DNA from: Vairimorpha necatrix
Taxonomy: Eukaryota
Length of the DNA stretch: 64,000 nt
Direction: 5' to 3'
Assembly (NCBI GenBank): GCA_036630325.1
Contig: CP142732.1
Location: forward strand, 1 to 64,000
Shown here: positions 1 to 64,000 of the stretch, in pieces
How the letters are laid out: the number at the start of each line of letters is the position of its first letter
Position numbering within the stretch: position 1 is the stretch's first letter
Program-made: the position numbers and the translations under genes
Notes under the pieces: generated by a model
What the model was told of the DNA's origin: nothing
Seen by the model: only the letters and a program-made list of their open reading frames with translations
The model's database searches: none

Positions 1-2853
1 CTACCTAACCTACCTACCTAACCACCTAACCTACCTACCTACCCTACCTAACCTACCTAACCTACCTACCTAACCTACCTAACCTACCTACCTAACCTAA
101 CCTACCTAACCTACCTAACCTACCTAACCTACCTACCTACCTAACCTACCTACCTACCCTACCTACCTACCTACCTAACCTACCTAACCTAACCTACCTA
201 CCTAACCTACCTACCTAACCTACCTACCTACCTAACCTACCTACCTAACCTACCTACCTAACCTACCTACCTACCTACCTACCTAACCTACCCTACCTAC
301 CTACCTAACCTACCTACCTACCTAACCTAACCTACCTAACCTACCTAACCTACACCTACCTAACCTACCTACCTACCTAACCTAACCTACCTAACCTACC
401 TAACCTACCTACCTAACCTACCTAACCTACCTAACCTACCTAACCTACCTACCTACCTAACCTACCTAACCTACCTAACCTACCTAACCTACCTAACCTA
501 CCTACCTACCTACCTACCTAACCTACCTAACCTACACCTACCTACCTACCTACCTAACCTACCTAACCTAACCTACCTACCTAACCTAACCTACCTAACC
601 TACCTACCTAACCTACCTAACCTACCTACCTAACCTACCTAACCTACCTACCTACCTAACCTAACCTACCTAACCTACCTACCTACCTACCTACCTACCT
701 AACCTACCTACCTACCTAACCTACCTACCTAACCTACCTACTACCTACCTACCTAACCTACCTACCTACCTACCTAACCTACCTACCTACCTACCTAACC
801 TACCTAACCTACCTAACCTACCTACCTACCTACCTAACCTACCTACCTAACCTAACCTAACCTACCTACCTACCTAACCTACCTACCTACCTACCTACCT
901 ACCTAACCTACCTAACCTAACCTAACCTACCTACCTAACCTACCTAACCTACCTAACCTACCTACCTACCTACCTACCTACCTACCTAACCTACCTACCT
1001 ACCTACCTAACCTACCTACCTACCTAACCTACCTAACCTACCTACCTACCTAACCTACCTACCTAACCTACCTACCTACCTAACCTACCTAACCTACCTA
1101 ACCTACCTACCTAACCTAACCTACCTAACCTACCTAACCTACCTAACCTAACCTACCTACCTACCTACCTACCTAACCTACCTACCTACCTAACCTACCT
1201 ACCTAACCTACCTACCTACCTACCTACCTACCTAACCTACCTAACCTACCTACCTAACCTACCTACCTACCTACCTACCTAACCTACCTACCTACCTACC
1301 TAACCTACCTACCTAACCTACCTAACCTACCTACCTAACCTACCTACCTACCTAACCTACCTAACCTAACCTACCTACCTACCTAACCTACCTAACCTAC
1401 CTAACCTACCTAACCTAACCTAACCTACCTAACCTACCTACCTACCTAACCTACCTAACCTACCTAACCTACCTACCTAACCTACCTACCTAACCTACCT
1501 AACCTACCTAACCTACCTACCTAACCTACCTAACCTACCTACCTAACCTACCTACCTACCTAACCTAACCTACCTACCTAACCTACCTACCTACCTACCT
1601 ACCTAACCTACCTACCTACCTACCTACCTAACCTACCTACCTAACCTAACCTACCTACCTAACCTACCTAACCTACCTAACCTACCTAACCTACCTAACC
1701 TAACCTACCTACCTAACCTACCTACCTAACCTAACCTAACCTACCTACCTAACCTACCTAACCTACCTAACCTACCTAACCTACCTAACCTACCTAACCT
1801 ACCTAACCTACCTAACCTACCTAACCTACCTAACCTACCTACCTACCTACCTAACCTACCTACCTAACCTACCTAACCTACCTACCTAACCTAACCTACC
1901 TAACCTACCTAACCTAACCTACCTACCTAACCTACCTAACCTACCTACCTACCTAACCTACCTACCTAACCTACCTACCTAACCTACCTAACCTACCTAA
2001 CCTAACCTACCTAACCTACCTACCTACCTAACCTACCTAACCTACCTAACCTACCTAACCTACCTAACCTACCTACCTAACCTACCTAACCTAACCTAAC
2101 CTAACCTACCTAACCTAACCTACCTACCTAACCTAACCTACTAACCTAACCTACCTAACCTAACCTACCTACCTACCTACCTAACCTAACCTACCTAACC
2201 TAACCTACCTACCTAACCTACCTAACCTACCTACCTACCACCTACCTACCTACCTAACCTAACCTACCTACCTAACCTACCTACCTAACCTACCTAACCT
2301 ACTAACCTAACCTACCTAACCTACATAACCTACCTAACCTACCTACCTAACCTACCTAACCTACCTACCTACCTAACCTACCTAACCTACCACCTACCTA
2401 CCTAACCTACCTAACCTAACCTAACCTACCTAACCTAACCTAACCTACCTAACCTAACCTACCTACCTAACCACCTAACCTACCTACCCTACCTACCTAC
2501 CTAACCTACCTACCCTACCTAACCTACCTACCTACCCTACCTAACCTACCCCTACCTACCTAACCTACCTAACCTACCTACCTAACCTACCTAACCTACC
2601 TACCTACCTAACCTACCTAACCTACCTACCCTAACCCTACCTAACCACCTAACCTACCTACCTAACCTACCTAACCTACCCTACCTACCTAACCTACCTA
2701 CCTACCTAACCTACCTAACCTACCTACCTACCTAACCTAACCACCTACCCTACCTAACCTACCTACCTAACCTACCCTACCACCTACCTATACCCTAACC
2801 TACCTACCTATACCCTAACCTACCTAACCTACCTACCTAACCTACCTACCTAC
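1..2853 (-). repeat. Telomeric repeat tract, irregular mix of TAGG and TTAGG units (CCTA/CCTAA on + strand)
   Basis: Almost entirely CCTA and CCTAA units from the window start, with the C-rich strand 5' as expected at a left chromosome end. Variant units accumulate proximally (after ~2130). Confidence 0.95.
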
Positions 2854-3059
2854 TTTACACGTAAACTTTTAGCTCTCAAAACTTCCTGAATTTTTTGTTA
2901 TAAAAATTTATCAATTTAATCCAATATGTAACTAAAATAAATAAAAATTGAAAATTTGTTGATAAATTGTAACTTACTAGCTCTCAATTCAAGTATTTTT
3001 TTTTCAGATTAATGATTATATGTTATACCTTTATTTAATAGGAAAGTTCAACCCCAACA

Positions 3060-5480
3060 TCCCCCTCCAGACGGGTAGTCTCACGTTACAAGCTTCTAAT
3101 TATTCATTTTTAAAATCTTTAGTTCATAATGTCGTTTCTTAATGTATCTTCCGCTATCAGTCCTTACAATAAAAGAATCATTCTCGCACTTTCCCATTAT
3201 TTTACCAACATTTGTAAATCTTCCTTTCATACTTTTCATCTATTCACCCAAGTTTTTTATCTTGCGATTCTTACAGCCTGATCTACTCTAAAGTTTTCTC
3301 TATGCTTTTGTTTAACTTACTTGCATATTCGTCCTTTTCATCAATTTCCATAAAGACTTCTCCTCCTTATTCTTTCCATGCTTCCATTGGTGTACATTTT
3401 ATCGCTGTGTAGAGTGTTATTATAGGTTCTTACAGCTTGTTCTAGTTTTTCCTCTGGGTTTCCTTTATTTTAATTTAACATCGAATTCTTTATTGTTCAA
3501 ATACAACGTTCTATTCTTCAATTAACCCTATGAGCTTCTAAACCTACTTTTCATTGCATAATTTCGTTTTCTTTACACCAAGTTACAAATCTCTCACTGA
3601 CAAATTCCTTACCGTTAACCGTAATATATTTATCTGGGCATCTATTTTTCTAAAATTTTTGTAATAACATCACTTTCCTTATTTTCCATCTTTGCGCCCC
3701 ATACTCTTTCTCACAAAGTAGTCAATCCCTAATAGCACGTATTTTTCTTTTTCTGCAATATCAAAGACGTTTAAAGCTACTTTTTCTAATTTCTTGAATG
3801 TTGTTACAAAATTGCAACCGCAGGTCGTGTTTCTGTCATTAATGCTACATACTAAACAATTTTTTAGTGTTGTGGTTATCTGGTACTTCATACCTGACCA
3901 GTACCGTTTTTGTTTAATCTTATAATGTGTTCTCACAGCTCCTCGATGGTTTAATTCCTCATGAACTCTACGAATTTCTTTCTCTCTTCGTTCTTTGTGT
4001 AGTATTTATTAATTTCTCTTGTCGAGAACTTAGAAAAGTTTTTACCTTCTCTTTTAGCTCGCTTTATTTCTTTCCTTTCATCTATTTTTGGGTCGCGTCT
4101 CTTTCTTTCGCTGCTTTCTTTCACTTCGTTATTTTTAAATTGTCTACTAAGAGCATCCACATACGTCATCCATTCTCCTTTTACATATTCAATAGTAGAA
4201 TCATACTCTTGTATATATTATATCTATCTATTAATTATGTAATTATTGAAAAACGGTTTGTTTCTAATCATGGCCAGTCCTTTATGATTTGTCATTTATT
4301 GAAAATAACTTCTCCCATATCTGACTCGAATTTTTTTATTTCAAATAACGCTGCCAACATCTCTTTTCAATAATCGTCTACTTTTTATCTGTTGGGGTTA
4401 TCATTTTTGATGCCCATTGTATCGGAATACTCCTTCCTTGTTTTCTTGCAGAAGTATGGCTCCAATTCCCGTATCGCATGCATCCGTTCTTATACTAAAT
4501 ATTTTTTAACTATCTTCTATTTTTAATTTTTTCACATCCTTTAAACTCTCTTTGATATCCATAAAAGCTCTTTCCATATCTTCGGACCATTCCCATTTAA
4601 CATCTTTCTTTAGTGCTTCTTTAAGAAGCGCTGACCGATAAGCATAATGAGAAATAAAATCTCTTAACCAGCCTGCCCGTCCCTCAAATCTTCTAAGATC
4701 TTTTATGTTGTTAGGCCTTCTGTATTCTAATGTCTCTTGCTTTTTAATTTTGTTAGGTGTAATGTCTTCTCCGTTAATTGATACTCCAAGTAGTTTTACT
4801 TCTCTTAATTTATATTGTATCTTTTTTAAGTTTAGAAATAATCCACATTCATTAAATATTCGAATTACTTGTTCTAATAAATTTTCGTGTATATTACTAT
4901 CTCTTGCATGAATAATATTATCATTCATGTACACCTCAACACCTTTGCCTCTAAACTTATCTAAAACTTCGTTTATCACTCTTTGCATAATATAAGGAGC
5001 ATTTTTAAATCTCATTACCATGCTATTCCATTTGTAAACTCTAACATTTATCTCAAAAGCTGTCTTTTGTTTTTAAGCTTTCTCAATTTCTTTATGATAG
5101 AATCCTTTTTTTAGGTCTATAACCATAAATACTTTAGAAACTTGCGTTGCCCTAATAATGTCTCTAATCAATGGCAATTCATACGGATCTTTTAAACCAG
5201 TTCGTTTAAAGCCATAAAATAGGTCTCAGTTGTACTTCACTATTTCGTTTTTCTATGGGCTTTATTAGGCTTCTCCATTCGCTCTTTGTCCTTCTGATAA
5301 TACCTCTACTTTCTATAAAATTAATATACTTTGCTAACTTTTCTCGAATTATAAGAAGTTTTTATCTTTTATAACTATTTTTACTCCTTGTTTTGTTTTA
5401 ACAGAACATTTTCCTCCTGTTAAGTATTTTATTTTCCCTTCGTCTTTTCCTAATACCTCAAAAAATTTTCCTTCCAATTC
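3060..5480 (-). pseudogene. pol: pol remnant (RT, RNase H, integrase) of family-1 Gypsy
   Basis: ORF 4506-5021 has FKNAP...VYMND (RT); TDACDTGIGA and DALSR (RNase H); HEELNHRG...CLVC (integrase zinc finger). Many disruptions. Confidence 0.9.
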
Positions 5481-5599
5481 TTCATATTTATTAATATTTT
5501 TTCTTCTTTTATCTTAGTTTGTATTTTTTACAAAAACACTGTTTCTTGAGTTCTCTCTTTCTACCTTCACTAGTAGTCTCATTTTATAATCATTTCCTT

Positions 5600-6142
5600 T
5601 TAATATCTCATTTTACTATTAAATAAATGCCAAAATATTTAACACTTTTATTTTCATTATTCTCTTCCTGTCTTCCTTTACGCTCCATACAACCTCTAGC
5701 TATATGTATAATTCTTCCACATATAAAACAATGTTTTTCTTCTCGTCTTTAATATTGAAATTTTCTTCCTGGCACTGCTACAGTCCTAGTCAGTTATCCT
5801 TTAAACTTCTTTTTAATTTTTCTTTTATGACCTCTACCATATCTTCAAGTTCTCTACTCCTTATTTTTTTTTTTCCTTGTTCTTCTTATCTTTCTCTTCA
5901 ACAACTAATTTATCAATTTCATCAATAATATCATCCCAATTAATCATACTGATTAAATTTTTATCAATAATAAAATCCTGAAGTTCAGAACTTACTTGTT
6001 TTATCGACTGCTTCGTTGTCTCATCTTTTACATCTTTCTGCATTCTGATATTTGCTTCTACTCTCTGAGCTTCTTTTTGTAATTTTCTCTTCTCTTAAAC
6101 ACAGGTCTCACTTGTTACCCTTTCGTCTTTTGTGTTTGCCAT
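5600..6142 (-). pseudogene. gag: gag remnant of family-1 Gypsy with CCHC zinc knuckle
   Basis: ATG at 6142 overlaps the LTR terminal A and is in frame with ORF 5861-6043. CFICGRIIHIARGC at 5730-5689. Stops and frameshifts present. Confidence 0.75.
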
Positions 6143-9100
6143 GTTATACATTTGTTTAATAGGAGGTTCAACTTTAACATTATAATTAAACACAAATTAT
6201 TTTCCGTGTAATTCTGCAAATAAATTAAAGTAAAAAAATATTGTAAAGTATGAAATTACTTCTTTAATTTGTAATATATATTATTGTAAAAAAGGTCATT
6301 TTTGTGTTTTAACATATTTTTTACTGGAAATATTCGTATTATACTAAAAAAATAATATTTTCGGGATATTATACAAATAAATTAAATCTCGAAAGCTGTA
6401 CTAACGCATATATACAGACACAGGAGCTAATACTCTTTAGGAAAGCTTATGATAACCACTTTGGATAATAAAATTGAATCATCTTTCTAAGAAAGTAAAA
6501 GGACTTAATAATTTGGAAACATTAAGGACAAGATTTCAGTGTTTGTCTGAAAATTCAATATGAATAACTAATTACATTTGAATATTTCAGTATAAAATCA
6601 TGTGATATTAAAATTGATCTATGAAAGTAATTATGATTTATCTAAAGTAATATGATTTAATTTATTTTTATAGAATAAAAGAGAATAGAAAAAAATGGAT
6701 TTTTTGAATTTTTTTATGAATATTTATATCTACTTGGCTGCTGCATAGGGATGCGGCTTCTTCTAATGTACAATCTTATTTATCTATGTATTTGCCCAAC
6801 TGTTCAGGAAGTATTTTTTTATTACAAATGATATTGTGTCTATTTTTTATGTTCTCTTTGGGATTCAATTTTCTATGGTAGACAATATAATATTTTTAAA
6901 AATAAGAGGGTGTGGAAATATTGGATAATTGAAAAATTCTTCCTATATAAAATATATTTGATTATATGATCATAATACTATAAATATGTTTTTTATACTT
7001 TTATATTTTCTTTTATAACCGTTGGATTTACTTCTTGCTTGATCTTCATATAATTTCAATTATGAAGCAATCAGTTTGATATTATTGATAGCCAGTTAAT
7101 ATTGATAAATTTTTTGCGATTCAGATATGTTGTATATTCAGAATTATTGCTTAAAAAATTGCGAATAGTTTAAAAATAACCTATCATTATCTATGAAAAT
7201 GTTTTACATAATGTGTATTGTTAAAATGTAATTTTTTATGATAACCAATTCATGGATTATTATAAAATTTTAATTTTTAATTAAATCATTAGATTGATTT
7301 CATTCTACGAAAATCAAAATGTTAAATTCCAAAAAATTCATAAAAATTTTTTTGTTAAAATATTTACAATTTAATTTATCAATTTTTTATTATATTTATT
7401 TTATCAATTAATATTTAAATTAAATATTTTTTAATAATTATTATAAATCGTCAACCGCATCTATGAAAAATATGTAATTGGGTTTATGCATTAAAATATT
7501 TTAATTTAACTATTTTCTGTCATTATTAAAGATACGATTTGTTTTTTTAATTTATACGCTATTACATTATTTTATCCTTAAATTTATATAAATATCTATT
7601 AATTAGTTGCATTGGGTTTTGTTTATACTTTTTACTAACCCTTCTTAGTTCTTATTGATTTATATTTTTTAATTCTTCGGTTAGTGTAAGATATTTTTTA
7701 ATCAATTTTCTGATTCTGTATTTATTTTGATTTTATTTTTACTATAATTATAGTAGAAAAAAAAAAAAGAAAAATATATGATATTTACTAGAAAAATTCA
7801 CATAAAGAAAAACGAAATTCATTTCAAGCCTAGTTTTGTGTATAAATTTACAATTTGTATGAATATTGATTATCATATCATTTAAAATGTATTTAATATG
7901 TTTTATGACCATTTTTATATGTATTTCTTAGATATTATCATTATTTCCATTAAAATTATTTTTATATTTTATTTTATAATATTTTTACAGATTATAACCA
8001 AAAATAACAAAATACTGTGTAATAAATGATAACAGAATGAAATGTCTTTCTTTGTGTTCCTCTATAGATGTTTATATTTTATTTTCGTCGTATGTCTTTA
8101 TGTTTCTTTAAGACTTTAAATTTTTATTTATGAATTTTCTTGATATTATTTGATTTCTATGTGCTACATTTTTATAATAATTTTAAAAACTTAAGTTAAG
8201 CATTAAAAAAATGAGTTTTTAGATATGAAGAACTTTCCAATGTTTCCTTGTGATAATTAGTATTGAATGTTTTACTATAAGAATAATTTAAATCATTTTT
8301 ATAACTTTTTGAAATATTGATTGTATTTTAATAACTTTAATCTACAATTTTCTAAAACCCTCCGTGATATGGTTATTTTTAAAATACAAATATATAAAAA
8401 TTTTTAATAGATTATTATTTAAATTTTTATAAATTTTACGTTATTGAATCATATGTTTTCGTGTAGGTTGTATATATTTACATGTTTTATATGTAGGTGT
8501 AATATATTTCATTTATAATTTTTGATTGATATATTATTTTTTAAAAAAAAGTCGTTATATGTTCTAAAACTATTACTTATATCAATCAGTCGTATGTGTA
8601 TTATTATGAGCGAAATTTGAAAAAAAAAATATTTTATGACAAAAAATATTATTTTCGTTACAGTGGTTGAGACTTCTAGATTAATTAGTCGTGAAAATTT
8701 AATTGTATAAAATTTTCTTTTTTTACTTATCTAAAATGTTTTGAATGTTTAGTTTAAATGTTTTTATTAACTATTCTAGATATTAATATTTATTTTCAAA
8801 ACGAGTTTTTGTCCAATATTTTTTTTTTAAAAAAAGTTATCCTACTAATTTAAATATATTTTCTTTTAAAATTTTTTTTGTAATATTAACCTCAATTATC
8901 TTTATTGAAATTGCATTTCGAAATATATTAGTTTTTAAAGATTTTTATTGGCATTATGTTTATTTAACTTGTAGATAAATCTTTGTGTATTATAAAATTC
9001 ATTGAAGTAACCAATTTTCTTGACCATTTCATACTTAGAATTAATCTAACGCATTTAATTAAATTATAGACAATAAATAATATCAAAATTAAATTTCAAT

Positions 9101-12082
9101 TTTACTTCAAAAATATTGACTATGACGGGTTTATTCGAATTTTTGATTCAAAATTTTAAATATCTGATAATTATAAGACAAAGGAAAAATTTTTTACTTT
9201 AGAAGAATTTTTAAGTTTAGTCTTTTAACTAATAATATTTCATTTTTTTGCCAAATAATAAAAATTTTATTTTTTTATTTGAAAATATGTGTAAATGAAT
9301 TATATATATTCTAAAAATTTAATTTTTTAAGAATACTTTTAAATTTTCGAGACTAACGATATAGCAACATAATTTAGTTGTTTTCGTTTTATAGATTTTA
9401 TTTGGATTTTCGAAGTATTCCCATTTTGTTAAAATTTAATATATCAAATTTTAACTTTTAGACTTTTCTTTAATTTTTTTGTAAATAATCTTGAAAACGT
9501 CCAAGTGAAATATTTAATAGTATTATAATTGAGAAATGTTTGTCGTGTATTAACATATTTTTAGTGGGGTTTTTTAATTGAAATTAAGCAAGTGTTAATC
9601 ATTTTATTTTATGTTAATACTCTTTATATTAATTAAAATTATTTTCTTCTTAAATAAATAAATTTTGAAATATATATTCCTTTTGCGTGTATCTATGGTA
9701 TATAAGGTTTTTTAAATTTAGATTTCATAATTAATTATCTTATTGTTATTAACTGTATTGGATTTATATGCATTTCTATTTCCCCCCATGTATTTTTGGT
9801 TTTAATTTTTTGAATATGCGACGCCTTTTTCAAAATCTCGAAAACGTTTTGTTTACAACAACCTTGTATTAAATTGTATGTGCTATTGTTTTAATTTAAT
9901 TGTTTATAATTGAAAATTTACTTATTATTTCTTATTATATTATAATATGGAAAATAAATTCAAGTAGGTTTCCGTAGGATTTTTTAAATCAATAACATAA
10001 ATGTTGTTACTAAGTAAAATTCTTTTTGCCGTTACTGAACGATTTATCAATGAATAGGTCCTATTTTATATTGTTAATTTAATATAATATTCTTTAATTC
10101 TTCTAATTATACATTAAATAAATGATTTTTTTTTTTAATGAATATATAATTTTACGATAATTGTTGATTGAATTTAGAATTTTTTTTTCGAAAATGACCT
10201 TTTTTATAATATTTCGATTTTCATACTTAAATTTTGATCTAATTATTATTTAAAAATTTTATACTTAACGCATTTAGAAAGTATTATATACAACAAAAGA
10301 ACGATTATCATATCTTTAACCGATAGATTTTTCAATTGAATTGTTCTTATTTATTTAAAAAAATATAAAAAAAAAAATATTTTTACAAATATGATAAAAG
10401 TATTGCTGATTGTATGGTGTCCAATTTTTTTTGTTTTTAATTTCTAATTTTGTGTGGTCAATATGATTGTAAAAAACAAATTAATATTTGTGACATTTAT
10501 TTTTTACCAGCTTCGATTTCAAAAGTCTACAATGTTTTATAACTAAAACTTCTTTAGAATTCTATAAACCAAAAGAATGTAATATAGGAGGTTAATCGAA
10601 ATTCGTTTAAAATTTTTATATAATATTTGTTTTTGTTTTTTTACCATTAGTAATTATTATACTTAATAACGTGTACATATTGGTCATATATAAATATAAT
10701 ATAGTTGATTTTTTAGTATAATTTTCATTTATAAAATCGTCTGATATGTTATAGATAATTAAAAAACTTCATTGCTTGTTTTAAATGTACTTAAATAATA
10801 CTATATGCAATATTGGGATTTATTTTTGTTTATCTTGGCGGAGATTTTATTATAAAAGAAAATTGTATTTCATCTAATATCTTGATCGTATATCCTTATT
10901 TTGAATTCTTATGTATTTATCTTACTAAGCAATATGTTTGAATCATATGTATATCTTTTATTTATAATTCCTTTACTATCTAAATATAATAAATAAATAT
11001 TTTTTGAATCACTTTTAAAACAGTGCTATTTTTGATCGTAAAAGTAATTCTATTTATTTGGTTTCGTACTTATACCAAAAAAAAATGAAAAGATCAAATT
11101 TAAAGTTTTTGTTATTACCTATGTTGTAAATTTAGATAGATTGTAGAGTTCGTTTTAAATTTTGAAAGATATTTTTTTTCTTTCAACCAATTTGTCGTTC
11201 TTATTTTTCCTTTTATTTCTTTGTTCTTCATAGATAAAACTTTGCTACCTTAAGTTAGAAGGCTAAAAATATTTTACTATTAATAACTTTATGATTATGT
11301 ACTTGATTCATAGATATTCCTTGCCCTTCATATACAAACTTTTTTTTTAAAATTTATTTTTATTGTAATAATTTTTTAGCCACGTAAGTTAAAGGTTAAT
11401 TATTTTGCATGGATAAACACATATTGTAAATTTTTCATTTTTTGTTGTATTATTGGTGAATATTTAACAGAGTAAATTTTGACAACTGTCCTTTTTAAGT
11501 TATCGTTAATACACACTTCTATGAAACCTTTGTATTTAGTTTATCAAGTTTTGGTTTTTTAACATTTAATGAAAAACTTTAATGCATATACCTAAATTAT
11601 TTTAGATAAATTTATAATCTTATTTCTTGTATAAAAATATGTCCTATTTTATATAACAAATATATTGTTATACTAAATTATATGTCTTAAATGATTGGTA
11701 TATAATATCAGACATTTCTTGTAATTTAATCACTCAATGATTGTGTTTTAATTTCTTTTTGAAAGAATCTAATTTACTTGTTTGAAAAATATGTTTTTAT
11801 CTTGAAAAAAGAAATAAATAATCGTTTAATAAACGTATTGTGTCCAAAGCCGATTTAATATGATTAACTTTACTTCAAGTTTTCATTTTTATGGCGATTC
11901 TGCACATAATGCGTTCAATAATTATTTTATGAACAGCAAATTATAACTTACGTACTCATACGAAAAGACCATTAAATCTAAATTACTTAAAATATATATT
12001 ATACATATACATACGTTGGCAATCTCTAAAAAAAATGTACTAAATTGTGCAAGAAATAGTTTTCGAAATAACAATATTAATA

Positions 12083-12470
12083 TTTATTCAGATGTCTTGA
12101 AGCCCGAGACCTGCACTGACGATACGGCTTATAATTAAACAATGATTATTGGTACTGTCAAACATCTCAGAGTATTGTAAATAAACATTAGACATGTTTG
12201 ACATTTATAAACTAAAGGTAAGAAAAGTGCATGTCACATGAAGTACTACTAATTCAGTAGAACTTCGGTTTCATGTTTGTTTGTTTACATCTCAAAGAGT
12301 TTGACAGTTAATCTAATTGACTGTTTAAACGGAATTTACCCCTGACCCACAATTCCGATGAGCAGAAAACAAGAAAATAATAAAATCAATATGTTAGTTT
12401 AGACTCACACTCTTCTACTTCGGATCAGGCTACATGTTAGATCATAAGATGTGTATATACTCCATAAAGA
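12083..12470. other. GC-richer island with multiple inverted repeats (LTR-like or structured-RNA-like, identity unknown)
   Basis: Inverted pairs tgtcaaacat/atgtttgaca, gaagt-ctact/agtag-acttc and cggaatt/aattccg. On the minus strand TATAA is followed by AATAAA. Paralog at ~42047-42430. Confidence 0.4.
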
Positions 12471-12639
12471 AAAAAAAATTATTAATTTGTCATATATTTA
12501 TTTCATTTTAATTTGTTTAATTCATATCTAAATATTGAGACAATAAAGTTTATTTTAGAAAATAACATAATAATTTGATGTTTTAATATATATAAACAAT
12601 CTTTAAATACAAATACGACATAATTACTATTATGTTTTC

Positions 12640-12850
12640 TATTATAAAAAATGAATTTGATAGGATATGCTAGGTGTTTAATATTTCTAGTATATTCTGA
12701 ATAAGTTCCGCGTAGCTTCTTCTGTTTGTGGGCAGCTCTTCGGCTCTTAGTCCTTTTCAAATCGGAACCTTCATATCTCTATGGTAGGATATTAAAATGC
12801 TTTCGTTTGTCTTCTCTGTTATTCATCTTGATGTACGCTTCTACTTTCTT
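12640..12850 (-). mobile_element. 3' fragment of RLE-type non-LTR retrotransposon (family 2)
   Basis: Minus strand reads KVEAYIKM..., similar to 31576-31791. Paralog at ~44590-44800. Confidence 0.7.
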
Positions 12851-15800
12851 ATTATATTTGATAGTTTAACCTATTTTTTATTTTATATAACACAAAAATA
12901 TTAGTATTAATATTATATTATATTTTTATTCAAATGTATATATATATCTTCTTTATTATACTCTATAAACTATTTTATTTAAATTTTTAATATATTATTT
13001 TTGATTACTCATAATATGTTTAAATATTATTTTTTAAATATTTTTCTTAAATGAAGATAATTTCAGATCCCAAAATATATAAACTTAAATATTACAAAAA
13101 GATTAGTTTCATTTATTATAATAGACAAGATTAATATGAACCTAGCATCGATAAAAAAATATTAGAATTCTACAATGCTTGATCTGATGATTAATTCCTT
13201 CATTATTATTAATTGTATTATAATCCGTTGTTTTAATTATCTTTATCTCTAAAAAAGTAAAAATCATTACAAACAACCAAAATTACTACACACCTTTTTT
13301 ACATGGCCAACATGTTTTTTCTAAATATATTTTTATTTATACTAAACTCTAGATTTTTACTGATATATATATAAAATAATCATTCTTATTTATTTAAAGA
13401 AATTTATATCATATATACGTTTTTATAATATTTTTATTTATTAAACTCATTTAATTATTTATTTTAATAGAATGACAGTCTATAATCAGGCATTTATATA
13501 AGGTTCTTCTTATTAACTTTTATTTGAAATATTTTGTTCTATTGATTCATCTTAATTTTAACTGTAAACAGTTTATATGATAATTTAGTATCTATTTATT
13601 ACTAATATATTATCTGAAGTTGAATGTTAACTAATAAAGACTTTCAAAGCTGATTTTAAACTTTGTCTGAATCAGTGTCAGTATATACTTTAAATGACAG
13701 ATATGTAATTGCAATCAATTACCGTATGCACAAACTTTCAAATTTTATTATATGCTAAATTTCTTATCTAATAAATTCGCTTTTCGATTTTATTAAATTT
13801 TTCGTAAATGTTAATGATCCTTCAAATGATAATATTTCTAGACATTCTCTTCTTTTTTCATAATATTACTCTCTTCTTAATTTTTATTTTTTTCCATGTA
13901 AGATAAGAGAGAACCATTACATAGAATTTTGTTAACAATGAGTTTGTTCTCATACGTTTAGTGTAGGTAGTTTTTTTTTTTTAATTTTAATTCTCATACC
14001 AATCACAGAAAGTACATATTGTATAATTTTTTTGTTTCAGAACTTATGTTTTTATCTATCTTTATATTACATCGTCAAGATTCACTGCTGATAAAAAATT
14101 AAGATTTAAATAAATTCTAAATTGCAAAACCATACATAATTAACTTACACGAATGTCACTTAGTATTACATGAATCTTTTACGCGACTTCTAACATTACT
14201 AAAATTCGATCCTGCTTTCTACGAACTTCTTTGACCACCAATTATATAAATTTTGGAAAATGGGGATATAGAATCGTAATAAAAGAAAAAAAGATGATCC
14301 TAGATAAATTCTTTAGACGGCAATTCACCATTTACAAATTCCATTAAACACTGCATCAGTAATGTTTTTTTAAAAAAACTGACCTCTTTCTAAAAACACG
14401 GTCGATGTAAACATCAATTTTATTTCTAGTAAAGTTTTATTTTTTCATTTTTTAAAGCTCAGTGTTACATAAAACTTTTTTATGATTATCAAAAAGAACT
14501 TTGTCGTGGGGGGAACAAAAAAGTTTTTTCAAAAAAAGTAAATCTTAATAGTCATTATGGAAAAGGCTTAGTTACAATGTTTTTTTCTAGCGACGTTAAT
14601 CTTAAAGGTAAAGGACTGGGCATGCATTTTATATCTCATAAATATTTTCAAAATGTTCTACATATTTAGTGTCTACTACAAAAAATATAATTTTAAAATT
14701 AAATATTAAAAGCTACTTTATACAAAATTACTTATTATTTTTTATACAATAATCATCTCTAATTTATATATAGAACTTTCGATTTCAGTTTATTAATACT
14801 CTATATGTAAATTTTCCTTATATTACACTATTGATTATAAAATTGTTTTAAAAAACGGTTTGTTATTTTGTTTTAAACTTAATATTTTTTTATCCACTCT
14901 ATATGTATTGGTGATGCAAGTTTTCTATTCAAATTTATTAACTTAAAAATTTCTACATAGATAGTTTTATACTATAATGCAAGTTGTTTTTGATTTTTAC
15001 GAGTGTGTTAGATTTGCATCATTTTGATCCTTGTATTATATTTTTATTGTAGATACGTTTCTTGTCATTTCAAATAATAATTAAAAAATATAAATACTTG
15101 AATTATTATATTTAACATGATGCATTTTTTAACTAAGAATTTATCTTATTTTTGATTTTACACAGATACATTGAATCATGCGGCTTAACATAAAATTCTA
15201 AACTTATAACAAGTTGATTATATTAATTCGACATGAATTATATGTATTAAGCGTATTTCATATATAGGTTTTATAAGGTAATTTTCATATTTATTTCGGG
15301 GCAAGATTTTATCTACAACTGATATTTATTAAAAGATTACATTTATATTTAAAAATCAGAAATACCTTAGCAACACAAAATTCATAAAGTTTATCAAATG
15401 TGTAACCTTATGTTTTGTTATACGATAGAAGACTAGGTTAGGATTTACGGAACAAAAAAAACAATGACAGTATTACTAATTTAGTAATGATATATTTGAT
15501 CCTTGGCCTTTATACGAGGAATGTAAACCACTGATTCATCTAAAATAAATATTGGACTGTTTCTCCAAAGAAATTTATTCTTTTATTTTTTAAATATTAA
15601 TTTCTCGCATATATATATTTTCGCCCTAAATATTATAAATGGCTTGAACTTAAAATCAAAATTGTTTTTGTAAGAAACGACATTTCGATAATCTCTCTTA
15701 AAAGGATTTGTTTTTCTGCCAAATTAAAATTGTGTACGGAATTTGGTTTTAGAAATTAGAAATAAGGAACAAACGAGTTAATTTGTTTCATGCATACTTT

Positions 15801-17869
15801 ATTTTTTGTCTAATTATTTTTAAAGTAACTTATAATGTGAATATAATGTCCTTTTACTTTTTTTTATAGAACATAAATAAAATATGTGCATTTTTAATAA
15901 AAATTTAATTTGCAACCAAATCAATCCCAGAAAGATGCAGTCAAAATTTATGTCTGCAATTATTAAATCCATGTATAATATCTAATGTGAACAATAAATT
16001 TGATCTAGTGTACAGTTTTATAACTATTTTTAGATCTGTAATCTTTTTATTTGTTTTCTTTTCTATTATATACATCATCTTATCTGTTTGAATTATGTAT
16101 GATTTAGATGGTCTAATTATTTGCAAACAGAAAGTATATCTATCAGGGGGTGAAATTCAAAAATATACCAATTCAATTGTTTTAAAGATATGTTATATTT
16201 AAATGATCATTCACCCCATCTTATGAAAAATATTTTCATCTCTGAAATATTCAAAAAATATAGTATCCCAAAATGAATTTTTTCCATTTTTAAGATTATA
16301 TAATTTTACAATAAAATGTTTACGTAATGAAATCTAAACATATCAAATATTAATTTGCGGAATTATATCACTTTATTGTATATATGTTGTAAAAAATGAT
16401 TTTATTTATATTCAAATGCACAAATAATTATAATATCGTGTTTCTGACTTTATATTTCCTTTATTTTTCAACTTTTGTTCATTTTACTATCTTAAATAAC
16501 TGATTATTTGTCTTCTATTTTTGGTTTTGTAAGTCAAAATTACTATATCAGTCCTATAGAATAAAGTTAATAGTATATTCATACTGACTTTCTATTCTTA
16601 GAGGATAAATGAAACGTGAATTTTATTTTTTAATTTTCTCTAATTTTGTTTTTAGATTTTAACTATTATATTGCCAAAGAGAACAATTATTTAATTGAAT
16701 ACAATACTTAATTTTTATCAATTGGGTTCTTAATAATTTGTTTATTATTTTTACATAGGGAATATTTTTTCTTTATTAATTAATCGAAATTATCATAACT
16801 CAGAAACTTAAAATTATCTTATGTTATATTATTAAAATACGTTTTTGTTCATTATGTTAAGTCTGTACGAATAAAATATATGATGTAATTGATTCGGTGT
16901 ATTTCATTCTTTTATAGATAGATACATATGATTGTTGCAATAAATATGAACTTATAACCATGATTTTTATATCTTAGAATATTATGTATATTTATATTAA
17001 GCACTTGCCATGTTTATAATATCTACACGTATCTTAGTAAAAATTTATAAATTTTGTTGGCATTTTGAATTTCTAGTATCATTTAATTTTTATTTTATTT
17101 TATATATAGACTTCGAGGCTGATTTACGCCCTAAAGAAGGAATATTGTTGTTTTCTTTAATGTGTTCATTTTTTCTGCGCTTTTCGATCCTTAATGTTTA
17201 ATTTTTCTTAGTCTTTCACTAAAAGTTTCTTGTTTAAGTAAAATGCTAATGACTAATTGGAGATATTTAAAACACAAGAAACATTTGTTGAAAAAATCTT
17301 TATATGTCAACATTACATATATATATACCTGCTCATTTTGCCAAGTAAAGTCAATGATTTCTTATGTCTAACTATGTGCCAGTCAATAATGGCTAATACT
17401 CAGGGCAGGGCACGTCTCAGTATGCAAATGACTCGTCACATATAGATTATTCAATTATGTAGTATTAATGGAAATCTGTTTAAAATAAAAATTTCTTGAA
17501 TCATCTAGTTCGGTTGTTTAGATAAATATCTCCAAAACAATGTATTTAACAGTGTTTGTTGAATAAACGATTAAACTAATTTTTTATGTTTCTCTAGTAT
17601 ATATACTAACTTTACTTTTTTTGCAAGCGATAGATATAATTATAATTTTTCAATCGCAAAAAATAATAAGTCTACTTTTAAAGTTTTGTGCTTACAATAC
17701 TGTTTATTCTGAATTTTAATAATAGATTATTTTCGTCTTGTCGATATTATTATCTCCTTCTTAAATATGTATATACATATACAAATACATCTCTTCTTAA
17801 TAATTAATTTGTCGTTTAAAATGTCAAGAATAATTACTTTCAAGCCTTCAAAATATAGCTAAGTTCTTT

Positions 17870-18350
17870 TGTAATGAATTATTTTGGGGTGATTACTTTC
17901 CTCAGTTAATTATCATGATTTTCTTCTTCATCTTATTACATTTGTATATATATTGTCAAGTTTGGAAAATCTAAAATTTAAATCTCTTAAATTAGAAATT
18001 ATTGCATTTTAGACTAATTATTTTTTCATAATTTTCTTTTCTGTCTTATTGTATATGTATATATATATATAAAATTTTCCTCATTTAAATATGAAAATTT
18101 CAAAACTCTAAAATTGGAAATTATGACATTTTAGACAAATATTTTTTCATGATTTTTAACAACTTCAAATTTTTTATAAATGTGTATAAATTCTTTTCAT
18201 CAATGAAAAAAACAAATCAAAATTATGTCATTTTAGATATTTTATTTTACCATGATTTTATTCTTATTTTTGATGTTTGAATATATATACTTGTCATCCT
18301 TGAATAATTAAAAATTTAAAAGTTCAAAAAACATAATTTTGACTTATAGC
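17870..18350. repeat. Degenerate tandem repeat, ~100-120 bp period
   Basis: Recurrent cattttaga...atttttt(c)atgatttt units near 18005, 18127 and 18229. Confidence 0.5.
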
Positions 18351-19046
18351 CATTATTTAAAGTAAAATTTCGTATTCTTGGCGAGTAGGAGAGAAGATGA
18401 AATCTTATACATGAACTCAAAAGCAATTGAGTTAACAATACAATTGATATAGGGTATTATTATTCACTTAACTTCTACCAAATACTTGCGCTTCACTATC
18501 TCCGACGTAACCATTTTTTTTTAATTAAGAATATTTTTATATACAAGCCTCTAATCGCATCATTAAATCAATAAATATATTAAAATAAAGGTTTTAAAAC
18601 CTCTGTATAGATTTATCAGATTAATATAATGTCTATATAAAAATAAATCATCTAGAATTCAGATGGCCCTTTCTCTTACACAGAACACTAAAAGCAAACT
18701 TATTAAACTTCTTTGTCTTTAATAAAATAATTGAACAGATCTCCATCTTATACTATATCTTGTTTGTATAATAATCAACTTCATAAATTTCTACATCAAG
18801 AGGGCCATAATCAACTTTTAGATCCCTATAGAATATACAGCCATGGTATTTTGAAACACAGAAAAACAAATTATATGTAATAAGAATTTAAAGTGTGAAT
18901 ATATTTCAGAAATTACTAATCAATTCATTTCAAGAATTATTTTCATAATATTTGTTTAGTCTATCAATTTTGAAATATTATATTTAGTGACGTCTGTATG
19001 CCCAACAGCATCTATTTCTACACAGCGAATATAAATTTTAATTTTA

Positions 19047-19116
19047 TTGCCATTGGGAATCGAACCTTGGACCTTCGATATCCCAAATCAAGGTGCAATC
19101 ATTCTGCCAAGCACAC
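19047..19116 (-). pseudogene. Degenerate tRNA(Pro)-like sequence or tRNA-derived SINE head
   Basis: Minus strand has an A box (TGGCAGAATG), an anticodon arm ttgat-TTGGGAT-atcga, variable loop AGGTC and a B box (GGTTCGATTCC). Acceptor and T stems pair poorly. Confidence 0.6.
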
Positions 19117-19852
19117 GTATTTTAATTTTGGTTATCGTTTAAGAAAACCAATTATATTTTTAACTTCCTTTAATTTTAGTTTTCTTTCTATGCACAAAGA
19201 AACATTTCATATTAGTCAGATTGAAAATAATTAAGCGATTTAACTAAATAATAGAATAATTTACAATATTAGTTTTATGCTTTCTTATATAAAATTTTCT
19301 TTGATCTGAATATACCTTTCTATTATATATATACTTGTTATACTAAAAAATAATATACACTTTACACGGCAAAAAAGAGTATATATTCTATATTATATAC
19401 AAAATACTTTCATATGTGACCGCACAATTTAAGATTTACTGGCATCGTATTTCAATTTCTCCATTATATCTGGCAATTTTGTTATTCTTATTTTCCATAC
19501 CCTCTAAAGTAAATTTTTTTAAATAATTTTTTCAACAAGTTAAAACTGTCATTTGTAAGAATATGATTAATATATATTTGATCTGCTACAACTATATATG
19601 AACTACATTCTTTTAATAATTTCGAATACAAAATTATAAAAACATATTTATGTGATTTAACTAATATTCTTTATTGAGATTTTGTTTTTCTTAGATACTG
19701 TGATGTACATTACTACAACACATGGACAGATGTCAAAAATATGTCAACCGTTTTGAAAGGCATGTCAAGTTGGGTCACACAATCAAACGAAAGTTCCATG
19801 GTCGTTACTACATTCGTAAGTACGCCAATGTTTGTGTTTAGTGTTGACAACA

Positions 19853-20180
19853 TATAAAAGATTTATTGAGTAAATTTATCATTAAAGTTAGATTGTTCAG
19901 TTTTCCTCGGTATCGCTCACTAGATTCGGCTCTTCATAGACTTTGGTTTCTGTGGAATAATTTATGTTTTTCAACTCCAAATTTTTAGCTTCATTCTCCT
20001 ATACCGACATCGCTTGTTCAACAGTCGCCATATTCGCTAGTGCGCTTACAGCTCTAGTTACTTCTTCTTCTTCTGCATAATCTTTATCGTATCTTGTTCG
20101 TCGTTCCAAAGAGATGGACTCTGAGATTTTCTTTATCACATTAGACTGAATGTATGCTTCCAGAAATGTTTAGATTTCTG
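19853..20180 (-). mobile_element. 3' fragment of RLE-type non-LTR retrotransposon (family 1)
   Basis: Reverse complement aligns with 27635-27967 (LEAYIQS...ALANMATV, ctcaataaatctttta tail). Confidence 0.9.
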
Positions 20181-20802
20181 AAGAATGCAAATAAGATCTT
20201 AAAATATTAATATATATGTACACAATAATAATATAATTTAGAAATAATGAATTCCTAATCTTTTTAAATTTTACAACTGTAACTATTATTTTGTAAAAAA
20301 TATTTTATTTTGACATTACGATTGATTTTTAGTAAAAATTTAATTAAATTTTGAATTTCTTCAAAAAATGTCAAGAGAATTTAAAAAATTTTGAGGCCGT
20401 ATTGTATTTCAAAAAATACCATCTGATCATCTTTTTAATTGAGTTGTTACTCTATAGACAAAGAAAAATTAATAATAAATTTCAAATAAAGATCATTGAA
20501 TAAAGAGTAATTAACATATTTGTTTAGTTTTTGATTGTATATTTTTAATTAATTTATAACAAAAATTTGTTTTATTTTTGCTATTAAATCCTTTAAATTC
20601 AAAATCTACGCTCTTTTCTATATTTTGTTTATTTTAAATTTCCCTCCTAAAATATTAAATAAAATTTTTTTGTTTATGGGCAATGAGAAATCAAAGATTG
20701 GATTGGTGCAATAAAGAGATAAGACAAGTTTGGAATGACAATGAAGTTTTGTGAAATTAATACTACTATAAATAGAGTATTATACAATATCACATCACAA
20801 TA

Positions 20803-21108
20803 CAGTCAATTTTTTGTCTGATAGTGTAATAATCTCTATAGTTTATGCTCATGATCTTCTATCAACAAATGATTATTATACGAATTATATACTTCAGAAA
20901 TTTGAGTACCGTTAGTTATACCAACTTCAATGGACAAGACCTTATAGCGCTTGCGCATCCCACGTGTCGCGAGAAGTTGAAAAGTTGGAATACAGATGTA
21001 TACTCAAATTTCCGAAGTATTAAATTGTATAAAAATCATTAGCTGATAAATAAGATCATGAGCATAAAGTAAAAAAAAATTACATTAACAGTGAAAAAAC
21101 ACGGGCTG
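20803..21108. mobile_element. MITE-like element with long imperfect TIRs and a GC-rich core
   Basis: tttatgctcatgatctt...tacttcagaaatttgagta (20842-20908) is inverted at 21001-21068. Weaker inverted match extends out to CAG...CTG ends. Paralog at 53870-54173. Confidence 0.7.
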
Positions 21109-21902
21109 TCACAAGAATTGTAATCGCAGCTTTTTACTATAATTATAAAAAAGCTCTTCCGCTACATGTGCTTTACTTAAATTTAGTTATATAATCTATT
21201 GATAAACATAAGGTTTCTCCGGTCATATATTTTTAGTCCGTAGAAAATAATGATTTTAATAATCGCATTTATACCTAATTATTGCCAATCAAACATAAGT
21301 ATGATTATTACATAATCATTGTGATGAATGTATGCGAAAACTTCTATAGATATAAGTTTAGCATTATCTGAATAAATAATTCAATTATTAAAAGGGATAT
21401 TAGAATTAAGATCAAATTATAAATATTAGACTATTTAGAAACAGTTTTACGTAGAATAAAGGTGCAATTTTAGACATTTCGAGTATTTTAATAATCCTAC
21501 TTACTAATATTATTCATAGAACATCAGTCTGATGAATTTGATACATAACATTGAATTGTGTGATATGTAAAAACAAGAATATTTTGATGATTATTCTAGT
21601 ATTTAATTAATGATTATAAGAATTTAAAAAGATAATTTATGAAAACTTTTAAAATGCTTAATATTTTATGTGTCCCTTCCATATACTGATATAAATAAAT
21701 GATAAAATTCAAAACGATATCATATTAAGTGTTATAACACTATACGATTAACAATGAATATTTTTAATTAAGAAGTATGCATAAATATCCCTAATTCTCA
21801 ATTTGCTCTTAATTTAAAACAGATGTATAAGGATAAAATTTTAGAAATATCGAAAACAAAATATTAAACAAAAAAGTATTTTATATATACAATAGAAATT
21901 GT

Positions 21903-23198
21903 GGCGCTACTTAAAAATTCGCACCCCCTAAAAAATACGTTCACTGAAAAAAAATTATTTTGTATAAAATGAGATAAAATCAAATTTTAAAGGATTTTTT
22001 TTCCGGGGGGTGCGAATTTTTAAGTAATGGTATTTTGAACGTGAAATTTTTTTATTTTATCTATCCCTTATAATGAACAGGATGATGGACGAAATGCTTC
22101 AATTCAATCCATACAATACTATTTTCACTGATAATGACAGGGCAATCGACTACGGATTGAAGAACAACTTATTATATCCTTGTATTCCCTGTACTAATGA
22201 TCAGTGCAAAGGAATTATGTTTATTCAAAACATGTCTTTGTTTTCTCAAGGAAGGGGTACAAATGTAGCAAAAAAATTTGTAAACGAAGATGTTCATTAA
22301 ATAAAGGTTCTAAATTTGAATCTTTAGATATTGAATTTAAAAAAATTCTTCGTTGCATTTATTGTTGGTGTTTGTCATAAACTAATTTTCAGGCCATCAA
22401 CATGTGTGAAACTTCTGAACCAACATATATTTCTGTAAAAGAAATAATAATGGAAACAATTTCCAAGTGTTCTACTGTTGTTACAATTATAGATGGAGTT
22501 GATCAGAGGATACAAATAGACGAAACAGCTATTTGTAATGGAATTCTAGTATCGAATCCGTCTAGTCGATTGGATTCTGAACCTGGAATTCAGTGGATAA
22601 TAGGAGGTGTGTTGGAAGGAAATTTTAGAGAGTTTTTTGTGGAACTAATACCCAATAGAAAATGGGAAACGATTTTACTAGTATTAAAAATCTATGTAAA
22701 AGTAGGCACGGATATAGTAACTGATGGTTATCCATCCTATCCACGTGCTATAAGTGAATTTGGTTCTCACCATAGTGTGGTAAATCACTCTATGGGATTT
22801 TGTAATGAAGAAGGACAAAATACAAATTATGTAGAAAATATGTGGTCGCATCTTAAGCATGATTATAGAAAGCGTGGAGGAATAAATAAAATAAGAATTA
22901 AATGTTGGTTAAATGAGTTTAAATGATAAAAAGAAAATATAGAATATTCAAAACCATTTACAATCAAATTAGCCTTCGTAAAAATAATTGATATTTTTTC
23001 TATGTTAAAGTAATTAAATTTTTGAACTAAATAATATGTTATAACTGTTTTTTTAAATAATTTAACTTTTGTAAATTCATATTTTCATAAAAATATTGTT
23101 TTAAATATAATTTTAAGGGTTAAAAATATTTTTTTTTATATAAATTTAATTGGTCAATGTAATTTTTTTCAGGGGGGTGCGAATTTTTAAGTAGCGCC
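21903..23198 (+). mobile_element. Merlin (IS1016/IS1595-like) DNA transposon 1
   Basis: TIR ggcgctacttaaaaattcgcacccc at both ends; 8-bp TSD gaaattgt at 21895-21902 and 23199-23206; empty site at 54948-54955. Confidence 0.95.
22073..22926 (+). pseudogene. Merlin DDE transposase, disrupted by a frameshift and a stop
   Basis: QIDET, IVTDGYPSY, VVNHS and NTNYVENMWSHLK motifs; N-terminal Cys-rich part in ORF 22073-22300. Confidence 0.9.
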
Positions 23199-23619
23199 GA
23201 AATTGTTATTAATGAGGTTTCTATATAAAAGATAAACAAAAAATATTAGTACAAAATGTTGAGTTCTTTTTATTTTTTTTTTTGATCTACTACTAGTTTA
23301 ACGAGTAAATATTATACGATCAGATATAAAATATTTTCTCTAATAAAGATACTAACATAACAATCAGATATATATATATATTTTTTTTAATTGAAGGTGG
23401 TCTAATCATTTCTTGAACATATTTGCCAATATTATCATATATTAAAAGTAAGTTTTTCTAAAAATATACTCTATTAAAAGTAATTTTGATCTCGTAAAAT
23501 CATGAGACATCTTAAGATCAAGTTGTTATAACTAATTTTATAATATTTTGTATTGGATCGTAAAATTCTATGTTATACTACCATAAATATCGTTGGGATA
23601 TTGTTATATTTCGACATAA

Positions 23620-23808
23620 AAAAATAAATGATCTTAATACGGGTATGCTTATTGTAATTTATATTTATAGTTTAACAAGGATAGGTTCCGCGTTAGCGTC
23701 TCCTGCTTGTAGGTTGCTTCTTATCTTCAAAGTTTTTCCACATCAGCTTCGTATTCTCTCCTTCATTAGTCCAGAGAAATGCTTTTTAGCGTGATCATCT
23801 GGATGTTA
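23620..23808 (-). mobile_element. 3' fragment of RLE-type non-LTR retrotransposon (family 2)
   Basis: Aligns with 31560-31730 (gttagcgtctcctg, gtccagagaaatgcttt, atcatctggatgt). Confidence 0.8.
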
Positions 23809-24630
23809 TTTAGACATAACATATTTTTTATAAATATGACAATTCTTATTCAAGCTTATTTTTTTAGAAATTCTCATTAAATTATGCAAAAAATTATACA
23901 ATTATAAAATATAATTACATGATTTTAAAAGATCTTATTTATTTGAAATATGTCAATTTCTTTATTCTTATTTTCCATGCCCTCTCTTGGAAATTTTTTT
24001 AAATACTTTTTGTAGCCAATTAAATCTGCCACTTTGTAAGAATATGATTGATCAGTATTTGATTGGCTACGATAATATCTACATTTTTGTATGAAAATTA
24101 TAGTTTTTAGATAATTTCAATGTTAAATTTATACATACGTACTTATGAGATTTGCTATTATTCTTAATAGAAATTGTGTTTATTCTCAATACATTTATAT
24201 AATCGCTCCCTTTGTATTAAATGAATAAAATATAAAATCTTCATGGTATTTAAATTTCGTTTTATATTATATTAAAGTGTTGTATTTTTATACAGTATTG
24301 TTTTCAAATGGGGTATTAGTTGTTTTTTATCCACAATTATATTCGTTCTAATGTATCTCGATGTATTCCAATAATAAGAATTCATCTTTAAATTCAAAAA
24401 ATCTTTGTTATTACTTTATACACAAATTATATTCTGATTTGTTTAATTCAAAATCTATTTATTCTATGTGTTGATACTGGCAATAATTATATAAATAAAT
24501 GTTTTATTACATAACAATACTTATATAATATTTGTTACCATATAGAAAGTTCTATTATTTCAATACAATAAATTTCACTGCACTAATATTTATGTATATT
24601 GTTCTTGATTTTTAAGTTTTTTATTTTGTA

Positions 24631-24661
<31 letters not shown>

Positions 24662-25827
24662 GCAGATAGATACCCTTTAAAAAAATTAAAATCATGTATA
24701 TAATAAAGTTTTTAATTAATAAAAAAAACTTCACAATCTACTTACATATATACATATGTTATTTTCACTAGTTTTTATGAGATGTCAATTTCTCCTTTTT
24801 TCGTGTTCATTATCTCTCTCATGAACAAATATACATAGAGACTTTCCATTAGCCAAAAAAATTAGAAATATTGCTGATACTTAAAGACTTGTATATATAT
24901 TTAGATGTAATTGTAATAAAAAAAGAGATTGTTTCTGGGAGTTTTTAAAATATTTAATCCTTATAATAAGATTTTTTACCAATTAGTATTCATTTTCAAT
25001 TTTATTCTTATGTTAGAATGTTAAATCGTAAAACAACCACGTTTACGCAAGAAACTTTTAGAATCATTCTGTTTATAAATCTATATAAGAAAGACATACT
25101 TTGATTCACTTAAAGAAAAAATGAAATATAATAAACTAATAAGTACGCATCTATATACACAAAAAGTACTTGTATAACAATAATATGAATTTATATGTAG
25201 TCTGAGATGTTCTTAATTTTCTTCATATTTTTCAAGATTTGTCTTCTTATATATGTATACAAGAAAGAGATGGAAAAATGGCAAATTTCATAAAGCTTTA
25301 AAAACAAATAAAGAATGTTGAAAAGTACTTGTAAAACAATAATATGAATTTATATGTAGTCTTAGATGTTCTTAATTTTCTTCATATTTTTCAAGATTTG
25401 TCTTCTTTTATATGTATACAAGAAAGAGATGGAAAAATGGCAAATTTCATAAAGCTTTAAAAACAAATAAAGAATGTTGAAAAATACTTGTAAAACAATA
25501 ATATGAATTTATATGTAGTCTTAGATGTTCTTAATTTTCTTCATATTTTTCAAGATTTGTCTTCTTTTATATGTATACAAGAAAGAGATGGAAAAATGGC
25601 AAATTTCATAAAGCTTTAAAAACAAATAAAGAATGTTGAAAAATACTTGTAAAACAATAATATGAATTTATATGTAGTCTTGGATGTTCTTAATTTTTTC
25701 ATATTTTGCAAGATTTGTCTTCTTATATATATATACAAGAAGGAGATGGAAAATGGCAAATTTCATAAATGCTTTAAAACAAAAAAAGATACAAAAAAGT
25801 ACTTATATAACTAATATATGAATTTAT

Positions 25828-25877
25828 ATGCATTTTCAGCTGTTCTTATTTTTTTCATATTTTGCAAGATTTGTCTT

Positions 25878-25913
<36 letters not shown>

Positions 25914-27933
25914 TAATATAGCAGTCAATAAGGAGCATGGAAACAAGCTGAAGACTATGTGGATAGATGTAAAGAAAGCCTACGACTCCGTAGACCATTC
26001 TTATCTATTAACATGTATTAGCAAGTTGAATCTCCCTCAATGGATAAGTAAATTCTTAGAAGCCACGGTTAAAAGGTGGCACATTGAGATAAAATCAGGA
26101 TCGGAAACGATACTGAATAAGAAGATTGAAAGAGGCATATTACAAGGGGATTCCCTGTCGCCGCTTTTGTTTGTACTATGTATGGACCCGTTGAGCAGGA
26201 AACTGAATTCAACTTACCCAAAAGTAGGAATACAGACTCACGAGAGTGTTTATGTAACAAACCATCTTCTATTTATTGATGATCTTAAGCTCCTAGCAGA
26301 GAACGATGACGTTTTAAAACTGATGAAAGAGGAAACTAAAAAGTTTTTCTCTGCTGTAGGTTTAGAAATGAATAGGAGTAAGTCTGCAACTAACTGTAGT
26401 GATTGTAGTGAAGATGCAGTAGTACTAGAAGGGCATCAAGGATACAAATACCTTGGAATAACAGAAGATGCCTCTAGTGCTATCAAAAGAGAGACTTTTG
26501 AAAAAGTAAGAAGTGAGATCCTACAGAGGGTTGAAAAACTGTGCAAGACTCAATTAAATGGTAAGAATATGATTCGAGCTATAAACGAGCATGCAATATC
26601 AGTAATAAACTATCATGTAGGATTATTAAAATTAGAACCAATAGATTTCAAAAGTCTCGATTTTGATATCCGACAGGTACTTATCAAGTACCAGGTCCAT
26701 CTGCAGCCAGCCTGCAAGGAAAGACTATACCTTCCTAGATCCGAAATGGGCAGAGGCCTCATAAGTATCGAAGATAGAAGCGAAAGTATGCTTCTGAATA
26801 TTTATAAAACATTAGATGGGTCTAGAAATAGCTCACTAAGACGGGCAGCGATACTTAAAGTAGAGGCAGAGAGCAAATCCCACTTGTTTACAATAAACGA
26901 GTATCTAAGGATTAGGTATAGCTTTGTAGGAGAGATAACCCAGAAGATGCTAATAGAATCCCAAAAAGAAGCGCTTTACAACAAAATTAACATAAGGACA
27001 AACCATGGAAAGTTGTTTAAAGCTAGGGACAATGATTTAGTAAGCATTAGGGACTCTTCTACCTGGCTGGTTAAAGGAAACAATCAGGCTAGATCCGAAG
27101 CAATTTACTGCTTCCTACAGGATAGAAATATCTTCTGTGGACAAGAGGGACAATGTCCCCATTGTGGATCTCATAGGAAGACCGTGGATCATTTAGCTAC
27201 CAAGTGTGATCGAATGTTGGGTTTTGATTATATTAAAAGACACAACGAGGTAGTTAGATGCATTCATCTCTTACTATGTATTAAATATGGGCTTAAGAAG
27301 ACAAAGAAAATACGTGGACACTCAGTACAAGAGATCATGGAAAATGATCGTGCAGAAATAAGAGTAGATACGAGAATATCCACTAATATAAAGGTAACCC
27401 ATAATAAGCCTGATATTCTTGTGTTTGACAAGAAGAAGAAAGAAATTTTAATAGTTGAAGTTGGTATAACCAACCAGGATCGACTTACTATAGTTGAGAA
27501 TGAAAAACTAAGAAAATATGACCTTCTTGCAAATGAACTGGGACTAATACATAAATCCCGGACAAGAATAGTTCCTTATGTAATGACATGGGATGGAGTG
27601 GTGACCAAATATCACAGAAAGTACATCAAGGAGCTAGAAATCCAACCCTACCTGGAAGCATATATCCAGTCTATTGTGATGAAGAAGACTCTAGAGTCCA
27701 TCTCTTTGGAACGACGACGAGGATACGATCAGGAGGATGCAGGAGAAGAAGAAGTGGCTAGAGCTGTAAGCGCACTAGCGAATATGGCGACTGTTAAAGA
27801 AGTGGTGTCGGCAAAGGGGAATGAAGCTGCTAAAGTGAAGTTGGAAAACATTAATAATTCCACAGAAACCAAAGTCTGTGAAGAGCTGAATCCCATGAGC
27901 GATACCGGGGAAAGCTGTGCTATGAATATCTAA
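25828..27933 (+). CDS. RT-CCHC-RLE polyprotein, N-terminally truncated; first 27 codons derive from the flanking repeat
   Basis: WIDVKKAYDSV, GILQGDSLSPLLF, LLFIDD, YKYLG, CPHC..H..C, RHN and KPDI..D..IVEV..EK..KY motifs. Confidence 0.9.
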
Positions 27934-27965
27934 ACATAATTGAAAATTAACTCAATAAATCTTTT

Positions 27966-27971
<6 letters not shown>
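25911..27971 (+). mobile_element. 5'-truncated RLE-type (R4/Dong-like) non-LTR retrotransposon inserted in (TA)n
   Basis: (TA)n on both sides (25880-25910 and 27972-27999); AATAAA at 27954; RT + CCHC + restriction-like endonuclease ORF. Confidence 0.92.
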
Positions 27972-27999
<28 letters not shown>

Positions 28000-30900
28000 C
28001 AAGAAAGAGATGGAAAAATAACAAATCTTTTATATGGCTCAAAAACAAAAAAAGACACACAAAGTTCACTTATATACCAATAATATATATTTATATGTAG
28101 TCTTAGGCGTTCTAAATTTTACGACGTTGTTATTTCCTTCTTATATGTTTATAAAGTTATAGTTAATTATCTATAAAAAACATTTGAAATTATTTTTCTC
28201 TTAAAAATATCATCAAGAAAACCAATACTTCTAACTTGACATACATATACTATAAATAATAATTATATTTTGTTTAGAAGTAAAGTTGATTTTCTTCTTC
28301 TTTCAAGTTCATTATCCTTCTTATATATACATATATAATTTCAATTGATTTTTTAAAAAGAGTATAAGTTCTGTTTTTCTTAGTACCTCAATGATTTGAA
28401 TATATTAACCAATATTTCGATACAGTATGTTTCTGTTTGTTGTTAAAATACGTTATGTTAAAGATTTTTTAATAATTTAGCTTCATAGTGTATATAGTAT
28501 ATTATTGTTTTATAAGTACAATTTAAAAGGTTGAATTTCTATATTTACACTATTAAAAATTATGGTTAATTCTTTGGCACAACTTCTTCATACATCGATC
28601 ATCTAAAAACTTAAAGGGCTAACAAACCATAATTAATGATCTAAATATACAAAAATATAAATAAATAATAAATACTTTCATCCCTTTGTTTTGCGGACTT
28701 AAATTGTTTCTTAAGTTAAGAATTGGTCTTTTTCTAAATAAAAAATACCTAACATACTTACCTAACCTACAAGAAAAACGATTCTCAATAAAGTTTTTTT
28801 TAGTTAACACTAAAATTGACTTAATATACAAAATTAAATTCCATCCCTTTTTTTTTATTATATTATCATATCACTTAGTTATAAAATATACTCATAATTG
28901 TTTGACAAGTTAAATTCTTGCTTCGATTAAACTAATATAAATATTATTCAAACATACGTTGTATTTAATAAATTATGATATTATGAAAACAATGCAATAT
29001 AATCTATGATCAAAGGTTCTGTCGACTAGTTTACAACTATTTATTTAGGAAACGTAATTTAAAATCTAAATAATGTAATATTTAAAAATATATGCAATAG
29101 ACTTAAGCCAAATTTTGGACTGTGTCATCTATACAGACCAGTGTTATACAAGAATTTTAAAATGTTCTGCAATACTATTCTTTAATAATAAAACTTATAA
29201 ACGAATTAGTTTGGTAATGCGATACGCAAAGAAATTACTCTTTATGGGATAAATTTATAAATTTGTTTAAACTTTCAGTAAACGATCGCAAAGACAAGCA
29301 TATATAACATTTGGAAAATATTTTATCTATTAATATATAAATTTAAGCTATATCTGAATCAAAAAAAATTTATTTTGTAATTTAGATTTATGAGAAGGAT
29401 AATTTATTATTACATTGTTTATAAATTTATTGTTAGTTATTTCCTAGAACACATTTTTTTATTAAATCTATTTTTTTTAAATCCCATAACTTGTATCTAT
29501 ATTGTTATTTGTCTTTTAAATGATTTAATTAGAAAACTTTCGGAATTTCAATATAATAAAGTTAAATAATGAGATCTTCTACTTTTTGATTCTTGGTATA
29601 TACACAGTAACATGAACTAGAATGTAAGGTGTATTTAAAGGTATAGTTGTAGTATATCTTTTGCTATTAAAAATTTATATGGATAACAAAAATAAATTAT
29701 AAAATGTAGCATATGATATTAATTTTGCTTTTATTTATAAATTTTGTTGGATCAATCAAATTATTAAATAAGAATCTTAAATCGAAATGTTTATCTATAG
29801 CAGTCATTTACCTATCTCATCATTAAACTAATTCTCCAAATTCTAACTACGTAGGTATTTGTATTTGTTTTTAACTTCATCTTAAGGAAAAAAAATAAAT
29901 TTATAATTGTATGCTTATCACATACTAAAGTTATATTTAAAGCACTATTATGAAGTCTATATTATTTTATCATTACATGAGCATATTATATTTATCTATC
30001 CTTAATATATTATTGATTATAAATTTCTTTATGTAAGGTTTATGTTTATTACACAATGTTCATTATTGATTTAGTCCATTACACTATTTCGTTAACAATT
30101 AAATTCAAAAATCTTATGTCTTATTAAAGTATTAAAACTTCTTTTTAAAAATTTGAACTAATTTTTATTGTAAAAAAATCATAATAACAAGTTTTAGCAA
30201 ACATAATTAATTTAGATTTTAAATTATTAAGATGAAATATTTTAGATATATCATTTTATGGACCTATATCTGAGAACCGTAAAGCCGTGAATACGTATTC
30301 ATAATTGATAGGATTTTGGAAAGCCTGAGGTGTGTCAATCATGATAGTACGTAAAAATGATTCGGTTTTATAAGAGGAATATAAATGTTGAATTTTGAAT
30401 TTTTATATAACTGTAATAATAGTTTGTTGAATATGATCGCATTAACCTAAAAAAGGCAATATATATCTAATAATACTTATTAAATCTTTTAGTTTACACT
30501 TCTTTTATTTTTCGTGATAGCTAAAACAAATCAATAAATTTCTTTTTGTAAGTAACTAGTTTTTTTTTGTTTTGTGTTGTAATAAAATTTTTGGAAAAAG
30601 TTATGTTTTTGAATATTATATATTCTTCAGCTTTATATATAATTTATACCATTATATTGAATTTTTAAAATTTTTTTATTTTAAATCAAATAATTTTAAT
30701 AAATATAAATAAGATCTTTGTGATCATATTTTAGTAACGAATTCATTTTTTAAAAGCTTTAAATTTACAAACAAAGCGATAATTAAATACTTTGCTTCTA
30801 ATTGCGAAATAGTTGAGTCTTAATGTGATATTGATAAAATATTAGTAGAATCAAAAAATAACATAATTTAGGGCCTAAGATTTATATTTTTAGGATTCTA

Positions 30901-31539
30901 TTTAATATTCATGTTTTATTCGATGATAAGATGGATTTAAAGCAGATCTAAATATATTAATATTTGGGATTTGTTATTTTAATACAAAATAAGTATTCTA
31001 TCTGATTTATGTATAACCGAAATATTTGAATATATATAGACTTGTCAATAATATCAAAAGATTAATTGTGGTACTAGAATAAGTAATTTTGAATTCTAGC
31101 GATTTCAGTTTGTAATATCATTGTTGTATCTTGGTTGTTTATTTCTAATAAACTCTGAATTTTAAAGATATTATGTAAATTTTACATAAAATATATTATT
31201 TGGTTTAAAGAATTTATTTGATAGATGTACTAGAACAGCTTTGTTTGTCAAATCGATTATAATTTATTGGTAGATATAAAATATCCCTTTATTAGAAATC
31301 TGTTTATCTTGTAGTTCTAACGTTATATACATAACAAAATCTGATTTTCTAAAATTCATCTTTATTAATAATACTTTTTCATAAATATAATTTTTTATTT
31401 TAATTATATTTATTCCGTGTCTTGTTTTATATATTTACCGTTTATTATAATATTAAATTATATTTAGTAATTTGTCTGATTCATAATTTCATATAAATAA
31501 TCTAATTATTTTGATAAATATTCATCTTTTTTTACTCAA

Positions 31540-31825
31540 TGAATTTAATTAGAGTATGAATATTGTAGTTTATATTTATAGTTTAACAGGGGTGGGTTCC
31601 GTGTTAGCGTCTCCTGTTTGTAAATAGCTTTGTGGCTCCATAGTTTTTTCCACATCGGCTTCGTCACCTCTCATTCGGTAGTCCAGAGAAATGCTTTCTA
31701 GCGTCTTCTTTAGCGTTATCATCTGGATGTACGCTTCTACCTTCTTAAGGATTCCAAGTCTTGTGGTATATGATTTGTGGAACTTAGTCACGATACCGTC
31801 CCAAGTGATTAAGTAGGAAATTTCT
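31540..31825 (-). mobile_element. 3' fragment of RLE-type non-LTR retrotransposon (family 2)
   Basis: YLITWDGIVTKFHK...VEAYIQMITLKKTLESISL is homologous to the C-terminus of 25828-27933. Confidence 0.9.
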
Positions 31826-32760
31826 CTGTTATAAAACCATATATTAAATCTTATTTTATATTTTTCATTTTAGTTTATTTATGATAATAAGCTTGATCAT
31901 TTATAAAATATTGAATTGTGACTAATGATATCAAATTAAACATATTAGAAGGTTCTTTTTTTCTAAATGATTTGATTCTTTAATAGTTTTATTGATAACT
32001 ATTATTAAATTATTAAAATTTGTATATTTTAATATTTTCGTATGACTGAAATTTTATAATAAAAAAATATTAATTTTTATATTTAAATAACTTTTAAATT
32101 TTAAATAAACTCATCTTATAAAGAAGAAAACTTTAATCTAAAAAAATTGCTTTTAATTCTAGATAATTTTCTAATAATTATTAATTGTAAACCTTTTTGT
32201 ATAAACATCATTTTTTGACTTTGAGAAATTATGCCTATAGTATGAAGTTCTAAATGCTAAATTTTTAAACAATTTGCGATAAGTTTTCTTTTAAAATTTA
32301 TTTTGATATATTACAAATTTTTTATGAAATTGATAGATCTTTTAGATCTTAGTATATGACTCAATGGGACGAAAAACAAAACAAATATTATTCTTGTCAT
32401 GTGTTGGATAAAAAATTACTAATTTATTTTTCTTTTTTAAATGTTTTCAAATAACATTTTATGTTCGAATAAAAGTGCGTAATTATAAAATTAAAAATTG
32501 ATTTGCCGAAAAATTGTCATAGTATATTTTACTGTATGATTATACTTACTATTTGTTTCTTTCTATTCTTTATTAGGCTTCTCTAGATAAATTTTTGATT
32601 AATGTTAAAGAGTCGATATATAGTCTATTTAAAGAATATAGAAAAGGTATATAATGCTTTCGGTGCAACATATTCTAATTTTATGGCTAGAATTCAAAAA
32701 TAAATTAAAGTTTAGTTTTTCTCTTTTTCAAACTTTACATTTTTTAATATAACAGATACA

Positions 32761-32807
32761 CCTACCTAACCTACTACCTACCCTACCTACCTACCTAACC
32801 TAACTAA
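32761..32807 (-). repeat. Interstitial telomeric remnant (CCTA/CCTAA)
   Basis: cctacctaacctactacctaccctacctacctacctaacctaactaa directly before copy B, in the same orientation as the terminal tract. Confidence 0.92.
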
Positions 32808-32970
32808 CACGTAAGCTTTTAGCCCTCAAAACTTCCTCAATCTTTTGTTTAAAAAATTTATCAGTTAAATCAATATGTAACTAAAATAAATAAAAAAAGA
32901 AAATTTTTAATAAAAATTTATCTAACTATTTTTTTTATTCAATTATTTTTTTTTCAGATTAATGATTATA

Positions 32971-35900
32971 TGTTATACATTTATTTAATAGGAAAGTTCA
33001 ACCCTAACATTTCTCCTTCAAACGGATAGTCTCAGGTTACAAGCTTCTAATTTATCATTTTTATAAAATTATAGGTCATAATGTCTTTCTTAATGTATCT
33101 TCCGCTATCAGTCCTTACAAAATAAGAATCATTCTATAGTTTCCGAATATTTTACCGACACTTGTAAATCTTCCTTTTGTACTTTTCATCTATTTACCCA
33201 AGTTTTTTATCTTGCGATTCTCACAGCCTGATCTACTTCAAATTTTTCTCTATGCTTTTGTTTAAACTTACTTGCATACACATTCTTTTTATTGTTTTCA
33301 ATTAAGACTTCTTTTCCTTGTTCTTTCCATGCTTCCATTGGTGTACATTTAATCGCTGTGTGTAGAGTGTTATTATAGGTTCTTGCAGCTTGTTCTAGTT
33401 TTTCCTCTGGGTTTCCTTTTTTTTTTGATCATCGGTTCCCTTATTGTTCAAATACATCGTTCTATTCTCCAATTAACCCTATGAGCTTCTAAATATACTT
33501 TCCATTGCATTATTCCATTTTCTTTACACCAAGTTACAAACTTCTGACTGACAAATTCCTTGCCGTTATCCGAAATATTCATCTAGGCATCCATCTTCAT
33601 TTATCCATTATCCTAAAATTTTCGTAATAACATCATTTCCCTTATTTTCCATCTTTGCGCCCCATACTCTTCTCGTAAAGGAGTCAGTCCCTAATAGCAC
33701 GTATATTTTTTTCCTCAATATCCATTACGTCTAAGCCTACTTTTTCTAATTTCTTAAATGTTGTAACAAATTTGGAACCTCCGGTCGTTTTATGTTATTA
33801 ATGCTACATACTTCACAATTTTTTAGCGTTGTGGTTATCTGGTCCAATACCTTGCCAGTACAGTCTTTGTTTTTCCTTATAATAAGTTTTTATTCACTCC
33901 TCGATGATTTAATTCCTCATGAACTCTGGAATTACTGTCTATTGTTAGTTCGTTGTGTAGTAGTTTTTTAATTTCTCCTGTTGAGAACTTCAAATAGTTT
34001 TTACCTTCTATTTTAACCATGCGCTTTATTTCTTTCCCTTTCATCTGTTTTTAAGTCCGTTTCTATCTTTCGCTGCTTTTTTTTATCACTTTGTTATTTT
34101 TAAATTGTCTACTAAGAGCATCTACATCCGTCATCCATTCTCCTTTTACATATTCAATAGTAAAATCGAACTCTTGTATGTTTTTTATCCATCTATTATT
34201 TTTGTTAGTTTTGCGAAACGGTTTGTTTCTAATCTCAGCAAGTTCTTTATGATTTGTCATTTAATGAAATTTGCTTCTCTCAAATCGGATTCGAATTTCT
34301 TTATTCCAAATAACACTGTCAACATCACTTTTTCATTAATCATATACCTTTTTTCTGTTGCTGTTAACATTTTTGATGCCCATTGTATCTGATTCCACCT
34401 TCCTTCTTTGTCTTCTTGCAATAGTATAGCTCAAGTTCCCGTATCGTATGCATCTGTCCTTACTCTACACATTTTTTTACTATCTACCATTTTTAATTTT
34501 TTCACACCTTTAAACCCTCTTTGATATCCATAAGAGCTCTTTCCATATCTTCGGACCATTCCCATTTAACATCTTTTTTTAGTGCTTCTGTAAGAAGCGC
34601 TGACAGATAAGCATAATGGGGAATAAAATCTCTTAACCAGCCTGCACGTCCTCAAATCTCTTAAGCTCTTTCATCTTGTTAGGCCTTCTGTATTCTAATG
34701 TCTCTTGCTTTTAAATTTCATTTGGTGTAATGTCTTCTACGTTAATTGTTACTCCAAGTAGTTTTACTTCTCCTTTATATTGTATTTTTTTTAAGTTTTT
34801 TTTTAATCCACATTCGTTAAATAATCGAATTACTTGTTTTAATAAATTTTCGTGTATATTACTATCTCTTGCATGAATAATAATAATATCATCCATGTAC
34901 ACCTCAACACTCTTGCCTCTAAACTTATCTAAAACTCCGTTCATCACTTTTTACATAAAATAGGAAGATTTTTAAATCCCATTACCATGCTATTCTTTTT
35001 GTAAAGTCTAACATTTATCTCAAAAGCTTTCTTATGCTTTTGAGCTTTCTTAATTTCTATATGATAGAATCCTTCCTTTAGTTCTATAACCATAAATACA
35101 ATAGAACCTTATGTTGCCCTAATAATGTCTCTAATCAATGGCAATTCATACGGATCTTTTTGCACCAGTTCGTTTAAAGCCATCAAATTGCTTCTAAATT
35201 GTACTTCACCATTTAGTTTTTCTATAGTACTTATTGGGCTTCTCCATTCGCTCTTTGTCCTTCTGAAAATACCTCAACTTTCTTTTAAATTAATATACTT
35301 TTCTAACTTTTCTCGAATTATAAGAAATATTTTGTCTTTTTATAACTACTTTCACTCCTTGTTTTGTTTTGATAGAATATTTTCCCCCTGTTAAGTATTT
35401 TATTTACTCTTCGTCATTTCCTAATACTTCTGGAAATTTTCCTCTCAATTCTTCTAATTTATTAATATTTACCCCTTTTATCTTGTTTCGTTTTTTTTAC
35501 ATAAAAACTGTTTCTTGAGTTCTCTCTTTCTACCTCCACTGGTAGTCTCAATTTAAAATCATTTCCTTTTAATATTTTCATTTTACTATTATCACGAATG
35601 CCAAATCATTTAACACTTTTATATTCATTATTCTCTTCCTGTCTTCCTTTACGCTCCATACAACCTCTAGCTATATGTATAATTCTTCCACATATAAAAC
35701 AATGGTTTTCTTCTCGTCTTTGATATTGAAAGTTTCTTCCCGGCACTGCTACAGTCCTAGTCAGTTATTCTTTAATCTTCTTTTTAATTTTTCTTTCATA
35801 ACCTCTACCATATCTTCGAGTTCTCTACTCCTTAATTTTTACTTGTTCTTATTCTCTTTCTTTTCAACAACTAATTTATCAATTTCATCAATAATATCAT

Positions 35901-36146
35901 TCCAATTAATCATATTGATCAAATTTTTATCAATAATAAAATCCTGAAGTTCAGGAACTTACTTGTTTTATCGACTGCTTTGTTGTCACATCTTTTACAT
36001 CTTTCTTATTCTGATGATTGCTTCAACTCTCTTGGGCTTCTTTTAGTAATTTTCTCTTCTCTTAAACACAGGTCTCACTTGTTACCCTTTCATCTTTTGT
36101 GTTTGCCATGTTATACATTTATTTAATAGGAGGTTCAACTTTAACA
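32971..36146 (-). mobile_element. Decayed family-1 Gypsy with 38-39 bp LTRs, copy B
   Basis: LTRs at 32971-33009 and 36109-36146; TSD ttata at 32966-32970 and 36147-36151; VYMDD in ORF 34711-34947; CCHC knuckle at 35701-35660. Confidence 0.9.
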
Positions 36147-39100
36147 TTATAATTAAAACACAAAGTATTTTTGGTGTAATTCTGCGAATAAATTTATGTA
36201 AAAATATATTGTAAAAGTATTGAATCATGTCTTTATTTTGTAATATATTATTGTAAAAAATGTCATTCTTGTGTTTTGACATATTTCTTACTGGAAATAT
36301 TCGTATTATAATAGAAAAAAAATATTTTAGGGATATTATACAAATAACTTAAATCTCGAAAGCTTACTAACGCATATATACAGACATAGGAGCTCATAAT
36401 CTTTAGGAAAGCTTATGATAAATACTTTGAATAATAAAATTGAATCATTTTTCCAAGAAAGTAAAATGACGTGATAATTTGGAAACATTAAGGACTAGAT
36501 TCCAGTGTTTGTATAAAAATACAATACGAATAACTAATTACAGTTGAATATTTCACTATAAAATTACGTGATATAAAAATAGATCAATGAAAGTAATTAA
36601 GATTTATGTATAAATTAATATGATTTAATTTATTTTTATAACATAAGAAATTATAGAAAAAAATTGTTTTTATGAATATTTTTATGAATATTTATATCTA
36701 CTTGGCTGCTGCATAAGGATGTGGCTTCTTATAATGTATAATCTTATTTATTTATGTATTTGCCCAACTGTTCAGGAAGTCTTTTATAATTACAAATATT
36801 ATTGTGTCTATTTTTTATGTTCTCTTTGGGATTCAATTTTTTATGGTAGAAAATATAATATTTCATGAATAAGAGGGAGTGAAACTGTTAGATAATTGAA
36901 AAAAAACTTCCTATATAAAATATATTTGATATGTGATCATAATGCCCTAGATATGTTTGTTTATACTTCTATATTTAGTTTTATAACCGTTGGATTTTTT
37001 CTTGTTTGATCTTCATATAATTTTAATTATGAAGAGAACTAGTTTGATATATTTGATAACCAGTTAATATTGATAAATTTTTGCAATTCAGATATGTTTT
37101 ATATTCAAATTATTGCTTAAAAAATTGCGAATAGTTTAAAAGTAACCTATCATTATCTATGAAAATGTTTTACATAATGTGTATATTAAAATGTATTTTT
37201 TATGATGTAACACTTTCATGGATTATTGAAAAATTCCAATTTTTAATTAAATCATTAGATTGATTTCATTCTACGAAAATCAAAATGTTTATTCCAAAAA
37301 AAATTTATAAAAATTTTTTTGTTAAAATATTTACAATTTAATTTATCAATTTATTTTTATAATTTTTTTATCAATTAATATTTAAATTAAATATAATTTA
37401 ATTATTATTAAAAATCGTCAACCGCATCTATGTTTAATATGTAATTGGGTTTATGCATTAAACTATTTTCTGTCATTATTAAAAATAAGAATTGTTTTTT
37501 TAATTTATATGCTCTTACATTATATTATCCTTAAATTTATATAAATATAAATTGATTAGTTGCATTGGGTTTTGTTTATACTTTTTATTAACCCTTATTA
37601 GCTCTTATTAATTTATATTTTTAAATTCTTCGGTTAGTGTAGTTTTTTTTCGTAAAAATACTAATTCTGTTTTATTTTGATTTTATTTTTATCATAATTT
37701 TAGTATAAATAATAAATACGTGGAATATATGATATTTACTAGAAAAATTCATATGAAGAAATACGAAATTCATTTCCAGCTTAGTTTTGTGTATAAATTT
37801 ACAATTTGTATAAATATTGATTATCTTATTATTCGAAATGTATTTATATTGTTTTCTGACCATTATTAGATTTATTTCTTAATTATTTATAATTTTTTTC
37901 ATTGAAATAATTTTTTGTAGTAAATTTTATAATATTTTTACAGATTATAACCAAAAATTTCAAAATACTGTTTTAATATAGGATAACAGAATGGAATGTT
38001 CGTTGTTGTGTTCCTCTATAGATGTTTATATTTTATTTTTGTCGTATGTCTTATGTTTCTTTGAGACTTTAAATTTTCATTATGAATTTTCATGATATTA
38101 TTTGGTTTATATATGCTACATTTTTATGATAATTTTAAAAACTTAAGTTAAGCATAAAAAAATGAGTTTTTAGATATGATGGACTTCCAAAGTTCCCTTG
38201 CGATAAATAGTATTAACTTTTTTATATAAGAACGATTTAAATCATTTATAAAACTTTATGAAATATTGATTGTAATTTAGTAACTTTAATTTACAATTTT
38301 CTAAAACCCTCCATGATATGGTTTCTTTTGAAATACAAATATATGAAAATCTTTAATAGATTATTTTAAATATTTTGTTAAATTTTTCGTTATTAAATCA
38401 TATGTTTCTCGTGTAGGTTGTATATGTCATCATGTTTAATATGTAGGTGTAATATATTGCATTTTAAATTTTCGATTGATATATTATTTTTTAAAAAAAA
38501 TTCGTTATATGTTCTAAAACTATTACTTTTTTCAATCAGTCGGATGTGTATTATTAAGAGAGAAATTTGAAAATATAAAATATAATTTAATGATCAAAAA
38601 ATATTTTTTTCGTTTTAGTGGTTGAGACTTCTGATTAAATAGTCGTGAAAATTTATTTGTATATAAATTTTCTTCTTTTTACTTATCTAAAATTATTTGA
38701 ACGTTTAGTTTGAATGTTTTTATTAACTATTCTAGAAAACATATATATTTTCAAAACGAGTTTTAGTCCAATACGTTTTTTTTTAAAAAAGTTATCCTAC
38801 TACTTTAAATATATTTTCTTTTAAAAATTATTTTTGTAATATTAACCTCAATTATCTTTATTGAAATTGCATTTCGAAATATATTAGTTTTTTCAAAGAT
38901 TTTTATTGGAATTATGTTTATTTTACTTGTTGATAAATCTTTGTGTATTATAAAATTTATATTGAAGTAAAAAATTTTCTTGACCTTAATATACTTAGAT
39001 TTAATCTAACGCATTTTATTGAACTATAAACACTATATAATATCAAAATTAAATTTAATTTTACATTAAAAATATTGACTATAACGGTTATATTCAAATT

Positions 39101-42100
39101 TTTTATTATTAAATTTTAAATATCTGATAATTATAAGACAAAGAACGAAATTTTTTACTTTATAAGAGTAATTTTTAAGTTTAGTCTTTTAACTTATAAT
39201 ATTTCGTTTTTTTGCTAAATAATAAAATTTTTTATTTTTTTATTTAAATATGTGTAAATGAGTTATTATATATTCTAAAATTTAATTTCTTTTGAATACT
39301 TTTAAAATTTTGAGACTAACGATATATAAATATTATTTAGGTGTTTTTTCAAAGATTCTTATTTGTTTCGAAGTATTACCATATTGCAAATATTTAATAT
39401 ATCCAATTCTAACTTTTAGACTTTTATTTTATTTTTTTTTGTAAATAATCTTAAAAACGTCCAGGTGAAATATTATATAGTATTATTATTGAAAAATATT
39501 TATCTTGTATTAACATGTCATAAGTAAGTTTTTAAATTTAAATTAGCTAGTGATAAACATTTTATTTTATGTTATTACTCTTAATATAAATTAAAATTAT
39601 TTTCTGCTTAAATATATAAATTTTGAACTTTATAGTTTGTTTGCTTGTAACTATTCTATACTAGATTTTACAATAAATATAGCATTTCATATTTAATTCT
39701 ATTGTTGTTATTAACTGTATTGGATTTATATGCATTTCTATTCGCTCCGTATTTTTGGTTTTATTTTTTTTAATAATGCGACGCCTTTTTCAAAATCTCG
39801 AAAACGTTTTATTCACAACAACCTTGTATTAAATTGTATGTGCGATTGTTTTATTTAATTATTCATAATTGAAAATTTACTTATTATTTCTTATTATATA
39901 ATAATATGGAAAATGTTTTCAAGTAGGTTTTCCCTAGGATTTTTAAAATCAATAACATAAATGTCGTTTCTAAGTAAAATTTTTTTTACCGTTACTGAAC
40001 GATTTATCAATGAATAGGTCTTATTTTATATTGTTAATTTAATATAATTTTCTTCAATTCTTCTAATTATAGATTAAATAAATGATTTCTAAATGAATAT
40101 ATAATTTTACGATATTGTTGATTGAATTTGGATTTTTTTTTCTTTCGTAAATGACCTCTTTTTAATATTTCGATTTTCATACTTAAATTTTGATCAAATT
40201 ATTATATAAAAATATTATACTTAACGGATTTAGAAAGTATATATATAACAAAAGAGCGATTATCAAATATTTAACCAATAGATTTTTGAATTGATTTGTT
40301 CTTATTTATTTGAAATTAATAATAAAATAATATATTTTTATAATTATGATACTAGTATGAATGATTTTACTTTTTAGAATTTTTTGGTCAAAATTTCTAA
40401 TTTTGTGTGGTCAATATGATTGTAAACAACAAAGTAATATTTGTGACATTTGTTTTTTACCAACTTCAATTTCAAAAGTCCACAATGTTTTATAACTGAA
40501 ACTTCTTTAGAATTCTATCAACCAAAAAAATGTAAAATACGAGGTTAATCGAAATTCTTTTAAAACTTTATACAATATTTGTTTTTCGTTTTTTTATCAT
40601 TAGTAATTATTATACTTAATAGTATACATATTGATCATATATAAATATAATATAGTTGATTTTTTTATATAATTTTCATTTATAAAATCCTCTGATGTGT
40701 TTTAGATAATTAATAAACTTCATTGTTTGTGTTAATTGTACTTAAATAATACTATACGCAATATTATGATTTATTTTTGTTTATCTTGGCGTAGATTTTA
40801 ATATAAAAGAAAATTATATTTCATAAAATATCTTGATCGTATATCTTTATTTTGAATTCTTATGTATTTATCTAGCAAAGCAATATGTATGGATCATATG
40901 TATATCTTTTCTATATAATCCCTTTACTAGCTAGTTATAATAAATGAATATTATTTGTATCACTTCTTACTCATTCTATTTTTAATCGTAAAAGTAATTC
41001 TATTTATTTGCTTTTGTACTTGTACCAAAAGAAATGAAAAGATCAAATTTAAAGTTTTTTGTTATTACCTATGTTGTAAATTTAGATAGATTGTAGAGTT
41101 CGTTTTAAATTTTATAAGATTTTTTTTTCTTTCAACCAATATGCTCCTTCTTATTTTTTCTTTATTTCTCTGTTCTTCATAGATAAAACTTTGCTACTTT
41201 TAAGTTAGAAGGCTAAGAAAAATTTGCATTAATAACTTTATGATTGTGTACTTACTTCATAGATATTCTTTGCCCTTCATATACAAAATTCTTTTTTATA
41301 TTTTATTTTTATTGTAATGATTTTTAGCCACGTAAGTTAAAGTTTAATTATTTTGGATAGATACACATAAAAAAAATTTGTTTTTTGTTGCATTATTTGT
41401 GTGTTGAAACGTTGTTGGTGAATATTTAACAGAGTAAACTTTGACAACTGTCCTTATTAAGTAATCATTAATACACACTTCTATGAAACCTTTGTATTTA
41501 GTTTATCAAGTTTTGGTTTTTTAACATTTATTTAAATATTTTAATGCATATACCAGAATTATTTTAGATAAATGTATAATCTTATTTCTTGTATATAAAT
41601 ACGTCCTAATTTATTAAACAATAGATTGTTAGACTAAATTATATGTCTTAAATAGTTTATGTATAGTATCAGACATTTCTTGTAATTAAAACATTCAATG
41701 ATTGTGTTTTAATTTCTTTTTGAAAGAATCTTATTTACTTGTTTGAAAAATATGTTTTTATCTTGAAAAAAGAAATAAATATATCGTTTAATTTACGTAT
41801 TGTGTCCAAAGGCGATTTAATATGTTAAACTTTACTTCAATTTTTAATTACATGTCGATTCTGCACATAATGCGTTTCATAATTATTTTATATGCAGCTA
41901 ATTATATACTTACGTACTCATACAAAAAAGACAAATAAATCTAAAATTCTTAAAATATTAATTATACAGATACATACGTTGGCAACCTCTAAAAAAAAAT
42001 GTACTAAATTATGCAAGAAATAGTTTTCGAAATATCAATTATAATATTTATTCAGATGTCTTGAAGCCTGAGACCTGCACTGACGATACGGCTTATAATT

Positions 42101-42487
42101 AAACAATGATTATTGGTACTGTCAAACATCTCAGAGTATTGTAAATAAACATAAGACATGTTTGACATTCACAAACTAAAAGTAAGACAAGTGCATGTCA
42201 CATGAAGTACTACTAATTCAGTAGAACTTCGGTTTCATGTTTGTTTGTTTACATCTCAAAGAGTTTGACAGTTAATCTAATTGACTATTTAAACGGAATT
42301 TACCCCTGACCTACAATTCCGATGAGCAGCAAAACAAACAAATAATATAAATCAATATGTTAGTTTAGACTCACCACTTCAACTTCGGATCAGGCCTCAT
42401 GCCGGATATAAGATGTGTGGATACTCCATTCAGAAAAAAAAATTATTAATTTGTCATATAATTATTTCTTGTTTTTATGTTTAATTC

Positions 42488-44465
42488 TGAGGTATTACCC
42501 GGGAGTTGGCCATTCCTCAGATAGCATTCTATAATGCTTCTCCCTGGTATTAAAGTTTTATTATAATTTAAGTTGTATTATTAAATCTGCCTCCTTGGGC
42601 TTTATCTTCCCTTTTCTGGGGATGCATTGATTGATACTGCTGATTTCTAGACTCCTCTGTTCTTCTTGACATATTTTGGTGGGGGTAAAAATAAAAAGAA
42701 AATATTTATATAAAAATAAATTCTAGAAAATTCATTTGGAGGAAAATATAATAATGTGGTAAATAATGCCACATACTACCTTCTCTAAAGGGTCAGCAAA
42801 TTAGAATACGGATTCCTCCGAAATCATCATATAGTTCTTTCCGCCGTTTCCTAGTAATAGCTGGGTAGGATATTTTAAACCTCAAATCAAGGTATGAGTT
42901 CAACTTATCATATTTGAGCTCTCAAATTCACCGTTTATTTCATATCTACATATGCTAAATGGCAACTGCTGCATTTTATTTTTGAGGCAATGTTTTCTGA
43001 AAGTTCCAAGATTTAATTTATTTTTATTCTAATAACTATCATATTTAGATGTTGCCAAATCTTTTACATGTGCATGGTTATCTTTAATTTTATCACGAGG
43101 CTTGCTTCTTTCTTTGTTATTTATTTTAATATTTCTTGAATATATATCATCTGATGGTATCGTATTCCCTGTCCTTTTCACAAAGTCAACTATATTAGTT
43201 AAGACTTTAGCTAGAAGATTGTCTATTTTTTATTCAAATTCCTTTTAATACAATTATCTATATTATTTATTCTTTCATTTATACTTTTCTGTTTATTGAT
43301 GATTTTATTTTCTTTTTGTTTCTGAATTAATAGGCAGTCGGTTTTTTATGTTTTATATCCAATTCATCGTAGGAATTTTTTTTTTATCATTAACGATTTT
43401 TCTTCTTTTTTTATTTCACTATCGTTGGCTTTTGGTTTTCTTAGACGACAATCTCGTGTATCATGTGATCTTGCTCGATGTATAGAGCACCATTATCACA
43501 TTTAAAGTATCTTCCTGTTTCTTCAGGTCTTTCATAAAGCTCTTTCTTAGATATAAATTGCGATATCGTGTCCCAACAGTTTCGCCTATAAAATAATCAT
43601 TTCTTCCAGATCTTGTGAATATTTTAATAGCTTGTTTGTTCCCTTGTTTTTCATTCCTGATTTTAAAACTTCAATGGCAGTTGATCTGCCTAATCCTCTC
43701 TCAAAAATCTGTTTCAATCTAACATCAAATTCCTTTTCGATAAGTTCATAGATATTCCGTATATTTCAATCATCGACTCTATTTTCTCGTAGTAATCTGC
43801 TATACTTCTATAATTTACCTGTTTTACAGTTTCCATCTCTGTTAATAATAAAGCTACATCATTTTTTGGATATCTAAATTCTAGTAGTTCTTTTTTTTTT
43901 TGTTTTTTGAAGCTTTTCTTATTTAGCTTATCTTTCACCTTAGAATCTTCAATCAAAGGTTAGTAGATGAGTCCCATCTGCTCATCAGTCCATTTAATGG
44001 CCGTTCCTAGCTCTTCAAACAGCTCGAGATGCTTTATGGTGCAGTCAAGTTTTACATTTTTCAATTTTTTCTTTAACCACTATTGTAGTTCCTTCTATGG
44101 TTTTATCAAATGTGGTATATGCTTCATCATCATTTTATTTCTCAGTATTATTACTTTTTTCTAATACTAATGAGCTCATTGAGGTATTACCCGGGAGTTG
44201 GCCGTTCCTCAGATAGCATTCTATAATGCTTCTGACGGGTATTAAAGTTTTATTATAATTTAAGTTGTATTATTAAATCTGCCTCCTTGGGCTTTATCTT
44301 CCCTTTTCTGGGGATGCAGTGATTGATACTGCTGATTTCTAGACTCCTCTGTTCTTCTTGACATATTTTGGTGGGGGTAAAAATAAAAAGAAAATATTTA
44401 TATAAAAATAAATTCTAGAAAATTCATTTGGAGGAAAATATAATAATGTGGTAAATAATACCACA
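42488..44465 (-). mobile_element. Internally deleted Gypsy LTR retrotransposon (family 3), no RT visible
   Basis: 286-bp LTRs at 42488-42773 and 44180-44465 (about 6 mismatches); TSD aattc at 42483-42487 and 44466-44470; PPT tagagaaggtagta; empty site near 12519-12523. Confidence 0.93.
43440..44364 (-). pseudogene. gag: gag of family-3 Gypsy, initiating inside the 5' LTR
   Basis: ccccc-accaaaat-ATG at 44364; YPKND...IADYYEKIE resembles YPKYE...IEEYYNEID of family 2; knuckle WCSIHRARSHDTRDC at ~43492-43448. Confidence 0.8.
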
Positions 44466-44589
44466 AATTCATATTTAATATAAAAAAAATATAGTTTAAT
44501 TTCAGAAAATAACATAATAAATATCATTGTTATAATATATATAAACAATCTTTACAAATATATACAACATAATTACTATTATTTTTCAC

Positions 44590-44800
44590 ATAAAAATGAA
44601 TTATAACGAGATATGCTAATGATGTTTTATATTCTAGTATATTCTGAATAGGTTCGCGTTAGCGTCTCCTGTTTGTGGGCAGCTTATCGACTCTTAGTCA
44701 TTTTCAAAGCGGAACCCAAACATCTCTTCGGTAGTCTATTGGAATGCTTAAGTTTGTCTTCTGTAATCATCTTGATGTACGCTTCTACTTTCTTAGAGTA
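44590..44800 (-). mobile_element. 3' fragment of RLE-type LINE (family 2), paralog of 12640-12850
   Basis: gttagcgtctcctgtttgt and gatgtacgcttctac are shared with 31600-31740. Confidence 0.75.
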
Positions 44801-45294
44801 TTTGATAGTTTAACCTATTTTTTATTTTATATAAAACAACAATATTAATATTATATTATATTTTTATTCAAATGTATATATATCTTCTTTATTTTACTCT
44901 ATAAACTAATTTATTTACTTTTTTATATATCATTTTTGTTTAATCATAATATATTTAAAAAAAAATTTTCAAATATTTTCATTAAATGAAGATAATTTCA
45001 GATTCCAAAATATATAAATTAAATATTACAAAAAGATTAGTTTCATTAAATATAATAGACAAGATTAATATGAACCTAGCATCGATAAAGAATATTAGAA
45101 TTCTACAACGCTTGATCTGATGATTTATCCTTCATTTAGTATTTATTGTAAGATAATCAGTTGTTTTAATTATCTTTATCATAAAAAAAAAGCAAAATTC
45201 AATACCGACAACCAAATTACTACACACATTCTTTTACATGGCCAACATTTTTTTCTAAATATATTTTTTTATACTAAACTCTAGATTTTTACTG

Positions 45295-45326
<32 letters not shown>

Positions 45327-48300
45327 ATTATTCTTTTTATTTATAGAATTTTATATCATATATACGTTTTTATGATATTTTTATTTATTAAACTCATTAA
45401 AATAATTCATTATAATAGAATGACAGTCTTTAATTTGGTATTAATATAATGTTCTAATTATTTCTAACTTTACATTTGAAATATTTTGTTCTACTGATTC
45501 ATCTTAATTATAACTGTAAACAGTTTATATGATAATTCAGAATTTATTTATTGCTAATATATTATCTAGAATTGTATGATAACTAATAAGGGCTTACAAA
45601 AACCGATATATAAGCTTTGTCAGCATGCTATTACAATGTTGTTATTCGAAAAAAATATACTATTATCATCATTTAGTGCATGCACAAACTTTCAAATTTT
45701 ATTATATGCTAAATTTCTTATCTAATAATTTCGCTTTCGATTGTATTGAATTTTTCGTAAAGTTAATGATCTTTCATTAGATAATATTTCTAGACATTCT
45801 CTTCTTTTCTCATAATATTACTCTCTTCCTAACTTTTATTTTTTTCCATGAAAGGTAAGAGAAAACTATTACTTAGAATTTTGTTAACAATGAATTTGTT
45901 CTCATACGTTTAGTGTATAGAGTTTATTGATAAATACCAATTTGAATTTGTATACAAACTACAGAAAGTACATATTGTACAATTTTTTCGTTTCAGAACA
46001 TATGTTTTTATCTATCTTTATATTACATCGTCAAGATCCACTGCTGATAAGAAACTAGGATTTAAATAAATTCTAAATTGCAAATCCATGTACATATTTA
46101 ACTTCCACGAATAACACTTATCATTACATGAATCTTTTACGCTACTTCTAACATTACTAAAATTCGATCCTGCTTTCTACGAACTTCTTTGACCACCAGT
46201 TATTCGAATTTTGGAAAATGGGGATATAGAATCGTATAAAAGAAAAAAAAGATGATCCTAGATAAATTCTTTAGACGTTAATTTGCCTTTAACAAATTTC
46301 ATTAAACACTGCTTACGTAATGTTTTTTTTAAAAAAAACTTGCCTTTTTTGAAAACACGGTCGATGTAAACATCAATTTTATTTCTAGTTGTAAGTGAAG
46401 TTGTTCATTTATAGTAAAGTTCCATTTTTTCATTTTTTAAAGCTCAGTGGAACATAAAACTTTTTTATGATTACCAAAAAGAACTTTGTCGTGGGGGGAA
46501 CAAAAAAGTTTTTTCAAAAAAAGTAAATCTTAATAGTCATTATGGAAAAGGCTTAGTTACAATGTTTTTTTCTAGCGACGTTAATCTTAAAGGTAAAGGA
46601 CTGGGCATGCATTTTATATCTCATAAATATTTTCAAAATGTTCTACATATTTAGTATCTACTACAAAAAATATAATTTTAAAATTAAATATTAAAAGCTA
46701 CTTTATACAAAATTACTTATTATTTTTTATACAATAATCATCTCTAATTTATATATAGAACTTTCGATTTCAGTTTATTAATACTCTATATGTAAATTTT
46801 CCTTATATTACACTATTGATTATAAAATTGTTTTAAAAAACGGTTTGTTATTTTGTTTTAATTTTAATATTTTTTTATCCACTCTATATGTATTGCTGAT
46901 GCAAGTTTTCTATTCAAATTTATTAACTTAAAAATTTCTACATAGATAGTTTTATACTATAATGCAAGTTGTTTTTGATTTTTACGAGTGTGTTAGATTT
47001 GCATCATTTTGATCCTTGTATTATATTTTTATTGTAGATACGTTTCTTGTCATTTCAAATAATAATTAAAAAATATAAATACTTGAATTATTATATTTAA
47101 CATGATGCATTTTTTAACTAAGAATTTATCTTATTTTTGATTTTACACAGATACATTGAATTAGGCGGCTTTTACTTATGTTCTTGAATATAACAAGTTG
47201 ATTTTATTAATTCGACTTGAATCGTACGTATTAAGCGCATTTCATCTAGGTTTTATAAGGTAATTTTCATATTTATTTCTTGTCAAAATTTTATCTACAA
47301 CTGATATTTATTAAAAGATTACATTTCTATTTAAAAATCAGAAATACTTTAGCAACACAAAATTCATAAAGTTTATCAAATGTGTAACCTTATGTTTTGT
47401 TATACGATAGAAGACTAGGTTAGGATTTACGGAACAAAAAAAACAATGACAGTATTACTAATTTAGTAATGATATATTTGATCGTTGGTTTTTATACGAG
47501 GAATGTAAACCACTGATTCATCTAAAATAAATATTGGACTGTTTCTTCAAAGAAATTTATTCTTTTATTTTTTAAATATTAATTTCTCGCATATATATAT
47601 TTTCGCCCTAAATATTATAAATGGCTTGAACTTAAAATCAAAATTGTTTTTGTAAGAAACGACATTTCGATAATCTCTCTTAAAAGGATTTGTTTTTCTG
47701 CCAAATTAAAATTGTGTACGGAATTTGGTTTTAGAAATTAGAAATAAGGAACAAACGAGTTAATTTGTTTCATGCATACTTTATTTTTTGTCTAATTATT
47801 TTTAAAGTAACTTATAATGTGAATATAATGTCCTTTTACTTTTTTTTATAGAACATAAATAAAATATGTGCATTTTTTATAAAAATTTAATTTGCAACCA
47901 AATCAATCCCAGAAAGATGCAGTCAAAATTTATGTCTGCAATTATTAAATCCATGTATAATATCTAATGTGAACAATAAATTTGATCTAGTGTACAGTTT
48001 TATAACTATTTTTAGATCTGTAATCTTTTTATTTGTTTTCTTTTCTATTATATACATCATCTTATCTGTTTGAATTATGTATGATTTAGATGGTCTAATT
48101 ATTTGCAAACAGAAAGTATATCTATCAAGGGGTGAAATTCAAAAATATACCAATTCAATTGTTTTTTAGATATGTTATATTTAAATGATCATTCACCCCA
48201 TCTTATGAAAAATATTTTCATCTCTGGAATATTCAAAAAATATAGTATCCCAAAATGAATTTTTTCCATTTTTAAGATTATATAATTTTACAATAAAATG

Positions 48301-51023
48301 TTTACGTAATGAAATCTAAACATATCAAATATTAAATTGCAAAATATATTACTCTATTGTATATATGTTGTAAAAAATGATTTTATTTATATTCAAATGC
48401 ACAAATAATTATAATATCGTGTTTCTGACTTTATATTTCCTTTATTTTTCAACTTTTGTTCATTTTACTATCTTAAATAACTGATTATTTGTCTTCTATT
48501 TTTGGTTTTGTAAGTCAAAATTACTATATCAGTCCTATAGAATAAAGTTAATAGTATATTCACACTGACTTTCTATTCTTAGAGGATAAATGAAACGTGA
48601 ATTTTATTTTTTAATTTTCTCTAATTTTGTTTTTAGATTTTAACTATTATATTGCCAAAGAGAACAATCATTTAATTGTTTACAATACTTAATTTTCATC
48701 GATTAGGTTCATTATAATAAATTGTTTATTCTTTTTACATATGAATATTTTTTCTTTATAAATTAATCGATATTATAATAACTCAGAAACAAACATTATT
48801 TCTTATTATATATCATTAAAAACGTTATTGTTGATTATGTAAAGTCTGTACGATTAAAATATTTGATGCAATTATTTCTGGGGTATTTCATTCTTTTATA
48901 CATATATACATCTGGTTGTTGCAATAAATATGAACTTATTACCAAGATTTTTATATCTTAGTATATTATGTATATTTTTATTAAGCACTTGCCATGTTTA
49001 TTATATCTACACATATCTTCGTAAAAGCTTATAAATTTTGCTGAGATTTTGAATTTTTAGTATCATATAATTTTTATTTCATTTTATATATAGACTTTGA
49101 GGTTGATTTACGCCCTAAAGAAGGAATATTGTTGTTTTCTTTAATGTGTTTTTTCAGCGCTTTTCGATCCTTAATGTTTAATCTTTCCTAGTCTTTTCCT
49201 AAAAGTGTCTTGTTTAAGTAAAATGCTAATGACTAATTGAAGATATTTAAAACACAAGAAACATTTGTTGAAAAAATCTTTATATGTCTTTATTACATAT
49301 ATTTAATGCTCATTTTGCCATTTAAAGTCAATCCTTGTTTTTGTCTTTCAATATACTTGGCAATAATAGCTATTCCTTTAGGGAGAGCACGTCTTAGTAT
49401 GCAAATGACTCGTAACACATAGATTATTCAATTTAGTAGTATTTATGGGAAATCTGTTCAAAATATAAATTTCTTAAATCATCTAGTACGGTTGTTAAGA
49501 TAAATAGCTCCAAAACAATGTATTTAACAGTGTTTGTTGAATAAACGATTAAACTTTATTATTTTTGTTTCTATATTATACATACTAACTTTACTTTGTT
49601 TGCAAGCGATAGATATAATTTTAATTTTTCAGTCGCAAAAAATATTAAATCTATTTTTGAAGTTTGGTACTTACAATACTGTTTATTCTGAATTTTAATA
49701 TCAGATTATTTTTGTCTTGTCAATATTATTATCTCTTCTTAAATATATTTACATATACAAATAAATCTACTCTTAATAATTAGTTAGTTGTTTAGAATGT
49801 CAAGAATAATTACTTTCAAGCCTTCATGATATAGCTAAGTTCTTTTGTAATGAAATATTTTGGGGTGATTATTTTCCTCAAATAATTATCATGATTTTCT
49901 TCATCATCTTATTACATTTGTATATATATTGTCAAGTTTGGAAAATCTAAAATTTAAATCACTTAAATTAGAAATTATTGCATTTTAGACTAATTATTTT
50001 TCCATAATTTTTTTTCTGTCTTATTGTATATATATATATATATGTATATAAAATTTTCCTTATTTTAAAAATGAAAATTTAAAAACTTTATATTAGAAAT
50101 TATTGCAAGTAAGACAAATATTTTTTCATGATTTTTATCAACTTCTTATTTTTTATAAATGTGTATAAATTCTTTTCAATAATGAAAAAAACAAATCAAA
50201 ATTATGTCATTTTAGATAATTTATTTTTTCATGATTTTATTCTTATTCTTGCTGTTTAAATAATTTAACTTGTCATCCTTGAATAATTAAAAATTTAAAA
50301 GTTCAAAAAACATAATTTTGACTTATAGCCTTTATTTAATTTAATATTTCGTATTCTTGGTGCGTAGGAGAGAAGATGAAATCTTATACTTGAACTCAAA
50401 AGCAATTGAGTTAAAAATCCAATTGATATAGGGTATTATTATTCACTTAACTTCTACCAAATACTTTCGCTGCACTATCTCCGACGTAACCATTTAGATT
50501 TGATGAGTTTATTTTTATATACAAGCCTCTAATCGCATCATTAAATCAAAAAATATATTAAAATGAAGATTTTAAAACCTCTGTATAGATTTATCGTTTT
50601 AATCTAGTGTCGATATTATATATATAAATCATCTAGATCTCAGATGGCTCTTCAACTACAAAGACACTAAAAGCAAACTTATTAAACTTCTTTGTCTTTA
50701 ATGAAATAATTGAACATATCTCCATCTTATACTATATCTTGTTTGTATAAAAACAAACTTCATAAATTTCTACATCAAGAGTGCCATAATTGGCTTTTAG
50801 GTCCCTATAGAATATACAGCTATGGTATTATGAAACACAGAAGGACAAATTATATGTAATAAGAATTTAAAGTGTGAATGTATTTAAGAAATTAATGATC
50901 AATTCATACAAGAGATACTTTTCAAAATATTTGTTTAGTCTATCAATTTTGAAATATTATATTTAGTGACGTCTATATGTCCGCCAGTAGATATCTTTAT
51001 ACTTAAAATAAATTTAAATTTTC

Positions 51024-51092
51024 TCTTACCGGGAATCTCACCTTGGACCTTCGAAATCCTAAATCAAGGTGCAACCATTCTGCCAAGCACGA
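51024..51092 (-). pseudogene. Degenerate tRNA(Pro, AGG)-like sequence or SINE head, copy B
   Basis: A box TGGCAGAATGG; anticodon loop TTAGGAT; B box mutated (GGTGAGATTCC). Confidence 0.5.
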
Positions 51093-51842
51093 TTATTTTA
51101 ATTTTTTGTTATCCTTTAAGAAAACCAATTATAGTTCAACTTTATTTATTTTTGTTTTTCTTTCTATGCATAAAGAAAAATTTCAAATTAGTCAGATTAA
51201 AAGATCATTAATCTGAATGAATCAAATAATAGAACAATTTACAATGTTAGTTTTATGCTTTCTTTTGGAAAATAAATTATATAAGATTTTCTTTGATCCA
51301 AATATACATTTCTATATATATATACATGTTATACTAAAAAATAGTAAACATTTTACACTGCAAAAACAAGTATATGTCCTATATTATATACAAAATACTT
51401 TCATATGTGACCGCACAATTTAAGATTTACTGGCATCGTATTTTAATCTCTCTATTATATCTGGCAATTTTGTTATTATTATTTTCTATACCTCTAAAGT
51501 AAATTTTTTTAAATAATTTTTTCAACAAGTTAAAACTGTCATTTGTAAGAATATGTTTAATATGTATTTGATCTGCTACAACTATATATGAACTACATTC
51601 TTTTAAGAATTTAAACTAAAAAATAATAAAAACATATTTATGTGATTTAACTAATATTCTTTATTGAGATTTTGTTTTTCTTAGATACTGTGATGTACAT
51701 TACTACAACACATGGACAGATGTCTAAAATATGTCAACCGTTTCGGATGGCATGTCAAGTTGGGTCACACAATCAAACGAAAGTTGCATGGTCGTTACTA
51801 CATTCGTAAGTACGCCAATGTTTGTGTTTAGTGTTGACAACA

Positions 51843-52170
51843 TATAAAAGATTTATTGAGTTAATTTATCATTAAAGTTAGATTGGCACAGTTTCCCCCT
51901 GTATCGCTCACTAGATTCGGCTCTTTATAGACTTTGGTTTCTGTGGAATTATTTATGTTTTTCAACTCCAAATTTTGAGCTTCATTCTCGTATACCGACA
52001 TCGCTTGTTCAACAGTCGCCATATTCGCTAGTGCGCTTAAAGCTCTAACCACTTCTTCTAATGCATAATCTTTATCGTATCTTGTTCGTCGTTCCAAAGA
52101 GATGTTTCTCTGGAGTTTTCTTCATCACATTAGACTGGATGTATGCTTCCAGAAATGTTTAGATTTCTGC
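51843..52170 (-). mobile_element. 3' fragment of family-1 LINE, copy B
   Basis: ORF 51861-52097 matches the C-terminus of the 701-aa ORF. Confidence 0.9.
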
Positions 52171-52559
52171 AGAATGTAAATAAGATTTTAAAATATTAAT
52201 ATATATGTACACAATAATAATATAGTTTAGAAATAATAGATTCCTGAACTTTTAAAATTTTACAACTGTAACTTTTATTAAGGAAAAAATATTTTATTTT
52301 GACATTACGATTGATTTTTAGTAAAAATTTAATTAAATTTTGAATTTCTTCAAAAATGTCAGCAGAAAATAAAAAATTTAAAGGCCGTATTGTTTTTCAA
52401 AAAATACCATCTGGTCATCTTTTTAATTGAGTTGTTACTCTGTAGACAAAGAAAAATTAGCAATAAATTTCAAAACAAGATCGTCGAATAAAGAGTAATT
52501 AACATTTTTGTTTAGTTTTTGATTGTATATTTTTTAATTAATTTATAAAGTAAAATTTG

Positions 52560-53633
52560 GACTAAAATCAGCTTTAGTGTAAAAAAAATGGGGGGTCAAA
52601 ATTTTTAAAAAATTGCCCCTTTTTTTAAAAAACGAAGGGAAGAGAAAACTTCAGAAAAAAAATAAAATATAATTAAGATATAAAAATGAATGAAAATTAA
52701 CTTTAAAATAAATAAAATATATCAAAAACATAATTTTAATAATGCTTTGAAGATGTCTTCGCTCTCATTTCTTTTAATCATATATAGAACTAAATATATT
52801 TCAGCAAATTCATATGTTCTACACCTATTGGGTATAGAGGCTTTTAAAAACCTCCAATTTCCTTCGATGATGTTTGTATGGACACCTGTTTCATTATCTC
52901 TAAATGTTTGACTGTGATTTACAGTTCTATGGTCCGCGTAATGGCTTTTTAACGTTATATAGGCCTTCCACATATCGGAATGAATGATAGATTTCAAATT
53001 TACATGCTTAAATAAGATCGGCAGCAATGTATCCTTGTTTCTTTTATTGATTATGACAAATATTATTTTCTTTTCTGTTGTTCTTTCTACCATCCCAAAA
53101 CACCAAAATTCTTTAACTAATTTTCCCCTGTGGTATTTATTCTTACCTATTTTACTTTCGTCGATCTCCACTATGATATTTTCGCCTCCTATTTGTTTTG
53201 TTTTATTTATATATTTTTCATAAATTTTTAATTTATATAATTTCTCAAGTGTAGCACTTACATTTTGCATATTACAGTCCAAAATTTTAGAAATATGCGC
53301 CATTTTAAGTCCCATTGTTCATAGATTAACAATTTTCAGCATAAGAATATGATCTATCTTACTATTTGAAAATAGGTTATTATTCCAAATTGAAAATCTT
53401 TGGCCGCATTTGGGAAATTTACATCTCAAATAAAATGTTTCGTTAGATACTATAGATGTATCCCAGCCACAAATTGAACATTTCTGTTTATATTTCTTTC
53501 TTAGCAGATGTTCATAAAAATCTTCAATTTCTTCTTTACTCAGCATTCCCTTCGTTTTTTAAAAAAAAGGGGCAATTTTTTAAAAATTTTGACCCCCCCC
53601 CCCATTTTTTTTACACTAAAGCTGATTTTAGCC
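52560..53633 (-). mobile_element. Merlin DNA transposon 2
   Basis: ~80-bp TIRs (52560-~52641 and ~53547-53633); 8-bp TSD aaaatttg at 52552-52559 and 53634-53641; empty site at 20562-20569. Confidence 0.95.
52722..53546 (-). pseudogene. Merlin transposase with a single in-frame TGA at 53321-53319
   Basis: Both ORFs are in one frame (CTA TGA ACA ATG). CSIC/CKFPKC zinc finger; VEIDES, IHSDMWKAY, TVNHS and HTNIIEGNW motifs. Confidence 0.92.
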
Positions 53634-53869
53634 AAAATTTGTTTTATTTTTGCTATTAAATCCTTTAAATTCAAAATATACGCTCTTTTAAATTTTTGTT
53701 TATTTTAAATTTCCCTCCTAAAATATTAAATAAAATTTTTTTGTTTATGGGCAATGATAAATCAAGATTGGATTGGTGTATAAAAGAGATAAAATAAGTT
53801 TGGAGTGACAAAATATTTCTGAAATTAATACTACTATAAATGGAGGATTATACAATATCTAATTCAAGA

Positions 53870-54173
53870 CAGTCAATTTTTTTTCTAAGGTAATAATCTC
53901 TAAATTTTATGCTCAAGATCTTTTTTTATCAGCTAAAGATGATGATACGAATTACATACTTCAGAAATTTGAGTACCATTGGTTATACCAACTTCAATGG
54001 ACAAGACCTTATAGCGCTTGCGCATCCACGTGTCGCGAGAAGTTGAAAAGTTAAAATATAAATGTATATTAAAATTTCCGAAGTATTAAATTGTATAATA
54101 TTCATTAGCTGATAAATAACATCATGAGCATAAATATTTAAAATTACATTAACAGTGAAAAAAACACAGGCTG
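53870..54173. mobile_element. MITE-like element, copy B of 20803-21108
   Basis: Same inverted arms and GC-rich core. Confidence 0.65.
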
Positions 54174-55125
54174 CCACAAGAATTGTAATTTTACTTTTTA
54201 CTATAATTATAATAGAAGCTCTTCCGCTACATTAGCTTTACCCAAATTTAGCTATATAATCTATTGATTGATAAACATAAGGATCACCGGTCATATATTT
54301 CTAGTCCGTAGAAAATAATGATTTTAATGATCGCATTTATACCTAATTATTGTTTAATCAAACATAAGTATGATTATTACATAATCATTGAGAAGAATGT
54401 ATGCGAAAACTTCTATAGATATAAGGTTACCATTATCTGAATAAATGTATCAATTATTAAAAGGGATATTAGAATTAAGATTAAAATTATGAATATTAGA
54501 TTATTTGGAAACAGTTTTAAGTAGAATAAAGGTGTAATTTTAGACATTTCGAGTATTTAAATAATCCTACTTGCTAATATTATTTATTGAGCATCAGTCT
54601 GATGAATTGTGTGATATGTGTAAACAGGAATATTTTGATGATGATTATTCTAGTTTTTTTATTTATGATTATGAGAATTTAAATAGATAATTTATTAAAA
54701 CTTTTAGAATGTTTAAGATTTTATATGTCCCTTCTATATACTGATATAAAAAATGTGAAAATTAAAAACGTTATCATATTTAGTGTTATAACACTATACG
54801 ATTAACAATGAATATTTTTAATTAAGAAGTATTTATAAATATTCCTAATTCTCAATTTGCTTTTAATTTAAAACAGATGTATAAGGATAAATTCTAGAAA
54901 TATCGAAAACAAAATATTAAACAAAAAAGTATTTTTTATATATATTAGAAATTGTTATTAATGAGGTTTCTATATAAAAGAATACAAGAAATATTAGTTC
55001 AAAATGTTGAGTCCTTTTTACTTTTTTTTGATCTACTACTGATTTACGAGTATATATTATACGATCAGATATAAAATATTTTCTCTAATAGAAAAATACT
55101 AACATAACAATCAGATATATATAAA

Positions 55126-55172
<47 letters not shown>

Positions 55173-55399
55173 TTCGTTTTAGTTAAAGTGGTCTAATCAT
55201 CTCCTGAACAGGTTTGCCAATATTATCTTATATTAAATGTAAGCTTTTAAAACTATCCTTTATTAAATTTAATTTTGATCTCGTAAAATCATGAGATATC
55301 TTAAGTTCAAGTGTTATAACTAATTTTATAATATCCTATATTTGGTCGCAAAATTCTATGTTATACTACCATAAGATATCGTTAGAATATTAATATATA

Positions 55400-55612
55400 A
55401 TTTATTTGGGTATAATATTCGGCTTATTAATTATTTTTTACAAGATACGCTTACAGTCTCATCTGGCAGTTCCAGGACTTCCTTCTGAGATTCACTCATT
55501 GGGCTCTCGAAACCCCCTTCCTGATCTGTATCAAGCCCATGTCTGGCTGACATAGTTAGGCTTTCTAAAGTCATTTTAAGGACTCTTGACTGTATATATG
55601 CTTCCGTGTTTA
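55400..55612 (-). mobile_element. 3' fragment of RLE-type LINE (family 3)
   Basis: TEAYIQSRVLKMTLESL resembles LEAYIQSIVMKKTLESI; AATAAA on the minus strand near 55405. Confidence 0.8.
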
Positions 55613-56258
55613 TATACATACTGTTAATTTTTAGATTATTTTTTTAATCAGTTCAAAAAATTATTAAAAAACATCTTCTTTTTTTCAAAAATAACACAAT
55701 TCAATTTAGTTATAAGAAAACGAGAGAGCATGAGTTAAAGAACAAAAATATGCTATAAAAAAGAACTAGTAATTTTATTTAAATTTTTTTACGACTAAAC
55801 TTTCTTATTAGTTTTTTTATCACAATGTTTAATTAAAGTTTTTTTCACATGTAACTCCTCCCATCTATGCTGTGTTATACCTTCCAAGCGCTTTTTGATT
55901 TGAAGTTTTGTTTTGGATATCACGTGTTTAATTAAATCAATATTCATTTCAGATTAAAAATCTGATGTCCACAAAGTATAAAAATAGAACTTGTACTGGT
56001 AAATAAGAGTGAAAATAAAATATTGTGACATTGATATTCTTAATTTGTTACTTTTTTTTGGCTTTTCAAATTTTCAAAACATTAATTAAAATTTTAATTT
56101 TTCTTTTTTTCAAAAAAAATAAATTAAAAATTCATAATCAAAAATGGTAAATTAAAAAAATAAAAAATGTATTAAAAGCTTATACATAGATCATAAACAT
56201 CTTTTAATATTTTTGTAGAAGTTTTATAAAATATCGAAGATTTTTTATTTATTTTTTT

Positions 56259-56291
56259 GTATATAAATAAATTTTTTCTTTACCCCCCATT
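56259..56291 (+). promoter_or_regulatory. Microsporidian-type core promoter (TATA-like element plus CCC motif)
   Basis: gtatataaataaattttttctttaccccccatt immediately precedes the ATG. Confidence 0.7.
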
Positions 56292-57938
56292 ATGTTCATC
56301 TTACATGTCTTCTATATGTTTGTTTCTACACAAGCAATTTATAGATCTCTATGTAATAAAACCACGAAAGGGGTCAATCAAAAAATCGACGGAGGAGATT
56401 ATCGAATGCTAGATACTACTAAAAATTATGGTTATGCAGACTTATGGCATTATGAAAATAAGATAATAAGTTTTTCTTTTAAAATATTAAACTTTGAGGA
56501 AATAGTACCATCAGTAGAAATTGGATTTATAAATATTAATTGTGAGGGAAAATCTTTAGATATTATTCTTAATGAATATGAAAGAAAATTGATAGAAATT
56601 ATGAACAAATATAAATTATATAAGGTCTTTTTAAACTATATAGCCACTGATTTAAACGAATGCATATATTCTAATGAAAATATCATTATTAAGGACATTA
56701 TAGAAGGAATCAGAAAAATAAATGATAACCAAAATAATACAAATAACGAAAACAAATTTTTGCATCAAAAAACTATTCAAGCTTATATTAATGAGGAAAA
56801 ATCTATGATTCATATGATCGAAGAAGCTCCCTTAAAAACAAAATACTACAGATGTATAGCTAATTCATATGTTTCACCTAGGTATGATTCGAATGACGAC
56901 ATCATATGTATCAGTGTTCTAGTTTATATAGAAGAGGCTTACTTTTACTTCGAATTTTCCAAAGTCGAAATGCTGGACATAGTAAAACAATGTCTAAAAG
57001 AAAAGAACGACATTTCTTCCAAGTGTTTCGATTTATACAAAGATGCTTTTTTTTCTTCAGCTTTTTCTAATAAAAGTGTGAGATTTTTCACAGAAAAGAG
57101 GGGGAAAGTTCCGAATACTCTACGTCAGAATGAAAATTGCAAAATAATAAAATTATTAAGAGATGAGCTAGGTTTATTGAAGTGTCCTCAGAATAATAAC
57201 ACTACAATTAATCCAGTGCAAGAAAATAATTTGGAAAGCAGGAAATATGCAGAAAAAATGCAAGTTTTAATATCAAAAACAGAACACGCGGTCATCGATG
57301 CGTTTAATATTCTATTGAAAGAAAAAGAAATTGGGTTTCTCGTCAAAAGAATTTTGGATAGATCAAGAGGTCGGTTGAATATATTTTTCGGACATATATT
57401 AGTTTTCGATGAATTAATAGGCACAGAGGATTTAGAATGCCTAATCGAAAATAAAGGGAATCTTAACAGGAAAGCAATCATATCAAAGATATTTAACAGT
57501 AATAGGGACCAATATAGATATATTAAGGTATTTTTATTCGTTGAAGCAGAAACTTACATTAACAACGATGACGATGACGCCGCTGAAGGATCTTTTAAAA
57601 CTTTGAAAGAAATTGGAAATATTATGAAAGATAATCTCAGAAACGAAGATGCAAATGAGCAAAGTTCTCAATATTTGAATTTAGTTGATATAATGAATGA
57701 AGTAATTGTAAAACAAAGTGAAAACTTTGAAGTTTTTAGAATACTAAATATGACCAATTTTATTAAATTATTAGTCAATTCAAGTTTCAACGAAGACACA
57801 TTTTATACATATGAACGATATGGAGTAGATAAAAATGAATTCATAGAAATTTTTAAACTAGATCCAAGGAAAGTAGAAAAGGATATCAATACGATTGAAG
57901 AAAAACTAGCAGAAATTGCTGAAGAAACAAGAAAATAA
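56292..57938 (+). CDS. Hypothetical 548-aa protein, probably secreted
   Basis: Long intact ORF; CCC motif upstream; hydrophobic N-terminus MFILHVFYMFVSTQA; AATAAA overlaps the stop. No domain recognised. Confidence 0.85.
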   Translation: MFILHVFYMFVSTQAIYRSLCNKTTKGVNQKIDGGDYRMLDTTKNYGYADLWHYENKIISFSFKILNFEEIVPSVEIGFININCEGKSLDIILNEYERKLIEIMNKYKLYKVFLNYIATDLNECIYSNENIIIKDIIEGIRKINDNQNNTNNENKFLHQKTIQAYINEEKSMIHMIEEAPLKTKYYRCIANSYVSPRYDSNDDIICISVLVYIEEAYFYFEFSKVEMLDIVKQCLKEKNDISSKCFDLYKDAFFSSAFSNKSVRFFTEKRGKVPNTLRQNENCKIIKLLRDELGLLKCPQNNNTTINPVQENNLESRKYAEKMQVLISKTEHAVIDAFNILLKEKEIGFLVKRILDRSRGRLNIFFGHILVFDELIGTEDLECLIENKGNLNRKAIISKIFNSNRDQYRYIKVFLFVEAETYINNDDDDAAEGSFKTLKEIGNIMKDNLRNEDANEQSSQYLNLVDIMNEVIVKQSENFEVFRILNMTNFIKLLVNSSFNEDTFYTYERYGVDKNEFIEIFKLDPRKVEKDINTIEEKLAEIAEETRK

Positions 57939-58293
57939 AAATGTTTTCTAGCTAAACTTTATTTTAATTTGATTTAATTTTTATTTTATATGTTGTTAAA
58001 TCGTTTATTAATATTTTCCATCCCCTCTTTCCAGCATGAATTTATATATTTTAATTGGCCAATCATCATGCGACAATTGTATCATATTTTGTGGCCCCTG
58101 TACTGGCCACGACACTATAAATATCTACATTCAAAATTTTTCATTTTTTCTTATGATTAACAGAATAACATAGAATTTATTGGTCCTGCATGTCTTAAAC
58201 ATCATAAATCATTAAATTGCATATCTTTACAGTCAAAATCATGATACAAATAAACTTAAGACAAATTCTCAAATTCTAACCCGCGATAATAAT

Positions 58294-58992
58294 TGTCACA
58301 GTTCGGAGCGGACGCCAGGGGTAAAAAATTAAAAAAAATCTCTTCAGTGAGGATCGAACCAAAAAATAAGAACAAATAAATGTTCGTCTTAAATGATAAA
58401 CAAAGTTTTGTCTCGATTTTTTTACGGGTAAATTTTTGCTTTTTTTTTTAATAATGGGAGGGAATATTGAAAAAAAGGAGAAAAATAAAATAAACAAAAT
58501 TTTTAGTACTTTATTCATTACCAAGCAACCTTAGATCTCTAGTACTTATTTCTTCATTATAATATCATTATCACTTCTTTGCATAATTTTACTTTATTAA
58601 ATTGTATTATGTCTATTACAATACCAGTCTGTAAAAAGACAAAAACTTCTTGTCTTTCATTGTTATTCAATTTTATTTTCATGCCCTTAAAATTAAAGAA
58701 ATTTTAAATACAAATTACAAATAAACATCAATTTTTTTTAAATTTTTTACCCTTCTCAAGTAAGCATTTTCCCTTGCGTCCGCTCCGAACGGGTATTTTT
58801 TTTTTTATTTTTTACCCTTTTCAACTAAGCATTTTCCCTGGCGTCCGCTCCGAACGGGTATTTTTTTTTTAAATTTTTACCCTTTTCAACTAAGCATTTT
58901 CCCTGGCGGTCGCTCCGAGCGGGTAATTTTTTTTTAAATTTTTACCCTTTTCAACTAAGCATTTTCCCTGGCGGTCGCTCCGAACAGTGACA
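58294..58992. mobile_element. Non-autonomous TIR element with TGT...ACA ends and 5-bp TSD (Ginger-like)
   Basis: TIR tgtcacagttcggagcggacgccaggg / ccctggcggtcgctccgaacagtgaca; TSD ataat at 58289-58293 and 58993-58997; no transposase ORF. Confidence 0.85.
58741..58985. repeat. Four 65-bp subterminal tandem repeats containing the TIR core
   Basis: tacccttttcaactaagcattttccctggcgtccgctccgaac at 58748, 58813, 58878 and 58943. Confidence 0.92.
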
Positions 58993-59279
58993 ATAATTTA
59001 TTAGCATAGATCATAAAATGCTTCTCTTTTAAATTAGTGTGGTATTTCTCAGCGGGACCTTCCCCGTACTGAGAAAACTCTCTACTATATTTGTTATAGT
59101 GTTTTGATTATATTTAATATAATTTTTACTGTGGTTAATATATTTATTGTTATCATGGTTCTTGTTCATTCTCTCTGAAATACTTGCCCCTAAACAAATT
59201 ATTTTTATTTATACAAAAAATAATTCTAGAAAATTCGTTGAGATTTTTGACATCTCAACAATTCAAAAATCCCATGTGG

Positions 59280-60233
59280 TTAATACCACATACTACCCTC
59301 TCTAACCAACTTAACATTTTTGACGTGAGTCCATCCATAATCATCTGATAGTTTGATCCAAAATCCCTTTGCTCCAACTTTAATCACTTTTTGTATTTGC
59401 GGTTTAAATGGGGGTTCTAATTTTCGGGCTCTAAAATTTCGCTTATAAACCAAGTCTCCAACATTAATTTTTTTCTTAAATTTTTTCTTTTCATATATTA
59501 TTTTTCTTGGTTCATATATTCCTAGGACGTCATAGAAATCATATCCTTTGGCTAAGGCTACTGGAGAAGCTTTTATTGTCCTGTTATAATTGACATTAAT
59601 ATTATTCTCAGTTTTATTCACTACTTGTTTTAAACTCTTTCCTTTGTTTATAGTTAGCGAAAACGATATGTATTTATTTAATCTTTCTGAAATGCCGTTT
59701 GATGATGGCGTGTATTCAGGTACTAATATTTGCTTTATTTTTTTATTTATAAGGTAGTTTCTTAATTCTTGGTTGTCGTACTGTTTGCCATTATCGGATA
59801 TAATGTACTTTGGGCTTTCAAATCTTTCAATCCATTCATCAATAGCTCCAATGACTTTCCTCGCATTAACTTTTTCAAACACGTATAAATTCGTAAATCT
59901 CGTACATACGTCTGTTATGGACAGTATGTATCCTGTCTCTCCTAAAAAATCCGACTTATAATCTTTAACATTAAATGGACCATATATGTCCGTTGAAATT
60001 CGTTCAAATGCTTTCCTACTTTCGATGTTATTATTTTTGTCTATTTTATAATTTTTTATCTTTACTCTAGTACATGTTGTGCAATTTTTAACAACTTCAT
60101 GTATTTTCTTAACAATATTTTTTATATATAAATAGTTCTTTATATTATAATACATACAGGTAATTCCTCTATGTCCTCCCAACTCATGTATTGTTTTTAA
60201 AAGTTCAACAGATTTGTTATCGTCTATAATCAT
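59280..60233 (-). CDS. Integrase (frameshifted relative to RT/RH), ending inside the 3' LTR
   Basis: HELGGH...CTTC; STDIYGP, ISDNGKQY and NGISERLN (DDE triad). Confidence 0.95.
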   Translation of the reverse strand: MIIDDNKSVELLKTIHELGGHRGITCMYYNIKNYLYIKNIVKKIHEVVKNCTTCTRVKIKNYKIDKNNNIESRKAFERISTDIYGPFNVKDYKSDFLGETGYILSITDVCTRFTNLYVFEKVNARKVIGAIDEWIERFESPKYIISDNGKQYDNQELRNYLINKKIKQILVPEYTPSSNGISERLNKYISFSLTINKGKSLKQVVNKTENNINVNYNRTIKASPVALAKGYDFYDVLGIYEPRKIIYEKKKFKKKINVGDLVYKRNFRARKLEPPFKPQIQKVIKVGAKGFWIKLSDDYGWTHVKNVKLVREGSMWY

Positions 60234-62200
60234 CTTTCCTTTGTTGTCAAATTGTATTTTATTGTCAACTTTAAGACTAGCATTATAACTTCTTGCTCAT
60301 AATATTTTCTATTTTCATCTATACTTGAATATAAACATCTGGATAAAACATCTGCAACGACATTTTTTTTACCTTTTATGTGGTATATTTTATAATTGTA
60401 TTCGTTCATTAGCAGTTTCCATCTGTTTATTCTAGATGCAGAACTCTTGTTATCAAATGTACAGTTATGACTATCGGTGTGAATTTCTACGTAAGTCCCT
60501 TGTATTATTTTCTTAAAATGAATCATGGACAGCAGCATAGCAAGATATTCCTTTTCCACTATGCTATAGTTCAATTCTGCGCCATGAAGTTTCTTCGAGT
60601 AATAACTTATAACTCTATCTTCCTGCCTCAACACACTTCCAATTCCTGTGTCAGAAGCATCTGTCTCTAATATAAACTTTTTTTTATAATCAGGGTATTC
60701 AATTTTTGCATTTGTTTTAATCTCATTTTTTATCTTTTCAATTGTTTCTTTCATTTGTGTTGAGAAAACAATTTTTTTATCGTTTTTTAATAAGTTGGTA
60801 ATATCATTTACTCTTGTAGACAAGTTTGGAATAAATCTGCGATACCAATTTATTACTCCTATCAACTTTTGAATATCTCTTTTAGTTCTTATTTCTTGAC
60901 TGAAAATTTTATTGTTTAGACAATTAGTATTAGGAAATATTCCCTTTTCGTTTACCTTAAATCCAAGTACGTCTATTTCTTGGACAAAAAACTTAGACTT
61001 TTCAAAATTTATTTTGACTTCACTTTTTTGTAATGTTTTCAATGTTCTAAGTAGTAATTTTTGATGCTCTTCTTTTGTATTGCTAAATATAACAATATCA
61101 TCAATGTATACGAATAAATTTGGTATCTCCGAAAGTATGGTCGAAATATAACGTTGAAATAGTTTAGGTCCGGGCTTAATACCGAAGGGAACTCTTTTGT
61201 ACTCATATTGCTGTCCTAGTAACATAAAAGCGGTGTATTTTTGACTTGTTTCTTCAATTTTTATTTGGTTGAAGCCGTTTTGTAAGTCCAGCTGCGAAAA
61301 ATATTGATTTTTCCCCATTTCTAATAAACAGTCATCTATTTTAGGCAACACCCAAGGATCATCTTCCAACATTTCATTTATCTTTTTATAATCTACAACT
61401 AGTCGTAAGTCATTATTTTTCTTTTTTATAAAGAATGCCGGACTAGTAAATAACGAATTACTTTTCTCGATTATACCTTCTCTAAGTAATCTGTTCATTT
61501 CTTCACGACCTTGTTGTACATATTTAACAGGTACTGGGTATCCTTTAGACTGGATAACTTTAATATTATTCTTAATGAAAAATTTTGCACATGGTGCTTT
61601 TATACCTGAGAATTTACAATTTTGGGTCATGTAAAACTTTAAGACTTTATTTAACTCCGGATAATCCTGAATAATTGACAAACAAACCTTTTCACTAAGT
61701 TGATCATTTAATAGCTCTTCTGTAGTTCTTTCACTTCCCTTCATTGCTACTATGTTATCCTCATTAATACTAACTATTCTTTTTTTATAATTGATCATAC
61801 AACTATTATTCACTAAAAATTCATTACCTAAAATAAAAGGTACGGGTAATTCTTGAAGAACATAAAAATCTACTAAAAATTGCCTTTTTGCAATTTTAAC
61901 ATCTAGTGTAATTTTCTTTTTGCTAGTTTCGTTTTTTCCTCCCCCAAATTTTAATAGTATGGGTTTAGTTTCTTCAACTGTTAATTTATATTTATTAACG
62001 CTTTCTTCATTGACGTAATTGTAATTCGAACCAGTGTCAATAATTAAATTGATTTTGTTGTTCTCGAACTCTCCTTCAATCTCAATATTCTCTAGGGTTT
62101 TACATTTTTCTTCATTAATAATTAGATTCCTTGTTTCATTATATGTTTGTTTACTATTATCCTCTCTGTTATTTTTAATATTTTGTTTTTGATTTAAAAA
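60230..62200 (-). CDS. pol: pol: aspartic protease, reverse transcriptase, RNase H
   Basis: IIDTGS at ~62044-62027 and ILGNEFL are in frame with ORF 60230-61813; LRLVVDY, YIDD, ETDASD and ADVLSR motifs. Confidence 0.95.
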   Translation of the reverse strand, partial: FLNQKQNIKNNREDNSKQTYNETRNLIINEEKCKTLENIEIEGEFENNKINLIIDTGSNYNYVNEESVNKYKLTVEETKPILLKFGGGKNETSKKKITLDVKIAKRQFLVDFYVLQELPVPFILGNEFLVNNSCMINYKKRIVSINEDNIVAMKGSERTTEELLNDQLSEKVCLSIIQDYPELNKVLKFYMTQNCKFSGIKAPCAKFFIKNNIKVIQSKGYPVPVKYVQQGREEMNRLLREGIIEKSNSLFTSPAFFIKKKNNDLRLVVDYKKINEMLEDDPWVLPKIDDCLLEMGKNQYFSQLDLQNGFNQIKIEETSQKYTAFMLLGQQYEYKRVPFGIKPGPKLFQRYISTILSEIPNLFVYIDDIVIFSNTKEEHQKLLLRTLKTLQKSEVKINFEKSKFFVQEIDVLGFKVNEKGIFPNTNCLNNKIFSQEIRTKRDIQKLIGVINWYRRFIPNLSTRVNDITNLLKNDKKIVFSTQMKETIEKIKNEIKTNAKIEYPDYKKKFILETDASDTGIGSVLRQEDRVISYYSKKLHGAELNYSIVEKEYLAMLLSMIHFKKIIQGTYVEIHTDSHNCTFDNKSSASRINRWKLLMNEYNYKIYHIKGKKNVVADVLSRCLYSSIDENRKYYEQEVIMLVLKLTIKYNLTTKER

Positions 62201-63064
62201 ACATTCTCGAGTGTTGTGTGATCGAGATTTATGTATCGAACACCACTTGTTATGATTGATATTTCCTTGAATATATACCTTATTGTGATTACCTTCTCTC
62301 GGTTTTTCATAAATTTTTAAATTCTTAATCTCGGTTTGGATTACGATTCCTTCTTTCTAATTTTTTTAAATATCCTATAATATTTTGTAAAGGTTCTCCT
62401 TCCAAATTCTGTTTCAGCAATTCTAAGCTAGTAAATTGCCCTAATCCATTTTCGAAGATCTCGTTCATTTTTCTTTCCCTTTCTTTACTGCTGTAATTGT
62501 TAACGTTACTTAAAATGGTAATCTTTTGATCAATTTCATTGTAATATTCTTCAATGGTTACAAAATTTTCTTGTTTGATGTTTCCAATCTTTTACATAAT
62601 AATTTTATTTCATATTTCGGGTAGATAATTTCAATTAATTCCTTTCTTAATTTTATATAGCTTTCATCGGATAAATTATGTTTCATATCATCGTCAAGTA
62701 AACTTTTATATACTAAGGCCATTTGTTGGTCTGTCCAACTATTGCTTTTTGCAATTTTTTCGAATTCTTCCAAATGCTGAAAGTTACATTCCTTTTTTAT
62801 ATTTTTTATTTTGTAAATTTTTTCCTTAATGTTTACATTAGTGCCTTTAATCGTATATTCAAATGTACAATATCTTTCTTGATGTATCTCATATGTAGAT
62901 TGTTTCTCCTGAGATTTTCTTATTGAATTCAATGTGGTATTTCTCAGCGGGACCTTCCCCGTACTGAGAAAACTCTCTACTATATTTGTTATAGTGTTTT
63001 GATTATGTTTAATATAATTTTTACTGTGGTTAATATATTTATTGTTATCATGGTTCTTGTTCAT
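62200..63064 (-). pseudogene. gag: gag of family-2 Gypsy; starts inside the 5' LTR, two frameshifts, CHHC knuckle
   Basis: ORF 62558-63064 plus continuations in other frames; WCSIHKSRSHNTREC at ~62246-62201. Confidence 0.85.
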
Positions 63065-63341
63065 TCTCTCTGAAATACTTGCCCCTAAACAAATTATTTT
63101 TATTTATACAAAAAATAATTCTAGAAAATTCGTTGAGATTTTTGACATCTCAACAATTCAAAAATCCCATGTGGTTAATACCACAATTAGTTTCATTTTA
63201 AAAAAAAATTTCCCTCTGTGGTTAATACTCAATCCTCTTAAGATGAATTAAGTCTCTTTGTGACCTCCCGTAGTTATAAGTGTTATTGTTCTTCACATTA
63301 ATCTTTTATGTGGGTATATAAAAAAAGAAAAATCGGTATAT

Positions 63342-63899
63342 GGCCGTTTAAACCCCGCTTTGAAAGTTGAAAGAACACCCTTTCAAAAATGGAAAAATTG
63401 GCAAAAACAATGTTTGTTGAAGCAGATGAGCTTTTTAGTGATGAAACTAAATTTACATAGAAAACAAAGAAAACATTATTTTGAAAGCATTTGATGTTGA
63501 ATCAGCTTGCACCTTGCTTGTTTCTGTAACTAGTAGAAAGGCTGCTATTTTCTTGAGGTAATACAAGATAATGTATAACCCGTTTCTATCATGATCACTA
63601 ATCAATGAGTAGCATATGAGGCCACATAAGACAATCAAAGAGATGGAGCACGGGACTGTGAATCACACGATCAGTGCTTTTACCCCAGGCGATTCTGAGA
63701 CATTTTACCAAATAATTAAGTTGGTTTTGGCTCATTTTAAAAAAATATTCGATCTATACATGGAATAAACAAGGACCAATTACAGTTCCTCTGGGCTTTC
63801 AAAATCCCCTATAAATTTACGGACAATTTGTCTTCTTTCATTATTTAATATAAATCGTTAGGTCTTTTTTTGAATTTTTCAAAGTGGGTTTATACCCCC
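63342..63899 (+). mobile_element. Degenerate, deleted Merlin-like transposon
   Basis: Imperfect TIRs (taaaccccgctttgaaa / tttcaaagtgggtttata); decayed IMITNQ*VAY and HGTVNHT motifs; ccc before ATG at ~63389. TSD not seen. Confidence 0.6.
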
Positions 63900-64000
63900 A
63901 ATGCGGGATCCAAAAGGTCATGTATCTATTAATTTTATAAACCCTTTTATTTAATCGTATATGTGAGTCATGTTATTTTTAAGTTCAGATATTTAGTGAT

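Follow-up and report, generated by a model that had tools for sequence, protein, structure and literature searches.

A putative non-autonomous, gag-only Ty3/gypsy derivative with a palindrome at the primer-binding position in subtelomeric DNA of the microsporidian Vairimorpha necatrix

How can an LTR retrotransposon that encodes no recognisable reverse transcriptase (RT), and that shows no site for a tRNA primer, have been copied and inserted into a chromosome? This question is raised by a 1,978-bp LTR element (e1) on the minus strand at positions 42488-44465 of the window, that is, of the whole 64-kb stretch of Vairimorpha necatrix DNA analysed here. Our reading, which we hold with slightly better than even confidence when its parts are taken jointly, is that e1 descends from a microsporidian Ty3/gypsy retrotransposon as a non-autonomous, gag-only form from which protease (PR), RT, RNase H and most of integrase (INT) are gone, that it was copied in trans, and that its reverse transcription starts at a palindrome.

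Anatomy and insertion of the element

The element is bounded by two LTRs of 286 bp, the 3' LTR at 42488-42773 and the 5' LTR at 44180-44465 (both minus strand). They run from TG to CA on either strand and were paired by blastn at 97.9% identity, with 6 differences (LTR positions 6, 147, 229, 231, 232 and 262) and no indels. In the 5' LTR there are a TATA-like box and a C-tract, and an ATG opens a 34-codon ORF, which is out of frame with a conserved peptide encoded in the final ~90 nt of the LTR. A polypurine tract (PPT), TTAGAGAAGGTAGTA in minus-strand reading, occupies 42774-42788, and direct reading gives a target-site duplication (TSD) AATTC on the left (42483-42487) and on the right (44466-44470). 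Thus e1 has direct TG..CA LTRs with a TSD in the 4-6 bp range and a PPT abutting the 3' LTR, as Ty3/gypsy elements do.

The locus also preserves the target before insertion. A subtelomeric duplication of 30 kb is present as copies A and B, and e1 sits in copy B. One blastn block aligns copy A 2814-12523 with copy B 32765-42487 and another aligns copy A 12519-20569 with copy B 44466-52559; the two blocks overlap in the five bases AATTC only, which occur once in copy A, at 12519-12523, as the empty target site. The 5-bp TSD and the empty site show that e1 entered copy B by an integrase-type reaction after the duplication arose. The insertion is also younger than the duplication by divergence, since the LTRs differ by 2.1% and the flanks by 9-12%. 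The anatomy given in an earlier sequence-only reading of this DNA, namely TG..CA LTRs, a PPT, a 5-bp TSD and an empty site in copy A, was therefore borne out by direct reading and blastn.

For comparison we used a second element of the window, e2 (59038-63185, minus strand), a 4,148-bp Ty3/gypsy element in which Pfam detects PR-RT-RNase H-INT, including RT_RNaseH and Integrase_H2C2 matches in gypsy domain order. Its 253-bp LTRs carry 1 difference and its TSD is ATTAG. The PPT of e2, TTAGAGAGGGTAGTA, lies in the same place as that of e1 and has 14 of 15 bases in common with it. The LTR tips, TGTGGTATTA and AATACC[T/A]CA, are likewise common to both elements, as is a 34-nt box within the LTRs at 88% identity. 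The best pol match in the protein library is 53% identical, in a library where Vairimorpha necatrix itself has no entries.

Between its LTRs, e1 consists of a gag remnant of ~800 nt (43376-44168, minus strand), traced by three-frame translation, tblastx and tblastn and ending just past a knuckle-like motif WCSIHRARSHDTRDC, and of a degenerate 3' interior (42789-43375, minus strand) with no intact ORF, examined by tblastx, low-threshold tblastn and Pfam. Across all 10 minus-strand ORFs of at least 40 aa in e1, there were no Pfam matches at E<=1 to RT, protease, RNase H or integrase. In tblastn, homology to the polyproteins of relatives spans e1 nt 233-1090 and ends just past the gag zinc-knuckle region, so the description of e1 as RT-less stands. 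The PR-RT-RNase H-INT order typical of Ty3/gypsy elements is thus absent from e1 and present in e2. Of pol, the final ~26 codons are kept (e1 nt 1624-1701 match e2 nt 3827-3904 in tblastx), and low-threshold tblastn with the C-termini of relatives found weak integrase-core traces in the 3' interior (best E 0.003-0.2). It is on the homology of gag and of the pol tail to e2 and to microsporidian polyproteins that we place e1 in Ty3/gypsy.

The gag remnant is broken by at least 4 frameshifts and at least 2 in-frame stops, a lower bound in which the frame of e1 nt 880-970 is weakly assigned by similarity to e2 (E 0.43). That frameshifts lie in gag rather than in the LTRs was addressed only by a weak test (p = 0.12). 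Both LTRs carry the same frameshift, which separates the LTR ATG ORF from the conserved gag frame; this lesion therefore predates the insertion of e1. Frame breaks as such need not signal old age, since e2 carries at least 3 of them despite LTRs that differ at 1/253 positions, and assembly indels may contribute. The ATG within the e1 palindrome, described below, could be a functional start codon, and the frameshift common to both LTRs would then be harmless.

The palindrome at the primer-binding position

A normal primer-binding site (PBS) lies beside the 5' LTR, begins with TGG and can pair with the 3' terminus of a tRNA. Within 60 nt after the 5' LTR, neither e1 nor e2 contains such a TGG start, and the window contains no tRNA genes. 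In place of the tRNA-complementary site of Ty3/gypsy elements, e1 has a perfect 12-nt palindrome, AATGAGCTCATT, at 44169-44180. It opens, in minus-strand reading, with the A that ends the 5' LTR and, as e1 lies on the minus strand, the palindrome directly follows that LTR. In e2 the palindrome is ATTGAATTCAAT (62922-62933, minus strand); here too the terminal A of the 5' LTR is its first base, and the register is identical. The sequence-only reading had called the e1 palindrome a second instance, and the occurrence of ATTGAATTCAAT in an RT-bearing element agrees with this.

Several lines of evidence bear on whether this arrangement could be fortuitous. Although AATGAGCTCATT is found once in the window, 19/100 shuffles had at least one match to it anywhere when up to 1 mismatch was allowed, so it is the position of the palindrome that matters and not its mere presence. 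Outside the telomere array the window holds 163 perfect 12-nt palindromes, only 11 of which have a G or C, these two included. The chance of a perfect 12-mer in a fixed register is ~1.2e-3 per element and 1.4e-6 for e1 and e2 together. The two palindromes differ at four positions, 2/11 and 6/7 only, and all the changes are symmetric and compensatory (p ~0.003). A motif made of the LTR end and the palindrome also matches at 28381, with 3 mismatches.

In both elements the palindrome lies in coding sequence. AATGAGCTCATT includes an ATG in the gag frame and supplies the codons M-S-S-L, and the e2 gag ORF (62558-63103) passes through ATTGAATTCAAT. We therefore turned to 24 public microsporidian Gag N-termini, including Nosema, Dictyocoela and Hamiltosporidium entries, which were compared at the protein level. 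In 17/24 of them the tetrapeptide at the palindrome position is compatible with a palindromic coding sequence of at least 10 nt (19/26 rows with e1 and e2 included), against a background of 4.6% for such tetrapeptides (3730/81016). Moreover, where residue 1 is L the codon of residue 4 can start with A (12/12), and where residue 1 is M it can start with T (6/7), a covariation of residues 1 and 4 with a Fisher p of 2.6e-4. As far as sequence comparison can establish it, the palindrome is a feature of this lineage of elements and not a product of chance. The e2 palindrome together with the 17/24 palindrome-encodable peptides further indicates that autonomous relatives show no normal PBS, at the DNA level for e2 and at the protein level for the others; one of the two outcomes that would have spoken against the earlier proposal, autonomous relatives with a normal PBS, is thereby removed.

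It may be argued that the palindrome simply reflects the conservation of a Gag N-terminal peptide (L/M-N/S-S-I/L), or serves as a DNA site for a dimeric protein, the primer being a tRNA fragment, perhaps an internal one, or something else. The gag frame does cross the palindrome in e2 and in the public relatives, the peptide is conserved across genera, and L/M-N/S/I-S might be kept for the sake of the protein. However, among many codon choices it is the palindromic ones that are used, including the G+C-rich AGC, the symmetry reaches the flanking bases on both sides, and residues 1 and 4 co-vary as base pairing predicts. The perfect 12-mer of e1, retained although gag is dead, points the same way but weakly, as a decay of only ~1% is expected. 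As for a tRNA-fragment primer, two different perfect palindromes would call for two tRNAs that both contain a palindromic stretch without a loop. We thus consider this explanation unlikely.

A model of priming between sister RNAs, and known parallels

If the palindrome is indeed the priming site, the following course of events may be envisaged. No tRNA would be used; instead, two genomic RNAs would pair via the palindrome, and cleavage of one of them at the 3' edge of the palindrome would yield a 3'-OH that is base-paired with the sister RNA precisely at its U5 border. This 3'-OH would then prime minus-strand strong-stop DNA, while the same palindrome duplex would link both RNAs as a dimer. 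Lacking enzymes, e1 would be copied with Gag, RT and integrase from an autonomous relative, whose proteins would recognise its LTR tips and PPT, signals that are common to the neighbouring RT-bearing family of e2. The e1 palindrome departs from that of the e2 family in sequence and not in symmetry. According to this model the palindrome may be a self-contained substitute for the tRNA, making dimerisation and priming one act; any RNA with LTR tips, a palindrome and a PPT, e1 being an example, could borrow the proteins of a related family, and the palindrome sequence could serve as a 'mating type' that separates families. We offer this general form of the model as speculation that may well prove wrong.

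The suggestion that family-specific palindromes would favour pairing of like with like is physically plausible. Predicted duplex energies are -15.5 (e1) and -10.8 (e2) kcal/mol for the homoduplexes, as opposed to -4.2 kcal/mol for the e1 x e2 heteroduplex. The predicted local hairpins around the palindrome differ between the two elements.

Among published systems, the closest parallel that we found is CHS, described for the GalEa copia elements of fungi. In these copia elements of Pezizomycotina, a 10-nt palindrome is described as forming a hairpin with a second sequence, CHSeq2, 12-41 bp downstream (PMC5445492). By that description, e1 and e2 resemble the GalEa elements in having no tRNA-type PBS and a short conserved sequence right after the 5' LTR, in palindromes that count the final A of the 5' LTR, and in variants that preserve the symmetry; they differ in being of gypsy type and not copia, and in a palindrome that is 12 nt long and lies within the gag reading frame (PMC5445492). 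The best CHS-type downstream complement in e1 and e2 is 5-6 nt, equalled in 462 and 199 of 1000 shuffles, which is the chance level.

Gypsy elements of the Tf1/sushi group are described as self-priming, with their own RNA and no tRNA as primer, and Tf1 as requiring that the 5' nucleotides of its transcript (about 11 nt) be complementary to the PBS (PMC5445492, PMC6934838). As characterised in these sources, the group shares with e1 and e2 the gypsy type and a tRNA-free start on the element's own RNA, which for e1 and e2 is proposed here from sequence. The best Tf1-type complement in the LTR is 5 nt in e1 and 7 nt in e2, no better than in shuffles, and none reaches 8 nt; unlike in Tf1, the sole partner of the primer site in e1 and e2 is a second copy of itself. 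Short palindromes in the 5' part of genomic RNA are also reported to pair two genomes, as in retroviral dimer-initiation sites and the PAL6 of Ty3 (PMC11381356), and in a similar manner differing palindromes would keep the present families apart. Unlike those sites, which are described as lying in hairpin loops and existing besides a tRNA PBS (PMC11381356), the palindrome of e1 and e2 takes the PBS position itself.

A text search for literature on primer binding sites or non-autonomous LTR elements in microsporidia or Nosema found nothing relevant, and the main text of Parisot et al. 2014 (PMC4202319) makes no mention of PBS, primer, palindrom-, solo or non-autonomous. Two tRNA-independent starts are covered in the sources above, the fold-back of Tf1-type elements and CHS, as yet unexplained, in fungal copia elements (PMC5445492, PMC6934838). 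A co-varying perfect palindrome at the primer position of gypsy elements in microsporidia would add another case, one that points to pairing of sister RNAs. In addition, these families will be missed or misclassified by LTR finders that insist on a tRNA PBS.

Probable mobilisation in trans

Mobilisation of e1 in trans is, in our judgement, probable though unproven. A non-autonomous element mobilised in trans would look as e1 does, lacking RT while its ends are intact and both a TSD and an empty site can be seen. LARDs are non-autonomous LTR elements mobilised in trans, and in other organisms deletion derivatives that move in this way are a common finding. TRIMs are described as belonging to the same kind (PMC6934838), and mini-elements of Ty3 as transposing with proteins provided in trans (PMC11381356). 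Like mini-Ty3, TRIMs and LARDs as portrayed in these sources, e1 keeps LTRs, primer site and PPT, has lost its enzymes and would depend on a partner; unlike them, it retains a pol tail and a gag that is whole though dead, and it is microsporidian.

The window contains one copy of the deleted element, and the protein and DNA collections searched yielded neither a second deleted copy at another TSD nor a partner with the same LTR. The 81-aa gag ORF (43714-43959, minus strand) had no protein-library match among longer proteins (105 candidates) or those of similar length (1 candidate). An exact 23-mer of LTR end and palindrome and a degenerate 23-mer of PPT and LTR start each gave 0 matches in metagenome contigs, in viral contigs and in genome contigs, and no loci related to the e2 pol or the e1 gag were confirmed in viral contigs. 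Within the window, matches of the PPT/LTR-start motif at 3840-3856 and 33799-33815 were rejected as LTR borders, as they fall where an old gypsy remnant encodes an integrase zinc finger.

Public sequencing runs offer indirect and weak evidence. Contigs of runs X1 and X2, matched at 80% likeness and with contigs of related families mixed in, hold the RT-less interior at 94-100% identity among the matches listed, and their loci are not separable. Run X2 comes from another study, and its contigs cover 42845-44192 at ~94-96% identity among the matches listed. Run X1 provides an exact 278-nt contig (43913-44190) spanning gag, palindrome and LTR start, and at least 3 contigs that run out of the LTR end, at 44467, and continue in different flanking sequences. 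The divergence of X2 (48/1163 substitutions) is not significantly higher than that between the LTRs (6/286; p = 0.12). Contig depth (one bin 69,132) sums related families at 80% likeness and is not a copy number. Runs X3 and X4 contained next to nothing of the e1 stretch, and no RNA run was among those listed as containing it.

A possible, though less probable, alternative is that e1 arrived full-length and self-sufficient and lost PR-RT-RNase H-INT by a later deletion in place, in which case it would be uninformative on cis requirements. The single copy in the window, with no other deleted copy or partner found in the collections searched, fits this history, as do the LTR divergence of 2.1%, which gives time for a deletion, and the frame breaks seen also in the young e2. 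On the other hand, the frameshift present in both LTRs upstream of the conserved gag frame suggests that the source was probably already defective, and contigs from the independent study X2 show the same RT-less interior, including 42845-43439, at ~94-96% identity. A joint from 43201 to 43396 that occurs in both X1 and X2 further suggests several structural variants of the deleted form. The short e1 might also be a collapsed full-length copy produced by the assembly, as the region is subtelomeric and rich in repeats; but LTR pair, TSD and empty site fit together, and the same interior is covered by short contigs from two public runs (X2 records 11-14, X1 records 3 and 5), which makes an artefact very improbable.

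Under mobilisation in trans, the earlier conclusion that LTR, palindrome and PPT are sufficient in cis was overstated. Sufficiency does not follow, because 1.4 kb remain between the LTRs of e1, of which gag takes up ~800 nt and the 3' interior ~590 nt, and a minimal Ty3 that transposes with proteins in trans is reported to require portions of both GAG and the 3' UTR (PMC11381356). The gag-only e1 is nevertheless a natural minimal construct. If it moved after the loss of its enzymes, all cis signals for packaging, priming and integration lie within 1,978 bp, and the palindrome works as RNA or DNA and not via an encoded protein.

In run X1 a loose end of 34 nt is seen before 43386, near the point where gag homology stops; too short to call, it might lead into a protease-bearing relative.

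The gag-only element and its insertion

The palindrome AATGAGCTCATT occurs once in the window, at 44169-44180, where it abuts a long terminal repeat of a Ty3/gypsy-type element of 1,978 bp (42488-44465, minus strand; hereafter e1). The two LTRs of e1 (42488-42773 and 44180-44465) are 286 bp long and 97.9% identical, with six differing positions, three of them clustered, and no indels. They end in TG..CA, the polypurine tract (PPT) TTAGAGAAGGTAGTA adjoins the 3' LTR, and AATTC flanks the element on either side. Its purine tract and what is left of its coding sequence place e1 on the minus strand, so that the palindrome lies directly after the 5' LTR and includes its last A, the position of a primer-binding site (PBS). 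The element sits in copy B of a segmental duplication of ∼19-22 kb and 88-91% identity (copy A, 2814-21902; copy B, 32765-54955). Alignment to copy A carries the left flank up to 12523 and the right flank from 12519, and copy A therefore holds a single AATTC without the element. Since the LTRs diverge by 2.1% and the flanks by 9-12%, the insertion postdates the duplication.

Every observed part of the sequence-only reading was thus borne out, namely a 1978-bp element with TG..CA LTRs, a PPT, a 5-bp target site duplication (TSD) and an empty site in copy A. The same holds for its statement that no reverse transcriptase (RT) is recognisable, as the 10 minus-strand ORFs of at least 40 aa in e1 gave no RT, protease, RNase H or integrase family match. 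What remains of the interior is gag: nt 233-1090 are homologous to the Gag region in polyproteins of microsporidia, and nt 278-1030 to nt 245-997 in the gag of e2, an RT-bearing element of the same window. This homology ends just past a WCSIH...C motif, downstream of which pol is reduced to its last ∼26 codons and weak integrase-core traces. The gag carries at least four frameshifts and two in-frame stops, a minimum count, the reading frame of nt 880-970 being uncertain. We conclude that e1 is a non-autonomous copy of an LTR element that has no tRNA primer site.

A self-complementary site at the LTR border

The comparison element e2 (59038-63185, minus strand) is a Ty3/gypsy element of 4,148 bp with protease, RT, RNase H and integrase domains, LTRs of 253 bp that differ at one position, and the TSD ATTAG. 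Right after its 5' LTR, at 62922-62933, lies ATTGAATTCAAT, whose first base is the last A of the LTR; the gag ORF (62558-63103) begins within the LTR and continues through the palindrome. The e1 and e2 12-mers differ at positions 2, 6, 7 and 11, that is, at two base-paired positions with both sides changed, and the probability that four differences fall as paired changes is ∼0.003. A perfect 12-mer in the fixed register at the LTR border is expected by chance in ∼1.2e-3 per element, and the two sites are among 11 perfect 12-nt palindromes with G or C found in the window outside the telomere array. In both elements, TGG, the start of a tRNA-type PBS, is absent within 60 nt of the LTR, and neither a Tf1-type complement in the LTR nor a downstream complement of the type seen at the CHS of fungal GalEa copia elements rises above shuffled sequences.

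Public relatives were compared at the protein level, by whether the tetrapeptide at this position could be encoded by a palindrome of at least 10 nt. A search with the 181-aa e2 gag ORF against 1.84 billion representatives gave 22 matches; 20 of these (public protein entries P0082-P0101) were aligned with e1, e2 and seven N-termini chosen by hand among the pol search matches (P0003, P0004, P0005, P0011, P0013, P0015 and P0017; P0015 and P0005 were found by both searches). The palindrome position is covered in 26 of the 29 rows. A compatible tetrapeptide (LNSI, LNSK, LSSI, LISK, MNSL, MSSL, MISL, MNSF, MNSS and others) is present in 19 of these 26, and in 17 of the 24 public rows, against a background of 4.6% of tetrapeptides in the same proteins; seven rows are not compatible (P0086, P0090, P0093, P0094, P0097, P0100 and P0101). 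Among the [L/M]-x-S rows, an initial L (codon T-) goes with a fourth-residue codon able to start with A in all 12 cases and an initial M (codon A-) with one able to start with T in six of seven (Fisher p = 2.6e-4), row counts and a p value that overstate independence, as the rows are mutually related, R and S moreover being ambiguous at the first base. The compatible rows include several long polyproteins, P0095 (1254 aa) among them, and RT is found in the precomputed Pfam domains of P0004, P0005, P0011, P0013 and P0017. The palindrome is a feature of the lineage. A normal PBS in autonomous relatives, which the sequence-only reading named as an outcome that would refute it, was not seen: e2 has the palindrome in its DNA, and the five RT-bearing relatives just listed have compatible peptides.

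The closest case in the literature is the CHS of GalEa copia elements, a palindrome that likewise counts the last A of the LTR, in elements without a PBS, and for which there is no accepted mechanism (PMC5445492). The CHS belongs to copia elements and requires a second downstream sequence, which is absent in e1 and e2. Bivalve TRIMs also have no clear PBS (PMC6934838). A text search of the literature found no publication on microsporidian primer sites or non-autonomous LTR elements. What is added here is palindrome covariation between two families in one window, covariation at the protein level among public relatives, and a gag-only copy that arose naturally.

Predicted duplex energies are -15.5 and -10.8 kcal/mol for the homoduplexes and -4.2 kcal/mol for the heteroduplex. 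We propose that two genomic RNAs pair via the palindrome, and that a putative cut at its 3' edge would leave a 3'-OH whose last base is paired with the terminal A of U5 in the sister RNA. Elongation of this 3'-OH would yield minus-strand strong-stop DNA, and synthesis of plus-strand strong-stop DNA would run across the 12-nt primer, restoring the site for the second jump.

Shared signals and probable copying in trans

The LTR tips TGTGGTATTA and AATACC[T/A]CA are common to e1 and e2, and the PPTs agree at 14 of 15 bases. Their otherwise unlike LTRs also share a 34-nt box of the GAATTTTCTAGAAT..TATAAATA type, 88% identical (44366-44432; 63097-63137), which is probably the promoter, given that it precedes a C- or G-tract and the ATG that opens the ORF in the LTR. 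These common signals are the ones read by integrase (tips), RNase H/RT (PPT) and the host (box). The palindromes have symmetry and register in common and not sequence, in keeping with a site that pairs with another copy of itself. The sequence-only reading is confirmed in its observations and partly supported in its interpretation, but goes too far in taking LTR, palindrome and PPT as sufficient: e1 retains 1.4 kb of interior, and mini-Ty3 requires a portion of GAG as well as one of the 3' UTR (PMC11381356).

On indirect evidence, we consider it fairly probable that e1 was mobilised in trans. Both of its LTRs carry a TATA-like box and C-tract, followed by the ATG of a 34-codon ORF whose frame is shifted by one base relative to that of the conserved peptide ..SIIECYLRNGQLPGNTS running into the palindrome. 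Being present in both LTRs, this lesion is older than the insertion and, with Gag-Pol a single ORF in the clade, the source element probably had no proteins of its own; translation from the ATG within the palindrome might, in principle, still give a shortened protein. The gag has at least six further lesions against no indels in the LTR pair, a weak test (p = 0.12). In two public sequencing runs from different studies (X1 and X2), a 278-nt X1 contig matches e1 exactly across gag, palindrome and LTR start, with another version ∼84% identical, and four X2 contigs with 8-16 differences each tile 42845-44192, a stretch that spans the enzyme-less region. A joint 43201->43396 is common to contigs of both runs, at least three X1 contigs continue beyond the LTR end (44467) into different flanking sequence, and one with a joint 42484->44500 represents an empty site.

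Together, the gag lesions, the shared LTR lesion and these contigs are consistent with several deleted copies forming a small family. We take deletion in place, after insertion of e1, to be the less likely alternative. The case for such a family is weakened by an X2 divergence not significantly greater than that between the LTRs (p = 0.12), and by read matching at 80% likeness in runs where related LTR families are abundant. A further point that weakens it is that e2, despite its near-identical LTRs, has at least three frame breaks, with gag in two frames and integrase out of frame with RT-RNase H. These could reflect either routine trans copying of defective copies or indel errors of the assembly, against which the indel-free LTR pairs speak only partly.

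Genomic setting

The window opens with a telomeric repeat of ∼2.85 kb (1-2852, plus strand) of mixed CCTAA/CCTA units, beyond which G+C is 20-25%. A telomere-like tract of ∼50 nt (32758-32806) stands at the start of copy B, where the subtelomeric sequence that borders the array comes next, and copy B appears to be a former end of a chromosome that has become internal. Both duplication copies contain a degenerate minus-strand gypsy remnant with RT and integrase zinc-finger traces (3400-5700 and 33400-35300), which therefore predates the duplication.

The nearest entries to the retroelement proteins of the window are microsporidian, which marks the host as a microsporidian. For e2 pol, the best public protein match has 53% identity, and named matches come from Hamiltosporidium magnivora, Vairimorpha necatrix, Nosema granulosis and Dictyocoela muelleri. 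This closest relative, P0001, has 1002 aa, is encoded on a 3.2-kb contig and is assigned to a bacterial metagenome-assembled genome (Lactobacillaceae); the contig is probably microsporidian and was binned with bacteria.

Fragments of ISXO2/IS1595-type DDE transposase ORFs (Pfam PF12762) lie at 22381-22926 (+) and 52722-53318 (-), with E values of 1.9e-11 and 7.5e-17. A 703-aa ORF (region 25161-25891 / 25822-27933), flanked by a 159-bp tandem repeat and (TA)n tracts, has RVT_1 as its sole Pfam match, with the N-terminal part missing. The segment 27636-27967 is repeated in inverted orientation at 19854-20179 and 51844-52168, and a 65-bp tandem repeat of four to five copies (58667-58985) lies immediately upstream of the flank of the e2 3' LTR.

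What the first reader, a model, noticed from the sequence alone, without database searches (positions are those of the whole stretch)
62922..62933. 12-bp palindrome in place of the tRNA primer-binding site in two diverged Gypsy families, with compensatory changes
Seen: on the sense (minus) strand, the 5' LTR of family 2 ends ...ACCACA and is followed by TTGAATTCAAT, with no TGG-starting PBS. The terminal A plus the next 11 nt form the perfect palindrome ATTGAATTCAAT. Family 3 has AATGAGCTCATT in the identical register (44169-44180). The four differing bases form two symmetric pairs (2/11 and 6/7), so palindromy is kept although the encoded residues change (TLNSI vs SMSSL). Established: LTR elements normally prime minus-strand DNA here with a tRNA, or in Tf1-like elements with the transcript's own 5' end. 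Inference: two genomic RNAs may anneal through the palindrome, and a cut at its 3' side would leave a 3'-OH exactly at the partner's U5 boundary, i.e. tRNA-free priming in trans. It could instead be only a dimerisation signal. I do not know a described precedent but could not search.
Basis: partly seen in the sequence, partly recalled or inferred. Interest (0 to 1): 0.92.

Follow-up and report, generated by a model that had tools for sequence, protein, structure and literature searches.

The report
Palindromic primer site in microsporidian retrotransposons
Two jumping genes in this parasite-like genome carry a 12-letter palindrome exactly where such elements normally bind a tRNA to start copying themselves, and their relatives in other microsporidia appear to keep it, which points to an unusual and still unexplained way of starting reverse transcription that has one published parallel in fungi.

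Summary
Two Ty3/gypsy LTR elements (minus strand) have exactly defined LTR ends with 5-bp target duplications. In both, the last LTR base plus the next 11 nt form a perfect palindrome: ATTGAATTCAAT and AATGAGCTCATT. The four differences are two complementary pairs. No TGG-type tRNA site follows, and no LTR segment is complementary to the site, so a Tf1-type self-primer is not supported.

The gag frame reads through the site, so relatives could be tested from protein alone. All 22 representative relatives that cover the aligned pentapeptide (Nosema granulosis, Vairimorpha apis, Anncaliia algerae, Dictyocoela and unnamed contigs) can encode a perfect 12-nt palindrome there. 20 of the 22 fit N-W-TGA-NN-TCA-W-N, against 0.04% of background windows. 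One fits in a different reading frame. DNA was seen only for the two window copies.

Fungal GalEa copia elements lack a PBS and carry a palindrome that includes the final A of the 5' LTR (PMC5445492); its mechanism is unknown.

My best reading is a self-complementary, tRNA-independent primer-binding and dimer site. Priming in trans is plausible but untested. I rate it a new variant of a known, unexplained kind.

The parts
62922..62933 (-). Family 2 palindrome ATTGAATTCAAT at the PBS position. Its first base (62933) is the last base of the 5' LTR.
44169..44180 (-). Family 3 palindrome AATGAGCTCATT in the same register. Its first base (44180) is the last base of the 5' LTR.
62933..63185 (-). Family 2 5' LTR, 253 bp, TGTGG...CCACA. 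It carries a TATAAATA box, and the gag ATG lies at 63064 inside the LTR.
59038..59290 (-). Family 2 3' LTR, 252 of 253 bases identical to the 5' LTR.
59038..63185 (-). Family 2 Ty3/gypsy element, 4148 bp. TSD CTAAT lies at 63186-63190 and 59033-59037. The purine-rich tract AGAGAGGGTAGTA lies at 59291-59303.
62558..63064 (-). gag ORF, 168 aa. It starts in the LTR and reads through the palindrome as T-L-N-S-I.
60230..62356 (-). Stop-to-stop frame of 708 aa; its ATG-started part (60230-61798, the part scanned) holds RT and RNase H (Pfam RVT_1, RT_RNaseH). A protease upstream is inferred from the aspartic-protease Pfam accessions listed for relatives, not scanned here.
59280..60296 (-). Integrase frame (Integrase_H2C2, rve), in a different frame from RT.
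62940..62971 (-). Predicted U5 stem-loop (UUUCUCAG...CUGAGAAA) ending 6 nt upstream of the palindrome.
42488..44465 (-). Family 3 element, internally deleted and decayed, 1978 bp. Its LTRs are 44180-44465 and 42488-42773. TSD GAATT lies at 44466-44470 and 42483-42487.
12519..12523 (+). Empty target site (AATTC on the + strand) of the family 3 insertion, in the paralogous copy of the segmental duplication.

Best explanation
The 12-nt palindrome is a selected, self-complementary nucleic-acid element. In a microsporidian lineage of single-ORF Ty3/gypsy elements it takes the place of the tRNA primer-binding site.

The most likely mechanism is inferred, not shown. In the packaged RNA dimer the two copies of the site pair with each other in a 12-bp PBS-PBS duplex whose first pair involves the last U5 base. 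The element's RT/RNase H then nicks one strand at the 3' edge of the duplex, as Tf1 RNase H nicks its 11-bp RNA duplex. The new 3'-OH primes minus-strand strong-stop DNA on the partner RNA. The same duplex would serve as the dimer linkage.

Shown: the palindrome, its register, the compensatory changes, the absence of a TGG site and of a 5'-end complement, and clade-wide compatibility.
Inferred: RNA-level pairing, the cut and the priming.

I put about 0.85 on a functional self-complementary element replacing a tRNA PBS, and about 0.4 on priming in trans from a nicked partner.
For: 1. There are exact palindromes in the same register in two diverged families, with two compensatory pairs. Codon choice alone would give the palindrome about 1% of the time.

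2. The site is conserved across the clade. 22 of 22 representative relatives covering the aligned pentapeptide can encode a perfect 12-nt palindrome. 20 of 22 fit N-W-TGA-NN-TCA-W-N. Background rates are 2.2% and 0.041% of 530,202 windows.

3. The pattern of variation fits base pairing.
- Codon 2 is Leu (TTG) in 14 sequences, all followed by a codon 5 that can start with A. It is Met (ATG) in 7, all followed by a codon 5 that can start with T.
- The middle codon is only N, S or I (AAT, AGC, ATA), which gives self-complementary centres AT, GC or TA.
- Two cases with Met fixing base 1 as G are matched by C at base 12.
- On a weakly supported gag tree there are at least 5 changes of the 2/11 pair and at least 6 of the centre.

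4. The Anncaliia algerae relative P0170 fits TTTGAATTCAAA in a different reading frame, as FEFK. This argues for a nucleotide constraint rather than a protein constraint.

5. No alternative primer site was found. There is no TGG downstream, and no complement in the LTR or elsewhere in the element better than 9 of 11.

6. Predicted homodimer duplexes are -10.8 and -15.5 kcal/mol, and dimers of 72-nt leaders pair through the palindrome.

7. Three primer classes are known (tRNA, half-tRNA, self-primer), and Tf1-type self-priming depends on a cut in the element's own mRNA (passages of PMC6317226 and PMC4600332). That Tf1's own RNase H makes this cut within the 11-bp RNA duplex is recalled, not read in any call.
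Against: - No experiment or RNA data bear on this. No RNA run was listed and no transcript ends were mapped.
- DNA of the site was seen only in the two window copies. For relatives the palindrome is inferred from amino acids.
- A primer made from a whole 5' RNA fragment would need further trimming. My account of that trimming, by RNase H after fold-back of the nascent DNA, is speculation.
- The invariant TGA/TCA core shows that not just any palindrome is used. That could mean a sequence-specific partner, although the coding constraint (L/M, S) may explain it.
- In relatives whose inferred base 1 is T, G or C, the LTR cannot end in CA at that base, so the register relative to the LTR end may differ.
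- The published parallel (GalEa) has a second, downstream complementary copy that forms a hairpin. That copy is absent here, so the two systems may not work alike.
Confidence: 0.4

Rival explanations
1. The palindrome is only a dimer-linkage or packaging signal, like a retroviral DIS or the palindromes within the MMTV PBS. Minus-strand synthesis is primed by something else that has not been recognised.
For: Palindromes at or near the PBS contribute to dimerisation and packaging in MMTV (PMC4264320, passages). The predicted intermolecular duplex is favourable. Centre and outer-pair covariation fits any intermolecular pairing.
Against: Every LTR element needs a primer site abutting U5, and none other is visible: no TGG and no LTR complement. 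Known DIS palindromes sit in hairpin loops, in addition to a PBS rather than in its place (discussion passage of PMC5445492).
Confidence: 0.2
2. The palindrome pairs in cis with another part of the same RNA, forming a hairpin as in the GalEa Conserved Hairpin Site. That structure either primes by fold-back after a cut or recruits RT.
For: GalEa CHSeq1 is palindromic with the LTR's final A. It pairs with CHSeq2 12-41 bp downstream (PMC5445492, section 10).
Against: No partner was found within 150 nt on either side. The best matches were 8 of 12 and 7 of 12, reached or exceeded in 1670 and 1936 of 2000 shuffles. Nothing better than 9 of 11 was found anywhere in the element. A hairpin would not require the centre dinucleotide to be self-complementary, yet it is (AT, GC, TA).
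Confidence: 0.1
3. It is a DNA-level binding site for a dimeric protein, such as a host bZIP-like factor on TGA..TCA half-sites or the element's integrase. It would act as a downstream promoter or regulatory element.
For: The TGA/TCA half-sites are invariant in 20 of 22 relatives. From my own recall, TGA-NN-TCA resembles CRE/AP-1-type sites, and Ty1 has regulatory sites inside its coding region.
Against: Protein half-site recognition does not require the centre dinucleotide or the outermost pair to stay complementary, yet both covary. The position exactly at the U5 boundary is where priming occurs.
Confidence: 0.08
4. The site is complementary to an internal part of a cellular tRNA, as in copia-like half-tRNA priming. 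Read as primers, the two window sites end in ...UUCAA and ...CUCAU. These could be anticodon loops of tRNA-Leu(CAA) and tRNA-Met(CAU).
For: Half-tRNA priming is established for several copia lineages (PMC6317226 passages). Position 8 of the palindrome is always T, as U33 would be. This is my reading.
Against: A fixed cellular RNA cannot explain symmetric covariation across 12 different inferred palindromes (11 of the core type, one other), including base 2 with base 11. A contiguous 12-nt palindrome is not expected in an anticodon arm. Half-tRNA use was found only in copia lineages in the plant survey. This was not tested directly: no tRNA is in the window and no genome is held.
Confidence: 0.07
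5. It is chance, or a by-product of a conserved peptide motif ([LM][NSI]S).
For: The peptides are similar across relatives, and the relatives are homologous, so the counts are not independent.
Against: Codon choice in both window copies is exactly the palindromic one, with a probability of about 1% for TLNSI. The residue class at codon 5 tracks L versus M without exception, 14 of 14 and 7 of 7. P0170 keeps the DNA word in another frame.
Confidence: 0.03

Closest known systems
Conserved Hairpin Site (CHSeq1/CHSeq2) of fungal GalEa Ty1/copia retrotransposons (Donnart et al. 2017, PMC5445492; section 10 in full and passages of the abstract, background, discussion and conclusions read)
   Same: There is no tRNA-type PBS. 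A short conserved sequence directly after the 5' LTR is palindromic only when the final A of the LTR is included. Variants arise by substitutions at paired positions. LTRs of about 250 bp are bordered TGT..CA, the TSD is 5 bp, and there is a single large ORF. The authors found no 5'-end complement and state that no known model fits.
   Different: GalEa is copia, not gypsy, and its hosts are Pezizomycotina, not Microsporidia. Its palindrome is 10 nt (A+CTGATCAGT or A+CTAATTAGT), not 12 nt. It has a second complementary copy 12-41 bp downstream that forms a hairpin, and none is found here. Here the site lies inside the gag reading frame. Their list of variants (Additional file 4) could not be read.
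Tf1/Tf2/Tj1-type self-priming (Tf1/sushi group of Ty3/gypsy)
   Same: Initiation is tRNA-independent. The RNA-RNA duplex of 11 bp abuts U5, compared with 11-12 bp here. The primer is released by a cut in the element's own RNA. The polyprotein is a single ORF, and a U5 stem-loop lies next to the site.
   Different: In Tf1 the PBS is complementary to the first 11 nt of the mRNA. Here nothing in the LTR is complementary, the best match being 8 of 11. The only perfect complement is the site itself, so pairing would have to be between two RNAs.
Retroviral dimer initiation sites and the palindromes within the MMTV PBS (PMC4264320, passages)
   Same: A short palindrome in the 5' leader at or near the PBS can pair two genomic RNAs.
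   Different: In those viruses the PBS is still complementary to a tRNA and priming is by tRNA. Substitution mutants of the MMTV PBS palindrome did not affect dimerisation. Typical DIS palindromes are 6 nt long and sit in a hairpin loop.
Half-tRNA priming (copia, Osser, Bianca and others; PMC6317226, passages)
   Same: The PBS does not begin with TGG and abuts the LTR.
   Different: That PBS matches an internal tRNA segment and is not palindromic. The covariation seen here is not explained by a fixed tRNA.

Membership tests
Ty3/gypsy LTR retrotransposon | Domain order RT - RNase H - integrase (a protease before RT is expected but was not scanned here), between LTRs bordered TG..CA and flanked by short target-site duplications | tested here: met
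   Pfam RVT_1, RT_RNaseH, Integrase_H2C2 and rve in that order. LTRs and 5-bp TSDs. Empty site. Nearest proteins are microsporidian gypsy polyproteins.
LTR elements primed by a full-length tRNA 3' end | A PBS beginning TGG (complement of CCA) within a few nt of the 5' LTR end | tested here: not met
   No TGG in the 60 nt after either LTR (printed), nor in roughly 70-80 nt read by eye. By contrast, the distant metagenome relative L001 has TGGGGGCTCGTCC after its LTR.
Tf1-type self-primed elements | PBS perfectly complementary to the first ~11 nt of the element's mRNA (a segment of the 5' LTR downstream of the promoter) | tested here: not met
   The best complement of the 11-nt site anywhere in the LTR is 8 of 11 (family 2) and 7 of 11 (family 3), not contiguous. 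The transcript 5' end itself was not mapped.
Half-tRNA-primed elements | PBS complementary to an internal tRNA segment ending in the anticodon arm | not testable with these tools
   No tRNA gene in the window and no genome held. The covariation of inferred variants argues against it.
GalEa-type Conserved Hairpin Site | A conserved sequence after the 5' LTR that is palindromic when the LTR's final A is included | tested here: met
   compared with PMC5445492 section 10
GalEa-type Conserved Hairpin Site | A second, inverse-complementary copy (CHSeq2) 12-41 bp downstream that forms a hairpin | tested here: not met
   The best downstream matches, 8 of 12 and 7 of 12, are no better than shuffles.
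GalEa-type Conserved Hairpin Site | Element belongs to the GalEa clade of Ty1/copia (integrase before RT) | tested here: not met
   RT precedes integrase.
Retroviral-type dimer initiation site | A palindrome shown to mediate intermolecular RNA pairing, usually in a hairpin loop and in addition to a PBS | tested here: inconclusive
   The only evidence is a computed preference for a dimer through the palindrome. In monomer folds the site is a weak 4-bp hairpin or unpaired. No separate PBS is present.

The most novel reading that the evidence does not exclude
A fourth class of minus-strand primer for LTR retroelements. The PBS is self-complementary, two packaged genomic RNAs pair PBS to PBS, and a Tf1-like RNase H nick turns one RNA into the primer for the other. 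Dimerisation and priming would then be one and the same contact. The same principle would underlie the unexplained palindrome of fungal GalEa copia elements. It would therefore have arisen at least twice, or be ancient, in the fungal and microsporidian lineages.
Probability: 0.3. Interest if true: 0.85.

Novelty: new variant of a known kind. Interest (0 to 1): 0.65.

Why it matters
Three ways of priming reverse transcription in LTR elements are recognised: a whole tRNA, a half tRNA, and the transcript's own 5' end (PMC6317226). A palindrome in place of the PBS has been reported once, in fungal copia elements, with no mechanism proposed.

Finding the same design in an unrelated superfamily suggests a real, general and unsolved mode of initiation rather than a curiosity. 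The design here has a covariation pattern across Nosema, Vairimorpha, Anncaliia and Dictyocoela relatives.

It also gives a compact, testable system: a 12-nt site with natural compensatory variants. In addition, automated LTR annotation that requires a tRNA-complementary PBS will miss or misjudge these microsporidian elements.

Tried and rejected
- Whole genome: none is held.
- Tf1-type complement in the LTR or element: none found.
- CHSeq2-like partner: none found.
- tRNA genes in the window: none. Rfam families in the window: none.
- DNA of relatives:
  - A viral-contig scan with pol found no relative.
  - A genome-contig scan with the pol alignment found none.
  - A metagenome scan gave 16 loci at 24-40% identity. 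I judged these too distant by identity and G+C alone. I inspected two: L001 has a TGGGGGCTCGTCC PBS, and the L003 site was unclear. The other 14 were not examined for a PBS.
  - A degenerate 20-nt pattern of the junction gave 82 genome contigs stretches and 5 viral contigs (87 loci stored and examined). None of the 87 encodes gag or pol, so these are chance matches.
- Sequencing runs: 2 of the 4 listed runs hold 40-46% of the element's words, and no RNA holder was listed. Contigs of all 4 runs were laid on 43300-63299. The printed tables were cut (2387 further differences not shown) and showed nothing at 44169-44180 or 62922-62933. This gives no evidence either way.
- Word-indexed protein searches with alignments returned almost nothing useful: 30 mostly unrelated hits and 3 hits.
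- My first search for the empty site with a typed junction pattern found nothing. BLAST of the flanks then found it.
- Two paper runs failed on term syntax.
- Literature, as searched in the held library:
  - 'microsporidia' + 'LTR retrotransposon' + 'primer binding site': 1 unrelated paper.
  - 'Nosema' + 'primer binding site': 9 papers, none on this by their titles and abstract starts.
  - Parisot et al. 2014 (PMC4202319): no occurrence of PBS, tRNA or palindrom.
  - 'Conserved Hairpin Site': only the original paper and one TRIM paper.
  - The 2006 Nosema bombycis Nbr paper, which I recall, is not in the library and was not seen.
- Not used: structure prediction, complex prediction, atlas search.

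Full report
**Setting.** The window begins with an irregular CCTAA/CCTA telomere array. It is about 22% G+C and contains a roughly 30-kb segmental duplication. The nearest relatives of its retrotransposon proteins are from Nosema granulosis, Vairimorpha necatrix, V. apis, Dictyocoela and Anncaliia algerae. I therefore infer a Nosema/Vairimorpha-like microsporidian.

On the minus strand, 62933..62922 reads ATTGAATTCAAT and 44180..44169 reads AATGAGCTCATT. I fixed the LTR ends without reference to the palindrome.
- Family 2 has LTRs at 62933-63185 and 59038-59290, with 252 of 253 bases identical. They run TGTGG...CCACA and are flanked on both sides by CTAAT.
- Family 3 has LTRs at 44180-44465 and 42488-42773, 286 nt with 6 mismatches. 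They run TGTGG...CCTCA and are flanked by GAATT.
- The paralogous copy of the duplication holds the uninterrupted family 3 target, with the 5 bp present once, at 12519-12523.

In both families the first base of the palindrome is therefore the last base of the 5' LTR. The two 12-mers differ at positions 2, 6, 7 and 11, which are two complementary pairs.

Family 2 is a Ty3/gypsy element with RT, RNase H and integrase in that order. Its gag ATG lies inside the LTR at 63064, and the frame reads through the site as T-L-N-S-I. Family 3 is an internally deleted, decayed copy that reads S-M-S-S-L.

**More than chance.**
- Twelve-nt palindromes are common in the AT-rich window, at 163 positions, most of them in (TA)n runs. 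The two elements hold only 2 and 1. The per-position probability is about 5e-4.
- Given the peptide TLNSI and the element's codon usage, the palindromic encoding has a probability of about 1%, because TTG and TCA are minority codons.
- My hand estimate for four differences forming two complementary symmetric pairs is about 0.3%.

**What the site is not.**
- No TGG occurs in the 60 nt after either LTR printed, nor in roughly 70-80 nt when I read on. A tRNA 3'-end PBS is therefore absent.
- Nothing in either LTR is complementary to the 11 nt after the LTR. The best matches are 8 of 11 and 7 of 11, and they are not contiguous. The only perfect complement in each element is the site itself. The Tf1 rule, that the PBS complements the first 11 nt of the mRNA (PMC4600332 passages), is not met. 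The transcript start was not mapped.
- No second complementary copy lies within 150 nt.
- There is no tRNA gene in the window and no Rfam family.

**Relatives.** Because gag reads through the site, protein sequences of relatives carry information on its DNA.
- The sources were a search with pol, a full HMMER scan of 1.84 billion representatives with the 168-aa gag (23 hits), the word-indexed search (which added P0172), and cluster look-ups.
- 22 representative proteins cover the aligned pentapeptide: P0003, 4, 6, 7, 9, 11, 16, 17, 18, 150-154, 156, 157, 161, 162, 165, 167, 170 and 172.
- I dropped P0155, whose N-terminus is not alignable.
- I dropped P0160, which begins inside the site with ISKGE.
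- I dropped P0176 and P0177, which begin at the Met inside the site.
- I dropped P0001, 2, 5, 8, 10, 12, 13 and P0158, 159, 163, 164, 166, 168, 169, 171, which begin downstream of the site.
- I dropped the near-identical cluster members P0173-175 and P0178-180.

All 22 can be encoded as a perfect 12-nt palindrome at that exact place. 21 of them do so in the same codon register as the window copies.

20 of the 22 fit N-W-TGA-NN-TCA-W-N. Including the two window copies, the inferred words are:
- ATTGAATTCAAT
- AATGAGCTCATT
- TTTGATATCAAA
- GTTGAATTCAAC
- TTTGAGCTCAAA
- GATGAATTCATC
- ATTGAGCTCAAT
- TTTGAATTCAAA
- AATGAATTCATT
- CTTGAATTCAAG
- AATGATATCATT

P0162 and P0172 fit AAACTTAAGTTT instead. 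Over 530,202 background windows of the 171 proteins stored at that point, 2.2% are compatible with any 12-nt palindrome and 0.041% with the core type.

**The substitutions follow pairing rules.**
- Leu (TTG) at codon 2 is followed at codon 5 by I, T, K, N, M or R, all of which can start with A. This holds in 14 of 14 sequences, counting family 2.
- Met (ATG) at codon 2 is followed at codon 5 by L, S or F, all of which can start with T. This holds in 7 of 7 sequences, counting family 3.
- The middle residue is only N, S or I.
- Where Met fixes base 1 as G (P0004, P0018), base 12 is C.
- The Anncaliia protein P0170 has FEFK at the site. This spells TTTGAATTCAAA in another frame, the same word inferred for P0151, P0152 and P0154.

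On a gag tree built with the site masked, the 2/11 state changes at least 5 times, each time together with its partner. The centre changes at least 6 times. The tree is weak, however: 4 of 20 inner branches are starred, and only 2 independent pairs lie on starred branches.

Caveat: these results show compatibility, not observed DNA. The sequences are also homologous, so the counts are not independent.

**A precedent exists.** Donnart et al. 2017 (PMC5445492; section 10 in full and passages of the abstract, background, discussion and conclusions read) report the following for fungal GalEa copia elements.
- They lack a PBS.
[quoted passage not shown] - A complementary copy lies 12-41 bp downstream and forms a hairpin.
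- The authors found no 5'-end complement and state that no described model fits.

In the held library, 'Conserved Hairpin Site' occurs only in that paper and in one TRIM paper. My searches found nothing on a PBS in microsporidian elements.

The window elements share with GalEa the palindrome-with-final-A design, the short TG..CA LTRs, the 5-bp TSD and the single-ORF relatives. They differ in superfamily, in length (12 nt against 10 nt), in the absence of the downstream partner, and in lying inside the coding frame.

**Mechanism.**
- A fixed cellular primer cannot explain symmetric covariation over 12 inferred variants, so tRNA or half-tRNA priming is unlikely. It could not be tested directly.
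- A hairpin does not need a self-complementary centre.
- A dimeric DNA-binding protein does not need the centre or the outermost pair to stay complementary.
- What remains is pairing of the site with a second copy of itself. The only second copy is on another molecule.
- Predicted homodimers are -10.8 and -15.5 kcal/mol, and 72-nt leaders are predicted to dimerise through the site.
- Since the site sits exactly where the primer must end, I take it to be both dimer contact and primer-binding site. I propose that a Tf1-like RNase H nick at the 3' edge of the duplex on one RNA gives the primer.
- That step, and the later trimming of the primer's 5' part, are inference. I give this mechanism about 0.4. 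I give the weaker claim, a functional self-complementary element replacing the tRNA PBS, about 0.85.

**Verdict.** The claim of no precedent is wrong. I rate the finding a new variant of a known but unexplained kind, with interest 0.65.

Noticed in passing
window 1-2870: A telomere-like array of irregular CCTAA/CCTA units (TTAGG/TAGG on the other strand) with G+C skew of -1. It abuts a decayed retroelement directly.
   Followed up: partly
window 3020-6170 (minus strand), with a probable paralogous copy near 33-36 kb that I did not read: 'Family 1' is a decayed gypsy-like element with many stops. Its terminal direct repeats are only about 38 bp (TGTT...AACA). The 3' repeat is preceded by GGAGGGGGA, and the 5' repeat is followed by TGGCAAACAC, which looks like an ordinary TGG-type PBS. 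Such short LTRs are odd.
   Followed up: partly
window ~4100-20400 versus ~34100-52400: A segmental duplication of about 30 kb at 82-99% identity. The family 3 element is inserted only in the second copy, which shifts the spacing from about 29,965 to about 31,980.
   Followed up: partly
window 59280-63103: The family 2 coding region is split over four overlapping frames (62558-63103, 62325-62591, 60230-62356, 59280-60296), although its LTRs are 252 of 253 identical and relatives have one ORF. Possible causes are recent frameshifts, homopolymer errors of the assembly, or mobilisation in trans.
   Followed up: no
window 63170-63185, 59275-59290, 44447-44465; 63117-63131, 59222-59236, 44411-44425, 42719-42733: Both families start their LTR with a small inverted repeat (TGTGGTA...TACCACA). 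They also share an identical U3 word, GAATTTTCTAGAATT, although the rest of the LTRs differs.
   Followed up: partly
window 22402-22926 (+) and 52722-53315 (-): ORFs with an ISXO2/IS1595-type DDE transposase domain. From recall, these are Merlin-like DNA transposons, which are known in microsporidia.
   Followed up: no
window 25162-25697 and 25828-27933: Three tandem copies of a 159-bp unit lie next to a 701-aa ORF with a reverse-transcriptase domain but no integrase. This is possibly a non-LTR element. Long (TA)n runs flank it.
   Followed up: no
window 56292-57938 (+): A 548-aa ORF with no Pfam match at E <= 0.01.
   Followed up: no
proteins P0176, P0177 (cluster of P0153; P0176 is named Vairimorpha apis by its source, P0177 is an unnamed Logan protein): The deposited or predicted proteins start at the Met codon that lies inside the inferred palindrome (MNSL...). 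These gene calls probably miss the LTR-encoded N-terminus.
   Followed up: no
proteins P0001 and P0157: Close relatives of the element's proteins are filed in public records as 'Lactobacillaceae bacterium' and 'Clostridium sp.' MAGs. These are probably microsporidian contigs binned with gut bacteria.
   Followed up: no

Follow-up and report, generated by a model that had tools for sequence, protein, structure and literature searches.

Does the Gag protein of a retrotransposon begin inside the element's own long terminal repeat (LTR)? The question is raised by element 2, which lies near the right end of the window analysed here, the first 64 kb of one contig of the AT-rich genome of Vairimorpha necatrix (15.0 Mb, 12 contigs). 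The original prediction, made from the letters alone, held that Gag starts within the 5' LTR of this element, reads across the LTR boundary, and shares its LTR-encoded peptide with a second family, represented in the window by element 3. The features of element 2, a Ty3/gypsy element on the minus strand (LTRs 63185-62933 and 59290-59038) with the target-site duplication (TSD) CTAAT on both sides, are as follows.

62933..63185, minus strand: 5' LTR, 253 bp, TGTGG...CCACA, the 3' 132 nt of which are Gag codons 1-44
63170..63185, minus strand: U3-end hairpin formed by the first LTR bases, predicted from the MFE of the first 40 nt
63102..63108, minus strand: TATAAAT, a putative TATA-like element 44 nt before the ATG
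63082..63085, minus strand: GGGG, a promoter motif of the microsporidian CCC/GGG type, 21 nt before the ATG
62933..63064, minus strand: LTR-encoded Gag N-terminus, an N/K/H-rich low-complexity arm followed by a conserved short helix
62983-62957, minus strand: codons of the conserved helix IVESFL..G in the LTR-encoded part of Gag
62941..62970, minus strand: predicted U5 RNA hairpin, GC-rich, sharing its bases with the coding frame (-15.6 kcal/mol and z -3.3 for the last 45 nt of the LTR)
62922..62933, minus strand: perfect 12-nt palindrome ATTGAATTCAAT at the primer-binding-site (PBS) position, taking in the last LTR base and read as T-L-N-S-I
62558..63064, minus strand: first gag piece, 168 aa, after which the gag-pol frame is broken
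60230..62356, minus strand: PR-RT-RNase H piece of pol (domain matches gag-asp_proteas, RVT_1 and RT_RNaseH)
59280..60296, minus strand: integrase piece (Integrase_H2C2, rve), the frame of which crosses the polypurine tract (PPT) and stops inside the 3' LTR
59291..59303, minus strand: PPT with a 5-nt spacer ahead of the 3' LTR
59038..59290, minus strand: 3' LTR, with one difference from the 5' LTR over 251 nt

Element 3 is a non-autonomous, decayed element of 1978 bp with the following parts.

44180..44465, minus strand: 5' LTR, TSD GAATT, with an ATG at 44364 after CCCCC (44377-44373) and a single frame break ahead of the conserved helix
44169..44180, minus strand: perfect 12-nt palindrome AATGAGCTCATT at the PBS position, creating an in-frame ATG directly after the LTR
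42488..42773, minus strand: 3' LTR, TSD GAATT

Direct LTRs with TG...CA ends and a TSD, together with a PPT before the 3' LTR, were found as in other Ty3/gypsy elements, and the domain order of element 2 (PR-RT-RNase H, then IN) is that of Ty3/gypsy and not of copia. Both elements of the window are broken, the reading frame of element 2 being interrupted at several places.

Elsewhere in the window, TAGG and TTAGG units in irregular mixture form a telomeric array on the minus strand (1-2850), which is directly followed by a decayed gypsy element. A decayed Ty3/gypsy copy from a different family, with RT and integrase pieces, lies at 3060-6200, and a second copy of it is found about 30 kb away at 33985-36000. 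A segmental duplication (12519-23600 versus 44466-55400, spaced by about 32 kb, 86-91% identical) is interrupted in one of its copies by element 3 and an IS1595/Merlin-like transposase. The ORFs at 25822-27933, 22381-22926, 52722-53318 and 56271-57938 comprise one for a non-LTR-type RT, with 159-bp tandem repeats on either side, two for IS1595/Merlin-like transposases, and one of 555 aa that matches nothing in Pfam. Four 65-bp tandem copies (58667-58985) adjoin the insertion site of element 2.

The architecture that had been predicted for the two LTRs was recovered in the sequence. The ATG at 63064 is located exactly 44 codons from the LTR end of element 2, its frame reads ...ITNIVESFLSTGKVPLRNTT|LNSI, and it is preceded by both TATAAAT (63108-63102) and GGGG (63085-63082); the ATG at 44364 of element 3 follows CCCCC as described, with a single frame break in both LTR copies before ..SIIECYLRNGQLPGNTS|MSSL. 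Low nucleotide similarity between the two LTRs was likewise borne out, with no blastn match at E<1e-8 and 144/236 identical positions in a global alignment. Over 17 aligned codons, 11/17 first, 14/17 second and 7/17 third positions were identical. In L063, a related copy elsewhere in the genome, the LTR frame stays open over the 76 codons before the LTR end. The boundary residues LNS and MSS, which had been noted earlier, are the translation of the palindrome that occupies the tRNA primer site.

The Gag piece gave 150 scored matches in the genome and the RT gave 111. A total of 78 stretches were fetched, mainly for their long open frames and only 10 of them from the ~33 most distant RT matches, so that young copies are over-represented among them. 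Together with the two window elements, 80 stretches were examined and 66 curated LTR pairs were obtained; 10 stretches had no LTR pair, 3 had no clean ends, and 5 entries were dropped (3 with a truncated or mis-set 3' LTR, 1 false pair and 1 duplicate in the wrong orientation). The inner element of L087 was left out of the curated set, and ten LTR boundaries were adjusted by hand after inspection of the sequences. The 5-bp TSD is perfect in 61/66 curated pairs. When the longest frame crossing the LTR end was considered, an in-frame ATG within the LTR was present in 61 of the 66 pairs, and the LTR-encoded part of Gag measured 23-66 codons in all but two of these ATG-carrying copies. Among the five pairs without an LTR ATG, four have broken frames, and L067 is open over 69 LTR codons with no ATG. 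Gag also starts in the LTR in 7/7 copies of a distant, tRNA-primed clade, so both gypsy clades of this genome have the layout. The original prediction had called it atypical for LTR elements; this was an overstatement, given its presence in both clades here and presumably in Ty1 as well. Complete elements are about 4.0-4.3 kb long and very compact, with a single ORF.

Several copies depart from the usual form. In one family (L080, L081, L089, L097b and L164) the LTRs start with TA instead of TG and the TSDs are perfect, and the LTR of the L180 family ends in TA rather than CA. Many copies of 2.0-2.8 kb (L059, L061, L062, L064, L085, L086, L088 and others) have LTRs that are 99-100% identical and long open gag frames, and lack RT; they are apparently recently mobilised non-autonomous elements.

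Whether R/U5 is protein-coding, as had been proposed, was examined through pN/pS over the LTR-encoded segment, and the claim stood for one part of the segment only. For the last 20 LTR codons, pN/pS in the Gag frame was 0.43 (Fisher p=6e-5; DNA alignments of 24 within-family LTR pairs, which are not fully independent of one another), and in the other frames of the same pairs it was 1.48, 0.93 and 1.86. Protein-guided alignments gave 0.41 for these codons versus 0.28 for gag proper. Substitutions in the coding LTR were distributed 68/73/108 over the three codon positions (third-position excess p=0.003), and those in U3 60/64/67, without such an excess; indels in multiples of 3 made up 4/7 in the coding part versus 1/21 in U3. 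Among 22 diverged LTR copies, conserved residues are written with varied synonymous codons (E with GAA 9 and GAG 10, Y with TAT 7 and TAC 8, S with AGY 8 and TCN 4, that is with both serine blocks, and G with all four codons). Selection at the protein level acts on the last ~20 LTR codons and is confined to the Gag frame. For the N/K-rich first part, clear selection was not found: pN/pS was 0.66 (p=0.03), and one non-coding U3 control frame gave 0.65 (p=0.025). Since its signal is no stronger than that of the U3 control, this start of the peptide may be hardly more than an open linker that also bears the poly(A) signal. pS was 0.093 in the last 20 LTR codons and 0.173 in gag; this reduced synonymous change, together with the U5 hairpin, indicates overlapping nucleotide constraints. 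A chance figure of 1.8/23 open frames was set aside as evidence because the segments had been defined from open frames. Taken as a whole, the LTR of these elements is very probably coding.

The fold of the encoded protein was modelled on a relative (27 aligned sequences, mean pLDDT 76). The model places a short helix at residues 25-32 (block pLDDT 83), inside the 40 LTR-encoded residues of this protein, and a capsid-like fold at about 60-240, downstream of the helix. The best capsid comparison, with PNMA2, had Z 8.1 and rmsd 5.4 over 156 aligned residues, which is moderate for a helical domain; nearly all of the top 28 structural matches were retroelement capsids, with a best Foldseek E of 0.02. 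At these moderate scores, the Gag is predicted to carry a retroelement capsid fold. Because the helix lies upstream of this fold, the LTR would encode an arm ahead of the capsid and not the capsid itself, and our guess is that the helix serves in assembly or interaction.

The original prediction further held that there is no untranslated leader. Microsporidian genes are reported to carry CCC or GGG motifs just before the start codon and to have 5'UTRs of <7 nt (PMC2803860). In the elements, a CCC or GGG run occurs <=35 nt from the ATG in 17/23 families and AATAAA or ATTAAA occurs in the coding part of the LTR in 21/23, both as raw counts. Judged from these motifs, the elements appear to share the promoter style of their host, and the missing leader is more probably a very short 5'UTR of the host type.

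The frame that leaves the LTR passes through the position at which a PBS is expected, and a palindrome was found there throughout one clade. Immediately behind the 5' LTR, 59/59 copies of this clade, which belong to 21 LTR families, carry a perfect palindrome 12 nt or more in length, as against 0/66 at the 3' LTR flank and a background of about 0.2% per site. Excluded or unresolved copies (L058, L063, L096 and L160) also carry it, and decayed family-2 copies (L092 and L008/L094) have imperfect palindromes. The 12-mer occurs in 11 distinct sequences; 4 of its 6 pairs vary, with complementarity always kept, the central pair varying among AT, GC, TA and CG, and pairs 3/10 and 5/8 being invariant. 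In one family the palindrome is translated in a different frame, giving FEFK rather than LNS, so the constraint must lie on the nucleotides. The central pair could not pair in the loop of a hairpin and yet stays complementary, and pairing between two molecules therefore fits better. An isolated 4-bp hairpin has an energy of 0 to -1.1 kcal/mol versus -9 to -16 kcal/mol for the AU-rich 12-bp duplex. The bases after the palindrome pair with the end of U5 beyond the level of permuted families (49 vs 31 +/- 3.4; 0/20000 permutations), although this extension amounts to 0-1 bp in 6/21 families, element 2 among them. That the palindrome functions through pairing is quite likely.

No tRNA primer could be assigned to this clade. 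At the 5' LTR of its 59 copies, tRNA 3' ends were matched over 2-4 nt at best, and no site started with TGG, the set tested comprising 50 distinct tRNA genes with none for His, Tyr or Val; against the same set, internal tRNA segments matched over 5-8 nt at best, with varying tRNAs. As 11 different palindrome sequences exist, no single tRNA could fit all of them. The 7 copies of the other clade have an ordinary PBS with a match of 10-14 nt to tRNA-Ser or tRNA-Leu. In an RT tree of 22 rows, midpoint-rooted with no outgroup, the two clades are split by a 100/99 branch. The 12-mer begins 1 nt after the LTR in 18/21 families, a register that the PBS of the tRNA-primed clade has in 5/7 copies. For a primer, the start one base within the LTR that is seen in element 2, element 3 and their nearest relatives is awkward. 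Two further features go with the palindrome. A stem from LTR base 1-2 is predicted in 21/21 families of the palindrome clade (z -1.0 to -6.0 vs mononucleotide shuffles), and in the tRNA-primed clade a weak U3-end stem is predicted in 2/7 copies with z no lower than -1.5. A short spacer between the PPT and the 3' LTR also accompanies the palindrome in its clade (5 nt at element 2, 59291-59295). The U3-end hairpin and the spacer may, with the palindrome, be parts of one altered replication scheme.

With nothing else left to prime, we propose that the packaged RNAs anneal at the palindrome and that one of them is cut to prime the other. Transcription would begin a few to ~20 nt ahead of the LTR ATG, in the manner of host genes, and with such a start nearly all of R-U5 would be translated. 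The gag-pol frame opens at the LTR ATG, which in most cases has a TATA-like element and a CCC/GGG motif ahead of it, and passes through U5 and the primer-site position. Two genomic RNAs in the particle would then anneal through the palindrome as a 12-bp antiparallel duplex, often lengthened where the bases after it pair with the end of U5; the RNase H of RT would probably, as in Tf1, cleave one strand at the 3' edge of the duplex, and the freed 3'-OH of this strand would prime minus-strand synthesis on the partner RNA. We lean slightly towards the palindrome supplying the primer in trans, a reading drawn from sequence patterns; cleavage, priming and the way in which the R-U5 tail of the primer is dealt with are proposals within it. 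The cut strand would keep a long R-U5 tail, and plus-strand transfer would accordingly need a further, unspecified step. A coding LTR combined with palindrome-based priming in trans is the best explanation of the whole that we can offer, held with a little more belief than doubt.

The same palindrome could instead be a dimerisation or packaging signal only, comparable to the retroviral DIS or Ty1 PAL1/PAL2, with the coding LTR unaffected and some other RNA acting as primer at this site or close by. The RNA of Ty1 is described as dimerising via palindromes near its 5' end (PMC6844567), a fully self-complementary centre suits any intermolecular duplex, and the tRNA set tested was incomplete; the Ty1 and retroviral palindromes, however, accompany a tRNA PBS, whereas here no PBS remains, the palindrome occupies the PBS register in 18/21 families, and eleven sequences cannot all match one host RNA. 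We consider this reading unlikely, though it is the strongest of the rivals.

Less probable still is an intramolecular fold-back, in which the RNA is cut after the palindrome and primes on its own U5 by means of a stem of 4 bp, a loop of 4 nt and the U5 pairing. MFE folds often show the palindrome hairpin extended into U5, the flank extension fits a hairpin as well as a dimer, and a similar hairpin idea has been proposed for GalEa. Yet the hairpin alone is far weaker than the dimer by the energies given above, the four loop bases are self-complementary in all 11 variants, which a loop does not need, and a cut after the site would part the sole template from the rest of the genome.

A role in DNA, as a symmetric site for integrase, RT or the second strand transfer, is very improbable: a perfect palindrome in which certain T and A letters are invariant (pairs 3/10 and 5/8) does resemble the site of a dimeric protein, in a clade that also has its own U3-end hairpin and post-PPT spacer, but the missing primer would be left unexplained, the palindrome is internal to the element and outside the end processed by integrase, and its letters are free to vary at four of six pairs. 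Least of all do we credit the idea that the LTR peptide is a by-product of RNA or DNA signals in U5 with true translation starting at or after the LTR end, for although the palindrome yields an ATG as the first post-LTR codon in the element-3 group and one other family, and the lowered pS speaks for nucleotide constraints, selection is frame-specific, conserved residues are kept across synonymous codons including both serine blocks, and the first post-LTR Met lies deep in the capsid domain in many families (71 codons in for element 2, 112 in another).

Relatives in other species were sought at the protein level. The N-terminal helix pattern was looked for in the best 150 of 1069 protein-library relatives and was present in 41 of these 150, being N-terminal in 31. 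In 29/31 of the proteins with the N-terminal motif the junction peptide is compatible with such a palindrome, in one register, compared with 14/112 control windows; as these are proteins and not DNA, the palindrome in relatives of other species is a matter of compatibility only. The source labels of the relatives include Nosema granulosis, Vairimorpha apis, Dictyocoela muelleri, Hepatospora eriocheir and Mikrocytos mackini. One library protein, labelled Vairimorpha necatrix, shows 100% identity with the ORF of an element among those fetched. Scans of metagenomes for related DNA returned nothing except L198, a GC-rich gypsy element with no Gag-profile match or LTR pair, scans of viral contigs and genome contigs revealed no related element DNA, and a separate homologous-protein search gave one match. 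P0033 is labelled as a transcript of Mikrocytos mackini, a rhizarian parasite, and P0024 as an Aeromonas MAG protein; these labels point to horizontal transfer or contamination. P0002, with the source label ERO1, matches the Gag profile over residues 107-425 and is probably a gene model fused with an element. That a Ty3/gypsy clade spread over microsporidia primes in trans, with dimerisation and priming as one event at a site that is also read as Gag, is a proposition on which we find ourselves evenly divided.

If the host-like start is right, retrotransposons in reduced parasite genomes take on the short-leader promoter style of their hosts, and superimpose their promoter, poly(A) signal and integrase end, together with RNA hairpins and Gag codons, on about 130 bases. 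A coding LTR makes LTR and ORF annotation of such elements easily wrong. By itself it amounts to strong compaction, but with precedent, and the palindrome outweighs it in importance: a primer site keeping just its symmetry over 21 families hints at an undescribed, tRNA-independent start of reverse transcription.

The precedent is Ty1, whose GAG, we take it, begins within U5 and has about a dozen codons in the LTR. The elements described here resemble it in having the gag start codon inside the 5' LTR with a frame under selection, and differ in superfamily, Ty1 being a copia element, and in the length of the coding part, presumably about a dozen codons there versus 23-66 in most copies here. 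The short 5'UTR of Ty1 is given as 53 nt (PMC3592414), with replication signals inside the GAG region, and Ty1 differs further in keeping a 10-nt tRNA-iMet PBS (PMC3681743), with dimer palindromes separate from it.

Closer by host are the microsporidian Ty3/gypsy clades with a single polyprotein (Parisot et al. 2014, PMC4202319), which share the host group, the domain order and the one gag-pol ORF. Three element groups are described in that paper, the main text of which contains neither 'primer' nor 'PBS'. In the literature searched, mostly open-access main text, we found no description of a palindromic PBS in gypsy or microsporidian elements, a point for which the element tables of PMC4202319 may also be relevant; nor did that literature yield one of gag starting in the LTR for either. 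It led only to papers on GalEa, Tf1/Tj1 and Ty1.

The Tf1/sushi group (Tf1 and Tj1; PMC7175516, PMC4600332) likewise comprises Ty3/gypsy elements without a tRNA primer. In Tf1 of S. pombe, RNase H is described as freeing a self-primer of ~11 nt from an RNA duplex (PMC7175516); this primer is the 5' end of the transcript, so the LTR holds the complement of the PBS, whereas no Tf1-type complement was found in the LTRs here (best 7-9 of 12 in 25 rows).

The nearest parallel is the Conserved Hairpin Site of the fungal GalEa Ty1/copia elements, a palindrome of unknown function that replaces the PBS (Donnart et al. 2017, PMC5445492). As described there, GalEa also lacks a tRNA PBS and carries a short palindrome directly after the 5' LTR, which takes in the last A of the LTR as in elements 2 and 3. 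The GalEa palindrome is of 10 nt, mainly in two versions and non-coding; that of the present gypsy elements is of 12 nt, in 11 covarying versions, and inside the gag frame. GalEa has in addition a second complementary copy (CHSeq2) 12-41 nt downstream, and no copy of this type was found within 70 nt downstream here (best 6-9 of 12). The two palindromes are likely to have arisen independently. If priming in trans is true, it would be a further mode beside priming by a whole tRNA, by a half-tRNA and by self-priming of the Tf1 type, and would offer an idea of how the GalEa site functions; with 11 natural compensatory variants, and the tRNA-primed clade as a control in the same genome, the elements described here make the GalEa question directly testable.
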